NCBI GenBank assembly: GCA_004297825.1
Contig: SCSX01000060.1
Location: 7,631-71,630 of the forward strand
Direction of reading: 5' to 3'
DNA: 64,000 nt
From: Spirochaetota bacterium
GTDB taxonomy: Bacteria > Spirochaetota > UBA4802 > UBA5368
Part shown: positions 1 to 64,000 of the stretch, in pieces
Layout of the letters: each line of letters starts with the position of its first letter
Numbering within the stretch: the stretch's first letter is position 1
Notes under the pieces: generated by a model
What the model was told of the DNA's origin: nothing
What the model saw: only the letters and a program-made list of their open reading frames with translations
The model's database searches: none
Program-made: the position numbers and the translations under genes

Positions 1-32
1 TATCTTAGTCCGCATAAATACCTTCCTCCCCA

Positions 33-527
33 TCATGAATGCGCCCGAACGCGCATGAGAAACACGCCGCACTCCAATGCCACAAGCGCGAGAGAAATAC
101 CGAAAAGAACATAAGTGTTCAATACGCCTGTCGCCGCAAGAACGATAGCGGCGATGGTGATTACCGCCGCCACCAGGGGGCCCATATACCTTCCGGCCGG
201 GATAGCCATTCCTTTCCGGGCCCTTATCCATGCAAGAAGAATCATGAGTACGTACGCAATCGACAGGAATACCATCATCTTTATTTTGAACCTGATATTG
301 ATGCCCGCCAGGAACACCGCCCCCAGGATCGCCCATGAGAGAAGGGGAGGGGTCTCATCTTTTTCGAGGAGCAATTCGCCCAGGAGCAACGCCACGAGTA
401 CGAAAAATAAAAGATTAGCGAATACGATCAGCTCTCCGGAGAAAAGGAGGATGTCATTGTATGAATAGGTGATGAAAAGCGCGGACATCCCGACAATGGT
501 TCTAAACGGCATATTCAGGTTGTTCAT
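33..527 (-). CDS. Small polytopic membrane protein, unknown function, downstream of the RND operon
   Basis: 164-aa ORF that is almost entirely hydrophobic, with about 4-5 predicted TM helices. Its start overlaps the 3' end of the RND permease ORF (502..527). No recognisable motif. Confidence 0.4.
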   Translation of the reverse strand: MNNLNMPFRTIVGMSALFITYSYNDILLFSGELIVFANLLFFVLVALLLGELLLEKDETPPLLSWAILGAVFLAGINIRFKIKMMVFLSIAYVLMILLAWIRARKGMAIPAGRYMGPLVAAVITIAAIVLAATGVLNTYVLFGISLALVALECGVFLMRVRAHS

Positions 528-3500
528 GTATCCCTCTCTTCTTTAAGTAATAGGTATAGGCATACGTGCAGAGCACCGGTATGAGCACGAGCGTCAGCAC
601 GGCAGAACAGGACATTCCGCTTATAATCGTACGCGAAAGCGGGCGCCACAGGTTGCTTCCCTCGCCGCCCTTGAGGAGCATCGGCACAAGGCCCATTATC
701 GTGGTAAGCGTCGTGATGCATACGGGGCGAAACCGCTCCAGGCACGCGGTCTTTATATACTCCCGGCAATCAGGGATGCCGAACTCTCTTCGCCGGTACC
801 CCTTATTGATCGCATCCACGAGAATAATGCCGTTGTTGACCGCCAGGCCCGCGAGTACTATGCACCCGATATACACGGAGATATTGATTGAGGAAATCGT
901 CAGAACCAGCATGAGAACGATCCCGATCGCCGCCAGCGGCACGGACGCCATGATGATGAACGGCAGGGTGAGCGATTCGAATTGGGACGCGAGAATCATA
1001 TACACGAAGAGCACGGCGAACACGACCGCGAACATCATTGAATGCCGCGTGGTTTCCATGCGCTTCACGCTTTCATCGAATTCGTAGTAGTATTCCTCGG
1101 GGAATTTGATGGTCTTGAATGCGTCCATGATCTTCGACGCGGCGCCTTCGGCTGAAATTCCCCCCAGTTTCGCCGTAATGGTAACACAACGGCGCCCGTT
1201 GTGCCGCCAGATACGCGTAGGGCCGTTCCCCTCTTCGACGGAAACAAGTTCTTTTAACGGCACCATCGACCCCTCGCTATTCACCAAAGAGTAGCCCAGT
1301 ATCCGTTGTATCGTATCGCGCTGGTTCTTCGCGAATTTAATTCTCACGTCCACCTCGCGATCGTTCTCAATATGCTTGGTGACGACGGGCCCAAAGAGCG
1401 CGCTCCTTAAAAACTGCGAAATGTCGTAAGGGGTGAGCATGGAGAGCGCCGCCTTCTGCCTGTCAACGTTGAGCCGGTATTCGGGCCTTCCCTCCCTGAA
1501 CCTGAGCACGCAATCGTCGACCCCGGGGATTTTCGAAACGAGGCGCGCGGCCGAAGAGGCGATTTCCCTCAAGGTTTCGTTTTCATTGCCTATAAAGGTG
1601 ATGTCGAGCTCGCGCGTATTTATTTCGGCCGATTCGGTAATGTACACGAAGCCTTCCCCGGGAGCGACGATTCGGCCAAGCTCGTCCTTTACGGATTTTT
1701 TTATCGCTTCTTGCTTTGATTTCGAGGAGTATGAATCATCAAGCTTGACGGAAAGCGTCCCCCTCCATTTCTCGACCTTCGTGGTGATCGAAGACGCGAT
1801 CTCCATGGATTTGAGCTTTTTCTCCGCGTCCCCCACGGCGCGGTCGATAAGATCGAGGGACTTGCCGGTCGGAAACTCCAGGTATACATAAAATTCGTTG
1901 GTGCTGAAAGGATCGATATACTCGTTTTTCAAAAGTGGAACCAGGAGCGCCGTTCCCACTACAATCCCCAACAGGTATTTAAGCACTTTTGGCCGGTTGC
2001 TAAAGGCGCCATCGAGTATGCGTGCATAGGCATTTCCCGCGCGGTTTTCATATCCGCTCATCGTTGTTAAAAGCTTTTTGAATTTTTCCACCAAACCGGA
2101 AATTGTTGAAAGTTTCATAGTATGACCGATACTGCCTTGAAACAAACGCGATAATTTTGCCGTTCGCGAACCGCCTTGTGCGGGCCCCCGGTTTTCGGAG
2201 ACTTCCGCATACAATGCGGGAATGAGTATGATCGCCACGGCAAGCGACACCGCGAGCGCGGAAGCGATTGTGAACACGAGGCCCAGGTACATTTTCCTGG
2301 TTGCTATATCGCCGAAAACGATCGGGAAAAAAGCGCCAATAGTCGCAAGCGTCGATGCGATAATGGCGTTTTTAACCACACCGACTCTTTCGAGTATGGT
2401 TTTTCGATCTATCGGGCCCGCCCGATAGATCGAGTCCGTTACTATTATCCCATTGGTAACGATCATTCCGGCCCCCATTGCCAGGCCGCTCAGGCTCATG
2501 AGGTCGATTCCGATCTTTAGAAAATACATGCCCGCGAAAACTATGATTATCGTAATGGGGATGGAGATGCTCATCGTGATAACCGGCGTCGCCTTCTTCA
2601 TGAACAGGATTAATACCACAATGACGATACAGACGCCCCAAATGCATGAAGTAATGACGTTGTTTACCGCCGACTGCACATACGTGCCCTGGTTATATAC
2701 AATCCCTATTTCAAAATCTTTCATGCCGCCGAGCAAGTCAATGGCCCTGCCGCATACGGCGAGCGTATTCGCGTCCCCTGCCTTATGCGCGTAGATCGTG
2801 ACACGCTCTTCGCCGTCCTGCCGGGAAATGTCCTCCTGCTCCCGGTAATCCTGCCGCACGTCACCGATATCGAAAATCCTGATGAGAGAGCCGCTCGGCG
2901 TGTTCATGGCGGCCGTATCGGCGATCTCCGCAATGTTTTTATAACGGGAGGAGGTATAAACGCTGTACTCGCGATGGCTCATCTGGAGCGTGCCCCCGGG
3001 CAGCGCCACATTGCTCTTCTGGATCGTGGCAAAGAGATCGTCGAATGAGAGAGAGCGGGCCTCAAATTTGGTACGGTCCACATTGATATGTATCTCGCGC
3101 TGGAGTCCGCCCACGACATTGATCTCCGAGATTCCCTCGATGCGCTGTAATTTGGATTTAATCTCGCGCTCCGCCATATCGCGAATCTGGGTGAGACTAG
3201 CCCCTTTCTTGTCGACCGTCGCGATGAGCACCGGCCTGTCCGACGGATCATAGCGCATGACTACCGGCTCCTGCACCTCGCGGGGAAAGCCGTCCCGGAT
3301 GAGACCTATCTTCTCGCGCACCTGGAGCGCGGAGATCTTGATATCGGACTCAATCTGGAAGCTTATATTAATTCTGGCCTTCCCCTCTTCCGACACCGAA
3401 TCTATCTTCTCGATGCCCGCCACCGTTTTCACGGCCTTCTCGACCGGCTTCACAATAATCGTTTCAATCTTTTCCGGGGATATTCCGGGATATTCGACAA

Positions 3501-3633
3501 TAACGGAGATCGCCGGGTATGCCGCCTGGGGCATGAGCGAAACCGGCAGCTTGTAATAACTCACCAGGCCGAACGCGCATAACGCCAGAAAGAGCATATA
3601 GGCGCTGATCCTGTTCTCAATGAAGTATTTCAT
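502..3633 (-). CDS. RND efflux permease, AcrB/AcrD/MdtC family (second of tandem pair)
   Basis: 1043 aa. N-terminal TM1, a large periplasmic loop and 12-TM topology are visible. AcrB-like blocks are present (GISxxxxxxIVxD, ALPGG). 4-bp overlap with the upstream RND gene. Confidence 0.9.
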   Translation of the reverse strand: MKYFIENRISAYMLFLALCAFGLVSYYKLPVSLMPQAAYPAISVIVEYPGISPEKIETIIVKPVEKAVKTVAGIEKIDSVSEEGKARINISFQIESDIKISALQVREKIGLIRDGFPREVQEPVVMRYDPSDRPVLIATVDKKGASLTQIRDMAEREIKSKLQRIEGISEINVVGGLQREIHINVDRTKFEARSLSFDDLFATIQKSNVALPGGTLQMSHREYSVYTSSRYKNIAEIADTAAMNTPSGSLIRIFDIGDVRQDYREQEDISRQDGEERVTIYAHKAGDANTLAVCGRAIDLLGGMKDFEIGIVYNQGTYVQSAVNNVITSCIWGVCIVIVVLILFMKKATPVITMSISIPITIIIVFAGMYFLKIGIDLMSLSGLAMGAGMIVTNGIIVTDSIYRAGPIDRKTILERVGVVKNAIIASTLATIGAFFPIVFGDIATRKMYLGLVFTIASALAVSLAVAIILIPALYAEVSENRGPAQGGSRTAKLSRLFQGSIGHTMKLSTISGLVEKFKKLLTTMSGYENRAGNAYARILDGAFSNRPKVLKYLLGIVVGTALLVPLLKNEYIDPFSTNEFYVYLEFPTGKSLDLIDRAVGDAEKKLKSMEIASSITTKVEKWRGTLSVKLDDSYSSKSKQEAIKKSVKDELGRIVAPGEGFVYITESAEINTRELDITFIGNENETLREIASSAARLVSKIPGVDDCVLRFREGRPEYRLNVDRQKAALSMLTPYDISQFLRSALFGPVVTKHIENDREVDVRIKFAKNQRDTIQRILGYSLVNSEGSMVPLKELVSVEEGNGPTRIWRHNGRRCVTITAKLGGISAEGAASKIMDAFKTIKFPEEYYYEFDESVKRMETTRHSMMFAVVFAVLFVYMILASQFESLTLPFIIMASVPLAAIGIVLMLVLTISSINISVYIGCIVLAGLAVNNGIILVDAINKGYRRREFGIPDCREYIKTACLERFRPVCITTLTTIMGLVPMLLKGGEGSNLWRPLSRTIISGMSCSAVLTLVLIPVLCTYAYTYYLKKRGIHEQPEYAV

Positions 3634-6600
3634 CGCGCGGACTTCCCCGCGACCATGGCGTAGATCGTCGGTACGACCACCATGGTGAGAAACGTGGAAA
3701 CCGTGAGTCCTCCAATGACCGCGATAGCCATCGGTCGCTGGAGCTCGGAACCCTCACCCATCCCGATCGCAAGGGGCACCAGCGCGAGAATCGTCGTGAG
3801 TGTCGTATTTAAAATCGGCTCTAATCGTTTCTTGCCGGCTTCAATTATTGCGTCGTGGAGACCCACACCCTCCCGGTGTTCCTTGCTGATGAAGTCGAAC
3901 AGGATGATGGCGTTCGCTACGACGTTTCCCGCGAGCATCACGATGCCGATTCCCGAATTGATATTGAGGGAAGTCCCGGTAAGGAGAAGCGAGGCCGATA
4001 CGCCCAGGATAGTGACGGGAATGCTTAACATAATAATGAACGGGCTGACCAGCGATTGAAACTGGGATGCCAGGACCATGTAGACAAGGATAATGGCGAA
4101 TCCCAGCATGAAGCCGATATCGCCCAGGGAACGGGAAATCTCGTCGCGTTCCCCCGCGAATTTAACCTCATACCCTTCCTTCAGATTGAGATGCGAAAGC
4201 ATGCGCTCGACTTTACCGAATACCATCGCCTTCGATCCCACGATATCGGCGGTAATCCGGTTGATTCGATTCTGCTCGCTTCTTATAATTTTATTGGGGC
4301 TGCTCCCCTCCTCAATGGTAATGATCTTGCCGAGCGGAATGTTCGCTTCCGTACTTGATTTTACCAAAATGCGCCTCAATGAATCCTTTTCCGACCTGTC
4401 TTCGCGCCTGAGCCTTACACGCACATCGATTTCATCGTCGCTTTCGCGATATTTTGTGGCAATCTCTCCTCGCACTGCCGCGCGCAGCCCCGAGGCAATA
4501 TCGCTAATGTTAATGCCCAGGGAAGCCATCGCGGTCCGGTCGATATTGACTTTTAGTTCCGGGTGTCCGCGGTCTAATGCGGCTGAAATGTTCCTTACCT
4601 CCGGTATGGCGGCGAGTCCTTCATGGACCCGTTCGCCGATCTTCATGAGCTCGTCGCGTTCCTTGCCATACACCTCCAGGGTGAGGGCCTTTCCCCCCTG
4701 TCCAAAAAGCGATTCAACCACGCTCTCTTTTACGATATAGTCCATTTTCACCATCTCGCCCACGCGTATTTCATTTTGCAGGGCGCTCACGATCTTACTC
4801 ACATGGGGCCTTCGTCCCCCTTTGAGGAAAATCTGGATGAGTATGTTATTCGAAGCGCGTCCGGACGATTTTTCCGAGATGTTGTCATCGGGATCGGACC
4901 CGATCTTCGCGTAGACGTCCCGTACATACGGCTTCTTCAGCAGATAGCTTTCTATCCGGGTGCTCATTTCGGCGCTTTCCGCCAGCGGGGTTCCCTTTGG
5001 CATTTCGATATCGATCGCCAGCTCCCCTGGATCCACACGCGGCATCAGTTCCTTGTCTACAAACAAGAAAAGAATGGCGCCAAAGGCCATGGAAACAAGT
5101 CCGGCCACGAGAACGCGTTTCTTGTTGGCAAGCGTATATTCCATGATTGTGGTATAGAGGGCGATCGCCCGTTCCATGAAAACATCTGAAAAATCAAACA
5201 CCATCTGCTGTATTCCCGAAAGAGTCTTCGTAATCCGGCTATCCCGGAAAATTTCCGGAGAAGGAATATCCAACGCCACGATCATCGGGATGAATAAAAA
5301 TGACGAAAGAAGCGAACAAAGCAGCGAGAACGTTATCGTCAGGGCCAATTCGCTAAAAACCGCTCCGCTCAAACCGGTAATGAAAACCAGCGGGGCGAAT
5401 ACGATTACCGTGGTGAGAGTGGATGTCGTGACGGGAATAAACACTTCCCTGGTGCCGGCAATGACATTCGCAATTCTGCTTTTTCCCTTCCCGCGTTTAA
5501 GTTCATCGGCGATTGATTCCAGTACGACCGTTCCCGCATCGACCATAACCCCCACGCCCAGGGCGAGACCTCCAAGCGACATGGTATTGATAGAGATTCC
5601 CTTAAAATACATAAGTGCAAAAGTACCTAAAATCGAAATGGGGATGGATGAGGATATAATCAATGGATAGCGGACGTTTTTCAGAAAAAACCACAGTACA
5701 AGAATGGAAATCAGGCCGCCCATCACCGCGGCATTGAGTACATTATCGATCGAACTTTGAATGAAGGACGACTGATCGAATACGTTTGCGAGCTGGAATT
5801 CCTTGTGATACTTTGCGGAAAGCTCCGTGATTCGCTCTCGCACACGGGAGCACACGTCCATGGTGTTTTTCCCGGGCTCCTTCCTGATCAGGAGCCCCAC
5901 GGCCTCTTTGCCGTTCAGGCGAACAATGCATTTTCGGTCCCGGAATCCGTCCTGAATTTCACCAATTTCCTTGAGATAGATCGGAACCCCCGCGTCATTG
6001 CGGCCGACCACAACCTTATTCATCTCCGCGACATTGCGAAATTCGCCCACCGTCCGTACCAGGTACTCCCTGTCCTTTTTTTCCACGTATCCCGCGGGAA
6101 AGCTGAAGTTCGCCATATTCACGCCTTCGATGACTTCGGCGAGTGAAAGGCTATGCGCGTAAATTTTTCCGCAATCCAGGTTTATATTAACCTGCCTTCT
6201 GTAGCCGCCCATGATATCGACGAGCGCGACCCCCTCGATTCTTTCCAGGTACGGTATTATTTCCTTTTCGATTCTCCTTCGCAGCTGTGCAAAATCGTTT
6301 TCAGTCCCTGAAGGGAGCGCGATCGTATATATCATGACCGGATCGGATTTCGGATCGAACTTTATGACTGTGGATTTTCCCGTATCCTGGGGAAGCTGCG
6401 TTTTAATAATATCAGCTTTCTCCTTGGTTTCGATGAGGGCCATATCCATATTGGTTCCCCATTGAAATCTCACCGTCACCAGGCTTAATCCCTCAAGGGA
6501 TTCCGAATAGACCGACAACACGCCGTTAACGGAGCTCGCCGCCTCTTCTATATATCGCGTAACGAGTTGTTCCACCTCGGTGGGGGATGCGTTTTCATAG

Positions 6601-6746
6601 GGGGTAACGATGGTAAGGCGCGGAAACTCGATATCGGGCAGGAGTTGTACGGGAAGTTTTTCGACTGCAATGAAACCTACCAGGCAAATTCCCAGGAAGA
6701 CCATCGCGGTCGTGACCCGCCGTTTTATAAAAGTATCGAGCATCAC
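3630..6746 (-). CDS. RND efflux permease, AcrB/MdtB family (first of tandem pair)
   Basis: 1038 aa. MMLDTFIKRRVTTAMVFLGICLVG N-terminus typical of HAE1 RND pumps, with two large periplasmic loops and conserved C-terminal TM bundle motifs. 4-bp overlaps on both sides. Confidence 0.9.
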   Translation of the reverse strand: MMLDTFIKRRVTTAMVFLGICLVGFIAVEKLPVQLLPDIEFPRLTIVTPYENASPTEVEQLVTRYIEEAASSVNGVLSVYSESLEGLSLVTVRFQWGTNMDMALIETKEKADIIKTQLPQDTGKSTVIKFDPKSDPVMIYTIALPSGTENDFAQLRRRIEKEIIPYLERIEGVALVDIMGGYRRQVNINLDCGKIYAHSLSLAEVIEGVNMANFSFPAGYVEKKDREYLVRTVGEFRNVAEMNKVVVGRNDAGVPIYLKEIGEIQDGFRDRKCIVRLNGKEAVGLLIRKEPGKNTMDVCSRVRERITELSAKYHKEFQLANVFDQSSFIQSSIDNVLNAAVMGGLISILVLWFFLKNVRYPLIISSSIPISILGTFALMYFKGISINTMSLGGLALGVGVMVDAGTVVLESIADELKRGKGKSRIANVIAGTREVFIPVTTSTLTTVIVFAPLVFITGLSGAVFSELALTITFSLLCSLLSSFLFIPMIVALDIPSPEIFRDSRITKTLSGIQQMVFDFSDVFMERAIALYTTIMEYTLANKKRVLVAGLVSMAFGAILFLFVDKELMPRVDPGELAIDIEMPKGTPLAESAEMSTRIESYLLKKPYVRDVYAKIGSDPDDNISEKSSGRASNNILIQIFLKGGRRPHVSKIVSALQNEIRVGEMVKMDYIVKESVVESLFGQGGKALTLEVYGKERDELMKIGERVHEGLAAIPEVRNISAALDRGHPELKVNIDRTAMASLGINISDIASGLRAAVRGEIATKYRESDDEIDVRVRLRREDRSEKDSLRRILVKSSTEANIPLGKIITIEEGSSPNKIIRSEQNRINRITADIVGSKAMVFGKVERMLSHLNLKEGYEVKFAGERDEISRSLGDIGFMLGFAIILVYMVLASQFQSLVSPFIIMLSIPVTILGVSASLLLTGTSLNINSGIGIVMLAGNVVANAIILFDFISKEHREGVGLHDAIIEAGKKRLEPILNTTLTTILALVPLAIGMGEGSELQRPMAIAVIGGLTVSTFLTMVVVPTIYAMVAGKSAR

Positions 6747-8176
6747 TTTGTTTCGCGCACCTTCATTCCCGGATATGCCATGGTGACGCCCTTTGCGATT
6801 ATCTCGTCGTCCTCCGAGATGCCTTCCAGAATCTCAGTCTCCGAACCGTATTCTTTTCCGATTTTTACTTTTTGCTTGAAAACCAGATTTTTTGATATGA
6901 GGTAGATTTCAGCGTCTTTTTCATCTTTCTTGATCAACGCGGATGAGGGGACCATGATTTTATCCGACTTTTCGGCGGTGATGATTTTCGCACGGGCAAA
7001 CATTCCGGGAAGCAGCCGGTTGCCGGGATTGTTGACGATCGCCTTTACCTCGACCGTCCTTGTTTTGGGATCCACGGCGGGGGTAATTCTATCTATTTTT
7101 CCCTTAAATACCTCCTCCCCGAGAGCATCCACAGTGAATTCCACCGATTGATTCTTCTTTATGATTTTTATATCCTGCTCGTTTACGTTCATGGATACAA
7201 AGACTTTCGAAATATTAAGAATAATGCCAATGACCGATTCATTCTTAACCATTTCCCCCGATTCCATGTTTTTCGCGGCGACATACCCGGTGAGCGGTGA
7301 ACGAATATAGGTTTCGTTGAGGAGCATCTGGGTTGATTCGACATTCTTTTCGAGTTGCTTGATTCTGGATTTGGCCGCCTCTAGCTCGGCCCTCTCCATC
7401 TTTGTATTTATCTGTTTGATAAATTCGTATTTCTTTGCATCGCTGTCGGGTAATTCATGCCCCTCTGCCTGTATATCCTCGTCCCTGAACCCGACCAACT
7501 GTATATCCAGATCGGATTTCGCGAGCAGGTATTTTGTATAAAGGGTCGTGTGCTGGGCTTTAAGCGATTCCATATCGCTCTCGCTTATCCCGCCCATTTT
7601 AAACAGTTCATCTTTATTCTTGAGCATGCGCTCCATGTTGTCGTACGATACTTTTTTGTCATTGAGGTCGGCTTTTGCCTTCTCAATGGTCTTTAGCTTG
7701 ATTTCCATTCCACGCAGGGCATTTTCGTATTTTGCCCTGGCAAGGTCAACCGAGCGTGCCGCAACCTCCATCTCCGCCTGCTGTTCCTTGAGATTAAGTT
7801 CCAACGGCATTCGCTCGATTTCCGCGATCAGCTCGCCCCGATCTACCGTTTTACCTTCATATAGATAAAGACGCTCCAGCCTGCCGGCGACCTTGGAGGA
7901 AATGTTCACTTTCTCCAAATAAACTATCTGGCCCAATATTTCGATATCATCGGCGACTTTTTTCTTTTTTACCGTCATTAGCTCAATCGAATCCCTTCCG
8001 AATACCTCATTTGTTTCCGAGTCGTCGGTATTCGGAAGAATAATCAGGGTGATTGTCGGAATAAGCGTTGAAATGATAATGATCGCCAATAAGACGAGCA
8101 TGGCGGCTCTTGCACGCTTGTTTCGTGTTTGAAACCAATCGATTGCCGATCGCAGGATTTCACCCGGTTTTTTCAT
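6743..8176 (-). CDS. RND membrane fusion protein (HlyD/AcrA family periplasmic adaptor)
   Basis: 477 aa. N-terminal TM anchor, a long coiled-coil/alpha-hairpin region rich in E/K/L, and a C-terminal beta-barrel/lipoyl-like domain. Translationally coupled to the RND gene. Confidence 0.85.
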   Translation of the reverse strand: MKKPGEILRSAIDWFQTRNKRARAAMLVLLAIIIISTLIPTITLIILPNTDDSETNEVFGRDSIELMTVKKKKVADDIEILGQIVYLEKVNISSKVAGRLERLYLYEGKTVDRGELIAEIERMPLELNLKEQQAEMEVAARSVDLARAKYENALRGMEIKLKTIEKAKADLNDKKVSYDNMERMLKNKDELFKMGGISESDMESLKAQHTTLYTKYLLAKSDLDIQLVGFRDEDIQAEGHELPDSDAKKYEFIKQINTKMERAELEAAKSRIKQLEKNVESTQMLLNETYIRSPLTGYVAAKNMESGEMVKNESVIGIILNISKVFVSMNVNEQDIKIIKKNQSVEFTVDALGEEVFKGKIDRITPAVDPKTRTVEVKAIVNNPGNRLLPGMFARAKIITAEKSDKIMVPSSALIKKDEKDAEIYLISKNLVFKQKVKIGKEYGSETEILEGISEDDEIIAKGVTMAYPGMKVRETK

Positions 8177-9669
8177 GGTGTGCTTCCATTCCTTCGTAAT
8201 GCGACTTGCAGAAATCCCACATCAACTCCCAATGCGATTTCAAAGGTAGAGGCGAGTTGCAGGTACCTGATTATCGCGTTCAGGTACGACAATGCCGACT
8301 CTCCCCGTTCAATCTCTTTCTTGATCAAATCATAGCGGCGGGAATCCCCCAGGTTTGCTTTGAGTCGTTCGATTTCAAGCTGGGCATCATATAATTCAAG
8401 CTGCTGCTTCGCTATCTCGATCATCTTCCAGCCATTAATGAGCGCGCTGTAATTCGTAGCCACCTCGAGGGCTATCTGCTGGCGGATCTCTTTTTTCTTG
8501 TATTTTGCAGTAATATAATCGATAGAGCTCTGAACGAGCTCCTGTTCGTAATCCAGCCGGTCAAGGAGGTTAACGGACCCGTTGCTGGAAAGGATACGGG
8601 CGTTTTTATTTCCTTCCTCTGTATAGCCTCCCCCCATGGTGGCGCTGTTACCGAAAATCCGTGTGGTGACCTTGAAATTTACTCCCCACCCTTGTTCCCT
8701 GGGAAAATAGCGATCATCAGTGAGGGAGTAACTTGCGCCAAGTGAAAATTCGGGAAAGTAGTAGTACTTGCTCATGAGATATTTTTTCTGGTTAATCATA
8801 AATTCCACGTCTGCGCTATCGATCTCTTTACGATTTCTCAATGAAGTTACTATCAGGTCATCGATCGGATGCTTTTCCTCATTGATCCTGGAAATTATGA
8901 AGTCTTTCTCGATATCGCCCTTTAGCGCAACACGCTGCCGCCAATCCATTCTGAGCATCAGCTTGAATTTATTGAGACCGATCGCGAAATCATCCTTTGC
9001 TTTTTCAAGATTCAATTCGATCTCTTTGACCTTGGCTTCGATCTCCATTCTGTCGAACCTGGTCGCCTCCCCCAATTCCAGCTCTTTGGAAATGAACTTG
9101 AGCTGCATTTGGCCTTGGACGAGCGTTTTCTTGTGAATGGCAATTGCGTCACGCTGTTGCAGTAAACTAAAAAATGAATTTCCCGTATCGGCGATCAGCC
9201 GGTTGACCGCGATACGATAATCATTACGTGCGAGTATCGATTGAAGCTTTGCGACGTCATAGGCAAGTTTTTTCTGACCGCCGTCATAGACGACAAGATT
9301 GGATTCGGCGGTGAATCGATATTGGCGTGAATCGGCCTCGCGGAGCCTGGCTTCTTCCGTTTGCATGTATGAAACCGATAGTGTAGGAAAGAAGTCGCGC
9401 CATCGTTGGGAAATTACACAATCGCGTACCCGTTCCTGCGCTCCGATCGATTTTAAATCGATGCTGTTATTGATTGCGATGCCGAGTGAATTTTCCAGAT
9501 CAAGTCGAATTTCGTCTTCATAGCGCGGGGCTGAAATGTTCGATGTCGCATCTTCATCCACATCCATCGGCTTAACCGCATATGCCGCCATTGCATTCCA
9601 CAGTAAAGCGGAGATGACACTGATCACGCTTATGAACCTGATCGTACGCAGAAAGGAATAAGGCAGCAT
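8173..9669 (-). CDS. Outer membrane efflux protein (TolC-like OMF)
   Basis: 498 aa. Signal peptide, then two internal repeats of long alpha-helical coiled-coil segments with beta segments, typical of the OEP family. 4-bp overlap with the membrane fusion protein. Confidence 0.8.
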   Translation of the reverse strand: MLPYSFLRTIRFISVISVISALLWNAMAAYAVKPMDVDEDATSNISAPRYEDEIRLDLENSLGIAINNSIDLKSIGAQERVRDCVISQRWRDFFPTLSVSYMQTEEARLREADSRQYRFTAESNLVVYDGGQKKLAYDVAKLQSILARNDYRIAVNRLIADTGNSFFSLLQQRDAIAIHKKTLVQGQMQLKFISKELELGEATRFDRMEIEAKVKEIELNLEKAKDDFAIGLNKFKLMLRMDWRQRVALKGDIEKDFIISRINEEKHPIDDLIVTSLRNRKEIDSADVEFMINQKKYLMSKYYYFPEFSLGASYSLTDDRYFPREQGWGVNFKVTTRIFGNSATMGGGYTEEGNKNARILSSNGSVNLLDRLDYEQELVQSSIDYITAKYKKKEIRQQIALEVATNYSALINGWKMIEIAKQQLELYDAQLEIERLKANLGDSRRYDLIKKEIERGESALSYLNAIIRYLQLASTFEIALGVDVGFLQVALRRNGSTP

Positions 9670-9679
9670 GGCAGTTCGA

Positions 9680-10219
9680 TTAACTCCCCGTATGGAGCAC
9701 GCTGCTGATTTCTTTCACGATGGCAGACGCTATTTTTTCGAGGGTTTTCAAATTCGAGAGCGAATCATTGAGCACATACCGGACTTCTCCAATTTTTTCA
9801 CCGGCGCGGGTATAAAGAAAAACGGTAATCGAAGAACTGGTATTAGTTTCGATCGTATCACCGGAGGTTATTTCGGCAAGCACGCCTTGAACATACAAAT
9901 CGAATTGATACGTTGTGCCCAGTTCTTTGATCTCATCGGAGGTGAAAAGCCTGATCTCGTTCGTCTTCTGGTTGGTTGTAGATGCCGCGACACGTTGAAG
10001 CTCCGTGCTTACCCCGCGTTTGAATAGTTCGAATTTAAGCGCATCGGCAAAATTCAGCGCAACATAGGGATCGTATCCAAGGTTTCGTTTCTCAAAAGTG
10101 CCAATCTGAACTTTTGCGATACGAGCCGGGGCCTTCTCTTTCTGGATATGCATATCGACCCCAGCGCATGACAGTAAGGCAAAAATGGCGATTATAACAC
10201 CTGCGATCGTATTTCTCAT
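9680..10219 (-). CDS. Hypothetical lipoprotein
   Basis: 179 aa. Signal peptide with lipobox (LLSCAG). 4-bp overlap with the upstream TPR lipoprotein gene. No known motif. Confidence 0.5.
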   Translation of the reverse strand: MRNTIAGVIIAIFALLSCAGVDMHIQKEKAPARIAKVQIGTFEKRNLGYDPYVALNFADALKFELFKRGVSTELQRVAASTTNQKTNEIRLFTSDEIKELGTTYQFDLYVQGVLAEITSGDTIETNTSSSITVFLYTRAGEKIGEVRYVLNDSLSNLKTLEKIASAIVKEISSVLHTGS

Positions 10220-10905
10220 TTTTCAATTTCCCCCATTATCACCTGCAGTCCCTTCTTGTTGACTTCCGCCGCATCCGCTATTTTTAATGCGGTTTTCATC
10301 TCCCTGATCGACTTATCCTTGAGGCCCATACGGCGATAGAGCAATCCAAGATTCGCCCGTGTATTCACGAGCGCTTCTTCCTCCTCTAAAGCGGTCAGGT
10401 ATTCCGCAAGCGCTTCCTTATAGAGGGCTCTCTTTTCGTAAAGCAATGCAAGCAGCGAACGTGCATGGATATGATGCGAATCAAGCTCCAGAACGCGTGT
10501 AAGGCTTTCAATTGCCTGCAGTTCGAGCGTCTGTTCATCGGCATTGTCTTTCTTGGGCATCACCGTGAGTATGCGCGCTTTCCAGAAAAGACCGCCGGTG
10601 TGGTCCCGGTTCTCTTTCAGGATTATGCTCACCCGGGAAAGCGCGTCGCCGAATTCCTTTTTAAAATAGTGAATTTTAGCAATCATCAGGTGAGCGTTTA
10701 GAAGGGTCTTATCGTGGTTTAATGCCTCGGAAAAATGGGCGCGCGCCGTATCCAATTCCTGGCGCGTGTAGGCCTCTTTTCCTTTCAGGTAGAATTCCTG
10801 GGCCTTCTCGGTATTTTTCCCGCACGCGAATACGAATAGGGAGCAGATGATGAAATTTAGTAAACAAATTGCAAGTCGACGCATAACTTTGGCCGCCTTC
10901 ACCAT
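10216..10905 (-). CDS. TPR-repeat lipoprotein
   Basis: 229 aa. Lipobox FACG after a hydrophobic signal. Several 34-residue TPR-like repeats (AxxxFxxALxxDP type). Confidence 0.6.
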   Translation of the reverse strand: MVKAAKVMRRLAICLLNFIICSLFVFACGKNTEKAQEFYLKGKEAYTRQELDTARAHFSEALNHDKTLLNAHLMIAKIHYFKKEFGDALSRVSIILKENRDHTGGLFWKARILTVMPKKDNADEQTLELQAIESLTRVLELDSHHIHARSLLALLYEKRALYKEALAEYLTALEEEEALVNTRANLGLLYRRMGLKDKSIREMKTALKIADAAEVNKKGLQVIMGEIEK

Positions 10906-10935
10906 TCAATGAGAATGATGGATGTGTACTTCTCT

Positions 10936-11574
10936 TTATTTGGAGAATTCTATTTTTAATTTAAGTTTGAGCTCGTTTACCAAATCACTTTCCAATTTTT
11001 TCATAGCCAACGCATTGCGCTCATTGGACAGCGAGGTGCGAATTTCAGCCAGGGCTTGTTTCCTGGAGAGCCCCATCTTTGAATAAATCTCCACGTTCTT
11101 TTTATAAACTTCTTCAATCTCTGCGTTGGCGACAGGCGCCCACAGGGATTCGGAATTATGCTCTTCAAGTTGTTTCTTTAGGTAATACTTAACTATCGCG
11201 TCACGGATACTAACCCAGATAAACATGTCAAATTCGGGCGATTTAAATGTACCATCCTCGATGGCCTTATGGATAATCAGAGTCTGATTCAGAATATTAT
11301 CCAGGTAGAGTGCTGCGAGCCCCTTATCCGATAAATTCTTTTCGCGTTCTACCGGGTCGGAAAGCCATTTAATTAAGAATTCACGCTCGCGGTCAACCTG
11401 CGCACGGGTGAGCGTATATCGGTTATCTATCTTTACCGCCCATGGCGCCGAAGGCGGTACTTTGTGATACTCATCATTGAACCGGGATTCAATATCACTG
11501 GTGAGTGTTGACTGGCCGCACGAGAATAAGAGGAAGCTGAATACGATGATCGGGACTTTTAACAGTCTTTTCAT
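10936..11574 (-). CDS. Hypothetical lipoprotein (start chosen at MKRLLKVP; ORF extends to 11640)
   Basis: Signal peptide with lipobox LFSCGQ. Soluble alpha-rich remainder. No recognisable family. Confidence 0.45.
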   Translation of the reverse strand: MKRLLKVPIIVFSFLLFSCGQSTLTSDIESRFNDEYHKVPPSAPWAVKIDNRYTLTRAQVDREREFLIKWLSDPVEREKNLSDKGLAALYLDNILNQTLIIHKAIEDGTFKSPEFDMFIWVSIRDAIVKYYLKKQLEEHNSESLWAPVANAEIEEVYKKNVEIYSKMGLSRKQALAEIRTSLSNERNALAMKKLESDLVNELKLKLKIEFSK

Positions 11575-11811
11575 TGGCAGACACACAATATAGAGGATAG
11601 TTTCGTCGGATTCTACGTCATAGTGAATCCTAATGAACACTATTCACTATTCATTGTGCTGAATAGTGTCAATCATTATTATTCATTGAAATATGAATTT
11701 TAACTTGTATTTAGTAATAATTGCCTCAGCATGATTGCGTATCGTGGATTATTCAAATGCCTTAATATGTGGTTTCATTTTCTGAGCGATATTCATTCTC
11801 TGGAGTGCAAC

Positions 11812-12411
11812 ATGAGTTATAGAAAAGTGATAATTGCAATCCTTTATATCCTGTGTGCTGGTTGTTCAACCATGGGTAAAATTGAAATCAGTAATGAAGC
11901 TCAGGGAGGAATTAAGCGATACACATTACGGCAGCACCACATAGCAGAAGAGCGCATGCCGGGCTTCTGGTCTCCTAATTATCGAGCACTCATAACATAC
12001 TCCCGCACATCCGTCTCGGCAAAAACTGAACCCGTACCCGTCCTTTTTCAAATTCGAGCATGTCAGGAATGTGCTCCCCTTGCCGCTACCGCGGTGTTGA
12101 CGGTTAACGACAAAGACTATATTCTCCCTTTGGAAGAAATCACGACGTCGGACAAATCAGATGCGTATACTCAATCGCATTTTAAATCCGGTGGAGGGGG
12201 AACCGTCGATTATTCCAAGCCGACCGGTTCAACGACGACAACGACTTTTTATCGAATTCTAAAAGCAAGAACCGTGATACCGGCGGATTTAAAACCAGAA
12301 TTGCAGTCGGCTCAGGGAGTGACCTATACATTTCATTCGGGGGATAATGCGATAACGATTAAGCTTTCAGAAAGCGAGTTGATGACATTGAAAGAGCTGC
12401 TACATTATTAG
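11812..12411 (+). CDS. Hypothetical lipoprotein (start chosen at MSYRKV; ORF begins 11731)
   Basis: Signal peptide with lipobox LCAGCS. No recognisable domain. Confidence 0.45.
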   Translation: MSYRKVIIAILYILCAGCSTMGKIEISNEAQGGIKRYTLRQHHIAEERMPGFWSPNYRALITYSRTSVSAKTEPVPVLFQIRACQECAPLAATAVLTVNDKDYILPLEEITTSDKSDAYTQSHFKSGGGGTVDYSKPTGSTTTTTFYRILKARTVIPADLKPELQSAQGVTYTFHSGDNAITIKLSESELMTLKELLHY

Positions 12412-12782
12412 GGTCCGCTTTCAACGACCCCGACTCCGGAAACCAATCTCCAAAATACAACAGAACTACCAACTCCGTCTAGAAACCCTCCAATCACATC
12501 CTTCGCACCAAACTCGCACCACCGTCGCTCCATAGTCACTTTCGCTTTCCTGCGGCTTGAAAATTTGCTTTGAAAACCCTATACAACATAAATGCATGCA
12601 TGTTCATAAAAAACCCGGGAATTGTTCAGAACAGCTTCACAATTAATAAACGTGAAAAAAATTATAAAAATATTCCGGAAAATTTTATTAATCCCGCCCG
12701 GCAATCGTATTCAAGATAACGGTTCAACCGTTAAATCAAATTTACAGGGAGGCTCACCATTAGCACCATTAAACTCAATTCA

Positions 12783-13385
12783 ATGCTGGACGACGTACGT
12801 AAAAAAATGGGGTCGGTTGTCTATTCCAAGTGGAAAGGCATCAATTACGCGAGGACCTACTCTAAACCTACCGGGGAACCCACGGAGAAGCAGCAGAATA
12901 TCCGCAATGCCTTTGGCAAGCTGGTGCAGGACTGGAAGCAGTTGAACGGGGTCATGCACCTGGGCTGGGAGACCTACGCGGAGAACAGGAACCTGACCGG
13001 ATTTAACGCCTTTATCGGCGCCAATTCGGCCAACCAGAAGAAGGGCTTGCCCCTGCGGCTTTTTCGCGAGATGGGAGAAGAGTCTCTCATGAACTTCACC
13101 GTCGTGCCCGGAGCCGCCGCCGGCGAGATCAGCGTTTCATTTCTCAGAACCGAGGAAATCGCCGGCCGGCACGTCACATTCTTCACCCAGAAAAAGGTGA
13201 ATGGACTGGCCCAGGGAAAGTTCCGCCGCTACGACGGCGGGGTCGATACCGCGCCGCCCTTCACCATATCGGGCCTGGAGGCGGGGCAGGAGTATTTCGT
13301 GTATGGAGTGGTCACCGACTCCGCATTCGGAACTGCCGCGAAGGCGTCCGAGTCCGACTCGGCCGTATGCGCGGCGGGGGCGTAA
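12783..13385 (+). CDS. Hypothetical protein with fibronectin-III-like C-terminal segment
   Basis: 200-aa ORF at the low-GC to high-GC transition. C-terminal TISGLEAGQEYFVYGV resembles an FN3 strand pattern. Followed by a clean intrinsic terminator. Confidence 0.4.
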   Translation: MLDDVRKKMGSVVYSKWKGINYARTYSKPTGEPTEKQQNIRNAFGKLVQDWKQLNGVMHLGWETYAENRNLTGFNAFIGANSANQKKGLPLRLFREMGEESLMNFTVVPGAAAGEISVSFLRTEEIAGRHVTFFTQKKVNGLAQGKFRRYDGGVDTAPPFTISGLEAGQEYFVYGVVTDSAFGTAAKASESDSAVCAAGA

Positions 13386-13458
13386 ACAGTTACTTTTTAT
13401 CATGTCGTGCCACCGGAGCGTTCAAGGATGAATGCTTCCGGCGGGTACGCCTTTTATG

Positions 13459-13500
13459 GAAGATGGGGATTGAATAGACCCCCATCTTCTCTTTTTCTCC
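13459..13500 (+). terminator. Rho-independent terminator
   Basis: Perfect 10-bp stem gaagatgggg / ccccatcttc (13459-13468 / 13480-13489) around a 10-nt loop, followed by tctttttctcc. Confidence 0.65.
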
Positions 13501-13687
13501 CATGAAGTGCGCCCACGGTAAAGGCGCTTCCCCCCGGCCGATCCGCGCCCGATACGGGCACTGTAAAAAGTGTTGACACGCGAACGGTAAAATGAATATA
13601 GTTCATTTACTGAACAGAATTACCATTAATTGCAACTAAATAACGGTACCGCGCTTCAAGGGCGGCCGGGCTAACCGGGGTGAACAC

Positions 13688-14524
13688 ATGTACGACGATC
13701 TGAAGGGCAAGGCAGCACTGGTGACGGGATCTGGGAAAAAGAGCGGGATAGGGTACGCGATCGCGCACAAGCTCGCCACGTGCGGTATGAACATCGTGGT
13801 CGCCGACCTGGGCGACGGGAGCGGGAAGGGCGCCATAATCTCAACCGCTACGGGAGGGGAGATGGAGGAGGTCGCGCGTTCCCTTGAGCGCGAAACGGGC
13901 GTTAAGGCGTTTGCCTGCGCGTGCGACATCACGGACGCCGCGTCGGTCGCGGGGCTGGCCGCGTTCGTGAAAGAGCGCTTCGCCCGTCTCGACGTGCTGT
14001 GTAACAACGCGGGGGCTTCGTTCGGCGTACCCAACTCCTTCCTGGGCTACGACGAGGCCGCATGGATGAAAACGATCGACGTGAACCTGCACGGGGTGTT
14101 CAAAACGAGCAGGGCGCTCCTCCCCCTCATGCTGGGCGCACCGGCGAGCATCATCAACACGGCGTCGCGCGCCGGGAAAGTCCCGCCCATCTTCAACGGT
14201 GCGTACGCGGTCGCGAAGGCAGGGGTCATCATGCTCTCCAAGATTATGGCGAAGGAGCTCGCGGGCGCGGGCGTGCGGGTGAACGCGATCTGCCCCGCGC
14301 AGATCGATACCGACCTGGAGCGCTGGAGGTTCGGCCTCGAGGCGCAAGTGTACAACTCGACCGTCGAGGAGCGCGAGAAGGAAATGTGCAAGACCATTCC
14401 CCTGGGAAGGCTGGGAACGCCGGGTGAGGTCGCGGACCTCGTGGCATTCCTGGCGTCCAGGGAATCGGCATACGTGACCGGGCAGGCCATCAATATCTGC
14501 GGCGGCCAGCTTATGGAGCTTTAG
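13688..14524 (+). CDS. SDR-family oxidoreductase (3-oxoacyl-ACP reductase-like)
   Basis: TGSGKKSGIGYAIA glycine-rich NAD(P)-binding motif, NNAG, and catalytic YxxxK (YAVAKAG). Confidence 0.85.
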   Translation: MYDDLKGKAALVTGSGKKSGIGYAIAHKLATCGMNIVVADLGDGSGKGAIISTATGGEMEEVARSLERETGVKAFACACDITDAASVAGLAAFVKERFARLDVLCNNAGASFGVPNSFLGYDEAAWMKTIDVNLHGVFKTSRALLPLMLGAPASIINTASRAGKVPPIFNGAYAVAKAGVIMLSKIMAKELAGAGVRVNAICPAQIDTDLERWRFGLEAQVYNSTVEEREKEMCKTIPLGRLGTPGEVADLVAFLASRESAYVTGQAINICGGQLMEL

Positions 14525-14603
14525 ACAACCTCGCCGTTGTCATCCGGGAGCGCTGCGAAATGGGCGATCCCGGCGGAATAGGAAAGGAAACCGTAGAAAG
14601 GGA

Positions 14604-15452
14604 ATGACCGTGGAGGAACCCGACATGTCGAATAAACGATTCGAGGGAAAAGTTGCGCTCATCACCGGGGGCGCAAGCGGCATAGGCTTCGCGATGGCGG
14701 AGCGTTTCGGGAGCGAGGGGGCGCGCGTTGCGCTCCTGGACCGGGACGCGGGGGCGCTCGCGCGGGCGGAGGCCAACCTGAAAGGAATGGGAATCGATGT
14801 CCTGGGGATTCGCTGCGACGTAACGAACGCGCGAAGCTCGGCCGCGGCGGTGAAGAAGGCGATCAAGCGCTTTGGCGGCATAGACGTGCTCGCGGCGAAC
14901 GCGGGCATCACGCAGAGGAGCCTGTGCGCGGATACGAGCCCGGAGGTGTACCGGCGCGTGATGGACGTGAATTTTTTTGGAGCGGTGAACTGCACGCTCC
15001 CGGCGCTTCCTTCGCTCATAACACGCAAGGGCGTCATCGTCGTCACGACGAGCGTCGCCGGGGTCGCGCCGCTGTACGGCCGCACCGGGTACGCCGCGAG
15101 CAAGCACGCCCTGCACGGGTTTTACGAATCGCTGCGCACCGAGCTCGCGGAACACGGCGTGCGCATCCTCATGCTCTGCCCGGGGTTCACGTCCACGAAC
15201 CTCCAGAAGAGCGCGCTTGACGGGAAGGGCCGCCTCAATACCGGCGACCGGAGCGTCCCGGGCGGCGAGGACTCGCCCGCGCACGTCGCCGCCGCCGTGA
15301 GCGACGCCGTCGCGTCCGGGAAACGGATGCTCGTGCTCACGACCACGGGAAAGCTCAGCTACCTGATCGCACGCCTTATTCCCGCGCTGTACGACCGCCT
15401 CATGACGAAAAAGATACGACCCGAATTCATGCCGGGGCCCCGCGGGGCCTGA
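14604..15452 (+). CDS. SDR-family oxidoreductase
   Basis: TGGASGIGFAMA, NAG, YAASKHAL (YxxxK), PG motif. Classical SDR. Confidence 0.85.
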   Translation: MTVEEPDMSNKRFEGKVALITGGASGIGFAMAERFGSEGARVALLDRDAGALARAEANLKGMGIDVLGIRCDVTNARSSAAAVKKAIKRFGGIDVLAANAGITQRSLCADTSPEVYRRVMDVNFFGAVNCTLPALPSLITRKGVIVVTTSVAGVAPLYGRTGYAASKHALHGFYESLRTELAEHGVRILMLCPGFTSTNLQKSALDGKGRLNTGDRSVPGGEDSPAHVAAAVSDAVASGKRMLVLTTTGKLSYLIARLIPALYDRLMTKKIRPEFMPGPRGA

Positions 15453-15681
15453 TCCCAATCTTTATCTCCTCAATCGCCTTTGCCTCTATCTCCGCCATCT
15501 CCCTTTCCTTTGACGTTACATGCGTATCGGCCCCCTTGTCCTTTCCCGGCGTCCCTTTCCCGAAAAATCCTTGTTGCAATCGGGGGCGTTTCGTTCTATC
15601 AGGGATGCGCGACCCCGGGCGCACCGGCCACGGGACCGCCAAACCCGCGCGCCGGGCACGGACATATACAGGTACTGACAC

Positions 15682-16308
15682 ATGAAAACGAGGTTGAGGC
15701 GGGACAAGGAACGGGAAGAGCGGCGGGGGCAGATACTCAACGCCGCCCGGACGCTCATGTTCGAAAAGGGGATCGCCTCGGCGACCATGCAGCGCATCGC
15801 GACGCTCGGGGGAATGTCGGTAGGGACCATCTACCTGTACTTCGAGAGCAAGGAGGAGGTGTTCGCCGCGCTCCAGGAAGAGGGACTCGACCTTCTGGGA
15901 GAGCGCATCACCCGGGCCGTCGAATCCGCGGACGGTCCCGAGGACGGGATTCGACGCATGGCCGGCGCCTACCTCGCCTTCAGCGTGGAGAACAAGAAAT
16001 ACTTCGACATCATCAACTACTTTTTATCGGCGCCTGACGTCCTCTTCCCACCGCGACTTAAAAAGCGCATCGACACGCACGGCAACAAGATCCTCGAGTC
16101 GGTGGTGAAGGCGGTCGTGGCGGGGACCGAATCCGGAATTTTCAGCCGCACCGATCCACGGCACGCGGCGGTCGCGTTCTGGGGCGTGCTGCACGGGCTC
16201 ATCCAGTTCAAGAAACTCAAGAACACCATCCTGCGCGGCGACGATCTGGCGGAGGTTTACCGGAGCGCGGTCGAACTGTACATCAACGGGCTTCGCGCGA
16301 AGGGGTGA
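15682..16308 (+). CDS. TetR/AcrR-family transcriptional regulator
   Basis: N-terminal HTH (ILNAARTLMFEKGIASATMQRIATLGGMSVGTIYLYFESKEEVF) followed by an alpha-helical ligand domain. Confidence 0.85.
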   Translation: MKTRLRRDKEREERRGQILNAARTLMFEKGIASATMQRIATLGGMSVGTIYLYFESKEEVFAALQEEGLDLLGERITRAVESADGPEDGIRRMAGAYLAFSVENKKYFDIINYFLSAPDVLFPPRLKKRIDTHGNKILESVVKAVVAGTESGIFSRTDPRHAAVAFWGVLHGLIQFKKLKNTILRGDDLAEVYRSAVELYINGLRAKG

Positions 16309-16315
16309 GCCGGTT

Positions 16316-18088
16316 TCAGGAAGGGGCCCGGTTTCCCGGACGGGCATCGCCGCGGGCGCGCTCTTTCGCCCGGTAATTCGTGGGACTCGTTTTCATCCGC
16401 TTCGCGAACGCGCGGTTGAAGGTGCGCAGGCTGTTGAACCCCGAATGGAACGCGATTTCGATCACGGTTTTTTCGGTTTCGGCCAGCATGCGCGTCGAAT
16501 TCCGAAGCCTTGCCTCGCTCACGTACTCGACAACGGTTTTCCCCGTACAGAGATGGAATGACCGGCTCAGCTGGTCCGGCGTCAGTCCCACGGCCAGGGC
16601 TATGTCGTCCCGCGTGATGTCCTGGGCATAATTCTCATCGATGAAGGCCGTTACGCGCTTGATCTTCTCCTCGGCAGATACCACGCGGCGCACGATCAGC
16701 TTCGTCTTTTCCTCCAGCGAACGATAGAGAACATACCGGTTTCTTTCGAGCCGCAGGTTCAGGGCGATATACGAAGCGACGAACAGCGACCCGATCGCGG
16801 TGGCCTGAACGAAGAGGAGGTTCGGGGCCGCGATGAAGGCAAGGAGCGCGGCAACGCTGCCGGCGAGCAGGAACATGCGCAGCGCGCTTTCAAAAACGCT
16901 CATCTTAATGTAGGGGTCCCAATTGTTTCCCGAAACGAAACGCATTCCGATGAGAAGCGAACGGGCCAGCATGCACATGACGATGACCATGACAAAGAAC
17001 GATCCGCGGACGGTGAAATCGTTTCCCAACTGGTTTTCGGGAAGCATGCATGCGAAGAGAAAATACCCGCAGAAAAAAAACGGGTGGGATATCATGCCCA
17101 GCGTGATGCGCAACACAGTCCTGGGTCCCGATGAATGGACGACCCGCGCGGAAAACGTGTCCTGGTGCAACAGGAGTATCAGCGCGGTAAGCCCGAAATA
17201 GAGAATGGGGACATGGTACCGCACGGGGACCAGCCCCGGCAGAAGGAAGATGTCCTTGACGGTCAATTCGAAAAATGAAAACAGGAAAAAAGACCCGAGC
17301 GTGGCGAGGCTGCATAAATACTTAAACGACTCTTCCTGCGTAAGCAGGTACGATACGGGGCGCCGTCCAAGAACCGTTTGAACGAAATAGACCGGGTTGA
17401 GCCCGTTCGCCGCGCGCTTCACCATGTACCTGAAATCCGGTTTTGCCGACCTGGTTATGAGCCGCAAGATCAGATAGGCAATCAGGAACCCGATGAAGGT
17501 CATGGAAACGAGGCGGGGCGTATCGTTCTGGAGGGAAAGCTTCACCGCCCGCTTGCTGAGAATATCGTACCCCGCGATTTCAGGGGGATAGTCGCCCACC
17601 AGTCCGCCGCGCCCGGAATGATCGAAGACCTTCACCTCGATGATGTTCGGCTCCTCGTACCTGGTCGCGCTCTGCGGAATGGGGTAGACCCTGGGGGTGC
17701 GCCACGCGGGGATGAATCCCCGGTTTCCCGCGCCTTCGCCCGGAAACACGCCCGTCGCCCCGATGAGGACACCGTTGAACCGGGTTTCGTCCGCGTCGTC
17801 GGCTCCCTGGATGAAGAGGGCCAATTGTGTACGGGCCAACGAGCGCGGTAGACTTACCCGGGTGCGGTACGTACCGTACCCATCATACCGGCTCGCGCCG
17901 ATCCCCCCTTTTTCGGCCGGGAAATCCCACGGGACGGGGCCCGAGGGGAGGGGGCCGTTTCCGATATCGACGGTCCATTCCCGGAGTATGACGCGGGGGG
18001 TTTCCGCGCGCTCTGCTTCGGACGCGCACGAGATGAAAATTACTGAAAGATACAGAATGATGAACGTTATAGATTTAATACCATGCAT
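16316..18088 (-). CDS. 7TMR-DISM-type membrane receptor fused to AraC-family HTH regulator
   Basis: 590 aa. Lipoprotein-like signal (FISCAS), an extracellular domain of about 170 aa, seven hydrophobic helices, and a C-terminal AraC HTH (SRSFHLCTGKTVVEYVSEARLRNSTRMLAETEKTVIEIAFHSGFNSLRTFNRAFAKRMKTSPTNYR). Confidence 0.7.
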   Translation of the reverse strand: MHGIKSITFIILYLSVIFISCASEAERAETPRVILREWTVDIGNGPLPSGPVPWDFPAEKGGIGASRYDGYGTYRTRVSLPRSLARTQLALFIQGADDADETRFNGVLIGATGVFPGEGAGNRGFIPAWRTPRVYPIPQSATRYEEPNIIEVKVFDHSGRGGLVGDYPPEIAGYDILSKRAVKLSLQNDTPRLVSMTFIGFLIAYLILRLITRSAKPDFRYMVKRAANGLNPVYFVQTVLGRRPVSYLLTQEESFKYLCSLATLGSFFLFSFFELTVKDIFLLPGLVPVRYHVPILYFGLTALILLLHQDTFSARVVHSSGPRTVLRITLGMISHPFFFCGYFLFACMLPENQLGNDFTVRGSFFVMVIVMCMLARSLLIGMRFVSGNNWDPYIKMSVFESALRMFLLAGSVAALLAFIAAPNLLFVQATAIGSLFVASYIALNLRLERNRYVLYRSLEEKTKLIVRRVVSAEEKIKRVTAFIDENYAQDITRDDIALAVGLTPDQLSRSFHLCTGKTVVEYVSEARLRNSTRMLAETEKTVIEIAFHSGFNSLRTFNRAFAKRMKTSPTNYRAKERARGDARPGNRAPS

Positions 18089-18255
18089 ATCGGCCCTGAA
18101 GTCCGCGAGATGTATGTGATGTCAGCCTGGGGAATTTTTCAGGAACGCCGGCGCTTTGCAAGCATTTTAATGCGGCCGGGGAGGCTGTTACCCGTCATAA
18201 CCGTTATGAGATATCGGGCGCCCGCGAACGGGCGCCCGGGGTGATCGCATCCGGA

Positions 18256-19875
18256 TTACGGCTGGACCGCGATCATCCGCACGGTGCCCATCGCGGTGAG
18301 TTTCTTCATGCCCGTCCCGTTGGGATTAATACTGTAGAGATACTGCTTCTCGTCCGTGTCCGTTCCCAGGAAGAGTATTTTTCCCTCGGGGGTCCAGACC
18401 GGGGAGTCCGGGATCATGGCGGCGTCAACTATCCGGGCAAGCCCCGTTATCGAGCTTGTCCCGAGATCGCCCACATGGAGGCTGATCTCCGGCTCCGAGC
18501 CGCTTTCGCCTTCCTCCGAGGAGGAGGTTTCAGCGGAGTCGCCCGCGTGCACGAGGTAAGCGATTTTCCGGCCGTCATACGACACCGCGGGGTAGCCCTT
18601 GATGATGTCCGGCGAATTCGTGAGTTTCGTTTTTGACGACGCGGTGATCCTGAAAATATCCGACGTATATGAGTCCTCCGACGCTTCCGTGATTCCCGCA
18701 ATAATAAGGCTCGCATTGCCCGGCTCCCATGACCAGCCCAGGGGCTCCAGGCCGCCGCCCGGGAGCTTCGTCGAAACCAGGGACGTACCGTCTTCGCTTT
18801 TCGTGAGGAAATAAAGCGAGAGATCGTCGTTCTCGTCCGCGAGCAGCGCGGCGAGCGTGTTTCCGTCGTGCGAAAACGACAGGCCTTCGCACCTCTGGAT
18901 TACCGCAACGAGATTGGCGAGCGATCCGTCGGTGGCGCTGTATTTATAGACGTTACCCGCGATGGCGGGATCCTCCGGCGTGCCCGAAGCGATCATGAAA
19001 TACGCGCTTGCGTCCTGGAACACGCATAACTCATATGCCGACGGGAGCGTCTGGGTAATCTGTTTCAGACCGGTTCCGTCCGTCCACATGGAGTACATTC
19101 CGGAATTCGTACTGTTCTCGGCGTCGTCTACAAGGAAGAAAACCTTCTTCCCTTTCGCCGCCTTCTGCGCCTCTGCGGCGGTTGCCATCGCGCTTTGTAT
19201 GGCGGTGAAATCGACGGCGCCGGGAATGCTCGTGTCGACGAGGACGCTCTCGCCCCCTACCGTTACCGTGAGGCCGGTGTCGCTGAAATCGCTCACCGCG
19301 ACATCCACCAGGTCGAGTATCATATCGAAGCCCGTACCGCTGGCGTTGAATGTGCTGGTGAAAAGATTGAAATCCTGGAGCAGATCCGTCAACCCCGGGT
19401 CCGATGCACACACAGCCCGGAGCATCGAAATATATTTTCCGGCGAACGTTTCCATCGCGGTGATCTGTTCCACGGTCGGCATTGTGATCTCGTCGATCGG
19501 CAGGGCGGCGAGGTCCCGGCCGAAGGCGAAGCTCATGACCTGCGTCGTCAGCGCGGTCGCGTTCACGTTCTCCGTACCCGTTGCGTATGAAACCAGCACC
19601 ACACCGGCCTTCTCGACACGGATGATAAAGGGTGCTTCAAGGCCGCTGATACCCACGGCAAATTTTCCGTAGACGTCCGTCGTCCCCGTGGCCTTCTTTC
19701 CGTTGCAATCCTTGATCGCCACGGCGGCGTTCGCCAGGGCCGCCCCCGTCGCGGCTATTCCGCCCAGCGTAACGGTATCGCCTCCGCCCGGGCCGCCGGC
19801 CCCACCCCCGCCGCCGCACGAGTACATGAACAGCGTTGCTGCCGCAAGCATGCATGAAAGTATTCTGTTGCGCAT
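18256..19875 (-). CDS. Secreted lipoprotein with carboxypeptidase-regulatory-like N-domain and TolB/PD40-like beta-propeller repeats
   Basis: Lipobox MYSCGGGG. A DVYGKFAVGI segment, then repeated SxDG(K/N)xIA(Y/L)/WTPEGKILF blades. Confidence 0.55.
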   Translation of the reverse strand: MRNRILSCMLAAATLFMYSCGGGGGAGGPGGGDTVTLGGIAATGAALANAAVAIKDCNGKKATGTTDVYGKFAVGISGLEAPFIIRVEKAGVVLVSYATGTENVNATALTTQVMSFAFGRDLAALPIDEITMPTVEQITAMETFAGKYISMLRAVCASDPGLTDLLQDFNLFTSTFNASGTGFDMILDLVDVAVSDFSDTGLTVTVGGESVLVDTSIPGAVDFTAIQSAMATAAEAQKAAKGKKVFFLVDDAENSTNSGMYSMWTDGTGLKQITQTLPSAYELCVFQDASAYFMIASGTPEDPAIAGNVYKYSATDGSLANLVAVIQRCEGLSFSHDGNTLAALLADENDDLSLYFLTKSEDGTSLVSTKLPGGGLEPLGWSWEPGNASLIIAGITEASEDSYTSDIFRITASSKTKLTNSPDIIKGYPAVSYDGRKIAYLVHAGDSAETSSSEEGESGSEPEISLHVGDLGTSSITGLARIVDAAMIPDSPVWTPEGKILFLGTDTDEKQYLYSINPNGTGMKKLTAMGTVRMIAVQP

Positions 19876-20206
19876 CTTTGGCCCCCTGTGATTTCCAGTT
19901 GTCCGGCGGGCTTAACCGATCCGGAGCGTCGTATTGACCTGCATTAAAGGCATTAATGCATACGGGCCCGGGCGTGTCTGGTCATTCGTTGCGGACCCAT
20001 GAAATGACCGGCATTTTCTGGATCGCTTCACAGGCCGGAAGGCCGATATACCCGGTCCGGTATATCAACCCCCCGTCCCGATCCATGCGTGAACGGCCTT
20101 TCGGATTTTCACACTCCTTTCCGTTTTCCATCTCCTCGCCGAGCTCATTGAAATGACGGCTTTCCACATAATGTGATTGACGGTTCTCCCCATGCCGTAG
20201 TACCTT

Positions 20207-20467
20207 ATGCCGTGTAGGATGCATTTAACGGACGGAAGGTTTGGAGAAATGGGAACGCGCGAGTATCTTTCCAGAATGAACAAGAGGGCGCTTTCAATTA
20301 CCGATTTGAAATCGGCGCACGACGACGATGTCTCCTACTGGCTTGCAAAACCTCCCCAGGAGCGGTTCATCGCCCTCGAAATCCTTCGAAGGAGGCTATT
20401 CCCCCATGATGCCGTTTCCGGAAGACTTCAAAGACTTCTTGAAATTGCTGAACTCCCACGACGTTGA
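20207..20467 (+). CDS. Small ORF, N-terminal part of a probable split gene for a minimal nucleotidyltransferase (or a small antitoxin-like partner)
   Basis: 86-aa ORF in frame 2 that overlaps the next ORF (frame 0). The two frames meet at a ccccc run (20401-20405). Confidence 0.4.
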   Translation: MPCRMHLTDGRFGEMGTREYLSRMNKRALSITDLKSAHDDDVSYWLAKPPQERFIALEILRRRLFPHDAVSGRLQRLLEIAELPRR

Positions 20468-20855
20468 ATATCTTCTTGTCGGCGGATACGCTGTTGCCTA
20501 TCATGGGTATATCAGGGCCACCCATGACATCGATGTGTGGATTCGCGTCACGCCGGAAAATGTCCGCCGAGTAGTCGACGCGGTTACCGAATTTGGATTC
20601 GCTCCCGCCGATCTCAATCAGGAAATGTTTCTCAAGGAAGACCAGGTTATCCGGATGGGGGTGCCGCCTCTGCGAATAGAGGTCCTCACTTCGATATCAG
20701 GCGTTGCTTTTGAGGAATGCTACCGTAAGAGGGAGATCGCCGATATGGGCGACTACCAAATCCCTATCATAAGTCGCGATATGCTGATTAAGAACAAGCG
20801 GGCAAGCGGGAGACTAAAGGACCTTGGCGACGTCGAAAACCTGGGGAGGAAATAA
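20406..20855 (+). CDS. Minimal nucleotidyltransferase (MNT)-fold protein (start chosen at MMPFPEDF; ORF begins 20328)
   Basis: GGYAVAYHGYIRATHDIDVWI matches the hG[GS]x9-13DhD NTase signature. About 150 aa, the size of TA-associated NTases. Confidence 0.6.
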   Translation: MMPFPEDFKDFLKLLNSHDVEYLLVGGYAVAYHGYIRATHDIDVWIRVTPENVRRVVDAVTEFGFAPADLNQEMFLKEDQVIRMGVPPLRIEVLTSISGVAFEECYRKREIADMGDYQIPIISRDMLIKNKRASGRLKDLGDVENLGRK

Positions 20856-20859
20856 TCCC

Positions 20860-21816
20860 CTATCGGATTCTCGTCCGCTGAACCCCCAGGTCCACCACGC
20901 CGTCGGGGCTCGCGATGCGGGCCTCGATCACGTCGCCCGGCCGAAGATACCTGTCGTTGTGCGCAATCTCGCCCGCGATGAAACGCGCCGTGCGCTTCCC
21001 CTGCGGGATTCCTAGGATTTCGGCCATGCGCACCTGGAGGCGGGCGGGTTTTCCCAGCGCGACGCCCTTCGGGGTTCCGGTCGCGATGACGTCGCCGGGA
21101 AGCAGGTCGAACCTCTGCGCGAGGCACGCGACCAGCTCGTGCAGCCTGAAAATCATGTTCGCGGTCGTTCCCGCCTGGTGCTTGTGCGCATGGAGCTTCC
21201 CGTCCGGATCGTACACCTTGAGCTCCATGTCGAGCGCGTAGAGCCGTTCGAGGGCGGCTGCGTCGAGCGTCTGCACCACGGGGCCCGTCGGCGCGAAGGT
21301 CCGGTAGGTTTTCCCCAGGAACCACTGCCCGGTCGAGAGCTGCACGTCGCGCGCCGATACATCGTTGAAGATGGCTATCCCCAGCGAGAATTCGGAAAGG
21401 TTTTCCGCCGTAACACGCTCGTCCTTCCCGATTCTCCGCCCGATCACCAGGGCGAGCTCCAGCTCGTGATCCAGGAGCTTCACGCCCTCCGGGTACACGA
21501 TATCGTCATTGGCGCCCGACAGCGCCCCCGAGGTCTTCGTGAAGAAGATGGGGCTTTTTGGCGCGGGCATCCGCAGCTCGTCTGCGTGGTCCCGGTAGTT
21601 CAACCCCGCGCAGAATATGCGCGCGTTCGGGTCCGTGGGCGGGAGCATCTTCACGGAGGAGAGCGCTATCGGCGGTCCCGCCGGGGGACGCCGCTTCCGG
21701 AGCGCGCCGAACAGCTCTTCCACCGATTGGCAGCCGCGCAGCGGGCGCACGCGAGTTCCATCCACAATGCCGTAAAATTCCTTTCCGCCGCGCGCGGTGC
21801 ATTTCATGATCCGCAT
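20860..21816 (-). CDS. Fumarylacetoacetate hydrolase (FAH) family protein (2-keto-4-pentenoate hydratase/decarboxylase-like)
   Basis: FCAGLNYRDHADE, HELELALVIGRR and DVIATGTPKGV blocks characteristic of FAH-family metal-dependent hydrolases. An alternative start MKCT at 21807 gives an ATGA overlap with dus. Confidence 0.85.
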   Translation of the reverse strand: MRIMKCTARGGKEFYGIVDGTRVRPLRGCQSVEELFGALRKRRPPAGPPIALSSVKMLPPTDPNARIFCAGLNYRDHADELRMPAPKSPIFFTKTSGALSGANDDIVYPEGVKLLDHELELALVIGRRIGKDERVTAENLSEFSLGIAIFNDVSARDVQLSTGQWFLGKTYRTFAPTGPVVQTLDAAALERLYALDMELKVYDPDGKLHAHKHQAGTTANMIFRLHELVACLAQRFDLLPGDVIATGTPKGVALGKPARLQVRMAEILGIPQGKRTARFIAGEIAHNDRYLRPGDVIEARIASPDGVVDLGVQRTRIR

Positions 21817-22805
21817 TGGTTCTCTCCTTCCACCGGCTGGAATTCCCGTATCTGCTCCCCGGGGTTCCGGTCGAAATATCCTTCGACCGCGCGCGTCATG
21901 GCGTCAATAGAATTTTCCCTGCGGATGCGCGTGAAAAGGTCGTGGGAAAAATGGACGTTTCCCGAAAAATAAAAAGCGAATCGGTGCCCCCGGCTTTTAT
22001 GCAGGCGCTCGGGAAGGAGCGTCCCAATCGCGCGCAGGGTTTCCGTGAACACTTCGTACAGGTCCACGCGCAGCGGTTCCGCGCTTCCCGAGAGCGCGCG
22101 TTCACACAGCGCGAAGATCCACGGCGACTTCACCGCCTCGCGCCCCAGCATCACCGCGTCGCAGCCGGTCTCTCTTAAACGCGCAAGCGCCTGGTCCGGT
22201 GCCGTTATGTCGCCGTTGCCGATAACGGGGATGGGGAGCGCTTTTTTAAGAAGGCTTACCAGCTTCCAGTCGGCGCTGCGCCTGAACCCGAGCTTCGCGT
22301 GACGGCCATGCAGGGTGATGAAGTTCACGCCTTCCCCGTGAAGCATGGCGCAGAATCCCAGGAGCCGCTTCCCGTCTGCATCTTCGAAGCCCGCGCGCAT
22401 CTTGACGGAGAGCGCGCCCGCCGTCGCCGCGCGGCAGGCGGCCACGACCTCGCGTGCGCGCGCGGGGTCCGCGAGGAGCTGTGCGCCGGCGCCGGTTTTC
22501 AGAATATCGGGTGCCGCGCATCCCATGTTTATGTCGATCGAGAAGCAGCCGCGCGCTTCGAGGATGCGGCAGGCGTCGGCCATGACGCGGGGATTGGATC
22601 CCACGATCTGGTAAATGAAGGGGTCGTCACCCGGGAGCTTCCGCACGAGGGGCTCGTTGTGCGGCGAATGCGCGGCTATGGCCCCCGCCGAGAGCATTTC
22701 GGAACAGAGCACCGCTCCCTTCGAGAAGCGGCGGATGGTGCCGCGGAGCGCGGGCGTGGTGAGCTCCGCCATGGGCGCGCAGAAGAGCCTTGATGGAAGG
22801 ATCAT
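21804..22805 (-). CDS. dus: tRNA-dihydrouridine synthase (Dus family; start at MILPSRLF, ORF extends to 23087)
   Basis: FCAPMAELTTPALR, IDINMGCAAP (catalytic Cys), GVNFITLHGR and PVIGNGDI motifs of the FMN TIM-barrel Dus family. Confidence 0.85.
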   Translation of the reverse strand: MILPSRLFCAPMAELTTPALRGTIRRFSKGAVLCSEMLSAGAIAAHSPHNEPLVRKLPGDDPFIYQIVGSNPRVMADACRILEARGCFSIDINMGCAAPDILKTGAGAQLLADPARAREVVAACRAATAGALSVKMRAGFEDADGKRLLGFCAMLHGEGVNFITLHGRHAKLGFRRSADWKLVSLLKKALPIPVIGNGDITAPDQALARLRETGCDAVMLGREAVKSPWIFALCERALSGSAEPLRVDLYEVFTETLRAIGTLLPERLHKSRGHRFAFYFSGNVHFSHDLFTRIRRENSIDAMTRAVEGYFDRNPGEQIREFQPVEGENQCGS

Positions 22806-23038
22806 CGATACGCGGGCTTTCCGTACACCTTTTCGTAGGCGCGGCAGAAGGGACACACCCTCCTCTCTATCCGAACCATCCAGAAGAGAAAGCCCTTGCC
22901 TTTTTTCCGCGCGCGGACGCACACGGGACATTCGTTCTTGCAGTAGTCGGCCATTTCCTGGAGCTTTTCGCGCTCGTCCATCATGGTCCTCCGTTTCGGA
23001 TGATGGCCCGATGCTACGCGGCGGAGGGCCGGAGTCAA
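22802..23038 (-). CDS. Small zinc-ribbon-like protein translationally coupled to dus
   Basis: 78-aa ORF with CPVC...CPFC. Its TGA stop overlaps the dus ATG as ATGA (22802-22805). Confidence 0.35.
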   Translation of the reverse strand: MTPALRRVASGHHPKRRTMMDEREKLQEMADYCKNECPVCVRARKKGKGFLFWMVRIERRVCPFCRAYEKVYGKPAYR

Positions 23039-23103
23039 TACCTTTTCGGGTTTCTGGTAGGATGCTGCTCCGAGGGGCGCCCTTCATGGGAGATGGGCGA
23101 GGC

Positions 23104-23562
23104 TCACGGGGTTGTGTCGATCATCTCCGGGTGCGCGTCGATCCAGGCGAGGATGCCGTTCAACACGCCGGTGACGTCCTTTAATTCATCCCGGCATATT
23201 TCGTAAAGTTCGGCGTTCGATATCTCGTTGTAAAAGTGGACCATCCTGTTCCTGTAGCCGGCGAGTTTCTTCATCCCGGCCGCGGTGTCCGCGTCGATAA
23301 CGCCAACCTCACCGAGCTTCACCGATATACTTTTATATTCGGCGACGTCGATCGCGAATCCCTTCGCGAGTATATGCCTGCCCAGGTCCATGAGCGCCTC
23401 GAGCGCCCTTCTTAGGTAGGATTCCGCCGCTGCGGAATTGCGCGCGTCCAGCGAAAAGGATCGCATGTCCGCCAGCGGCAGCCGTTCGATGCCGGAGAGC
23501 ATGTCCCTGATCCACGCCGCGCGCTCCGACACGACCGATTCCCTGATCTTCGCTTTTGTCAT
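23104..23562 (-). CDS. hepT: HepT-like toxin (DUF86, HEPN RNase) of MntA/HepT TA system
   Basis: C-proximal YRNRMVHFY is the Rx4HxY HEPN/HepT motif. 152 aa. 4-bp overlap with the upstream MntA gene. Confidence 0.85.
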   Translation of the reverse strand: MTKAKIRESVVSERAAWIRDMLSGIERLPLADMRSFSLDARNSAAAESYLRRALEALMDLGRHILAKGFAIDVAEYKSISVKLGEVGVIDADTAAGMKKLAGYRNRMVHFYNEISNAELYEICRDELKDVTGVLNGILAWIDAHPEMIDTTP

Positions 23563-24023
23563 GGGACCCGCACCGCGAGGTTGTTTCTCCTGCGCTCCCT
23601 CTCGTAGTACATGAGGTCCCCGGCCCTTGCCATCACGTACAGCTCATACCTGGCCTGGTCGTCCGGGTCGCCGGCGTAGAGAAGCTCGCCCCGGATGATC
23701 TCCAGCGCGAGAAACGGGGAGGCGTCCTCCAGGAGGACGAGATCGACGCTCCCGGCGCCAAAGAAATCCTCCAGCGCGAAGCCGAATTCCACCTTGATGC
23801 GGGGTGAGGGGTACGCGTCCCTGCGAAACCTGGCGCCAATATCGATGTCGGACGGCGATTCCGCGAGGGCGGGAAGCTCGCCGCGCGCGAAACGGCATAT
23901 CTCGCCGCTCTTGCTTCCAAAGGAGTAGAGCTCCCGCACGCCGTATTCATCGCAAATTGATTCGAGTTGTCCAGTTCTGCCCGCCATGCCTTGAGGATGA
24001 TATAATTTTGGGGGAAATGTCAA
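23559..24023 (-). CDS. mntA: MntA-like nucleotidyltransferase antitoxin
   Basis: YSFGSKSGEICRFARGELPALAESPSDIDIG matches the GSxxxG...DxD minimal NTase motif. Immediately upstream of and overlapping HepT. True start possibly MAGRTG at 23987. Confidence 0.8.
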   Translation of the reverse strand: MTFPPKLYHPQGMAGRTGQLESICDEYGVRELYSFGSKSGEICRFARGELPALAESPSDIDIGARFRRDAYPSPRIKVEFGFALEDFFGAGSVDLVLLEDASPFLALEIIRGELLYAGDPDDQARYELYVMARAGDLMYYERERRRNNLAVRVP

Positions 24024-24050
24024 GAAAATATGGCAGGGCGGCGCGGTCCC

Positions 24051-27000
24051 TCAACTTATCAGGTTAACGCGCCATTTCCCTATTAATCCATCTATATAGG
24101 TAACCTCATAAACGGCGACATCGCCATTGGGCTCATAGATAATGGTAGCGCCGTGCTTATCGTCATACGCCGTTGCAATAGCCGTTGCTTTTGGACGCAC
24201 CTGCGAACCAACGGGTATAGTGCAGTCTTTCACCGTGCAACCGGCGATATCAAGCTCGTCGCTCTGGTAAACACAACATCGTTTTGATTCCTGTTTTGAC
24301 GTGTTTCCATTGTATTCTATCCAAAATCTCATGTCAAAAGGAGCGCGATTATGGATCTTGATCTTGTGCACGGGCGCATGATTTCCCCTCGTCTCATTTA
24401 AAATAACGGTATAATCCGTGGTTGTTCCCTTGACATCATACGTAGCTGCCTGATTGTTCTTTTTATATATGACCCATCGGTTACCGGAAACATCATAACC
24501 CCCACTCGCATAAACCTTTGCCCGCACCAGTGCGCCTTCTTTAATTTCCGGTGCGTCCGTCGCCAGATCACGGACCATGTGACTATTGATGGGGAAGTTG
24601 TCGGTCTTACAGCATGAGCCGCTCGTATTATCCGGATTTACATAATGAATTTCAAATGACATTACAAAACCCGCGTTATTGAAACACGCGATTTTTTGCG
24701 CTTTGTATCTCGCCGGGGTGATGATGTTCACCCCCGCAAGGCTTCCGATGTTATGAAGGGTTACGCCGACATCATTACCGGCGGCGTCCTTCAAGGTCGC
24801 ATGGTTCCTGACGATATCGCTCATTAAAACGACACCTCCCGAATCCCCCTCTTTGACCGTGTATCGGTACGTGATGCTGGTGTCGTTGACGGATTGCTGG
24901 ACCGCGCTGCCGATGTTCTGGAGGCCGAGCGCGCTGTCGGCGCCCGTCACGACGATGGTATTGTTGAATTTGACGGTGAAATCGAGGTGTTCGTTCACAC
25001 CGTAGGCCCTCGCCGCGGGCACGTCGACGCCGGTCACTCTGACGATGGTGTCGACGCTTACGCCCGCGGTGCTTCCGATACCGCGCAGGGTAATATCGGC
25101 GTCATATCCCGCCGTGTCCTTCACGGTCTTGTTGTTCAGGTATAACAGGCCTGCCGGGACCGTGACGGGGCCCTGGTCGCCCGTCTGCACCGTGTAGCGG
25201 TAGGTGATGCCGGCGGCGGGATTCGTAACCGGCTGCTGGATCGCGGCCTTCGTCGATGTACCGATAATAAAGCGCACCTCATTGGCGCCGTTTCCCTCGA
25301 TGTTCACTTCATTGCCGAAGTGGACGGTAAAATCGAGGCTTTCGCCATGGAGATAGGTCCGCGCGGCCGGGACGTCGACGCGCACGATCCTGGCGGTGGT
25401 GTCTGCGTTCACGCCCGCGGTGCTTTGGACTTCGTTCAGGTTTACATCCGCTTCCTTTCCCGACGCGTCTTTAATGGTCGTCGTGCCCATGTGGATCGCG
25501 CTTGAATTAACCAGGACGGCGCCCGAGTCCCCCGCTTTGACCGTGTATCGGTAGGTGATGCCGGCGGCAGGGTTCGTAACCGGTTGCTGGACCGCGTCGC
25601 CGATATTAAGGCCCAGCGTGCTGTCCGCGCCCGTTACGTTGATTCTTTCGCTGAAATGCACGATGAAATCGAGGTTGGCCCCTACGCCGTAGGTCCCGGC
25701 CGCGGGCACGGTGACGGTGGCTATCTTCGGCTTGATCAAATCCACCGTGTAGCTCAGGGTGAAGGGGGCCAGTACTGTGTCGTCCGGGAACTTGATGTTC
25801 GAGTCCGGATTCACGCGTACCTGCAGGGCGCCCTCCTCGAGCGTCCCGGAGAATTCGAGCGATATCATGTTCTCGATAAATCCCACGTTCTCGATGTTCG
25901 ACCTCAGGCCGAAATTGTCGTAGTGGACCCTGCTCAGGGTGAGGCCCGCCGCGCCGGGCAGCGCATAGTTCGAAGTTTTCGTGATCTCGCTTACATCCAG
26001 CGGCGTATCGCCCGCGACGAGCGTTCCCACCGGCCTGGAGAGGACAATATCGATTCTCGAATTCGGCAGGCCCGCGATATAACCCTGCGCGGGAACCACG
26101 GAAAGCACCGTCGGGGCGGCGAGCAGGTTGTCGATCCGCTTCCTGAGATACCGGGCCGCCGTGCCGAAATACGCGCTGTCGCTCATGAACGACGTGGTGT
26201 AGGTGGGATCGTTCAGGGTGAGGCCGCCCCCCGCGTCCGCGAGAAAATAGTTGGATTTAAGCCCGGCCCCGGGAACGTCCCTGTCGAACTGGATGAAGAT
26301 GGGCTCCAGGACCGAGGACGTGGTGCCGTTCTCCGGATACACGCTCAGAATTGAAAGGGAGGACGAAGGCGCCGCCTTGACGACCGTGTAGGTGTAGACG
26401 CCGGCGTTGTTGTGTATGTCGATGTGATTTGCCCCGGAATCGAGCCCCATTGCAGTCATCGTCAGACGCGCCGTGTTGCCCGGGGCCAGCGTTCCAGTGA
26501 CGGTGAGCCTGGCGATGTAGAGAGAGAGCCTGTTGAAGGAAATGGGATAGTTTTTGGCGGTGAAGCAGGTTTCCCATTTGTCGGCGATGAATTCCCGCTG
26601 GGTGGGGGAGCCCTTGTCGGTTATGATGAAGGTCCACATCTTCGTCCCGTCGCATCCGCCGTCGTAGGACGGGTCGTTGACGCGGTTGAATGCGGTGAGG
26701 TAGGTATCGGCATTGACGTGGTCGGAATCGATCACGGTGTAAAGGCCAGCGGTAATGGGATCGGATGGACTGATGTCTCCAGACGTAAAACGTCTCTCTA
26801 TGCCTCCACTTGATGGGAATTTTTCATTAATTCTTGACGCATCAATACTTTCATTATGCGAGAAAAATGCGATGGCGATTTTTAAGTTCGCAACTGGCAG
26901 TTCACTTCGCAGTTTGAGAAGATAGTAGACCCAGTCCCAACCACCGCCGATGTCGATGAAGGAGAGAATCGTGATAGTATCGTTAAAAAATGCCTCATTA

Positions 27001-27071
27001 AAATCAATTTGGCCGGATCTGCCATATTTATTTAGGGTGAAAAATGGTGGTTTAAATCCGATCTTTAGCAT
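24051..27071 (-). CDS. Large surface/adhesin-like protein with 4 tandem Ig-like (BIG-type) repeats
   Basis: 1006 aa. No N-terminal signal peptide. The central region has about 110-aa repeats each carrying QQPVTNPAAGITYRYTV(K/Q)(A/T)GD(S/Q)G. A Cys-containing C-terminal domain of about 250 aa. Confidence 0.65.
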   Translation of the reverse strand: MLKIGFKPPFFTLNKYGRSGQIDFNEAFFNDTITILSFIDIGGGWDWVYYLLKLRSELPVANLKIAIAFFSHNESIDASRINEKFPSSGGIERRFTSGDISPSDPITAGLYTVIDSDHVNADTYLTAFNRVNDPSYDGGCDGTKMWTFIITDKGSPTQREFIADKWETCFTAKNYPISFNRLSLYIARLTVTGTLAPGNTARLTMTAMGLDSGANHIDIHNNAGVYTYTVVKAAPSSSLSILSVYPENGTTSSVLEPIFIQFDRDVPGAGLKSNYFLADAGGGLTLNDPTYTTSFMSDSAYFGTAARYLRKRIDNLLAAPTVLSVVPAQGYIAGLPNSRIDIVLSRPVGTLVAGDTPLDVSEITKTSNYALPGAAGLTLSRVHYDNFGLRSNIENVGFIENMISLEFSGTLEEGALQVRVNPDSNIKFPDDTVLAPFTLSYTVDLIKPKIATVTVPAAGTYGVGANLDFIVHFSERINVTGADSTLGLNIGDAVQQPVTNPAAGITYRYTVKAGDSGAVLVNSSAIHMGTTTIKDASGKEADVNLNEVQSTAGVNADTTARIVRVDVPAARTYLHGESLDFTVHFGNEVNIEGNGANEVRFIIGTSTKAAIQQPVTNPAAGITYRYTVQTGDQGPVTVPAGLLYLNNKTVKDTAGYDADITLRGIGSTAGVSVDTIVRVTGVDVPAARAYGVNEHLDFTVKFNNTIVVTGADSALGLQNIGSAVQQSVNDTSITYRYTVKEGDSGGVVLMSDIVRNHATLKDAAGNDVGVTLHNIGSLAGVNIITPARYKAQKIACFNNAGFVMSFEIHYVNPDNTSGSCCKTDNFPINSHMVRDLATDAPEIKEGALVRAKVYASGGYDVSGNRWVIYKKNNQAATYDVKGTTTDYTVILNETRGNHAPVHKIKIHNRAPFDMRFWIEYNGNTSKQESKRCCVYQSDELDIAGCTVKDCTIPVGSQVRPKATAIATAYDDKHGATIIYEPNGDVAVYEVTYIDGLIGKWRVNLIS
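24860..25640. repeat. Intragenic tandem DNA repeats (~340-bp period, 3-4 copies) encoding the Ig-like repeats
   Basis: Near-identical segments gtgtatcggta(c/g)gtgatgc...ggattgctggaccgcg recur at about 24860, 25190 and 25540. Confidence 0.6.
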
Positions 27072-27106
27072 GCCAAGCCTCCATTATTTGTTATTGGAAT
27101 TCGCCA

Positions 27107-28576
27107 TCACTCTTTCCGCGTGTTGCCCCAGACGGAACTTGAGAGCGTCTGATCGTCGCCGGCCAATGAAACACTGATGGAATTCCATTCGCTCGCCGCG
27201 ATGAATGCCGCCGTGTCGTCGATATAATAGTAGTGGTCAGCGGTTGAGGCGTAGAAGTTGAAATAGTTGTGCGTCAAGGAAAGGGGATCCGCGTCGGATG
27301 TGAATTCACACATTCCTCTCATATGAGCAACAGAAATAGTGTTCGTCAATTCATTGTAATCGATTTGTGGTTGAGAATCATAATCCAACATTATCCCAAT
27401 GGCCATATTTCCGCCCCCTCCACAATCGATGGTGTTGTTATTAATAATAAGCGTTGTTGTTGTAGCAATAGCTGAATATATGCCGAAGGTGTTATATGCG
27501 TATCCCCCTCCAATTGTATTGTAAGAAATCTGGCTATTTGTACCTGCATCATATATTCCATAGGTGTAATCCCCACTTCCACTGGCATATCCCGGATCGA
27601 TAACGTTTTGCGAAATAATACAAGTGCCCGCGGTGACACGCATACCATACGCGTATTTTCTTTCGGCTTTGAACGAACCTTTCCCCTGTATGGTATTGTA
27701 TGAAATCGTCATGCTTCCCTGGCAGAAAATACCGGCAGTATAATCACCGTCGGCGAGCTTGATCGTGAAGCCGTCCAGAACTGTGCTGGCGGTATCGGTG
27801 ACCGAGGTTTCACAGTATACAGCCCTGTTGGGGGTCGATGTCGTTCCTCCCGAGGCGCTGGTATCCTCCACGATCGTCTCGTTGCCGCTTACGTCGCGCG
27901 CGCTGAAGTCGGAGGAATAGCCGCCATACACGGAGATGCCGTTTTTCATGCTGATAACGGGCGCGGAGGACACGGCATAATTCGACTGGTAGGTGCCCGC
28001 GCCCACCCGTACGGTGGGCATGTTGGCCGCTCCGTACTTGTCGTTTGCCCTGTCGATCCCGTCCTGGATAAGGCTGAGCGGCGCGGTCCTGGTTCCGGTG
28101 TTCGACGGGCTTCCGGGATTCTCCGCGCCGGCGGCCGGATTCACATACACCGCGTATTCCACATCGAAGGAATACTCCACGGTCCTGTTCAGCGTAAACG
28201 AACCGATGATCGAATCGCACTCCACCGTGAGGGTCTTGCCCGCGCCCTTCTCCCAGATGTTGGCCGACGGGGTGAGCGTGACCGTGTCGTTGTCATACGT
28301 TGTGGTGCTCCACGCGGCGACGATTGCGCCCGGATTGCCGTCCAGCGTCCCGCTCACCTGCAGGGAGGAGGGGTCCATCTCGTCCCCGAACCGGATCACG
28401 ATCTCCTCGTGCCCGGCGATGGTCGAGCCATCGGAGGGCGTGGCGGTTATGGCCGAGTACTTGTAATTATCCGCATCGGGATCGTTCGGGTTGTCACGCG
28501 CGACGTTCGCGCAGGAGAGCAACGACCCGCTGAGAATGCATAATGCCACCGTTATATTTATTGATCGCGTTTTCAT
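27107..28576 (-). CDS. Right-handed parallel beta-helix repeat lipoprotein (pectate-lyase-fold-like)
   Basis: Lipobox LLSCAN. Repeated NxIxGxG / NNTIDCGGGG / ISYNTIGGG turns typical of PbH1 beta-helix repeats. 36 bp upstream of the adhesin-like gene. Confidence 0.65.
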   Translation of the reverse strand: MKTRSINITVALCILSGSLLSCANVARDNPNDPDADNYKYSAITATPSDGSTIAGHEEIVIRFGDEMDPSSLQVSGTLDGNPGAIVAAWSTTTYDNDTVTLTPSANIWEKGAGKTLTVECDSIIGSFTLNRTVEYSFDVEYAVYVNPAAGAENPGSPSNTGTRTAPLSLIQDGIDRANDKYGAANMPTVRVGAGTYQSNYAVSSAPVISMKNGISVYGGYSSDFSARDVSGNETIVEDTSASGGTTSTPNRAVYCETSVTDTASTVLDGFTIKLADGDYTAGIFCQGSMTISYNTIQGKGSFKAERKYAYGMRVTAGTCIISQNVIDPGYASGSGDYTYGIYDAGTNSQISYNTIGGGYAYNTFGIYSAIATTTTLIINNNTIDCGGGGNMAIGIMLDYDSQPQIDYNELTNTISVAHMRGMCEFTSDADPLSLTHNYFNFYASTADHYYYIDDTAAFIAASEWNSISVSLAGDDQTLSSSVWGNTRKE

Positions 28577-28622
28577 ATACCGCCTCCCAATTTCTTCCGC
28601 CGCCTGCCGGGGCGGGGGATCG

Positions 28623-29558
28623 TCAGAACCTGTACCCGACGCTGAACGTATGCACCCGTTCGGGATACGGTGTCATGGTGTTCACACAATATTGGTAATC
28701 GAAGAAGGTATCGCGCGCCGCGCTTTCCACGGCGCCACCGCTGAAGTCCGGACGCGAGAAGAACAGGACGTCCACCCAGTGCGCCAGGTACACCGCCCCG
28801 AACACGATCAGAGAATAATTGAAGTAATCGCCCGCCTTCTTGTAGTCGTTGTACCTGCTGTCGAACTCGGAAGAACCTGTTCCCAGCTCATGGTATGCGT
28901 CGGATTTCGACTGGTAGTTTGCATACATGAAATACACGCCAGCCCCGGCGGCAAGGCCCAGGGACCCGAACACGATCCCCTTCACGGGGCGGCCCGCGTA
29001 GAACTGGCCCAGGCCCGGCACCGTGCTCAGGGTATAATAAAAGAAGGGCGATTTCGAGATGAGCACCTCCTTGTCGCCCCCCACGATCCTCTGCGCGAGC
29101 CTCTTGGCAACGTCCGTCGCGGTCTGGTCGATCACGTCGATTGACGCGCCCGTGCCTTTCTCGGCGAGCAGGGACGCCCCCTTCTCAACGTCGATATAGC
29201 GTACGGTGATGAGGATAGAGTTTTCGAGCGCGGTCACCTCGCCCGCGATGATTCTCCTGGCGGAGAGAAGCTTTCCCGCCTGTATGGCGCAGCCCTCATC
29301 GGTGCATCCGGTCATCTGGAAACTCTGCTCCGCGAGGATCGCCTTCATCTGGTTTCGCTCGACCACGGTGAAGTTGCCGTAATTGGAGAGCTCCGCGCGC
29401 ATGATGTCCGACACGGCGCCCGCGACGATAACCGGAACGCCCCTGGGGGTGAGGTCGAGTATGGCCACGGTCATCTTCTCAGCCGCGAAAAGGCCGGGCG
29501 CGGTGATCACCATTGCCACACCGACCAGGATGTGCACAAGCGTGGTCTTATTCAGCAT
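28623..29558 (-). CDS. Hypothetical envelope protein (periplasmic alpha/beta N-domain plus C-terminal membrane segment)
   Basis: Signal peptide MLNKTTLVHILVGVAMVITAPGLFAAEK. The VAILDL...AVSDIMRAELSNYGNFTVVERNQMKAILAEQ segment loosely resembles CsgG/LpoB-like domains. Start chosen at M25 (ORF to 29630). Confidence 0.45.
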   Translation of the reverse strand: MLNKTTLVHILVGVAMVITAPGLFAAEKMTVAILDLTPRGVPVIVAGAVSDIMRAELSNYGNFTVVERNQMKAILAEQSFQMTGCTDEGCAIQAGKLLSARRIIAGEVTALENSILITVRYIDVEKGASLLAEKGTGASIDVIDQTATDVAKRLAQRIVGGDKEVLISKSPFFYYTLSTVPGLGQFYAGRPVKGIVFGSLGLAAGAGVYFMYANYQSKSDAYHELGTGSSEFDSRYNDYKKAGDYFNYSLIVFGAVYLAHWVDVLFFSRPDFSGGAVESAARDTFFDYQYCVNTMTPYPERVHTFSVGYRF

Positions 29559-38923: not shown

Positions 38924-41900
38924 CTAGAACTTTATCCCCAGCACGCGGTTGTACGTTTCCCCGTCGATCGTGACGCGCTGGTAAAGGATCTTCAGTATGG
39001 AGAACTTGCTGAAGCCCGTCTCGCTCTCCGTCTGGTATTCCCAGAGTATGCCCCAGAGGCTGCCGCGCCCCGTGTAACCGCGCTCGGGAACCTGGACCTT
39101 GTAATAGGGAATGCCCAGGAGAAGCGTCTGGGTGTCGGAACGTTCCTGCGGCTTGTAGTTCCGGTACCAGAGCGCGCCCAGGGCCCACATCTGGAACTTC
39201 CCGTAATCCTTGTCGCTCGAAAGATACGACAGGAGCGGCGGGATGAGCAGGCTGTAGCCCTGCGCGTCCCTCGAGTAATACCAGAGCGGGGTCGCGTAAT
39301 GGTAGAAGCGCCCCTGCTCGTTGCCCACCTGGTAGAGGAACCAGAGCACGTTCGTGCTCCAGTCGGTGGGCGAGGTCTTGTAATTCTTGTAGGACAGGAG
39401 CGCACCCCACACAAGGTTGAACTCGGTGACGGAGGGAGAAAAATCCCACGAGATCGTATTCAGCACGAAGCCGGTATGGGTGGAGGTGTAGTCCTTATCC
39501 TCCTGCCGCGAACGGTCGACAAGAAGCAGCAGGTTCCAGTGCGAATATCCCGGTGAAGAGTGGAGATAGAAGCCCGGGAGCGTAAACAGGGTGGAGGCTT
39601 CCTTCTCGCGCCATGAAAAAACAAAAGGCAGCAAATGCCGGGATGATTCGCCCGTCGTTCGGTCGTTGCTCGAATACCACAGGAGCGTAAGCGCCGAATC
39701 GCTCGTCCTGTCATGCGAGCGGTACAGCAGGGGCGGCAGGAAGAACCAGGTGCTTTCATCGGGCGATGAATAGGTGTACCAGATCGGAAGAACCGGGATA
39801 AGCCATCGACGGTACGCCTGCTTCGCGTGATCGTTCGACCAGTCGAAAAGTCCCAGCACGTTCAGGTGCGAGCCGTCGCCGGAGGAAGACCGATACACGA
39901 GCGGTATGATCGGGAACCAGAACGTCGACTCGTACCCGTGGTCCTTGTCGGTCCGGTAGTCCTTGTAGAAGAAGAGGCTTGTGTGCGAGTTCTCAAAATA
40001 CTCGTACCCGGGCGTCTCGCTCGTCGCGCTCGAGTAATAATAAAGCGCGGGAACCACCCAGGTCGCGCGCTCGCGGGCGTCATAGGTCGCGTAATTCCCG
40101 TTGATGTACGCGGAGCGTTTCGCGTGCGAGACCTCGGTGTGGACGAGCCAGAACAGGAACGAGTTCTCGCTGTCGTCCTTCCCTGCATGCCATATCCCCT
40201 GGTAGAGCCCCAGCATGAACAGGAACTCGCTCTTGTCGGCAGCGCGCTCGTAGTAGTAAAACGGCAGGAAGTGCGACTTGTTCTTCTCATTCGAGGAATA
40301 GGATTTGTACAGTCCCCACAGGAGCTCGAACTCGCTCGCCCCGGATTCCTTGTAATCTGTGGAGCCCACGAGCCCCAGCAGGAAGCTCCAGTGCGCGATG
40401 CTCGCGTCGCGCGTGTAGTAATATCCCAGCATGAAGAGCGAGCGTTCCCGCGTTTCATCCCCCACCCTCGCCGATGAATAATAAAGGAGCGGCAGTCCCA
40501 GCAGGGTGAAATCGGTGCGCGTCGCGCCCTCCTTTGCGAGCAGCGTATCGCGCGAGGTCCAGAACCAGAGCGGAAGGACGAACGACGACGCGGTGGACAG
40601 GGGATAGCTCCCCTCTTTCCGCTCGCCGATATTCGCCGCGTAACGGGTCTCGTCCCGGTTGTAGTACACCAGGGGAAGAATGGGGAACCACCACGTCTTC
40701 TCCTCGTAGGACGCCGCCTGCTTATAGTCATAATACCACAGCGGACTGATAGTGAAGCTCGCGTTCACGTTCTTGTCCGCGTCCGTCGTGCGGGAAGAAT
40801 AATAGAGCGGGAGAAACAACGATTTCGCGACGCGCTCGTCTTTTTTCTGGCGCTCCCAGTGATAGAAGAGCGGCAGGATCCTCCAGCCCGATTTCTTCGC
40901 ACCATTGTACCAGTTGATAATCGGCCAGACAACCGACCTGTCGTAAAGGTCTTCGGTCTGGTCGTACTCGGTCCAGTAGAGGTTCAAGAGGTACGCTTTC
41001 TTGTAGCTCCGATCCACGCGCTGCATTCCATAAAACGGAAAGAACACGAGGTACTCCAGTTCCTTAGAATCGTAGGAGATGTAATTGAGAATCACCTTGA
41101 CGGAATCCGTGTCGGTGAAGGTGATCCATGAAAGCGGCAGAAGCCGGAAATGCGTCCGCGCGTCAGCCCTCTGCCATGCGAGCCATCCGTAAAGGAACTT
41201 GAACCCGAAGAAGTTGTTAGAATCGTCCCGGCTCACGGTGCTCTTGGACGCAAGGCTTACGCCCTTGGGCTGGGCCTCCGCCTTCGCCTTTGCCTCGCGC
41301 TCGAGATCAAGCCTGGTCGCCTCGTCCATGGCCTTTTCCGTGAAGGGAATGGGAGAGCGATAGGAGAGACTCACCGCATCGTACAGCCATGACAAATCAA
41401 GATCGACGTAGTAATTGCTCTCGTTCGATCCAAGTCCCAGGCTCACGTTCGGATACGCCCCCAGCGCGGAGCTCTTCGACAGGCCCAGGATGTTGACATG
41501 GACCTTCGTTTTCCTGTCGCTGTAATCCAGGTAGAGCGGCAGGACGAGCGTGAATTCCCGCTTCTTTGTCTCGAAGTTCCAGTAGAGCGGGACGAGGTTG
41601 CTTGTGGAAAAACCCGTCGATTGGTTATAATGCTTGTAGTACAGGAGCGCCCACTGCGTCTCATACCCCGGGCTCCAGTTGTGGTAGTAGAACAGGCCGA
41701 ACGACCAGCCGCGCTCGTCGGTGTTACCTGAGGGCCGGAAGTAGAAGGGCGCGTACACCCGGTAGCCCATTGATCCGAATTCGTGGAAGACAAGCGGGAA
41801 GGCCCAGAAGCTCTTCCAGCTTCCATCGGGATTGGTCTGCCAGTCGAAGAGCACCAGGAGGTTTTTGTCCTTAACGCCGGTTTCCTCGGTACGCGATGAA

Positions 41901-43972
41901 TATACGAGCGGTATGACGGGGAACCAGAATCGCTCGAACCCGGCGTGGTCCTTGTCAAACGGGGCCTCGCGGTAGTCCATGCCGAAGATCGAGAGCTTCA
42001 GGCTCGAGTTTGCGTCGTCCCAGCTCATGAACAGCGGGGGGAGCAAATGCAGGTATGCGCCGTCCTTCTGGAAGACAAAGGGCATGGCCCAGAACCGGTC
42101 GGTGTTCCCTTCCTTCGTGGTATGCCAGTCGAAAAGGATAAGCGCGTTGCGCGACACGCTTCCGTCTTCCCTGTAGTGATGGGAATAGAGGACCGGGAGT
42201 ATCGGCACCCAGAGACGCGAGCTCCCGCCCGCGCCGGTAACGGCGGTGGTGATACTATCACCGGTTTCGCCGTCACGCTTTGCCGGTTCGGGGGTGCCGG
42301 GTGCAACCGTCTCCCAGTAGAAGAGCGGGTTTACGCGCATCGTGGTACGCCCCTCCGTCCAGCTCATGTAGAGCAGCGGGGGTATGTGCCGGTACGCGTT
42401 ATCCTTCGCGAAGTAGAAAGGCGCGATCCACAGCCGGTCCAGGACGCCCTCTTTCGAGTAGCGCCAATCGAAGAGCATCAGCAGGTTGCGCGATACGCCC
42501 CCGTTCGGGGACTGGTATGACGAATAGAGCAGGGGGAGTATCGGCACCCATATCCTTTCCTCGGAGACCTCCGCCTGCGCGCCCGCCTTGTACGAATACT
42601 TGTACAGGTACGGCGCGACGATATACTTCTCGAAGTTATCCCACCAGCTCAGGTAACCGAGCGGAGGGATGTGCAGGTAGGAATCGTCCTTCTGGAAATA
42701 GAGGGGCGTGAACCAGAAACGCTCGTTGGTCCCGTCACGCCGGTTCTGCCAGTCGAATAGCCACGCGAGATTACGGTGCGTGCCCTCGCGCTGGTCGTAG
42801 CTCGAATAATACAGGGGAACGAGCGGGAAGAAGAACGTCTTCTTCAAGATGTCCCCGTCCCACTTGTTCTCGCCCGATGACGTGGTGAAGCTCGAATATA
42901 TGGGGGTCAGATACGACTCGTAGTATCCGGTCACGCCCGTGTCCCGGTCGTAATCCCATGTGGACTCGACGCTCTTCGTATGCTGGTACAGCGGCAGGAG
43001 GTGCGTGTAGAGCTCGCCGTTTGATTTGCGCAGGTTGATAAATACGGGCGGGAGGACGTCCGTGTAACCGTCGTCGCCGGGCTTATGCAGGAAGACCGGG
43101 AAGAACCAGAAGTGGTTCAACCTGTCCTTTCCGTCCACGGTATCCCAGTCCCAGTCTATGAGCCACAGGATGTTCTGGTGGCCTCCGGCATGGCTCCACG
43201 ACCGCAGCACGAGGGGAATGATGGGAAACCACCAGACGCGTTCCCGCAAATCGCCGGAAGCGGTGTAGTCCGAGTAATACATGTGCAGGAGCGACAGGTT
43301 CGCGCGCTCCTGGGTGTAGCCGTCCTTCGAGTCCTTCCTCTCCGTGTGCCAGTAGACGAGCGGGGAAACGATCGTAAATTCGAACTGGTTCTCGTTCGTG
43401 TAATCGTTGTTCCAGTACAGGAGGGGGAAGATGGTGAGATATTTGTCCATCCGGTACTTGTACGAGTGATGTCCCCACCATGTGAACCAGAGGAACGAGC
43501 GGTGCTGCTCTTTTTTGTCTATGCGGGAATAATAGAACGGGCTAACCGTGAGGTTTTCCGTGTCGTCTATATGGTTGTACCAGAGCAGCAGGTAGAGTGA
43601 ACGCTCCCTGTTGTCGATCTTCGAATCCATGTGATAGAAAAAAGGGAGAAACCGGGTCGAAGTATACTTTGGGAAATCGGTACTTTTATACAGCTGCAGG
43701 AACATGCAGACGGAGTGACTTCCGTCGGGCCAGTCTTCCTTGCGAAAGAAGGGACCCCCGTCAATCTGGACCTTCTTGGCCTTCTCGCTGCCAAAAAGCT
43801 CGTACTCGCCCTCGTCCAGGTCGTCCCAGCTGGAATGCGTCGCGAATACGGGAACGGCCGCGCCCAGGATGACAATCGTGACGAAAAAGAGACGCAGAAG
43901 ATTTTTCACGGGTGACCGCTCCTTGGGCTCGAAGGTAAAGGAATTGTAAAGAAAGAACGGGAAAAACTTCAA
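38924..43972 (-). CDS. Giant (1682 aa) Trp/Pro/Tyr-rich tandem-repeat envelope protein, unknown family
   Basis: N-terminal signal-like hydrophobic segment (LRLFFVTIVILGAAVPVFA). More than 20 degenerate 55-65-aa repeats with consensus W(F/V)P(I/L)(I/L)PL(V/L)Y(S/Y)S...G....NLxxLFDW....G..RxWxxP(F/L)YF.KD..Y.HIPPLxYxSW. Confidence 0.75.
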   Translation of the reverse strand: MKFFPFFLYNSFTFEPKERSPVKNLLRLFFVTIVILGAAVPVFATHSSWDDLDEGEYELFGSEKAKKVQIDGGPFFRKEDWPDGSHSVCMFLQLYKSTDFPKYTSTRFLPFFYHMDSKIDNRERSLYLLLWYNHIDDTENLTVSPFYYSRIDKKEQHRSFLWFTWWGHHSYKYRMDKYLTIFPLLYWNNDYTNENQFEFTIVSPLVYWHTERKDSKDGYTQERANLSLLHMYYSDYTASGDLRERVWWFPIIPLVLRSWSHAGGHQNILWLIDWDWDTVDGKDRLNHFWFFPVFLHKPGDDGYTDVLPPVFINLRKSNGELYTHLLPLYQHTKSVESTWDYDRDTGVTGYYESYLTPIYSSFTTSSGENKWDGDILKKTFFFPLVPLYYSSYDQREGTHRNLAWLFDWQNRRDGTNERFWFTPLYFQKDDSYLHIPPLGYLSWWDNFEKYIVAPYLYKYSYKAGAQAEVSEERIWVPILPLLYSSYQSPNGGVSRNLLMLFDWRYSKEGVLDRLWIAPFYFAKDNAYRHIPPLLYMSWTEGRTTMRVNPLFYWETVAPGTPEPAKRDGETGDSITTAVTGAGGSSRLWVPILPVLYSHHYREDGSVSRNALILFDWHTTKEGNTDRFWAMPFVFQKDGAYLHLLPPLFMSWDDANSSLKLSIFGMDYREAPFDKDHAGFERFWFPVIPLVYSSRTEETGVKDKNLLVLFDWQTNPDGSWKSFWAFPLVFHEFGSMGYRVYAPFYFRPSGNTDERGWSFGLFYYHNWSPGYETQWALLYYKHYNQSTGFSTSNLVPLYWNFETKKREFTLVLPLYLDYSDRKTKVHVNILGLSKSSALGAYPNVSLGLGSNESNYYVDLDLSWLYDAVSLSYRSPIPFTEKAMDEATRLDLEREAKAKAEAQPKGVSLASKSTVSRDDSNNFFGFKFLYGWLAWQRADARTHFRLLPLSWITFTDTDSVKVILNYISYDSKELEYLVFFPFYGMQRVDRSYKKAYLLNLYWTEYDQTEDLYDRSVVWPIINWYNGAKKSGWRILPLFYHWERQKKDERVAKSLFLPLYYSSRTTDADKNVNASFTISPLWYYDYKQAASYEEKTWWFPILPLVYYNRDETRYAANIGERKEGSYPLSTASSFVLPLWFWTSRDTLLAKEGATRTDFTLLGLPLLYYSSARVGDETRERSLFMLGYYYTRDASIAHWSFLLGLVGSTDYKESGASEFELLWGLYKSYSSNEKNKSHFLPFYYYERAADKSEFLFMLGLYQGIWHAGKDDSENSFLFWLVHTEVSHAKRSAYINGNYATYDARERATWVVPALYYYSSATSETPGYEYFENSHTSLFFYKDYRTDKDHGYESTFWFPIIPLVYRSSSGDGSHLNVLGLFDWSNDHAKQAYRRWLIPVLPIWYTYSSPDESTWFFLPPLLYRSHDRTSDSALTLLWYSSNDRTTGESSRHLLPFVFSWREKEASTLFTLPGFYLHSSPGYSHWNLLLLVDRSRQEDKDYTSTHTGFVLNTISWDFSPSVTEFNLVWGALLSYKNYKTSPTDWSTNVLWFLYQVGNEQGRFYHYATPLWYYSRDAQGYSLLIPPLLSYLSSDKDYGKFQMWALGALWYRNYKPQERSDTQTLLLGIPYYKVQVPERGYTGRGSLWGILWEYQTESETGFSKFSILKILYQRVTIDGETYNRVLGIKF

Positions 43973-44176
43973 CTACAAAAACTGGGGCATGTAAATCATT
44001 TCAGGAAGACCTTTTTGAGCGATTTTATGCACCGGGGGTTATCCACGGCAGTTTATAGTTTCCCGGTTGCATATAACATTCTTGACTCACGGAAAGCGGC
44101 ATGCGAGTATCCGTCGCGAGGGATGCGCCGCCGCGGGCCACGGACCGTGAATGGAAGCGCGCGGCAACGGAAACCT

Positions 44177-46225
44177 ATGGGTAAAGATAAAACGGGAAGC
44201 AGCAGCGAATGGAATGAGCTCGTCGAGAGCGAGGAACGCTTCCGCACCCTCGCCGAATCGACCCCGGTTGCGGTGCTGCTTTTCCAGGACGACCGGTGGG
44301 TCTTTCTCAACCGCGCGGCCGAGGAGATCACCGGGTACGCCCGGGATGAGCTCATAGGCATGAATTTCTGGAGTATCGTCCACCCGGATCATAAGGCGAT
44401 GGTGGAGGATCGCGGCAAACGGCGCCAGGCGGGCGAGGCGGTCGATCCGCGCTATGAATTCAAGATCGTCACGAAACAGGGCCGCGTTCGATGGGTGCTC
44501 CTGAACGGCGCGACCACCCACATGCGCGGCAGGCCCGCGGGACTCATCAACGTCATCGACATCACCGAGCTGAAGCGCGTCCAGGAGGAGCTCGAGGCCA
44601 CGAACGAGGAACTCGAGGCCACGAACGAAGAGCTAAACGCCACCAACGAGGAGCTCATCGCCTCCCAGACCGAGCTCGCGACCAGCGAGCGCCGCTACCG
44701 GGAGCTTTTCGAAAATCTCCCCGTGGGGCTCTACCAGGCCTCGCTCGACGGGACGGTGCTTACCGTGAACCCCGAGATGGCCCGCATGCTCGGGTATTCT
44801 TCCATCAAAGAACTCATGGCGCATGAGAAGAACATGGAAGGGTTTTTCCTGGAGGCCCGGGACGCCCGGGAGCTTCGCGTCCGGGCCGACGCCGGCTCCG
44901 ACGTGAACGATTTTATAACGCGCTTTCGCAGGCAGGACGGCGGCATCGTGTGGGTTTCCATGAACACCAGCGTGCGCCTGGACCCGGGCGGTAAGGGCGG
45001 CTTCCTCGAGGGGTATATCCGCGACTTCACCGCGCAGAAATCGGCGGAAGAGGGGAAGGAACGCCTGGAGCGGCAGCTCCTGCAGGCGCAGAAAATGGAG
45101 GCCGTGGGCAGGCTCGCGGGTGGGATCGCGCACGATTTCAACAACCTGCTCACGGCGATCCTGGGAAACGCGGAGCTCTCCCTCGCCGCGCTCGACGATC
45201 CGGAGATCCTCCGGGAAAACCTGGACGACATCATCCGGATATCCACGCGCGCCTCGGAGCTCACCAGGCAGCTCCTCGCCTTCAGCCGCAAGCAGATGAT
45301 CAAGCCGGTAAAGCTGGACCTGAACGAGGCGCTTGCCTCGATGGAAAGAATGCTGCGCCGCGTGATCGGGGAGAATATCGACCTCTCGATCGAACCCCAT
45401 CGCGGGCCGGGATTCATCGAGGCGGATCCCACGCAGATGGAACAGCTCATCGTCAACATGATCGTGAATGCGCGCGACGCGATGCCGCGCGGCGGCAGGA
45501 TCATGATTTCGATCACGAACGCGCTGGTGACCTACGGGGAGTCGCTCAAGAAACCGGGCCTGTACCCGGGACTCTACGTGGTCCTGAAGATATCCGACAA
45601 CGGCATCGGCATGGACCCGGAGATTCAGGAAAAAATATTCGAGCCGTTTTTCACGACTAAGGGAGAGGCGGGGACCGGCCTGGGGCTCGCGACCGTGTAC
45701 GGTGTCGTGAAGCAAAACGGGGGCTATATCTCCGTGGAGAGCACCCCGGGCAAGGGCACGACCTTCACCGTCCTCCTGCCGCGCGTGGAGCAGTCGGGCG
45801 AGAAGCCGGCCGCCCCGGCGGTAAAAAAGGTCGGGGCCGTGCGCCCCTCGGAGCGCCGGGAAACGATCCTGCTCGTGGAGGACGAGGAGCCCGTGAGGAA
45901 GCTCATCTCCAAGGCGCTCGCCCTGCAGGGCTTCAATGTCATAGAGTCCCAGAGCGGCGCCGAGGCGGAGAAGGCCGTGGCCGCCGCCGAATCGCATATC
46001 GACCTCATCCTCTCGGACGTGGTCCTGCCCGACACCACCGGCCCGGAGCTCGTCGGAAAGCTCGCGTCGCGGCTTGCCGACACGCGGGTCCTCTACATGT
46101 CCGGCTACGCGGAACAGGGAATCATGACGCGCGCCATGATCAACCGGGGGGTCCAGTTCATCCCCAAGCCGTTTCTCCTTAACGATCTCTTCCAGAAAAT
46201 ACGCGAGATACTCTCGACGGAATAG
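44177..46225 (+). CDS. Hybrid sensor histidine kinase (PAS x2, coiled-coil, HisKA, HATPase_c, C-terminal receiver)
   Basis: PAS blocks, an EELEATNEELEATNEELNATNEELIAS heptad repeat, H-box AVGRLAGGIAHDFNNLL, N/G1/G2 boxes (GLGLATVYG) and REC (ILLVEDEEPVR...LILSDVVLPD). Start at MGKDKTG (ORF from 44015). Confidence 0.85.
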   Translation: MGKDKTGSSSEWNELVESEERFRTLAESTPVAVLLFQDDRWVFLNRAAEEITGYARDELIGMNFWSIVHPDHKAMVEDRGKRRQAGEAVDPRYEFKIVTKQGRVRWVLLNGATTHMRGRPAGLINVIDITELKRVQEELEATNEELEATNEELNATNEELIASQTELATSERRYRELFENLPVGLYQASLDGTVLTVNPEMARMLGYSSIKELMAHEKNMEGFFLEARDARELRVRADAGSDVNDFITRFRRQDGGIVWVSMNTSVRLDPGGKGGFLEGYIRDFTAQKSAEEGKERLERQLLQAQKMEAVGRLAGGIAHDFNNLLTAILGNAELSLAALDDPEILRENLDDIIRISTRASELTRQLLAFSRKQMIKPVKLDLNEALASMERMLRRVIGENIDLSIEPHRGPGFIEADPTQMEQLIVNMIVNARDAMPRGGRIMISITNALVTYGESLKKPGLYPGLYVVLKISDNGIGMDPEIQEKIFEPFFTTKGEAGTGLGLATVYGVVKQNGGYISVESTPGKGTTFTVLLPRVEQSGEKPAAPAVKKVGAVRPSERRETILLVEDEEPVRKLISKALALQGFNVIESQSGAEAEKAVAAAESHIDLILSDVVLPDTTGPELVGKLASRLADTRVLYMSGYAEQGIMTRAMINRGVQFIPKPFLLNDLFQKIREILSTE

Positions 46226-46330
46226 GGGTGACCCCCGGGATTTCCCGCGCTTCCCCTTTGCGGAGGCGTATTCGGCCGCGGCGGGTCCGATACGGGCGCA
46301 GCTTCGTGAAATCGAATACCGTTTTATTTG

Positions 46331-47434
46331 TCACAGCGCCCACTCCATCGGGGCGGGCGGCGAAAACGTCGAGCTCACCGCGACGGAGCGCTCAATTCGT
46401 ACGGATTCCTCAATCGCCTCAAGTACCTCGATGATGTGTGCCGCCTGTTCGCCCGTCGCCCGATGCGGGCGGTCGCCGCGCATCGCCTCGGCCATGTCAA
46501 TCAAGCCGCGTCCCCACTCAATCCCCTTGAACGGCTCTTTAACGAAGGGCACCGGCTCGTAGGGTTTTCCAAAGTCCGCATACTCCACGCCGGCACTGAA
46601 AATGGAGACGTGCGCCAGGTATAAAGAGCCCTTATCGCCGTGAAACTCCACCAGTTCCCCCTCCTTCTTCATCCAATCGGTGTAATAATTGACGGTTAAC
46701 CGCGCCACTGGACCGCTCGCGAACTCCAGCAGGGCAACCACGAAATCCGGTTTTTCGAGGCGAAAAGGCGTTCCGTCTTTCGTATGCCGCTCCCCGAGGA
46801 TAATGCGGCCCCAGCCGGTGACGCTCCGGACCGGACCGAAGATGCTTGCGAGCAAAACGAGCGCGTATGGCCCCATGTCGAAAAGCGGTCCGCAGGCGTA
46901 GAAGAGCGGCGCGGAGGGGTGCCATGTCTCGATTCGATGGTGGTTAATCTCGGCGTAGACCAGACGCACCGTCCCCAGACGTCCCTCGCGAATCTGCTTT
47001 GCGGCGGTCTGCTGCGCCTCTCCCAAAAAGCTTGAAGGCGCCGACCCCAGGCGAAGCCCCGCCTTTTTGGCCTTTGCAGTCAGTTCCGCTGCCTCGCGAT
47101 AGTTAAAAGCGATGGGTTTCTCACAGTAGACGTTTTTCCCGGCGTCCAGGCACAGCGACACTACCTCTGTGTGCGCGTTTTGGGCCGTGAGGTCGAGGAC
47201 AAGCTCAACGCCCTTGTCCGCCAATAATTCGGGAATCGATCCGTAGGCGCGGAGGTCGTGCTGTTTCGCGAACGCGGCGCATTTGTCCGGGGTCCGGCCC
47301 GCCACGCCGACAAGCTCGATTTGTCGGCTCCGGTAGGGCTCTAGCGTCTGCATATACGGCCCCGCTATGTCTCCATAGCCTATAATGCCGACCCGCACCG
47401 GACCGCGATTCGTGTGCGCTTTGGTCATAAGCAA
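46331..47434 (-). CDS. Gfo/Idh/MocA-family NAD(P)-dependent oxidoreductase
   Basis: VRVGIIGYGDIAG Rossmann N-terminus, EKPIA motif, and a C-terminal alpha/beta domain. Confidence 0.85.
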   Translation of the reverse strand: MLMTKAHTNRGPVRVGIIGYGDIAGPYMQTLEPYRSRQIELVGVAGRTPDKCAAFAKQHDLRAYGSIPELLADKGVELVLDLTAQNAHTEVVSLCLDAGKNVYCEKPIAFNYREAAELTAKAKKAGLRLGSAPSSFLGEAQQTAAKQIREGRLGTVRLVYAEINHHRIETWHPSAPLFYACGPLFDMGPYALVLLASIFGPVRSVTGWGRIILGERHTKDGTPFRLEKPDFVVALLEFASGPVARLTVNYYTDWMKKEGELVEFHGDKGSLYLAHVSIFSAGVEYADFGKPYEPVPFVKEPFKGIEWGRGLIDMAEAMRGDRPHRATGEQAAHIIEVLEAIEESVRIERSVAVSSTFSPPAPMEWAL

Positions 47435-47588
47435 CCTCCCGGCTCTCCGATCTCTATATCTTTTATTCTAACTTCTTGCACGCCCTTGCCGTAGCTTGGG
47501 CGGCCGGGTAAGTTATGGGTAATAATAAGCCCGGAAGGGGGGGTGCCTGGAAATTAATAACGCTGGGGGGAAACCCCGGCGTTCGTCG

Positions 47589-49109
<1,521 letters not shown>

Positions 49110-49378
49110 ATGGGTTTCCCTTCTTATATTAAATTTTTAACAGAGTGCGGTATCGATCGAGCGAAGCGAAAGTTCGATGCGCGAGCCGTGTTCGTGCGAG
49201 ATGCAGAACGGGCATACCGCGCACCGCATTCAGCCTGCCGGCTGAGGGAACGGCGGTCGTCCGCTTCACGCGGTTTCACGGGGTTCATAGCAGTTGCGCG
49301 TCTGATTGGAGGACAATGGGTTCTATTGGATTTATTTGTCAATCACTTTTTATAGACAGTATCGCGCAAGCGTGATGT

Positions 49379-50200
49379 CTAAAATTTCCCTCCGGGCTGA
49401 AGGTTTTTCTCCATGAAGCGCGTGATTGCGCTTTCCAGGCGCGCCCGGATGGCGTCCAGCCGGGCGGCGTCCACCTTCATCCGCTCGTAGTTGAAATAGC
49501 GATCGGTGAGGAACAGCGCGCGCGAAACCGAGAGCCTGAGCACGGGGACGCGCCCGGTCCCGTACCGGCCCGCGGTATAGGTGGGGAAGACGGGTGCGTT
49601 AAGCGTGAAGCGTTTCGCCACCGTCCCCGTTTCCGCGCCGAACGACTTCTGCAGATTCTCCAGCAGCGCCTCGGCCAGGCGATCCGGGGCGGTCCGGTCC
49701 CCGCCGCCCGCGCCCCCGGACAGGTTCTGTACGGAGAACAGCGGCCGGGGGCTTCCGGCGTCCACCGAGTGCTCGGGACCCACGGGCATCATCGTGTGGC
49801 AGTCGAGTATCAGCCTGACCCGCTTCGAGGAAACCGCCTTCTCGATCGCGGTGTGAAAGGGGAAATAGTAGCGCCGCAGCATGTTCGCGATGGCGATCTC
49901 GTCGGGAAACACGCCCTCGGGGTATACGCTGCGGCCCGTGGGCGTCTCGATCTTGATGACGCCGTCGGCGGTGCGCGGCGGGAGGTCCATGGGGGGCCGG
50001 TCGACGTCCATGAAGACGCGCGAGATGTCCGTCTCGAACCGCTCGCACAGGCCGTCGGCCAGGCGAAAGATGTCCCGCGCGCACGAGTCAGCCTCGAAGA
50101 ACAGATCGAACGGCTCGAGCGCGTGAATGCCCGCAAGCTCCTCGGGCACCGCGTATCCCCCGTGGGGGATAATAATGGCTATGGGGGGGATCCTGGTCAT
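49379..50200 (-). CDS. N-formylglutamate amidohydrolase (FGase) family protein
   Basis: IAIIIPHGGYAVPEEL and ...LDCHTM... blocks resemble FGase/HutG-like zinc amidohydrolases. Moderate certainty. Confidence 0.65.
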   Translation of the reverse strand: MTRIPPIAIIIPHGGYAVPEELAGIHALEPFDLFFEADSCARDIFRLADGLCERFETDISRVFMDVDRPPMDLPPRTADGVIKIETPTGRSVYPEGVFPDEIAIANMLRRYYFPFHTAIEKAVSSKRVRLILDCHTMMPVGPEHSVDAGSPRPLFSVQNLSGGAGGGDRTAPDRLAEALLENLQKSFGAETGTVAKRFTLNAPVFPTYTAGRYGTGRVPVLRLSVSRALFLTDRYFNYERMKVDAARLDAIRARLESAITRFMEKNLQPGGKF

Positions 50201-50332
50201 CCTGGCTGCATCGTGTCGGGCTAAATTTATAATTGACGAAAAATCGAAACGTGAATTTATTCAAGTACATAATTTTTCGCACGCGGCCATTTCCGTGACG
50301 CGCGCGTACTGCCAGGGAGGCGGAACGAACCC

Positions 50333-50842
50333 ATGATGCGCCCCTACAAGACCGACGAGACCGGCGAGGCGATACTCGAAATCCTCGCCAAGGACGCGAA
50401 AACGACGCCGGAGGACATCGCGCGGCAGCTCGACACGACGCCCGCGAAGGTCCGGAAGTATATCGCCCAGTTCGAGAAGGACAAGATCATTCTCCGGTAC
50501 AAGGCGCACGTCAACTGGATGCGGGTGCGCAACCTCGACGTGCGCGCCCTCATCGAGGTCAAGGTGATCCCCGAGCGCGGGGTGGGGTTCGACGCGGTCG
50601 CCGAGGCGATCTACAAATTTCCCGAGGTCTCGGCGGTGTATCTTCTCTCGGGAAGCTACGACCTGCTGGTCCAGGTGGAGGGGCCCAGCCTGCAGCAGGT
50701 TTCGCTCTTCGTGTCCGAGAAGCTCGCCACGATCAAAAATGTACAGTCCACCGTGACGCATTTTCTATTGAAGAAATACAAGGAAGACGGCGACGTGCTC
50801 GTGGACCAGGCCGAATCGAAGCGCCTTCCGCTCAGCCTGTGA
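50333..50842 (+). CDS. Lrp/AsnC-family transcriptional regulator
   Basis: N-terminal HTH (ILEILAKDAKTTPEDIARQLDTTPAKVRKYI) plus a C-terminal RAM domain (VRALIEVKV...VYLLSGSYDLLVQVE). Confidence 0.85.
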   Translation: MMRPYKTDETGEAILEILAKDAKTTPEDIARQLDTTPAKVRKYIAQFEKDKIILRYKAHVNWMRVRNLDVRALIEVKVIPERGVGFDAVAEAIYKFPEVSAVYLLSGSYDLLVQVEGPSLQQVSLFVSEKLATIKNVQSTVTHFLLKKYKEDGDVLVDQAESKRLPLSL

Positions 50843-51534
50843 CGGGCGTGCTCACCGTAAACCGCGTATACGATCTTCTATTAAGGGAATACGGGCCGCA
50901 GCACTGGTGGCCCGGCCGCACCGATTTCGAGGTCGCGATCGGGGCCATCCTCACGCAAAGCGTCTCCTGGAAAAACGTCGAATCGGCCATCCGCACCCTC
51001 AGGGGGGAGCGCCTTCTGCATCCCCGCAGGCTCCATGCCCTGGGCGCGCGGGAACTCGCGCCCCTCATACGCCCCACCGGCTACTTCAACCAGAAGGCGA
51101 AGAAGCTCTTGAATTTTCTCGACTGGTTCCGCGGGTACGGCTATTCCTTCGCGAAGGCGGCAGGCGCGGATACCGCCATCCTGCGCGAGGAGCTTCTCGC
51201 GGTGAACGGCATAGGACCCGAGACGGCGGATTCCATTCTGCTCTACGCGATGGGGAGGAAGGTGTTCGTGGTGGACGCCTACACGCGCCGCGTCTTTACG
51301 CGGCTGGGAATTCTCCTGGGATCGGAGAGCTATGACGCGATTCAGCGGATGTTTCACGCGCGCTTCAGGGGAGGGGTCCCGGAGTACAACGAGTACCACG
51401 CGCTCATCGTGAACCACGGGAAGGAGGTGTGCAGGAAAAGGCCCCTGTGCGGGCGCTGCCGGCTTGCGCGGGCGTGTCCCTCGCGTGTTAGCGAATCGGA
51501 CCCCGCCGCCTCAATAACCCGAACCGCCGGGTGA
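50839..51534 (+). CDS. Endonuclease III-like HhH-GPD DNA glycosylase with [4Fe-4S] cluster loop
   Basis: LAVNGIGPETADSILLYA (HhH), VVDAYTRRV (GPD region) and CRKRPLCGRCRLARACP (Cx6Cx2Cx5C). GTG start overlapping the asnC stop (GTGA). Confidence 0.8.
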   Translation: MTGVLTVNRVYDLLLREYGPQHWWPGRTDFEVAIGAILTQSVSWKNVESAIRTLRGERLLHPRRLHALGARELAPLIRPTGYFNQKAKKLLNFLDWFRGYGYSFAKAAGADTAILREELLAVNGIGPETADSILLYAMGRKVFVVDAYTRRVFTRLGILLGSESYDAIQRMFHARFRGGVPEYNEYHALIVNHGKEVCRKRPLCGRCRLARACPSRVSESDPAASITRTAG

Positions 51535-51912
51535 GGCGCCGTGATCGAGGAGCCAGGCGCGCGCCAGTTCCATGTCGCGAAAGGTCTTGTAGTTAAGCGA
51601 CTTGTTCCGCATGAGCGTTTCGAAGTCGCGAACTTGGGAGTAATAGCGTTTCGCGGGCACACAGGCGATCTTTTTTACCGGGAATTCCTTGAGCTTTTCC
51701 GTCAGGAATTCGACCATGATATGGGTGTCGAGCATTGTCTCGCGGTAGGCCACCTCCCGCTCGTCGAGCAGGACCAGCGCGAGATTCCGGTTTCTGCAGG
51801 TGTCGACGATCGTCTTGATGTAGGCGAGCGATTCAGTGAGCGTGTTCTGCACGCCGCGGCTCGTCACCAGCAGGTGGGCGTCGATTTCGGTAATGTCGTA
51901 ACGAAAGCTCAT
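51511..51912 (-). CDS. Hypothetical protein (133 aa)
   Basis: ORF convergent with and overlapping the end of the glycosylase gene by 24 bp. Alpha/beta composition. No motif recognised. Confidence 0.35.
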   Translation of the reverse strand: MSFRYDITEIDAHLLVTSRGVQNTLTESLAYIKTIVDTCRNRNLALVLLDEREVAYRETMLDTHIMVEFLTEKLKEFPVKKIACVPAKRYYSQVRDFETLMRNKSLNYKTFRDMELARAWLLDHGASPGGSGY

Positions 51913-52190
51913 ACTGTGTCTGCGGAACGGGACACGCGGGCAGGCGGCGGAAAGCTCACGTACCGCAGCCCGGCTCCCCGCGCCGTTTCATGATGGACAG
52001 CGTGTCCCCAAGATACAATTAAGCACGTTTTCGGCAGCGTACCAGAAATTCCGCCGGCGAAGGGTACGGTCATCCCGGGAATTCCGGGAACGGCGGGAGA
52101 GGGGTCCGATATCGCCCCGTATGAAAAATGCCGGTGAAAATTCCGGGAACGGGCGGTATATTTCATTTCAGGACACACCAGGAGATATTC

Positions 52191-52598
52191 ATGCGCACTA
52201 TCCTCTTGCCGCTGATCGCGGCGATTCTGATCCTTACGCCCTCGGGCCCCTACGCGAAGGGACCCCTGCTGAACCTTACCGATGCGACCTTCAACAGCGA
52301 GGTGCTTCACGGCGACCTGCCGGTGCTCGTGGACTTCTGGGCCGAGTGGTGCGGTCCTTGCAGGATGATCGCCCCCATACTGGAAGACCTTTCGGGAAAA
52401 TACGCCGGGAAGATGAAATTTTCCAAGCTGAACGTGGACGACCATGAATGGACGGCCCGGCGGTTCGGCATACAGCGCATACCCTGCGTGAAGATCTTCT
52501 ATAGAGGAAGGCTGCTCGATGAGATGTACGGCTCGTGGCCGCGCGAGGAGATCGAACATTTTATCACCCGCAACCTCGCCCTGGCCGCCTCCCGGTGA
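52191..52598 (+). CDS. Periplasmic thioredoxin
   Basis: Signal peptide MRTILLPLIAAILILTPSGPYAKG, then WAEWCGPCRMIAP (WCGPC active site). Confidence 0.85.
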   Translation: MRTILLPLIAAILILTPSGPYAKGPLLNLTDATFNSEVLHGDLPVLVDFWAEWCGPCRMIAPILEDLSGKYAGKMKFSKLNVDDHEWTARRFGIQRIPCVKIFYRGRLLDEMYGSWPREEIEHFITRNLALAASR

Positions 52599-52604
52599 CG
52601 GGGT

Positions 52605-53342
52605 CTATTTCACGAGTATCCGCGAACAGAGCTTCCCGATATCGTCCCGCGAGGTGTCGGCATTGTACACGTCCACGCTCCAGGCGCCGTCGATCAGGTA
52701 CTTGTACCGGTAATTTCCCTTCTGCAGGCGCTTGCGCAGCCGCCAGGTCCCCGTGGCATCGCGGCGCATGAGATCGTTTTCCGGGTTCCAGTTGTTGAAA
52801 TCGCCGACCAGGGAGATCATGCGGGCCTCGGGCCTGTAGAGGCGGAATTCCACGAGGTTTTTCTCCAGTATGCGGTAGGTCAGGTGCGTCCCCTCGCCGC
52901 TCCCCTCGTGCGGCGCGAGCGAGACGTAGGAGCCGCCCCCGTCGTCCTGGACGCCGGCGTTCCTTGGATCACTGGTCCACATGCCGTCCACGACGAACTT
53001 GTAGCGGACCTCGCCGGGTTCCTCGATCCCCGTGAGCAGGTAGAACCACACGCCGTTGTCTCCCCGCATCATGGGGACCGGCTTCCACTCGCTAAAGCTA
53101 CCCGCCACCTGGACCCGCTTCGCCGACCGGCTCTTGTAGGTGAAGAGGAGCCCGCTCTCCATCCTGGGGGCGAGGCCGCTGTCGTAGGCGCGTATCGCCT
53201 TGACCTCGCGCGGCGCGGACGCCTCTTTCAGGAGTAGATATTGGTAGTAGCTCTCCGCCACGGGGACGGCGGGATCGTTCGGGGTAAAGCCGGTCACGAG
53301 GAGCGGCAGAAAGGCAGCGAGCTGCTTGAGCTTCAGATGCAT
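52605..53342 (-). CDS. Secreted protein with two CBM48-like (glycogen-binding / isoamylase N-terminal) domains
   Basis: Two copies of a VxxxG(D/S)F(N/S)xW.......(M/R)xx...GxW....L..G.Y.YK(F/Y)(V/L)(V/I)DG.W pattern. Signal peptide. Start at MHLKLKQ. Confidence 0.6.
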   Translation of the reverse strand: MHLKLKQLAAFLPLLVTGFTPNDPAVPVAESYYQYLLLKEASAPREVKAIRAYDSGLAPRMESGLLFTYKSRSAKRVQVAGSFSEWKPVPMMRGDNGVWFYLLTGIEEPGEVRYKFVVDGMWTSDPRNAGVQDDGGGSYVSLAPHEGSGEGTHLTYRILEKNLVEFRLYRPEARMISLVGDFNNWNPENDLMRRDATGTWRLRKRLQKGNYRYKYLIDGAWSVDVYNADTSRDDIGKLCSRILVK

Positions 53343-53694
53343 GGGCGGACCTTTGGCCTGGGTCAAATTGTTTTCATGCGTTGTATTAATTATGTCGATA
53401 GGTATAGTAAAAATATTTATGCAAAAACGCGCGCGCTTACGGGAAACTGATCGAGGAATTGCTTCAACCCGCGTTGATACCGACGGGGGCGGGCGCTATG
53501 TGAAAAGGGCTTCATTATCCCGTATTTTTGAGGCCGGTGCCCGCGGGGTGAAGGCGAACGCGGATTTTCCAGCCGCCGAACGCGGCACGCGTACTCCGGG
53601 GTGCGGGCGCGAAAAGGGATTGATTTTTAATGCGCGATCACGCGTAATGATTATGTCGCAACGCCGCCGCGCGGCGTGTTCCGGATAGCAGCCA

Positions 53695-56600
53695 ATGGGT
53701 GACAGCGAACAGAAAATAGAATATACGCCGCAGGAGCTCGCCGAGATCGAGCGGATTATCGGTCTCATGCCGAGCGAGGGCGTGCCTGCGCGCAGGCCCC
53801 CGGCCGCGCGCGTCGCGCTCCCCGAGGAGATCGAGGAGACGCTCGATGACGGCGATCTCCGTCCGGGGGACGAAGAGGGCATAGAGGCTATAGAGGAGAT
53901 CGAGGACATCTCCGATGCGATCGAGTTCGTCGAGGAGGAGCCGGCCCCCGTCAGGGGACGCATTCGGCCCGCCGAGGACGTCGCCGAGACGCTGGATATA
54001 TCGGCGCTCGAGCCTTTCGACGAGGGCGCCCAGGCGCCGGAAGCCCCGGTAAGCGGCGAGGGGGCCGATATACTCCCCGCCGACGAGTTCGCCGGCCTGG
54101 GCGAAATGCCCGAAATCGAGGAGGCGCCGCCGCGCGCCCGGAAGCCCGTCTCGGAAGGGACGCTGGGGGACCTCGAGGAGCTCACCGCCGGCGAGCCCCC
54201 CTCGGTCGATCTGCAGGACATCCCGGACAGCGGGTTCGCGGAAGAGCCGAAGCCGGCGCGCAAGGCGCCCCCGGAGGACGAGCTCGGGATCGGTGACCTT
54301 GACGAGATCCCGGGGGCCGGTGCGGGGACCGAGGCCAGGCAGGAGGTCCGACTCGACAAGGACGTGGACCTGGATATCGGCGACCTGTCCGATATTTCGG
54401 TGAAGGAAATATCGGACATGCCGGAGGTCGGTGAGGCCGATATACCCGAGTTCGGGGCCGGCGAGATACCCCTGCCGGATGAGACGGCTCCCCCCGGAAG
54501 GCGCAAGACGGAGGAAGCCCCTCAGCCGTTCGAGGAGATGCCCGAAGACATGCATGGCCTGGATATCCCGGAGCCCATGAGTCTGTCCGGAGAACCCGCG
54601 GCGAAGAAACCCGCCGAGCCGGAGCTCGATGTGTTCGCGGAAGCCCCTCCGCGCCGCGAAGAAAAAATCGAGTCGTTCGAGGATTTCGCCGATTCCGCCG
54701 ACCTGGGCGCGTTCGAGGAACCGGAGCCCGAGCCGGCCCCCAAGGCGCGGAAGGAGCGCGCGGCGGAATCCTTCGATATCGAACCCCTCCCCGGGGAGCG
54801 GGCCCCCGCGGGCGACGAGGGGCTGGACCTGTCATCCAGGGAGCTCAGCAAGCTCAAGAAGGCGCTCATGCTGTTCCATCCCGCCCTGAGAAGGGCGGTG
54901 AAGGACACGATCATGACGGACAGGCTGCCCGTCCCCGACGCGCGCGCGCTCGTGGACCTGATCCTGAAGGGCGGCTCGGAAGAGGCGGTCAAGGATTTCC
55001 TGGAGGGCAAGCTCGGCATCTTCATCGACATCGCCGAGGAGGCGCCGCGCGAGGGAAGGCGGGTTATAAGTGCGCGCCCCGAATACACGAAGGTGGGCAT
55101 CGAGCGCCAGAAGAAGCTGTTTAAGGCGACGCGCGTATTCGCGATCGTCGCCGCGGTTACCTTCCTCACGACGGTGCTCTGCTACCAGTTCATCTACAAG
55201 CCGTACATGGCCAAAAAGCTCATCCGCGAGGGCGTGGCGTATATCCGCGAGAAGGGCGACCCGGTGAACAAGAAGCCCCGCGACTACGAAAAGGCGGAGA
55301 AGCTCTTCCGCGACGTGGACGAGCATTTTATCAAGAACTACATTCCCGGTTACAACGCGTACGCGCGCGCCTATTTCGACAAGCACGAGTACGATTACGC
55401 GATCAAGAAGCTCGAAAACGCGATCGAGTTGGACCCCGTGAACGTCGAGACGCTCAACAACCTGGGCTATTTCTACGCGCGCGTCCCCGACGTCGATTTC
55501 AAGAGGCTGCGGCGCGACAAGAAAGAGAACCGGCTGGATCTCGCGATCAAGTATTACCGCATGGTGCTCACCCGCGAACCGGAGAACCAGACGGCGCTCT
55601 ACGGCGTGGGAAACGCGTATTTCTACCAGGGGCACTACCTCAAGGCAAAGCAGTACTACGAGGACATGCTGCGTATCAACAAGAAGTCCGCCGAGGGCCA
55701 CGCGGGGCTGCTGAACCTGTACATCGAGCGCGACGTGCTGCCGGAGGTGGTGAGCGTTCACGTCGCGATGCAGGACAAGGACCTGCTTGAAAAGGCGCCC
55801 TCGCCCCTGCTCTACAAGCTTGCCAACTATTACCTGGGCAAGAAGAGAACCGACAAGGTCAACATCCGGCTCGACTACGGCATCCAGTCGAACCGGTTCA
55901 AGGATCTCGCGGACAATCCCTACCCGGCGGTGCGCGCCGTGCTCAGCGCGCTGCACCAGCGCGATCCCGATTACCCGCCGCTGTACGTCGCGTACGCGCG
56001 GCTGAACAGGGACGAGAAGAACCTCACGCTCATGGAGAGCTATCTCCAGAAGGCGCTGAAGCTGGAGCCCGCTTATTTCGCCGCCCTCCACCTTCTCGGG
56101 GAGTATTACTACATGACGAAGCAGCCCGTGAAGTCCTACGACTATCTAAACAAGGCGGTGCAGGCGAACCTGAGCCCGCCCGAATTCGCGATGGAGGATT
56201 TTTACAAGGAAACGGAGACGGTGGGCAGGTCCTACCATCTCATGGGCAATATCTTCTATTACTTCTTCGACCAGGTCAAGGCGACCTCGCGGTTTGGCGA
56301 CGAGCTCGAGGAGGAAGAAGACCGGGAAAACGAGATAGAGCAGCGCGCGAATTACGAGATCGCGCAGACGAAATACGAGGCGGCTGCGGACGAGGGCTAC
56401 AAGGCGCCCGAGCTTTCCTACAACCTGGGTCGGATATTCTACCTGAAGCAGCAGTACGAAAAGGCGCTCGAGCAATGGCTTGACCTCTACGAGGATTTCG
56501 TGGAAAACCCGGAGATCATGTTCGCCCTGGGGAACGCGTTCTACCACATGGACAATATCGAGGCGGCGCGCGGCGAATACCTTAAGCTCATCAACAGCTT

Positions 56601-56907
56601 CGAGCGGAAAACCGAAAAGATCAAGACGGTGTTCCCGGACCGCGCCGATCACCTTAAAATTTATGGAACGCTCGCCTCCGCGTACAACAACATGGGCTCG
56701 GTATTTCACCGGAAGGGAAACGAAACGAAGGCCAGCGTGAGCTACTGGAAGGCGATCGACAACTCAAGGCGGCTCGAGCGTGAAAACGAGTTTGCGAGGG
56801 TGAACCTCGCGCGGCTTCTCCGGCCCACCGGGGAGCCCGGCAAACCCGTGCTGGACGAAAGCATTCCTTTCAGCATTCAGTACTACATCAAGGAACTCCG
56901 CCCATAA
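53695..56907 (+). CDS. Large (1070 aa) protein: acidic/Pro-rich low-complexity N-terminal half, one TM helix, C-terminal multi-TPR domain
   Basis: The N-terminal ~450 aa are E/D/P/A-rich with recurring EIPE/DIPE/GDLDEIP. TM VFAIVAAVTFLTTVLCYQFIY. About 10 or more TPR-like repeats afterwards (e.g. ALYGVGNAYFYQGHYLKAKQYYEDML). Confidence 0.7.
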   Translation: MGDSEQKIEYTPQELAEIERIIGLMPSEGVPARRPPAARVALPEEIEETLDDGDLRPGDEEGIEAIEEIEDISDAIEFVEEEPAPVRGRIRPAEDVAETLDISALEPFDEGAQAPEAPVSGEGADILPADEFAGLGEMPEIEEAPPRARKPVSEGTLGDLEELTAGEPPSVDLQDIPDSGFAEEPKPARKAPPEDELGIGDLDEIPGAGAGTEARQEVRLDKDVDLDIGDLSDISVKEISDMPEVGEADIPEFGAGEIPLPDETAPPGRRKTEEAPQPFEEMPEDMHGLDIPEPMSLSGEPAAKKPAEPELDVFAEAPPRREEKIESFEDFADSADLGAFEEPEPEPAPKARKERAAESFDIEPLPGERAPAGDEGLDLSSRELSKLKKALMLFHPALRRAVKDTIMTDRLPVPDARALVDLILKGGSEEAVKDFLEGKLGIFIDIAEEAPREGRRVISARPEYTKVGIERQKKLFKATRVFAIVAAVTFLTTVLCYQFIYKPYMAKKLIREGVAYIREKGDPVNKKPRDYEKAEKLFRDVDEHFIKNYIPGYNAYARAYFDKHEYDYAIKKLENAIELDPVNVETLNNLGYFYARVPDVDFKRLRRDKKENRLDLAIKYYRMVLTREPENQTALYGVGNAYFYQGHYLKAKQYYEDMLRINKKSAEGHAGLLNLYIERDVLPEVVSVHVAMQDKDLLEKAPSPLLYKLANYYLGKKRTDKVNIRLDYGIQSNRFKDLADNPYPAVRAVLSALHQRDPDYPPLYVAYARLNRDEKNLTLMESYLQKALKLEPAYFAALHLLGEYYYMTKQPVKSYDYLNKAVQANLSPPEFAMEDFYKETETVGRSYHLMGNIFYYFFDQVKATSRFGDELEEEEDRENEIEQRANYEIAQTKYEAAADEGYKAPELSYNLGRIFYLKQQYEKALEQWLDLYEDFVENPEIMFALGNAFYHMDNIEAARGEYLKLINSFERKTEKIKTVFPDRADHLKIYGTLASAYNNMGSVFHRKGNETKASVSYWKAIDNSRRLERENEFARVNLARLLRPTGEPGKPVLDESIPFSIQYYIKELRP

Positions 56908-56935
56908 CGCTTCCCCGGCGCTCCCTTCGACTCCG

Positions 56936-56985
56936 CTCAGGGAGCGAAGTCGGGCTTCCCCTCAGGGAGCGAAGTCGCGCTTCCC
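56936..56985. repeat. 25-bp perfect-ish tandem direct repeat x2 within a larger dyad-rich intergenic element (56908-56990)
   Basis: ctcagggagcgaagtcgGgcttccc / ctcagggagcgaagtcgCgcttccc, flanked on both sides by cgcttccccggcg. Just after the TPR gene stop (56907). Confidence 0.6.
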
Positions 56986-57116
56986 CGGCGTGCGCGGACA
57001 CCCATCCGTTTATCGACTTGACAACGATGTCCGGTTCTGCTTGTGTGATGCTCGACGCGTCAGGGGACGCCATGTCTCCCGGACGGATTTTCCGCGTCGG
57101 CGCCAGGTATAACGAT

Positions 57117-58022
57117 ATGGATAAAATACGGATAGGGACCCGCGGCAGCGACCTCGCGCTCTGGCAGGCACGCCACGTGGCCGGGCTACTGGGCCGCGAG
57201 CGCGTCGAGATCGTGATCATCAAGACGCAGGGCGACAAGGTGCAGCACCTTTCCTTCGATAAGATGGAGGGGAAGGGCTTTTTCACCAGGGAGATCGAGG
57301 ACGCCCTGCTCGAGGGGCGCACCGACCTCGCGGTGCATTCGATGAAGGACCTTCCCACCGAGGAAACGCCCGGGCTCGCGGTCGCCGCGATCACCGTCCG
57401 CGAAGACCCCTCGGACGTGCTCCTGGTGCGCGCCGACCGGTACGCACGGGAGAAGGCCTTCCCGCTCGGTGACGGTGCCGTGGTGGGGACGGGGTCGTTC
57501 AGGCGCGCGGCCCAGCTTCGGAGGGCGCATCCCGGGGTGGAGGTGCGGCCGCTCCGCGGCAACGTGCCCACACGCGTGAGGCGTCTGGCCGAGGGCAAGT
57601 TCGACGCGGTTATACTCGCGCGGGCGGGACTCTCGCGGCTCGCGCTCAACCTCTCCGGATTCGTCGATTTCACGCTGCCCTTTTCCTATTTTCTTCCGGC
57701 CCCCGCGCAGGGGGCGCTCGCGCTCCAGGTGCGCGCGGGCGATTCCGCGTTAGCCGAAATCGTTTCCGCCCTGGAGCACCGGGAGACCGCGCGGGCGATA
57801 CGCGCGGAGCGCGCATTCTTAAAGGAATTCGGCGGGGGGTGCCATGTCCCCCTGGGTGCGCTGGGCATCGTCCAGGGACCCAGGGTCCATCTCTCGGGGG
57901 TGATCGCCGCACTGGACGGAAGCGCCCTGCTGCGGCGCACGGTCGTGGACGAGGATCCCGAGCGCGCGGGCGCGGAGCTCGCGCGGATACTGAAAGAGGA
58001 AGGGGCCGATTCGCTGCTATGA
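57117..58022 (+). CDS. hemC: Hydroxymethylbilane synthase (porphobilinogen deaminase)
   Basis: IRIGTRGSDLALWQA, the SMKDLP region and the dipyrromethane cofactor Cys region (GGCHVPLGA). Start at MDKIRIG. Confidence 0.9.
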   Translation: MDKIRIGTRGSDLALWQARHVAGLLGRERVEIVIIKTQGDKVQHLSFDKMEGKGFFTREIEDALLEGRTDLAVHSMKDLPTEETPGLAVAAITVREDPSDVLLVRADRYAREKAFPLGDGAVVGTGSFRRAAQLRRAHPGVEVRPLRGNVPTRVRRLAEGKFDAVILARAGLSRLALNLSGFVDFTLPFSYFLPAPAQGALALQVRAGDSALAEIVSALEHRETARAIRAERAFLKEFGGGCHVPLGALGIVQGPRVHLSGVIAALDGSALLRRTVVDEDPERAGAELARILKEEGADSLL

Positions 58023-59518
58023 AAAAAGGATTCGTCTACCTCGCGGGGGCCGGTCCCGGCGACCCCGACCTGATAACGGTCAAGGCGCTAAACGCGCTGC
58101 GCGACGCGGAGTGCGTCATCTATGATTTCCTCGCGAACCCTTCCGTGCTGGGCCCGCTTTCGTGCGAAAAGATTTACGTGGGAAAGCAGGGGGGAGACCA
58201 CACGCTGCCTCAGGAGGAGATAAACGCGCTCCTGGTTCGAAAAGCCCTGGAGGGGAAGGTCGTGGTGCGGCTGAAGGGGGGCGACCCCTTCATCTTCGGC
58301 CGCGGCGGCGAGGAGGCCGAGGAGCTGGTAAAGCACGGCATTCCCTTCGCCATAATTCCGGGAATTTCCTCGTTTTATTCAGCGCCGGCCTACGCCGGGA
58401 TACCGGTGACCCACCGCGATTTCGCGAACGCCTTCGAGGTGATCACCGGGCATCGCCGCGCGGACGCCCCGGAGGGCGAGGACGTAAACTTCCCGGACTA
58501 CGATCCCGATAAAACCTTCGTCTTCCTCATGGGGATGAAAAACCTGGAGCACATCGCCTCCTCGCTCGTTACGCGGAAGGCATTCCCCGCGGACACGCCC
58601 GCGGCGGTGGTCACCTGGGGGACCACGCCCGCCCAGCGCACGGCGGCGGGGACGCTCGGGGATATCGCCGCCTCCGCGGCGTCGGCGGGCATGACGCCTC
58701 CCGCGATCATAGTGGTGGGGCGGGTGGCGGGCCTGCGCGAAAAGCTTCGCTGGTTCGACACGCTCCCGCTGTTCGGGAAAAATATCGTCGTGACGCGCAC
58801 CAGGGAGCAGGCCTCGGTACTTTCCCGGAAGCTTGCCGCGCTGGGCGCGCAGGCGATAGAGCTTCCATCGATAAAGATCAGGATTCCCGGGGACCAGCGT
58901 TCCCTTCGCGAGGCGCTGGGGAAAATAGGGACCTATTCCTGGATCGTATTCACCTCCCAGAACGCCGTGGGCATATTCTTTCAGGCGATGGCGGATAACG
59001 GTCTCGACGCGCGTGCGCTGCATGCGTGCCGGATCGCCGCGATAGGGCCCGCGACCGCGGCGGAGCTCGCGGGACGCGGAATCGTGGCCGACCTCGTGCC
59101 CGACGAATACGTCGCCGAGGCGGCGCTCGCGGCGCTCGGGAAGGCGGGTGTCGCGGGGGCGCGCGTACTGCTTCCCTGCGCGTCAGGCGCGCGCGAGGTG
59201 CTCAGTACCGGGCTCGCCGGGCTGGGGGCATCGGTCGACCGCGTGCATATCTACGACACCGTGATGCCGGATGACGCGGGGGCGGAAGCGCTCGAGCGGG
59301 TGCGCGACGCCGATATCGTCACCTTCGCGAGCAGTTCGACCGCGAAAAACTTTTTCGCCATGGTGAAGGATACCAGCGCCGCCCTGGCGTCGATCGGTCC
59401 GGTCACCTCCGCGGCGCTTCGCGAGCTTGGAAAGCGCGTGGACATCGAGGCGAAGGAGTACACCATTGACGGATTGGTGGACGCGATCGTGGAATGGTGC
59501 GGGAGGCCGGGAAAATAA
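58019..59518 (+). CDS. cobA: Uroporphyrinogen-III C-methyltransferase fused to uroporphyrinogen-III synthase (CobA/HemD bifunctional)
   Basis: N-terminal VYLAGAGPGDPDLITVKA (SUMT GxGxGD), then a C-terminal HemD-like domain. Its ATG overlaps the hemC TGA as ATGA (58019-58022). Confidence 0.9.
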   Translation: MKKGFVYLAGAGPGDPDLITVKALNALRDAECVIYDFLANPSVLGPLSCEKIYVGKQGGDHTLPQEEINALLVRKALEGKVVVRLKGGDPFIFGRGGEEAEELVKHGIPFAIIPGISSFYSAPAYAGIPVTHRDFANAFEVITGHRRADAPEGEDVNFPDYDPDKTFVFLMGMKNLEHIASSLVTRKAFPADTPAAVVTWGTTPAQRTAAGTLGDIAASAASAGMTPPAIIVVGRVAGLREKLRWFDTLPLFGKNIVVTRTREQASVLSRKLAALGAQAIELPSIKIRIPGDQRSLREALGKIGTYSWIVFTSQNAVGIFFQAMADNGLDARALHACRIAAIGPATAAELAGRGIVADLVPDEYVAEAALAALGKAGVAGARVLLPCASGAREVLSTGLAGLGASVDRVHIYDTVMPDDAGAEALERVRDADIVTFASSSTAKNFFAMVKDTSAALASIGPVTSAALRELGKRVDIEAKEYTIDGLVDAIVEWCGRPGK

Positions 59519-59778
59519 GGTAACGGGCGGGCTCTCAATTGTGCGTTAAATCCCCCCGCCTGTCGGCGCGCCCCCTTTCGTAACTACCCATTACCCACAA
59601 GTCAAAAAACGCCCTCCATGCCCCCCGGCGAGGGGTAACGACATTTGCCATTAATAGAAAATGCATATTCTGCCGATTGTTGAAGTCCCCCTCCGGGGGA
59701 TTTAGGGGGCCTCCTGATGCGGTTTTTGTGATTTAGGTAATTGGTAGGTTCAAGGATGCCGGGGCGATTTGATTTTGC

Positions 59779-60732
59779 CTATTTCTCCGGCGGCTCCGGT
59801 TCGAAGCCATGCTTTTTCTCCTCGCCCTCAGAGCCCCCTGAAAAGTGGTAACTCGCCGAGATCTGGATCACGCGCTGCTTCTCCGAGCCCTTGGCCGAGG
59901 ACTGGAGCTGCTGAAGTACGGTCCCTATGCTGATATCATCGAAAATAATATCAAACCCGTATGACATTGAGACGGTATTCGGGATGTCCACGGTGATGGA
60001 TGTGGAACCGGCCCCCGAATAGCCGGGATTGTCGGTGAGCGTGGCGCTGCCCTTGAAAGAGCTTATCATGAAAAACGGGCTCAGCCGCACCTGGCCGCCC
60101 AGGGGTATATCGAACTGAACGCCATACTGGATGCCGTAGGTAGTGGAATTGATATTCACAGTATCGGTGTAGCCTGAAAATACCTCGCCCTGGTTGGCAA
60201 ATGGCGGGGGCACAATGACGCTGTAGGGCGTGTTTATGGTGAACAGGGAAAAACCAAAATTCGGCCCTGCGAAAAATATGAGGCTGAAATCACTCGTATG
60301 GATGGCCTGTATCTCAATATTGGTGCTCGCGCGCATTCCGAATAGAAACAAAGTCGCGTCTCCGTCGACCCGTGTGAAATATGGGGTATATGGTGCCGAA
60401 CTAGTGTAAATAGTTGTAATGGGGGGGATTCCGGGCATGGTCCCGCCCATCATCATGAGACCTGCTTCGAAGTCCAGGGCCAGGAATTCCGTAAATGCGC
60501 CCCTGCCTTTGAATTCACCGTTTGCGCCTAACAGGGAGAGCTCGCCCATCGAGATGCTCACGAGGGCCCCGCCCGCGGTCATGTCGGTGCGGCCCGATTC
60601 GAAATAGGGATAGGCGATGGGAGACGGGGCGATCTGGAAGTTGCTCTGCTGGTCCGCATGTGCCGCGGATGAGAATGCGGCCAGGCATAGTACGAGAATG
60701 ACGATTGCAGGGACTGGATGGGTAATTTTCAT
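59779..60732 (-). CDS. Secreted protein, probably outer-membrane beta-barrel-like
   Basis: Signal peptide MKITHPVPAIVILVLCLAAFSSAAHA. Alternating hydrophobic/Gly-rich beta-strand pattern. C-terminal acidic tail. Confidence 0.45.
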   Translation of the reverse strand: MKITHPVPAIVILVLCLAAFSSAAHADQQSNFQIAPSPIAYPYFESGRTDMTAGGALVSISMGELSLLGANGEFKGRGAFTEFLALDFEAGLMMMGGTMPGIPPITTIYTSSAPYTPYFTRVDGDATLFLFGMRASTNIEIQAIHTSDFSLIFFAGPNFGFSLFTINTPYSVIVPPPFANQGEVFSGYTDTVNINSTTYGIQYGVQFDIPLGGQVRLSPFFMISSFKGSATLTDNPGYSGAGSTSITVDIPNTVSMSYGFDIIFDDISIGTVLQQLQSSAKGSEKQRVIQISASYHFSGGSEGEEKKHGFEPEPPEK

Positions 60733-60975
60733 GGGAGCCTCCTCGATCGGTTTCAAGAAAGCAGGGGGAACTGGATTGTTCGACGTTATACGAATAACGC
60801 GGAGCCGTCAATCTCATTATCAAATATTCGGAGACGCCGTGACCCGGCACCTCACAGATGAAAAGCCGATCGTTTAAATCAAGAGGCTTGCGAATGGGCG
60901 GGGGGTATCCTGAAAAACAGACACGGCAGGGCGTTGCCGCCCTGCCGCCTGTGCTGTGGGGTTTTCCCGAAACGC

Positions 60976-61941
60976 CTACATGGCCTTCGCGAGCTTCAGC
61001 TCGGCGAGGGCAGTGTCCTGCCACTTGGTTCCCTTGTAGACGCCGTCTATGATGAACTTGAGGCGCTTCACGCCCTTGTAGGTGCCGGCGTTCTGGAGGT
61101 CGCGCCTGTTGTCCTCGAAATTGACCGCCGAGGTGAAGGTGTTGCCGTTATCCGCGGTGATCTCGACGCGCATCGATTTAACGCGATTGTTGAGCACGTA
61201 GAGGTCGCCGTCCGCGCCGTAGCTCGCGAAATTTTTGTCTTTAAGCACGAAGCCGTTGATCATCGACACCGTCACCGATGTCGCCTCGGGAAAGCTCACC
61301 GCGATCCACTGGCCTATGCCGTCGTTGCCCACCTGCCAGGTGGTGCCGGGGTTGCCGTCAAACAGGTTCGCCGCGCCAAAGTTGTACCCGCCGCTGTCCG
61401 GCAGCGCCGATGACGCCTCGTACTGGCACTTCCCGATCCCCGGTATCGCGATCTCGTTGCCCGGCTTCGCCTTCGCGTCGGGCGCTTCGCGCGCCGCCGT
61501 TTTCTTCACCCAGCCCACGAGCTGCATGTTCACATGCGCCTTGACCCAGTCGCCCTTTTCGGCGATCACGATGGCCTTGGTGCCTTTCGCGAGCTGCCCC
61601 TTGACGGGCGAGTCGCCGTCCGGTTGTTCGTGGAGCTTCGTCTTCTCGTCGAACTCGATCACCTGCTTCTTCCCTTCGAAAACGAACTGTTTCTGGATCC
61701 AGCCCTTCGTCGTTCCGTCGGGGAGCACGACCTCCATCCAGTCGCCGTCCTTCTGCACCATGAGCACCTTGAGCTCCTGCCCGCGGTTCACGTTGGCGAT
61801 CCACTTGAAGGCCCCCGTCTCGGTGGTGGGCTTGTCGCGCAACGCCGCGTTCTCGAGCATGACCCCCCCGATGTCTTTTTTACATCCCCACGAGAGGGCC
61901 AAGGCCGCCGCGAGAATAATGAATAATAGCCTGCGAGTCAT
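60976..61941 (-). CDS. Lipoprotein with SH3-like and discoidin (F5/8 type C)-like domains
   Basis: Start at MTRRLLFIILAAALALSWGC (lipobox). A GDWMEVVLPDGTTKGWIQ/GDWVKAHV pair (bacterial SH3-like), then ANLFDGNPGTTWQ...GQWIAVSF (discoidin-like). The ORF extends upstream to 62334, but that part looks non-coding. Confidence 0.6.
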   Translation of the reverse strand: MTRRLLFIILAAALALSWGCKKDIGGVMLENAALRDKPTTETGAFKWIANVNRGQELKVLMVQKDGDWMEVVLPDGTTKGWIQKQFVFEGKKQVIEFDEKTKLHEQPDGDSPVKGQLAKGTKAIVIAEKGDWVKAHVNMQLVGWVKKTAAREAPDAKAKPGNEIAIPGIGKCQYEASSALPDSGGYNFGAANLFDGNPGTTWQVGNDGIGQWIAVSFPEATSVTVSMINGFVLKDKNFASYGADGDLYVLNNRVKSMRVEITADNGNTFTSAVNFEDNRRDLQNAGTYKGVKRLKFIIDGVYKGTKWQDTALAELKLAKAM

Positions 61942-62220
61942 ACGGGTACCTCCTTTCCATTTCCTGCCTGAATTTGGTGCGTCAGATTTTTTCGATGAGA
62001 AGCCGCGCGCGATCCCGCACGCCGATATGCGCCGAGTATACGCAGAGAATAGAGTCCGCGTCAAGCAGAAATGCCGGGGGCGCCGCCGGACAATAATCCG
62101 GGAATCCGGATTATCGCCGCAAAGGGACGGCGGTGGATACCCGTGGATTTTATTGTTTGACTGTTCACGATCCGCCGCGGGAATATCAGGGGGTCCGATA
62201 CACGTATCGAGGGGGGAAGC

Positions 62221-62880
62221 ATGGACCGATTCATAGACCTGAGTCACGAGATAGAAGACGGGATGATTACCTACAAGGGGCTGCCCGCGCCCGCGATCGG
62301 AGAGCACATGGGCTTCGAGGATTCGCACGCGCACTACGGCCCCGGCACCGAGTTCACCATAGGCAGGATCGAGATGGTCGCGAACACGGGAACCTATGTG
62401 GATTCACCGTATCACCGTCACCGCGCCGGGGCGGACCTCGCGGCATTGCCGCTCGCGTCGCTCGCTAACCTGGAAGGCGTACTCGTGAGCCTTCCCGCCG
62501 GTACAAGGGCCGCCGATGCGTCCCACTTTTCCGGGCTCGCGCTCGCGGGGAAGGCCGTGCTCGTCTATACGGGCTGGGATGCGCACTGGCGCACCGAGAC
62601 CTATTATTCCGGCCATCCTCACCTCACGCGAGACGCCGCCATGCTTCTCGCGCAATCCCGTGTGGCGCTCGTGGGGATCGATTCCTACAACATAGACAGC
62701 ACTCTCGATTTGCTGCGCCCGGTGCATACTATCCTGCTGGGCGCGGGGATTCCCATCGTCGAGCATCTTTGCGGCCTGGAAGCGCTCCGGGGGAAAGCCT
62801 TCCGCTTCTTCGCGGTGCCGCCCATGGTGAAGCGATTCGGCTCCTTCCCGGTGCGGGCATTCGCCATCGTTGCGGAATGA
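62221..62880 (+). CDS. Cyclase-family protein (kynurenine-formamidase-like fold)
   Basis: DLSHEI...GTYVDSPYHRH matches the cyclase family HxGTHxDxPxH metal site. Confidence 0.75.
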   Translation: MDRFIDLSHEIEDGMITYKGLPAPAIGEHMGFEDSHAHYGPGTEFTIGRIEMVANTGTYVDSPYHRHRAGADLAALPLASLANLEGVLVSLPAGTRAADASHFSGLALAGKAVLVYTGWDAHWRTETYYSGHPHLTRDAAMLLAQSRVALVGIDSYNIDSTLDLLRPVHTILLGAGIPIVEHLCGLEALRGKAFRFFAVPPMVKRFGSFPVRAFAIVAE

Positions 62881-63176
62881 ATCTCTTCGATCTCTGCCAC
62901 GACCATTGCCCGCCACAAAACGCTTTGAGTTAAATTTGGTGCATTCATCGAGGATCGCGTATCGGATATGGCCGATAGGATGTCGGTGGCAGGCATGCCT
63001 GTGAAAAGGGACGGATGCATGCACGCATGCGCATCGGCCCCCGAAAATGAAGCGGGAGAATATGAATGCATTCGTATACCCGATGCGTATCGTGCGGCTG
63101 CTAATTGTACTTGAAATTTTTCCGCGCACAACGATCCTGTTATTGGGAATCATAATCTGATCATGGAGAACCGGCA

Positions 63177-63926
63177 ATGAAACTGATGACGCGATTGTGC
63201 CTGGCCGCACTCGTGTGTTCGCTCGCATTTTTCTCTCCAGCATGCAAGAAGGGCGAGAAGGCGATACTCGAGGACAACTGGAAGCTCTCGGAGAAGGCGG
63301 CGATGAATCAGGAGCTTAATAAACTGCGCGACTCGCTTTCCGGCGCGAAGGACGATTTCGAACGCGCGTCCATTCACCGGAAGATCGCGCAGATAGAATC
63401 GGAGAAGGGCGACGCGGCCGGCTCCATGAAATCGGCGCTCGAATCGATCAAGTATTATCCGAACGGCCCCGAGGCGCATTACCTGTTGGGAAAGACCTAC
63501 CTCGCGTCCGGCCGGTTTCGCGACGCGGAGAACGAGCTTGCCACCGCGATCGAGCTCGATCCCAAGCTCGCGCCGGCGCATTTCGAGATGGGTAATTTTC
63601 ACTACAAGATGCGGAACTACCCGGCCGCCATCGCGTCCTACACGAGCGCCGTCGAGCTCGACGGGACGAACTTCCAGGCGTACAACAACATGGGTGTCAT
63701 GTTCTACCAGACGGGAAACGCCGCGCGGGCCGAGCAGTCCTTGAAAAAAGTGATGGAGCTGAAGCCCGATTACGCGAGCGCGTATAAGAACCTGGGGATA
63801 CTCTACGAGCTCAAGATGGGGGATAACGCCGGGGCGCTCGCGCAGTACCGGAAATATCTTGAGGTGCGGCCCAACGCCCCGGACCGCGCGGCGGTCAGGC
63901 TCTGGATCCAGAAGCTGGGGGGCTGA
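63177..63926 (+). CDS. TPR-repeat lipoprotein
   Basis: Lipobox FFSPACKKG. At least 4 TPR units (AHYLLGKTYLASGRFRDAENELATAIELDP etc.). Confidence 0.7.
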   Translation: MKLMTRLCLAALVCSLAFFSPACKKGEKAILEDNWKLSEKAAMNQELNKLRDSLSGAKDDFERASIHRKIAQIESEKGDAAGSMKSALESIKYYPNGPEAHYLLGKTYLASGRFRDAENELATAIELDPKLAPAHFEMGNFHYKMRNYPAAIASYTSAVELDGTNFQAYNNMGVMFYQTGNAARAEQSLKKVMELKPDYASAYKNLGILYELKMGDNAGALAQYRKYLEVRPNAPDRAAVRLWIQKLGG

Positions 63927-64000
63927 CAATGAAAACCAGAATGAAAATCGCCGCATTGGTATTCGCCGCATGCGCGTTGTGCGGCATCGCATGGTCGCAG

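Follow-up and report, generated by a model that had tools for sequence, protein, structure and literature searches.

A conserved three-gene operon of uncultured Spirochaetota encoding a lipoprotein and a leaderless modular protein with a predicted thioredoxin-fold head

Gene models of the three-gene operon

The window, that is, the whole 64,000-nucleotide stretch of DNA analyzed here, derives from a Spirochaetes MAG, and the two large open reading frames on its minus strand at 24051..27071 (gene 3, 1006 aa) and 27107..28576 (gene 2, 489 aa) are real genes, in agreement with the initial annotation, which had described two consecutive minus-strand genes for large surface-type proteins. They are the distal two-thirds of a conserved, undescribed three-gene operon of uncultured Spirochaetota, the first gene of which (gene 1, 28623..29558) lies on the same strand, as do all gene and protein features given below. 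The spacing is 46 nt between genes 1 and 2 and 35 nt between genes 2 and 3, with a Shine-Dalgarno (SD) motif after each gap. Toxin-antitoxin genes are found on the flanks of the cassette, here and in its relatives, which suggests a variable genome region.

Gene 1, whose open reading frame extends to GTG 29630 and whose start is likely ATG 29558, encodes a probable membrane protein: its leader is followed by an alpha/beta domain of the CsgG-N/LpoB/TolB-N-like type, probably periplasmic, and by a domain similar to DUF5683. The Pfam CsgG match (1.1e-11) covers profile positions 39-104 of 210 only, and the matches to DUF5683, LpoB, TolB_N and DUF3280 were all under the Pfam cut-offs. The leader is of the cleavable type, ending in ...APGLFA before AEK, and has no Cys and thus no CsgG-type lipobox. 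In the DUF5683-like domain a PGLGQFY motif is accompanied by two hydrophobic segments, and the tail, with alternating hydrophobic residues and the end ...SVGYRF, resembles in its Phe-terminated sequence an outer-membrane beta-signal. Leader, hydrophobic segments and terminal Phe were present in 7/7 gene 1 homologues, the motif being missing in one; orthologues had 39-66% identity, and hhalign against distant loci gave 96.9-99.7%. The full-length CsgG profile was not matched, so that a role as a channel would be conjectural.

Gene 2 encodes a protein with a lipoprotein-type leader (28511-28576; MKTRSINITVALCILSGSLLSC), in which pattern matching found a positively charged n-region, a hydrophobic h-region and a lipobox with its Cys (LLSC, aa 19-22). 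The lipobox pattern was likewise found in orthologues L001 and L002, and the leader of the L003 orthologue, which did not match the pattern, ends by eye in ...AALAC. A Big_5 Ig-like domain (28208-28456, aa 41-123, Pfam E 8e-6) precedes a repeat-rich region (27257-28156, about aa 141-440) with recurring I-x-[YN]-N-x-I motifs, which is probably a right-handed beta-helix. For this region the gene 2 protein had no significant Pfam or PDB sequence match; among the 12 proteins scanned (11 relatives were found, with orthologues at 38-55% identity), two relatives matched PF13229 Beta_helix (6e-7) or PF07602 DUF1565 (2e-6). Of the earlier description as a beta-helix lipoprotein, the lipoprotein-type leader therefore stands, and the beta-helix has its sole, indirect support in these 2/12 relatives.

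Gene 3 encodes a modular protein with a conserved head, a variable tail and no leader. Its ATG at 27071 follows an SD motif, GGAGG (27078..27082, 6 nt 5' of the ATG), and an in-frame TAA (27084-27086, four codons 5' of the ATG), both read from the sequence, and the alignments of its relatives P0002, P0003 and P0004 begin at Met1. Because of this TAA no upstream start is possible, with or without a signal peptide, and the mis-called start that had been suggested for the 1006-aa protein is excluded; the NCBI annotation truncates the gene by 112 codons at its 5' end. The reported absence of a Sec signal was confirmed: the Kyte-Doolittle 10-mer maximum of the first 40 residues was 1.18, versus 2.5-2.9 in true leaders nearby, and the same residues contained neither a hydrophobic leader nor an RR (twin-arginine) motif, nor was there a lipoprotein leader. 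The search for T1SS and T9SS signals that had been proposed for the C-terminus was carried out on the whole protein and on the C-terminal 223 aa, and gave no match to Por_Secre_tail/CHU_C, RTX or other secretion-signal families in Pfam/NCBIfam.

Domains of the gene 3 protein

A conserved head of 445 aa is the hallmark of the rare gene 3 family. Structure prediction of the N-terminus, also suggested earlier, was performed on aa 1-450 with AF2, followed by Foldseek against PDB. The first part of the head (26538..27071, aa 1-178) was predicted to have a thioredoxin fold of the ResA/TlpA/DsbE/peroxiredoxin type: ResA, DsbE, TlpA and Prx were matched at probability 1.00 with TM(target) 0.6-0.69, about 0.67 for ResA and similar proteins, and 39 matches had E<=1e-3. 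The pLDDT was 70-86 across residues 1-130, and the AF2 models, built on 3-4 sequences, had mean pLDDT of 61 and 72, with residues 300-450 of the head poorly modelled.

No CxxC was present in this domain. At the active-site position the family has the signature S-F-[IV]-D-I-x-x-G-W-x-W-L, together with D-K-W at 164-166, and gene 3 itself reads G-W-D-W-V, with neither CxxC nor a peroxidatic Cys. W45 was conserved in 39/45 and W47 in 42/45 members, whereas just one of the 45 had a CxxC at any place in the thioredoxin-fold domain and two had a Cys at positions 40-50. Moreover, aa 1-171 had no Pfam match (including Redoxin and AhpC-TSA) even at E<=10, and the profile had no PDB sequence match. Because the Cys residues are replaced by W-x-W, no Pfam or PDB match was found, anchor and leader are lacking and the same polypeptide continues into Ig domains and payloads, a redox function is very unlikely, and we consider the first part of the head a pseudo-enzyme domain, a thioredoxin fold that is catalytically dead as far as sequence and model indicate. 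The second part (25737..26537, aa 179-445) consists, according to alignments and the secondary structure of the model, of a beta-sandwich, a Big_5-like Ig domain (Big_5 match 8e-4), an invariant helix R-Y-L-x-x-R-I-D-N-L-L-x-x-P (26112-26153, aa 307-320), visible also in distant members, and a second Ig-like domain.

Three Ig-type units follow the head, at 25395..25733 (aa 447-559), 25044..25394 (aa 560-676) and 24723..25043 (aa 677-783), and the proteins P0005 and P0006, which match the region of the first unit, carry Big_12/Big_13 Pfam domains. The initial annotation had counted four near-identical repeats, nearly identical also at the DNA level; we found three, with 48-54% protein identity, 65-71% DNA identity and a longest exact inter-unit match of 20 nt, and Tandem Repeats Finder reported 0 arrays. 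The units are old duplicates, and the near-identical head-to-tail units of a recently expanded (contingency-type) surface gene are not present. Recent expansion, a tendency to recombine and copy-number variation are unsupported, as the units diverge by about 30-35% in DNA and have no exact match longer than 20 nt.

The C-terminal part is, as previously noted, unrelated to the repeats, and comprises two beta-sandwiches, D1 (24378..24722, aa 784-898) and D2 (24054..24377, aa 899-1006), the latter a diverged duplicate of D1; the relative P0002 has one homologous copy. It had been called Cys-rich, and has 7 Cys in 223 aa, a modest number that is not conserved in the closest relative. In two independent structure comparisons the nearest matches of the tail were domain 4 of cytolysins and the extracellular domain of PepT, and the tail has the domain-4 beta-sandwich fold of cholesterol-dependent cytolysins. 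The C-terminal 223 aa contain no undecapeptide (ECTG...WEWW type) and only 3 Trp, and gene 3 has no MACPF/CDC Pfam match and no pore-forming domains 1-3.

Base composition, selection and the gene 3 family

A drop in GC relative to the flanks had been reported, and our quantitative calculation showed that GC is indeed not uniform (0.49 at 24001-25000 and 0.48 at 27001-28000, versus about 0.60-0.65 in the flanks), but the drop does not form one island over 24051-28576. It resolves into two low-GC3 patches: patch A (26757..27751, its start approximate, GC3 0.44-0.49) straddles the gene 2/gene 3 junction, reaching from aa 276 of gene 2 through its 3' end (aa 489) to about codon 105 of gene 3, and patch B (24051..24746, GC3 0.49) covers D1 and D2. 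GC3 was 0.41-0.49 in the patches versus 0.78-0.82 elsewhere in genes 2 and 3, and in 100-codon windows of the other window genes it was 0.81 +/- 0.08 (minimum 0.48). The Ig-repeat core between the patches had a GC of 0.60, as in the flanks, and host-like GC3 (about 0.8) was seen in gene 1 and in the core of the other two genes.

In the orthologous locus L003 of another organism, at dS ~1, the patches are at the same positions (patch A the same, and the C-terminal domain also low, with GC3 0.25-0.47), and identity and dS were equal in the low- and high-GC3 parts; the mosaic was weak or absent in loci more distant than L003. Because L003 has the same patches at this distance, they point to old chimerism and not to a recent island, and the recent import implied by the term moderate-GC island is unsupported; a contiguous deviant block, as in a horizontally acquired island, was not found. 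There was no tRNA in the window and no integrase among the neighbours scanned (among the small ORFs, a part), and the sole repeat pair flanking genes 2 and 3 was a 22-nt match of 86% identity, likely due to chance. Compared with the L003 orthologue, gene 3 had a dN/dS of about 0.25-0.4, and dN was 0.26-0.42 versus dS of 0.8-2.0, which shows purifying selection.

Among 1.84 billion (1.84e9) proteins, we found 57 cluster representatives of the gene 3 family at E<=1e-3, and all named sources were Spirochaetota MAGs. The family is characteristically leaderless: in 37/45 members the thioredoxin-fold domain begins at most 8 residues into the protein and no hydrophobic leader precedes it, and five or six members (among them P0009, P0010, P0014, P0020 and P0025) have the head module behind a lipoprotein leader. 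The tails vary between members and the C-termini are not conserved. The payload domains are of extracellular type (Big_5/12/13, VWA, CHB_HEX_C, DUF1573), and many members have Lys-rich, histone-H1-like tails. In at least five listed members (P0003, P0004, P0011, P0040, P0051, P0057) Lys makes up 33-50% of the last 60 residues; P0003 also has an HHH_3 (HhH) match under the Pfam cut-off. P0006, which matches the Ig repeats only, carries a T9SS-type CHU_C domain. The gene order of the cassette is conserved, with a homologue of the gene 2 lipoprotein directly upstream of the family member in 8/12 loci (an RCC1 propeller in 2 more) and a gene 1 homologue upstream in 6/11 assessable loci; both partners were missing in 2/12. 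No conserved ATPase or transporter was seen in the cassette neighbourhoods scanned (window and related loci).

Interpretation and comparison with known systems

We consider it about an even chance that gene 3 encodes a modular protein of the envelope or surface that docks to the products of genes 1 and 2 and reaches the envelope by a non-Sec route. An envelope location is suggested by the same module behind lipoprotein leaders, the leaders on both partners and the extracellular-type payloads; the non-classical export proposed in the initial annotation is supported as an inference from these data, and is not proven. The head would attach the protein to its two operon partners at the cell envelope, with the three Ig units forming a stalk, and the two cytolysin-D4/PepT-like beta-sandwiches at the tip may bind a ligand (membrane, glycan or protein); in this view the protein would act as an adhesin or binding factor. 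The tail would be a swappable payload, and exchange of tails and of the gene 2/gene 3 junction segment among related cassettes may have produced the GC3 mosaic before the L003 split. Further, we tentatively suggest, as a rather doubtful extension, that the Cys-less thioredoxin head is a folded N-terminal export or docking tag of an undescribed Sec-independent envelope-delivery system of Spirochaetota. Such a system would consist of the gene 1 membrane protein, with its CsgG-N/DUF5683-like domains, and the neighbouring gene 2 lipoprotein, and the same head would deliver exchangeable payloads such as Ig stalks, cytolysin-D4-like binders, VWA domains or Lys-rich tails.

Against the envelope reading stand the Lys-rich tails and HhH motif, common in cytoplasmic nucleic-acid binders, the lack of any export signal found and, in the neighbourhoods scanned, of a conserved ATPase or transporter, the match of gene 1 to the soluble part of CsgG only, AF2 models built on 3-4 sequences, and the 2/12 loci without both partners. 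The leaderless proteins may instead stay in the cytoplasm or at the inner membrane face, with the head binding the cytoplasmic part of gene 1 or another partner and the tails binding DNA or polyanions; the two hydrophobic segments of gene 1, which could make an inner-membrane hairpin with a cytoplasmic loop, agree with this, as do the Lys-rich tails, the HHH_3 match and the absence of a signal of any known export pathway. ResA/TlpA-type domains, however, are typically extracytoplasmic, the payloads are mostly of extracellular type, the conserved adjacent partner is a lipoprotein and the same head follows lipoprotein leaders in P0009, P0010, P0014, P0020 and P0025, and we regard a cytoplasmic location as unlikely. 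Export through a known one-step or C-terminal-signal secretion system encoded elsewhere in the genome (T1SS, T9SS-like, or flagellar T3SS into the periplasm) would fit the missing leader and the extracellular-type architecture of the protein. Flagellar proteins of spirochaetes are known to reach the periplasm without a leader, and the CHU_C domain of P0006 is in line with such export. We judge this distinctly improbable given the missing RTX, T9SS-CTD and other secretion-signal matches in Pfam/NCBIfam, the unconserved C-termini and an N-terminus that the model builds as the opening strand of a folded domain and not as a disordered T3SS-type signal.

Gene 3 might also be the fission product of a former lipoprotein-head fusion, either decaying or linked to gene 2 through frameshifting or readthrough, which would supply it with the gene 2 leader. 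In favor of this, natural fusions of lipoprotein leader and head exist with or without Big_5 (P0010 and P0020 type), the N-terminus of P0020 matches the gene 2 family at 88% probability and the two genes are just 35 nt apart. Such an origin is nevertheless very improbable: the genes are in different frames, readthrough of the gene 2 TGA would run into a TAA 13 codons later, gene 3 starts at an ATG with an SD motif of its own, the split form with an intact Met-Leu-x-Ile-Gly start occurs in 37/45 members, and the dN/dS values argue against decay. A recently acquired moderate-GC island with expanding near-identical repeats of varying copy number, which the GC dips in 1-kb windows and the flanking toxin-antitoxin genes might suggest, is improbable in the extreme given the divergence of the units, the intragenic patches shared with the dS ~1 orthologue, the host-like GC3 of gene 1 and the gene cores and the absence of a tRNA from the window and of an integrase from the neighbours scanned.

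The reading of gene 3 as an envelope protein can be set beside several known systems. Its first ~178 residues share fold, secondary-structure order and the thioredoxin N-terminal beta-hairpin extension with ResA/TlpA/DsbE(CcmG)/peroxiredoxins, and its opening, hGDxxPxFxL, resembles the N-terminus of the ResA/TlpA-type enzymes, but gene 3 has no CxxC, membrane anchor or leader, and its thioredoxin-fold domain continues into Ig domains and long payloads. Like CsgG (curli, type VIII secretion), HfaB, LpoB and TolB-N, gene 1 is a secreted envelope protein encoded beside a presumed client; it differs from CsgG in matching the soluble alpha/beta part only, without the transmembrane hairpin region, and in its DUF5683-like C-terminal half. 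The curli subunits are Sec substrates but the presumed client of gene 1 is leaderless, and neither csgE/F nor csgA/B was found among the Pfam-scanned neighbours (window and 11 related loci). Gene 2 can be compared with DUF1565/right-handed beta-helix lipoproteins: it has recurrent I-x-N-N-x-I type repeats, and two of the 12 scanned relatives match these families, but the gene 2 protein itself has no significant Pfam match in that region. The similarity of the gene 3 tail to cytolysin D4 and the PepT1/PepT2 extracellular domain is at 10-14% identity, and generic beta-sandwiches score only slightly lower. Finally, like Ig-repeat surface proteins (Big_5/Big_12/Big_13, and Leptospira Lig by analogy), gene 3 has tandem Ig-like domains, which would act as a spacer between anchoring and distal binding ends, and the hosts of Lig and of the gene 3 family belong to the same phylum. 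Lig-type proteins carry Big_2 repeats behind the Sec/SPII leader of a lipoprotein, whereas the gene 3 family is leaderless, has a dead thioredoxin fold in front, as predicted, and carries repeats of other Big types.

The three-gene cassette and the start of gene 3

Two minus-strand ORFs are present exactly as the initial annotation had placed them, at 24051-27071 (1006 aa, gene 3) and 27107-28576 (489 aa, the lipoprotein gene 2), and we found that they are the second and third members of a tightly packed operon (the cassette; locus tags EPN93_11955 and EPN93_11960, from a metagenome-assembled 'Spirochaetes bacterium'). The first member, gene 1, is a minus-strand ORF at 28623-29630 with a probable true start at ATG 29558. 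The intergenic gaps are 46 nt (genes 1/2) and 35 nt (genes 2/3), a GGAGG-type Shine-Dalgarno motif follows each of them, and the three genes are under purifying selection (dN/dS about 0.13-0.4). No additional family copy was found within the 64-kb window, ARAGORN reported no tRNA or tmRNA at 1-64000, and no Rfam family reached its gathering score across the same 64 kb.

The N-terminus of the gene-3 product (MLKIGFKPPFFTLNKYGRSG...) lacks a hydrophobic core, its ATG is preceded by an in-frame TAA four codons 5', and the homologues P0002, P0003 and P0004 (29-51% identity) begin MLKIGDK... or MLRIGDR... and share Met1, with the alignment running from residue 1. The NCBI model EPN93_11955 (894 aa) takes as its start the GTG at codon 113; this GTG lacks a Shine-Dalgarno motif and falls inside the conserved region. 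Such a start, 112 codons late, loses 26736-27071 (minus strand) and with it most of the conserved thioredoxin-like domain, so the public annotation conceals the head of the protein (aa 1-445). Because the relatives align from residue 1 and the short start lacks a Shine-Dalgarno motif and cuts into the conserved region, ATG 27071 is the true start, as the homologues show. The earlier statement that the 1006-aa protein carries no Sec signal was thus borne out, and the mis-called start offered to explain it was not, the check for an upstream in-frame start with a leader having come out negative.

The thioredoxin-like head and its family

The head was the sole part of gene 3 conserved among relatives in our alignments. 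Its AlphaFold2 model (mean pLDDT 61; 70-86 over residues 1-130 and 73-90 over residues 190-290) has a beta-beta-beta-alpha-beta-alpha-beta-alpha-beta-beta layout from residue 1 to about 178, and Foldseek returned 39 matches at E<=1e-3, with ResA, DsbE, TlpA and peroxiredoxins of the PDB at probability 1.00 and TM(target) up to 0.69. Neither a Pfam search nor a PDB sequence search detected this thioredoxin-fold domain. At the start of helix 1, where ResA-type enzymes and the other matched enzymes carry CxxC, the gene-3 family has W-x-W within S-F-[IV]-D-I-x-x-G-W-x-W-L (F38 in 44/45 members, W45 in 39/45, W47 in 42/45); CxxC was found in only one of the 45, and the residues of a D-K-W motif at 164-166 are kept in 42, 41 and 38 members, respectively. 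The thioredoxin fold is therefore redox-dead and keeps a conserved surface of aromatic and acidic residues, so that its role is probably one of binding rather than catalysis. Next come a beta-sandwich and a Big_5-like Ig domain, then the invariant helix R-Y-L-x-x-R-I-D-N-L-L-x-x-P and a further Ig-like domain.

A head profile searched against 1.84 billion cluster representatives matched 57 proteins at E<=1e-3 (43 at E<=1e-10), and all sources naming an organism were Spirochaetota MAGs (Spirochaetia or Leptospirales), plus one labelled only 'bacterium'. Among the 45 members with a near-complete thioredoxin-like domain, 37 have the domain beginning <=8 residues from the N-terminus, and no hydrophobic leader was seen in those of them whose N-termini were listed. 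In five or six members (P0009, P0010, P0014, P0020 with P0060, P0025) a lipoprotein leader, alone or together with Big_5 domains, precedes the head, so that in these at least it must function outside the cytoplasm. A 'Rosetta-stone' link between P0020 and gene 2 was not relied on, as its probability was only 88% and it may be generic Big_5 similarity. Family lengths range from about 250 to 2468 aa, and the tails vary among Ig arrays, VWA with a conserved C-terminal region, Lys-rich histone-H1-like sequence and a weak HhH match. Long Lys/Ala/Pro-rich histone H1-like ends occur in many members, among them P0003 (which has the weak helix-hairpin-helix match), P0004, P0011, P0040, P0051 and P0057, where K accounts for 33-50% of the final 60 residues; they are absent from the window protein.

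Twelve independent loci, the window included, were compared; a scan of genome contigs gave only two loci, one a duplicate of L001. A homologue of the gene-2 lipoprotein (HMM E-values 3e-22 to 1e-227) lies directly upstream of the family member in 8/12 (window, L001, L002, L003, L006, L007, L009, L010), an RCC1 beta-propeller with its own leader takes its place in L005 and L008, and L011 and L012 have neither upstream. The Leptospirales MAG locus L008 (GCA_040326155.1, 4092-24444) holds three paralogous members (1165, 2218 and 975 aa), the last with a lipoprotein leader, and an unrelated 1401-aa gene, all of which come after a gene-1 homologue and the RCC1 propeller gene. The beta-helix label of gene 2 is based on matches of 2/12 relatives to PF13229 or PF07602 and on the repeat motifs of gene 2 itself.

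A gene-1 homologue is present in 6/11 assessable loci. All seven gene-1 homologues (window, 28623-28766; L001, L003, L005, L007, L008) begin with a hydrophobic leader, contain one or two hydrophobic segments and close with an alternating-hydrophobic tail ending in Phe (for example TFSVGYRF and ASLKYEKRF), and six of the seven carry a PGxGQxY motif. An alternating-hydrophobic, Phe-terminated tail is the pattern of the outer-membrane beta-signal, and the gene-1 tail resembles such a C-terminal signal despite the helix-like hydrophobic segments also present. The match of gene 1 to CsgG is confined to the soluble alpha/beta part (profile positions 39-104 of 210), a lipobox is absent from gene 1 and no curli genes were found nearby; strictly speaking, therefore, it does not belong to the CsgG family. 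Literature searches on DUF5683 and on CsgG in spirochaetes found nothing relevant. In L011 a CsgG-like gene lies nearby on the opposite strand. In L001 (Spirochaetota MAG GCA_043803405.1) a Y1 (IS200-like) transposase gene (7483-7842) separates gene 1 from the lipoprotein gene, and upstream a second CsgG-like gene, divergently oriented, is accompanied by an ECF sigma factor. Two unrelated loci (L007, 4682-4876; L010, 246-446) have a tatA/B/E gene some genes upstream of the cassette, perhaps by coincidence; the family heads showed no twin-arginine motif.

Repeats, C-terminal module and base composition

The initial annotation described four near-identical Ig-like repeats prone to recombination. 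Tandem Repeats Finder returned zero arrays across 20-33 kb, and a gap-free repeat search gave three copies, repeating every 333-351 nt, that are just 68-86% identical across short stretches. On the protein the units span aa 447-559, 560-676 and 677-783, with pairwise identities of 48-54% (protein) and 65-71% (DNA) and longest exact DNA matches of 20, 19 and 10 nt. Given such low identity and such short matches, the units are three old, diverged duplicates, not four near-identical copies, and since efficient RecA-dependent recombination needs longer identical stretches, the proneness to recombination finds no support in the sequence; repeats of this age are unsuitable as evidence of phase variation. 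Proteins that match the repeat region only carry Pfam Big_12 or Big_13 domains, and the region is an ordinary bacterial Ig-like module.

The C-terminal 223 aa consist of two beta-sandwich domains in tandem, each about 110 aa long (self-alignment score 77 vs 26 +/- 5 for shuffles); their 7 Cys are not conserved in P0002. A homology search with these 223 aa alone recovered no sequence, the source protein included, so the empty result reflects the word index and not a lack of relatives as such. With the AlphaFold2 model (pLDDT 72; domain 1 at 78-91), Foldseek ranked PepT1/2 extracellular domains of the PDB at the top and placed about 15 cholesterol-dependent cytolysins (probability 1.00) next. 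The cytolysin undecapeptide is absent from the region; we treat the modelled module as a probable binding-type beta-sandwich and the likeness to cytolysin D4 as a lead, not as family membership. Queried against PDB sequences, the C-terminus and the profiles of the head and of the lipoprotein found nothing meaningful.

The reported drop in GC is real in 1-kb windows (0.49 at 24-25 kb and 0.48 at 27-28 kb, vs about 0.60-0.65 nearby), but it is no single island: at 300-nt resolution it separates into two patches around a core of normal GC (0.59-0.64), one (26757-27751) spanning the gene 2/gene 3 junction and the other (24051-24746) covering the C-terminal module. GC3 is 0.44, about 0.80 and 0.49 over aa 1-120, 121-775 and 776-1006 of gene 3, and 0.80 and 0.49 over aa 1-275 and 276-489 of gene 2; it is 0.71-0.78 in the flanking genes and 0.81 +/- 0.08 (minimum 0.48) in 100-codon windows of the remaining genes. 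The orthologous locus L003, from a different organism (proteins 55-66% identical), has the same GC3 pattern at matching positions, and between the two loci amino-acid identity, nucleotide identity and dS (0.8-2.0) are equal inside and outside the patches, which rules out recent inter-lineage exchange of the patches. L001, L002 and L007 show the pattern weakly, and L005, L006 and L008 do not show it at all; the lack of a trough in these last three rules out an AT-rich junction selected across the family. The pattern is thus neither a recent island nor a trait maintained family-wide, and as an old feature it is unsuitable as evidence of recent transfer; the simplest reading would be that the segments were swapped with cassettes of lower GC before the lineages of the window and L003 separated, and that their amelioration since then has been only partial.

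A better candidate for a compositional island is the window's largest low-GC block (about 5000-13000, GC 0.42-0.53 vs about 0.60). Here sits an RND efflux operon (502-9669, minus strand) that encodes two AcrB-like pumps together with a membrane-fusion protein of the HlyD type and an outer-membrane efflux protein; TPR genes and unknown genes come next. A 1682-aa minus-strand ORF at 38924-43972 (no Pfam match; hydrophobic N-terminal segment, Trp/Tyr-rich, ending ...LGIKF) may encode a giant outer-membrane protein. Immediately downstream of the cassette is a minus-strand toxin-antitoxin pair of MNT-type nucleotidyltransferase (Polbeta match 7.5e-5, under the Pfam cut-off) and HepT (23104-24023), with a TTGACA-type promoter-like motif in the gap; toxin-antitoxin genes also adjoin the cassettes of L003 (PIN/DUF433, HicA, MazE) and L006 (Phd/Uma2).

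Proposed function and relation to known proteins

Two of the operon products bear export leaders and the gene-3 product bears none, its domains are of extracellular type, and its head is found in lipoproteins elsewhere. We propose, at about even odds, a docked envelope protein with an Ig stalk and a binding tip, in which the head would dock gene 3 to the products of genes 1 and 2 at the envelope, the Ig units would serve as the stalk and the two terminal beta-sandwiches would bind a target. No transporter or ATPase is conserved near the cassette in the loci compared.

The main rival, that the gene-3 protein is cytoplasmic or lies on the inner face, draws on the Lys-rich tails that some members carry and on the lack of an export signal of any kind, and we consider it unlikely. 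Export by a known secretion system encoded elsewhere would also account for a leaderless protein, but Pfam and NCBIfam detected no T9SS or T1SS signal in the gene-3 C-terminus, and this explanation is improbable. That gene 3 is a fission product joined to gene 2 is very improbable, since the reading frames, the downstream TAA and gene 3's own Shine-Dalgarno motif and ATG speak against it and rule out a fusion through readthrough or frameshift. Least probable is the recent island with expanding repeats of the initial annotation, against which stand the zero arrays, the diverged units and the equal GC3 pattern of L003.

If the docked envelope protein is correct, spirochaetes possess modular envelope or surface proteins, forming a small family, that carry no recognisable export signal, share a repurposed redox-dead thioredoxin domain and are encoded beside two dedicated envelope partners. 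Such a family would offer a concrete example of non-classical protein delivery that can be put to the test, in a phylum with poorly understood envelope biology. What is gained for now is a protein family that is well delimited, a conserved cassette and a hypothesis that is clearly stated, all drawn from MAG sequence and low-depth structure models. Of the features that first drew attention, the near-identical repeats were wrong and the GC island is older and more ordinary than supposed, as the L003 pattern indicates; the family itself is rare, well defined and poses a real export puzzle. Genes 2 and 3 have no NCBIfam match, and the head family, its leaderless dead-thioredoxin architecture and the conserved cassette are absent from Pfam, NCBIfam and the literature searched. 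Each single domain is already of a known kind, and the nearest class is that of modular Ig-repeat envelope proteins.
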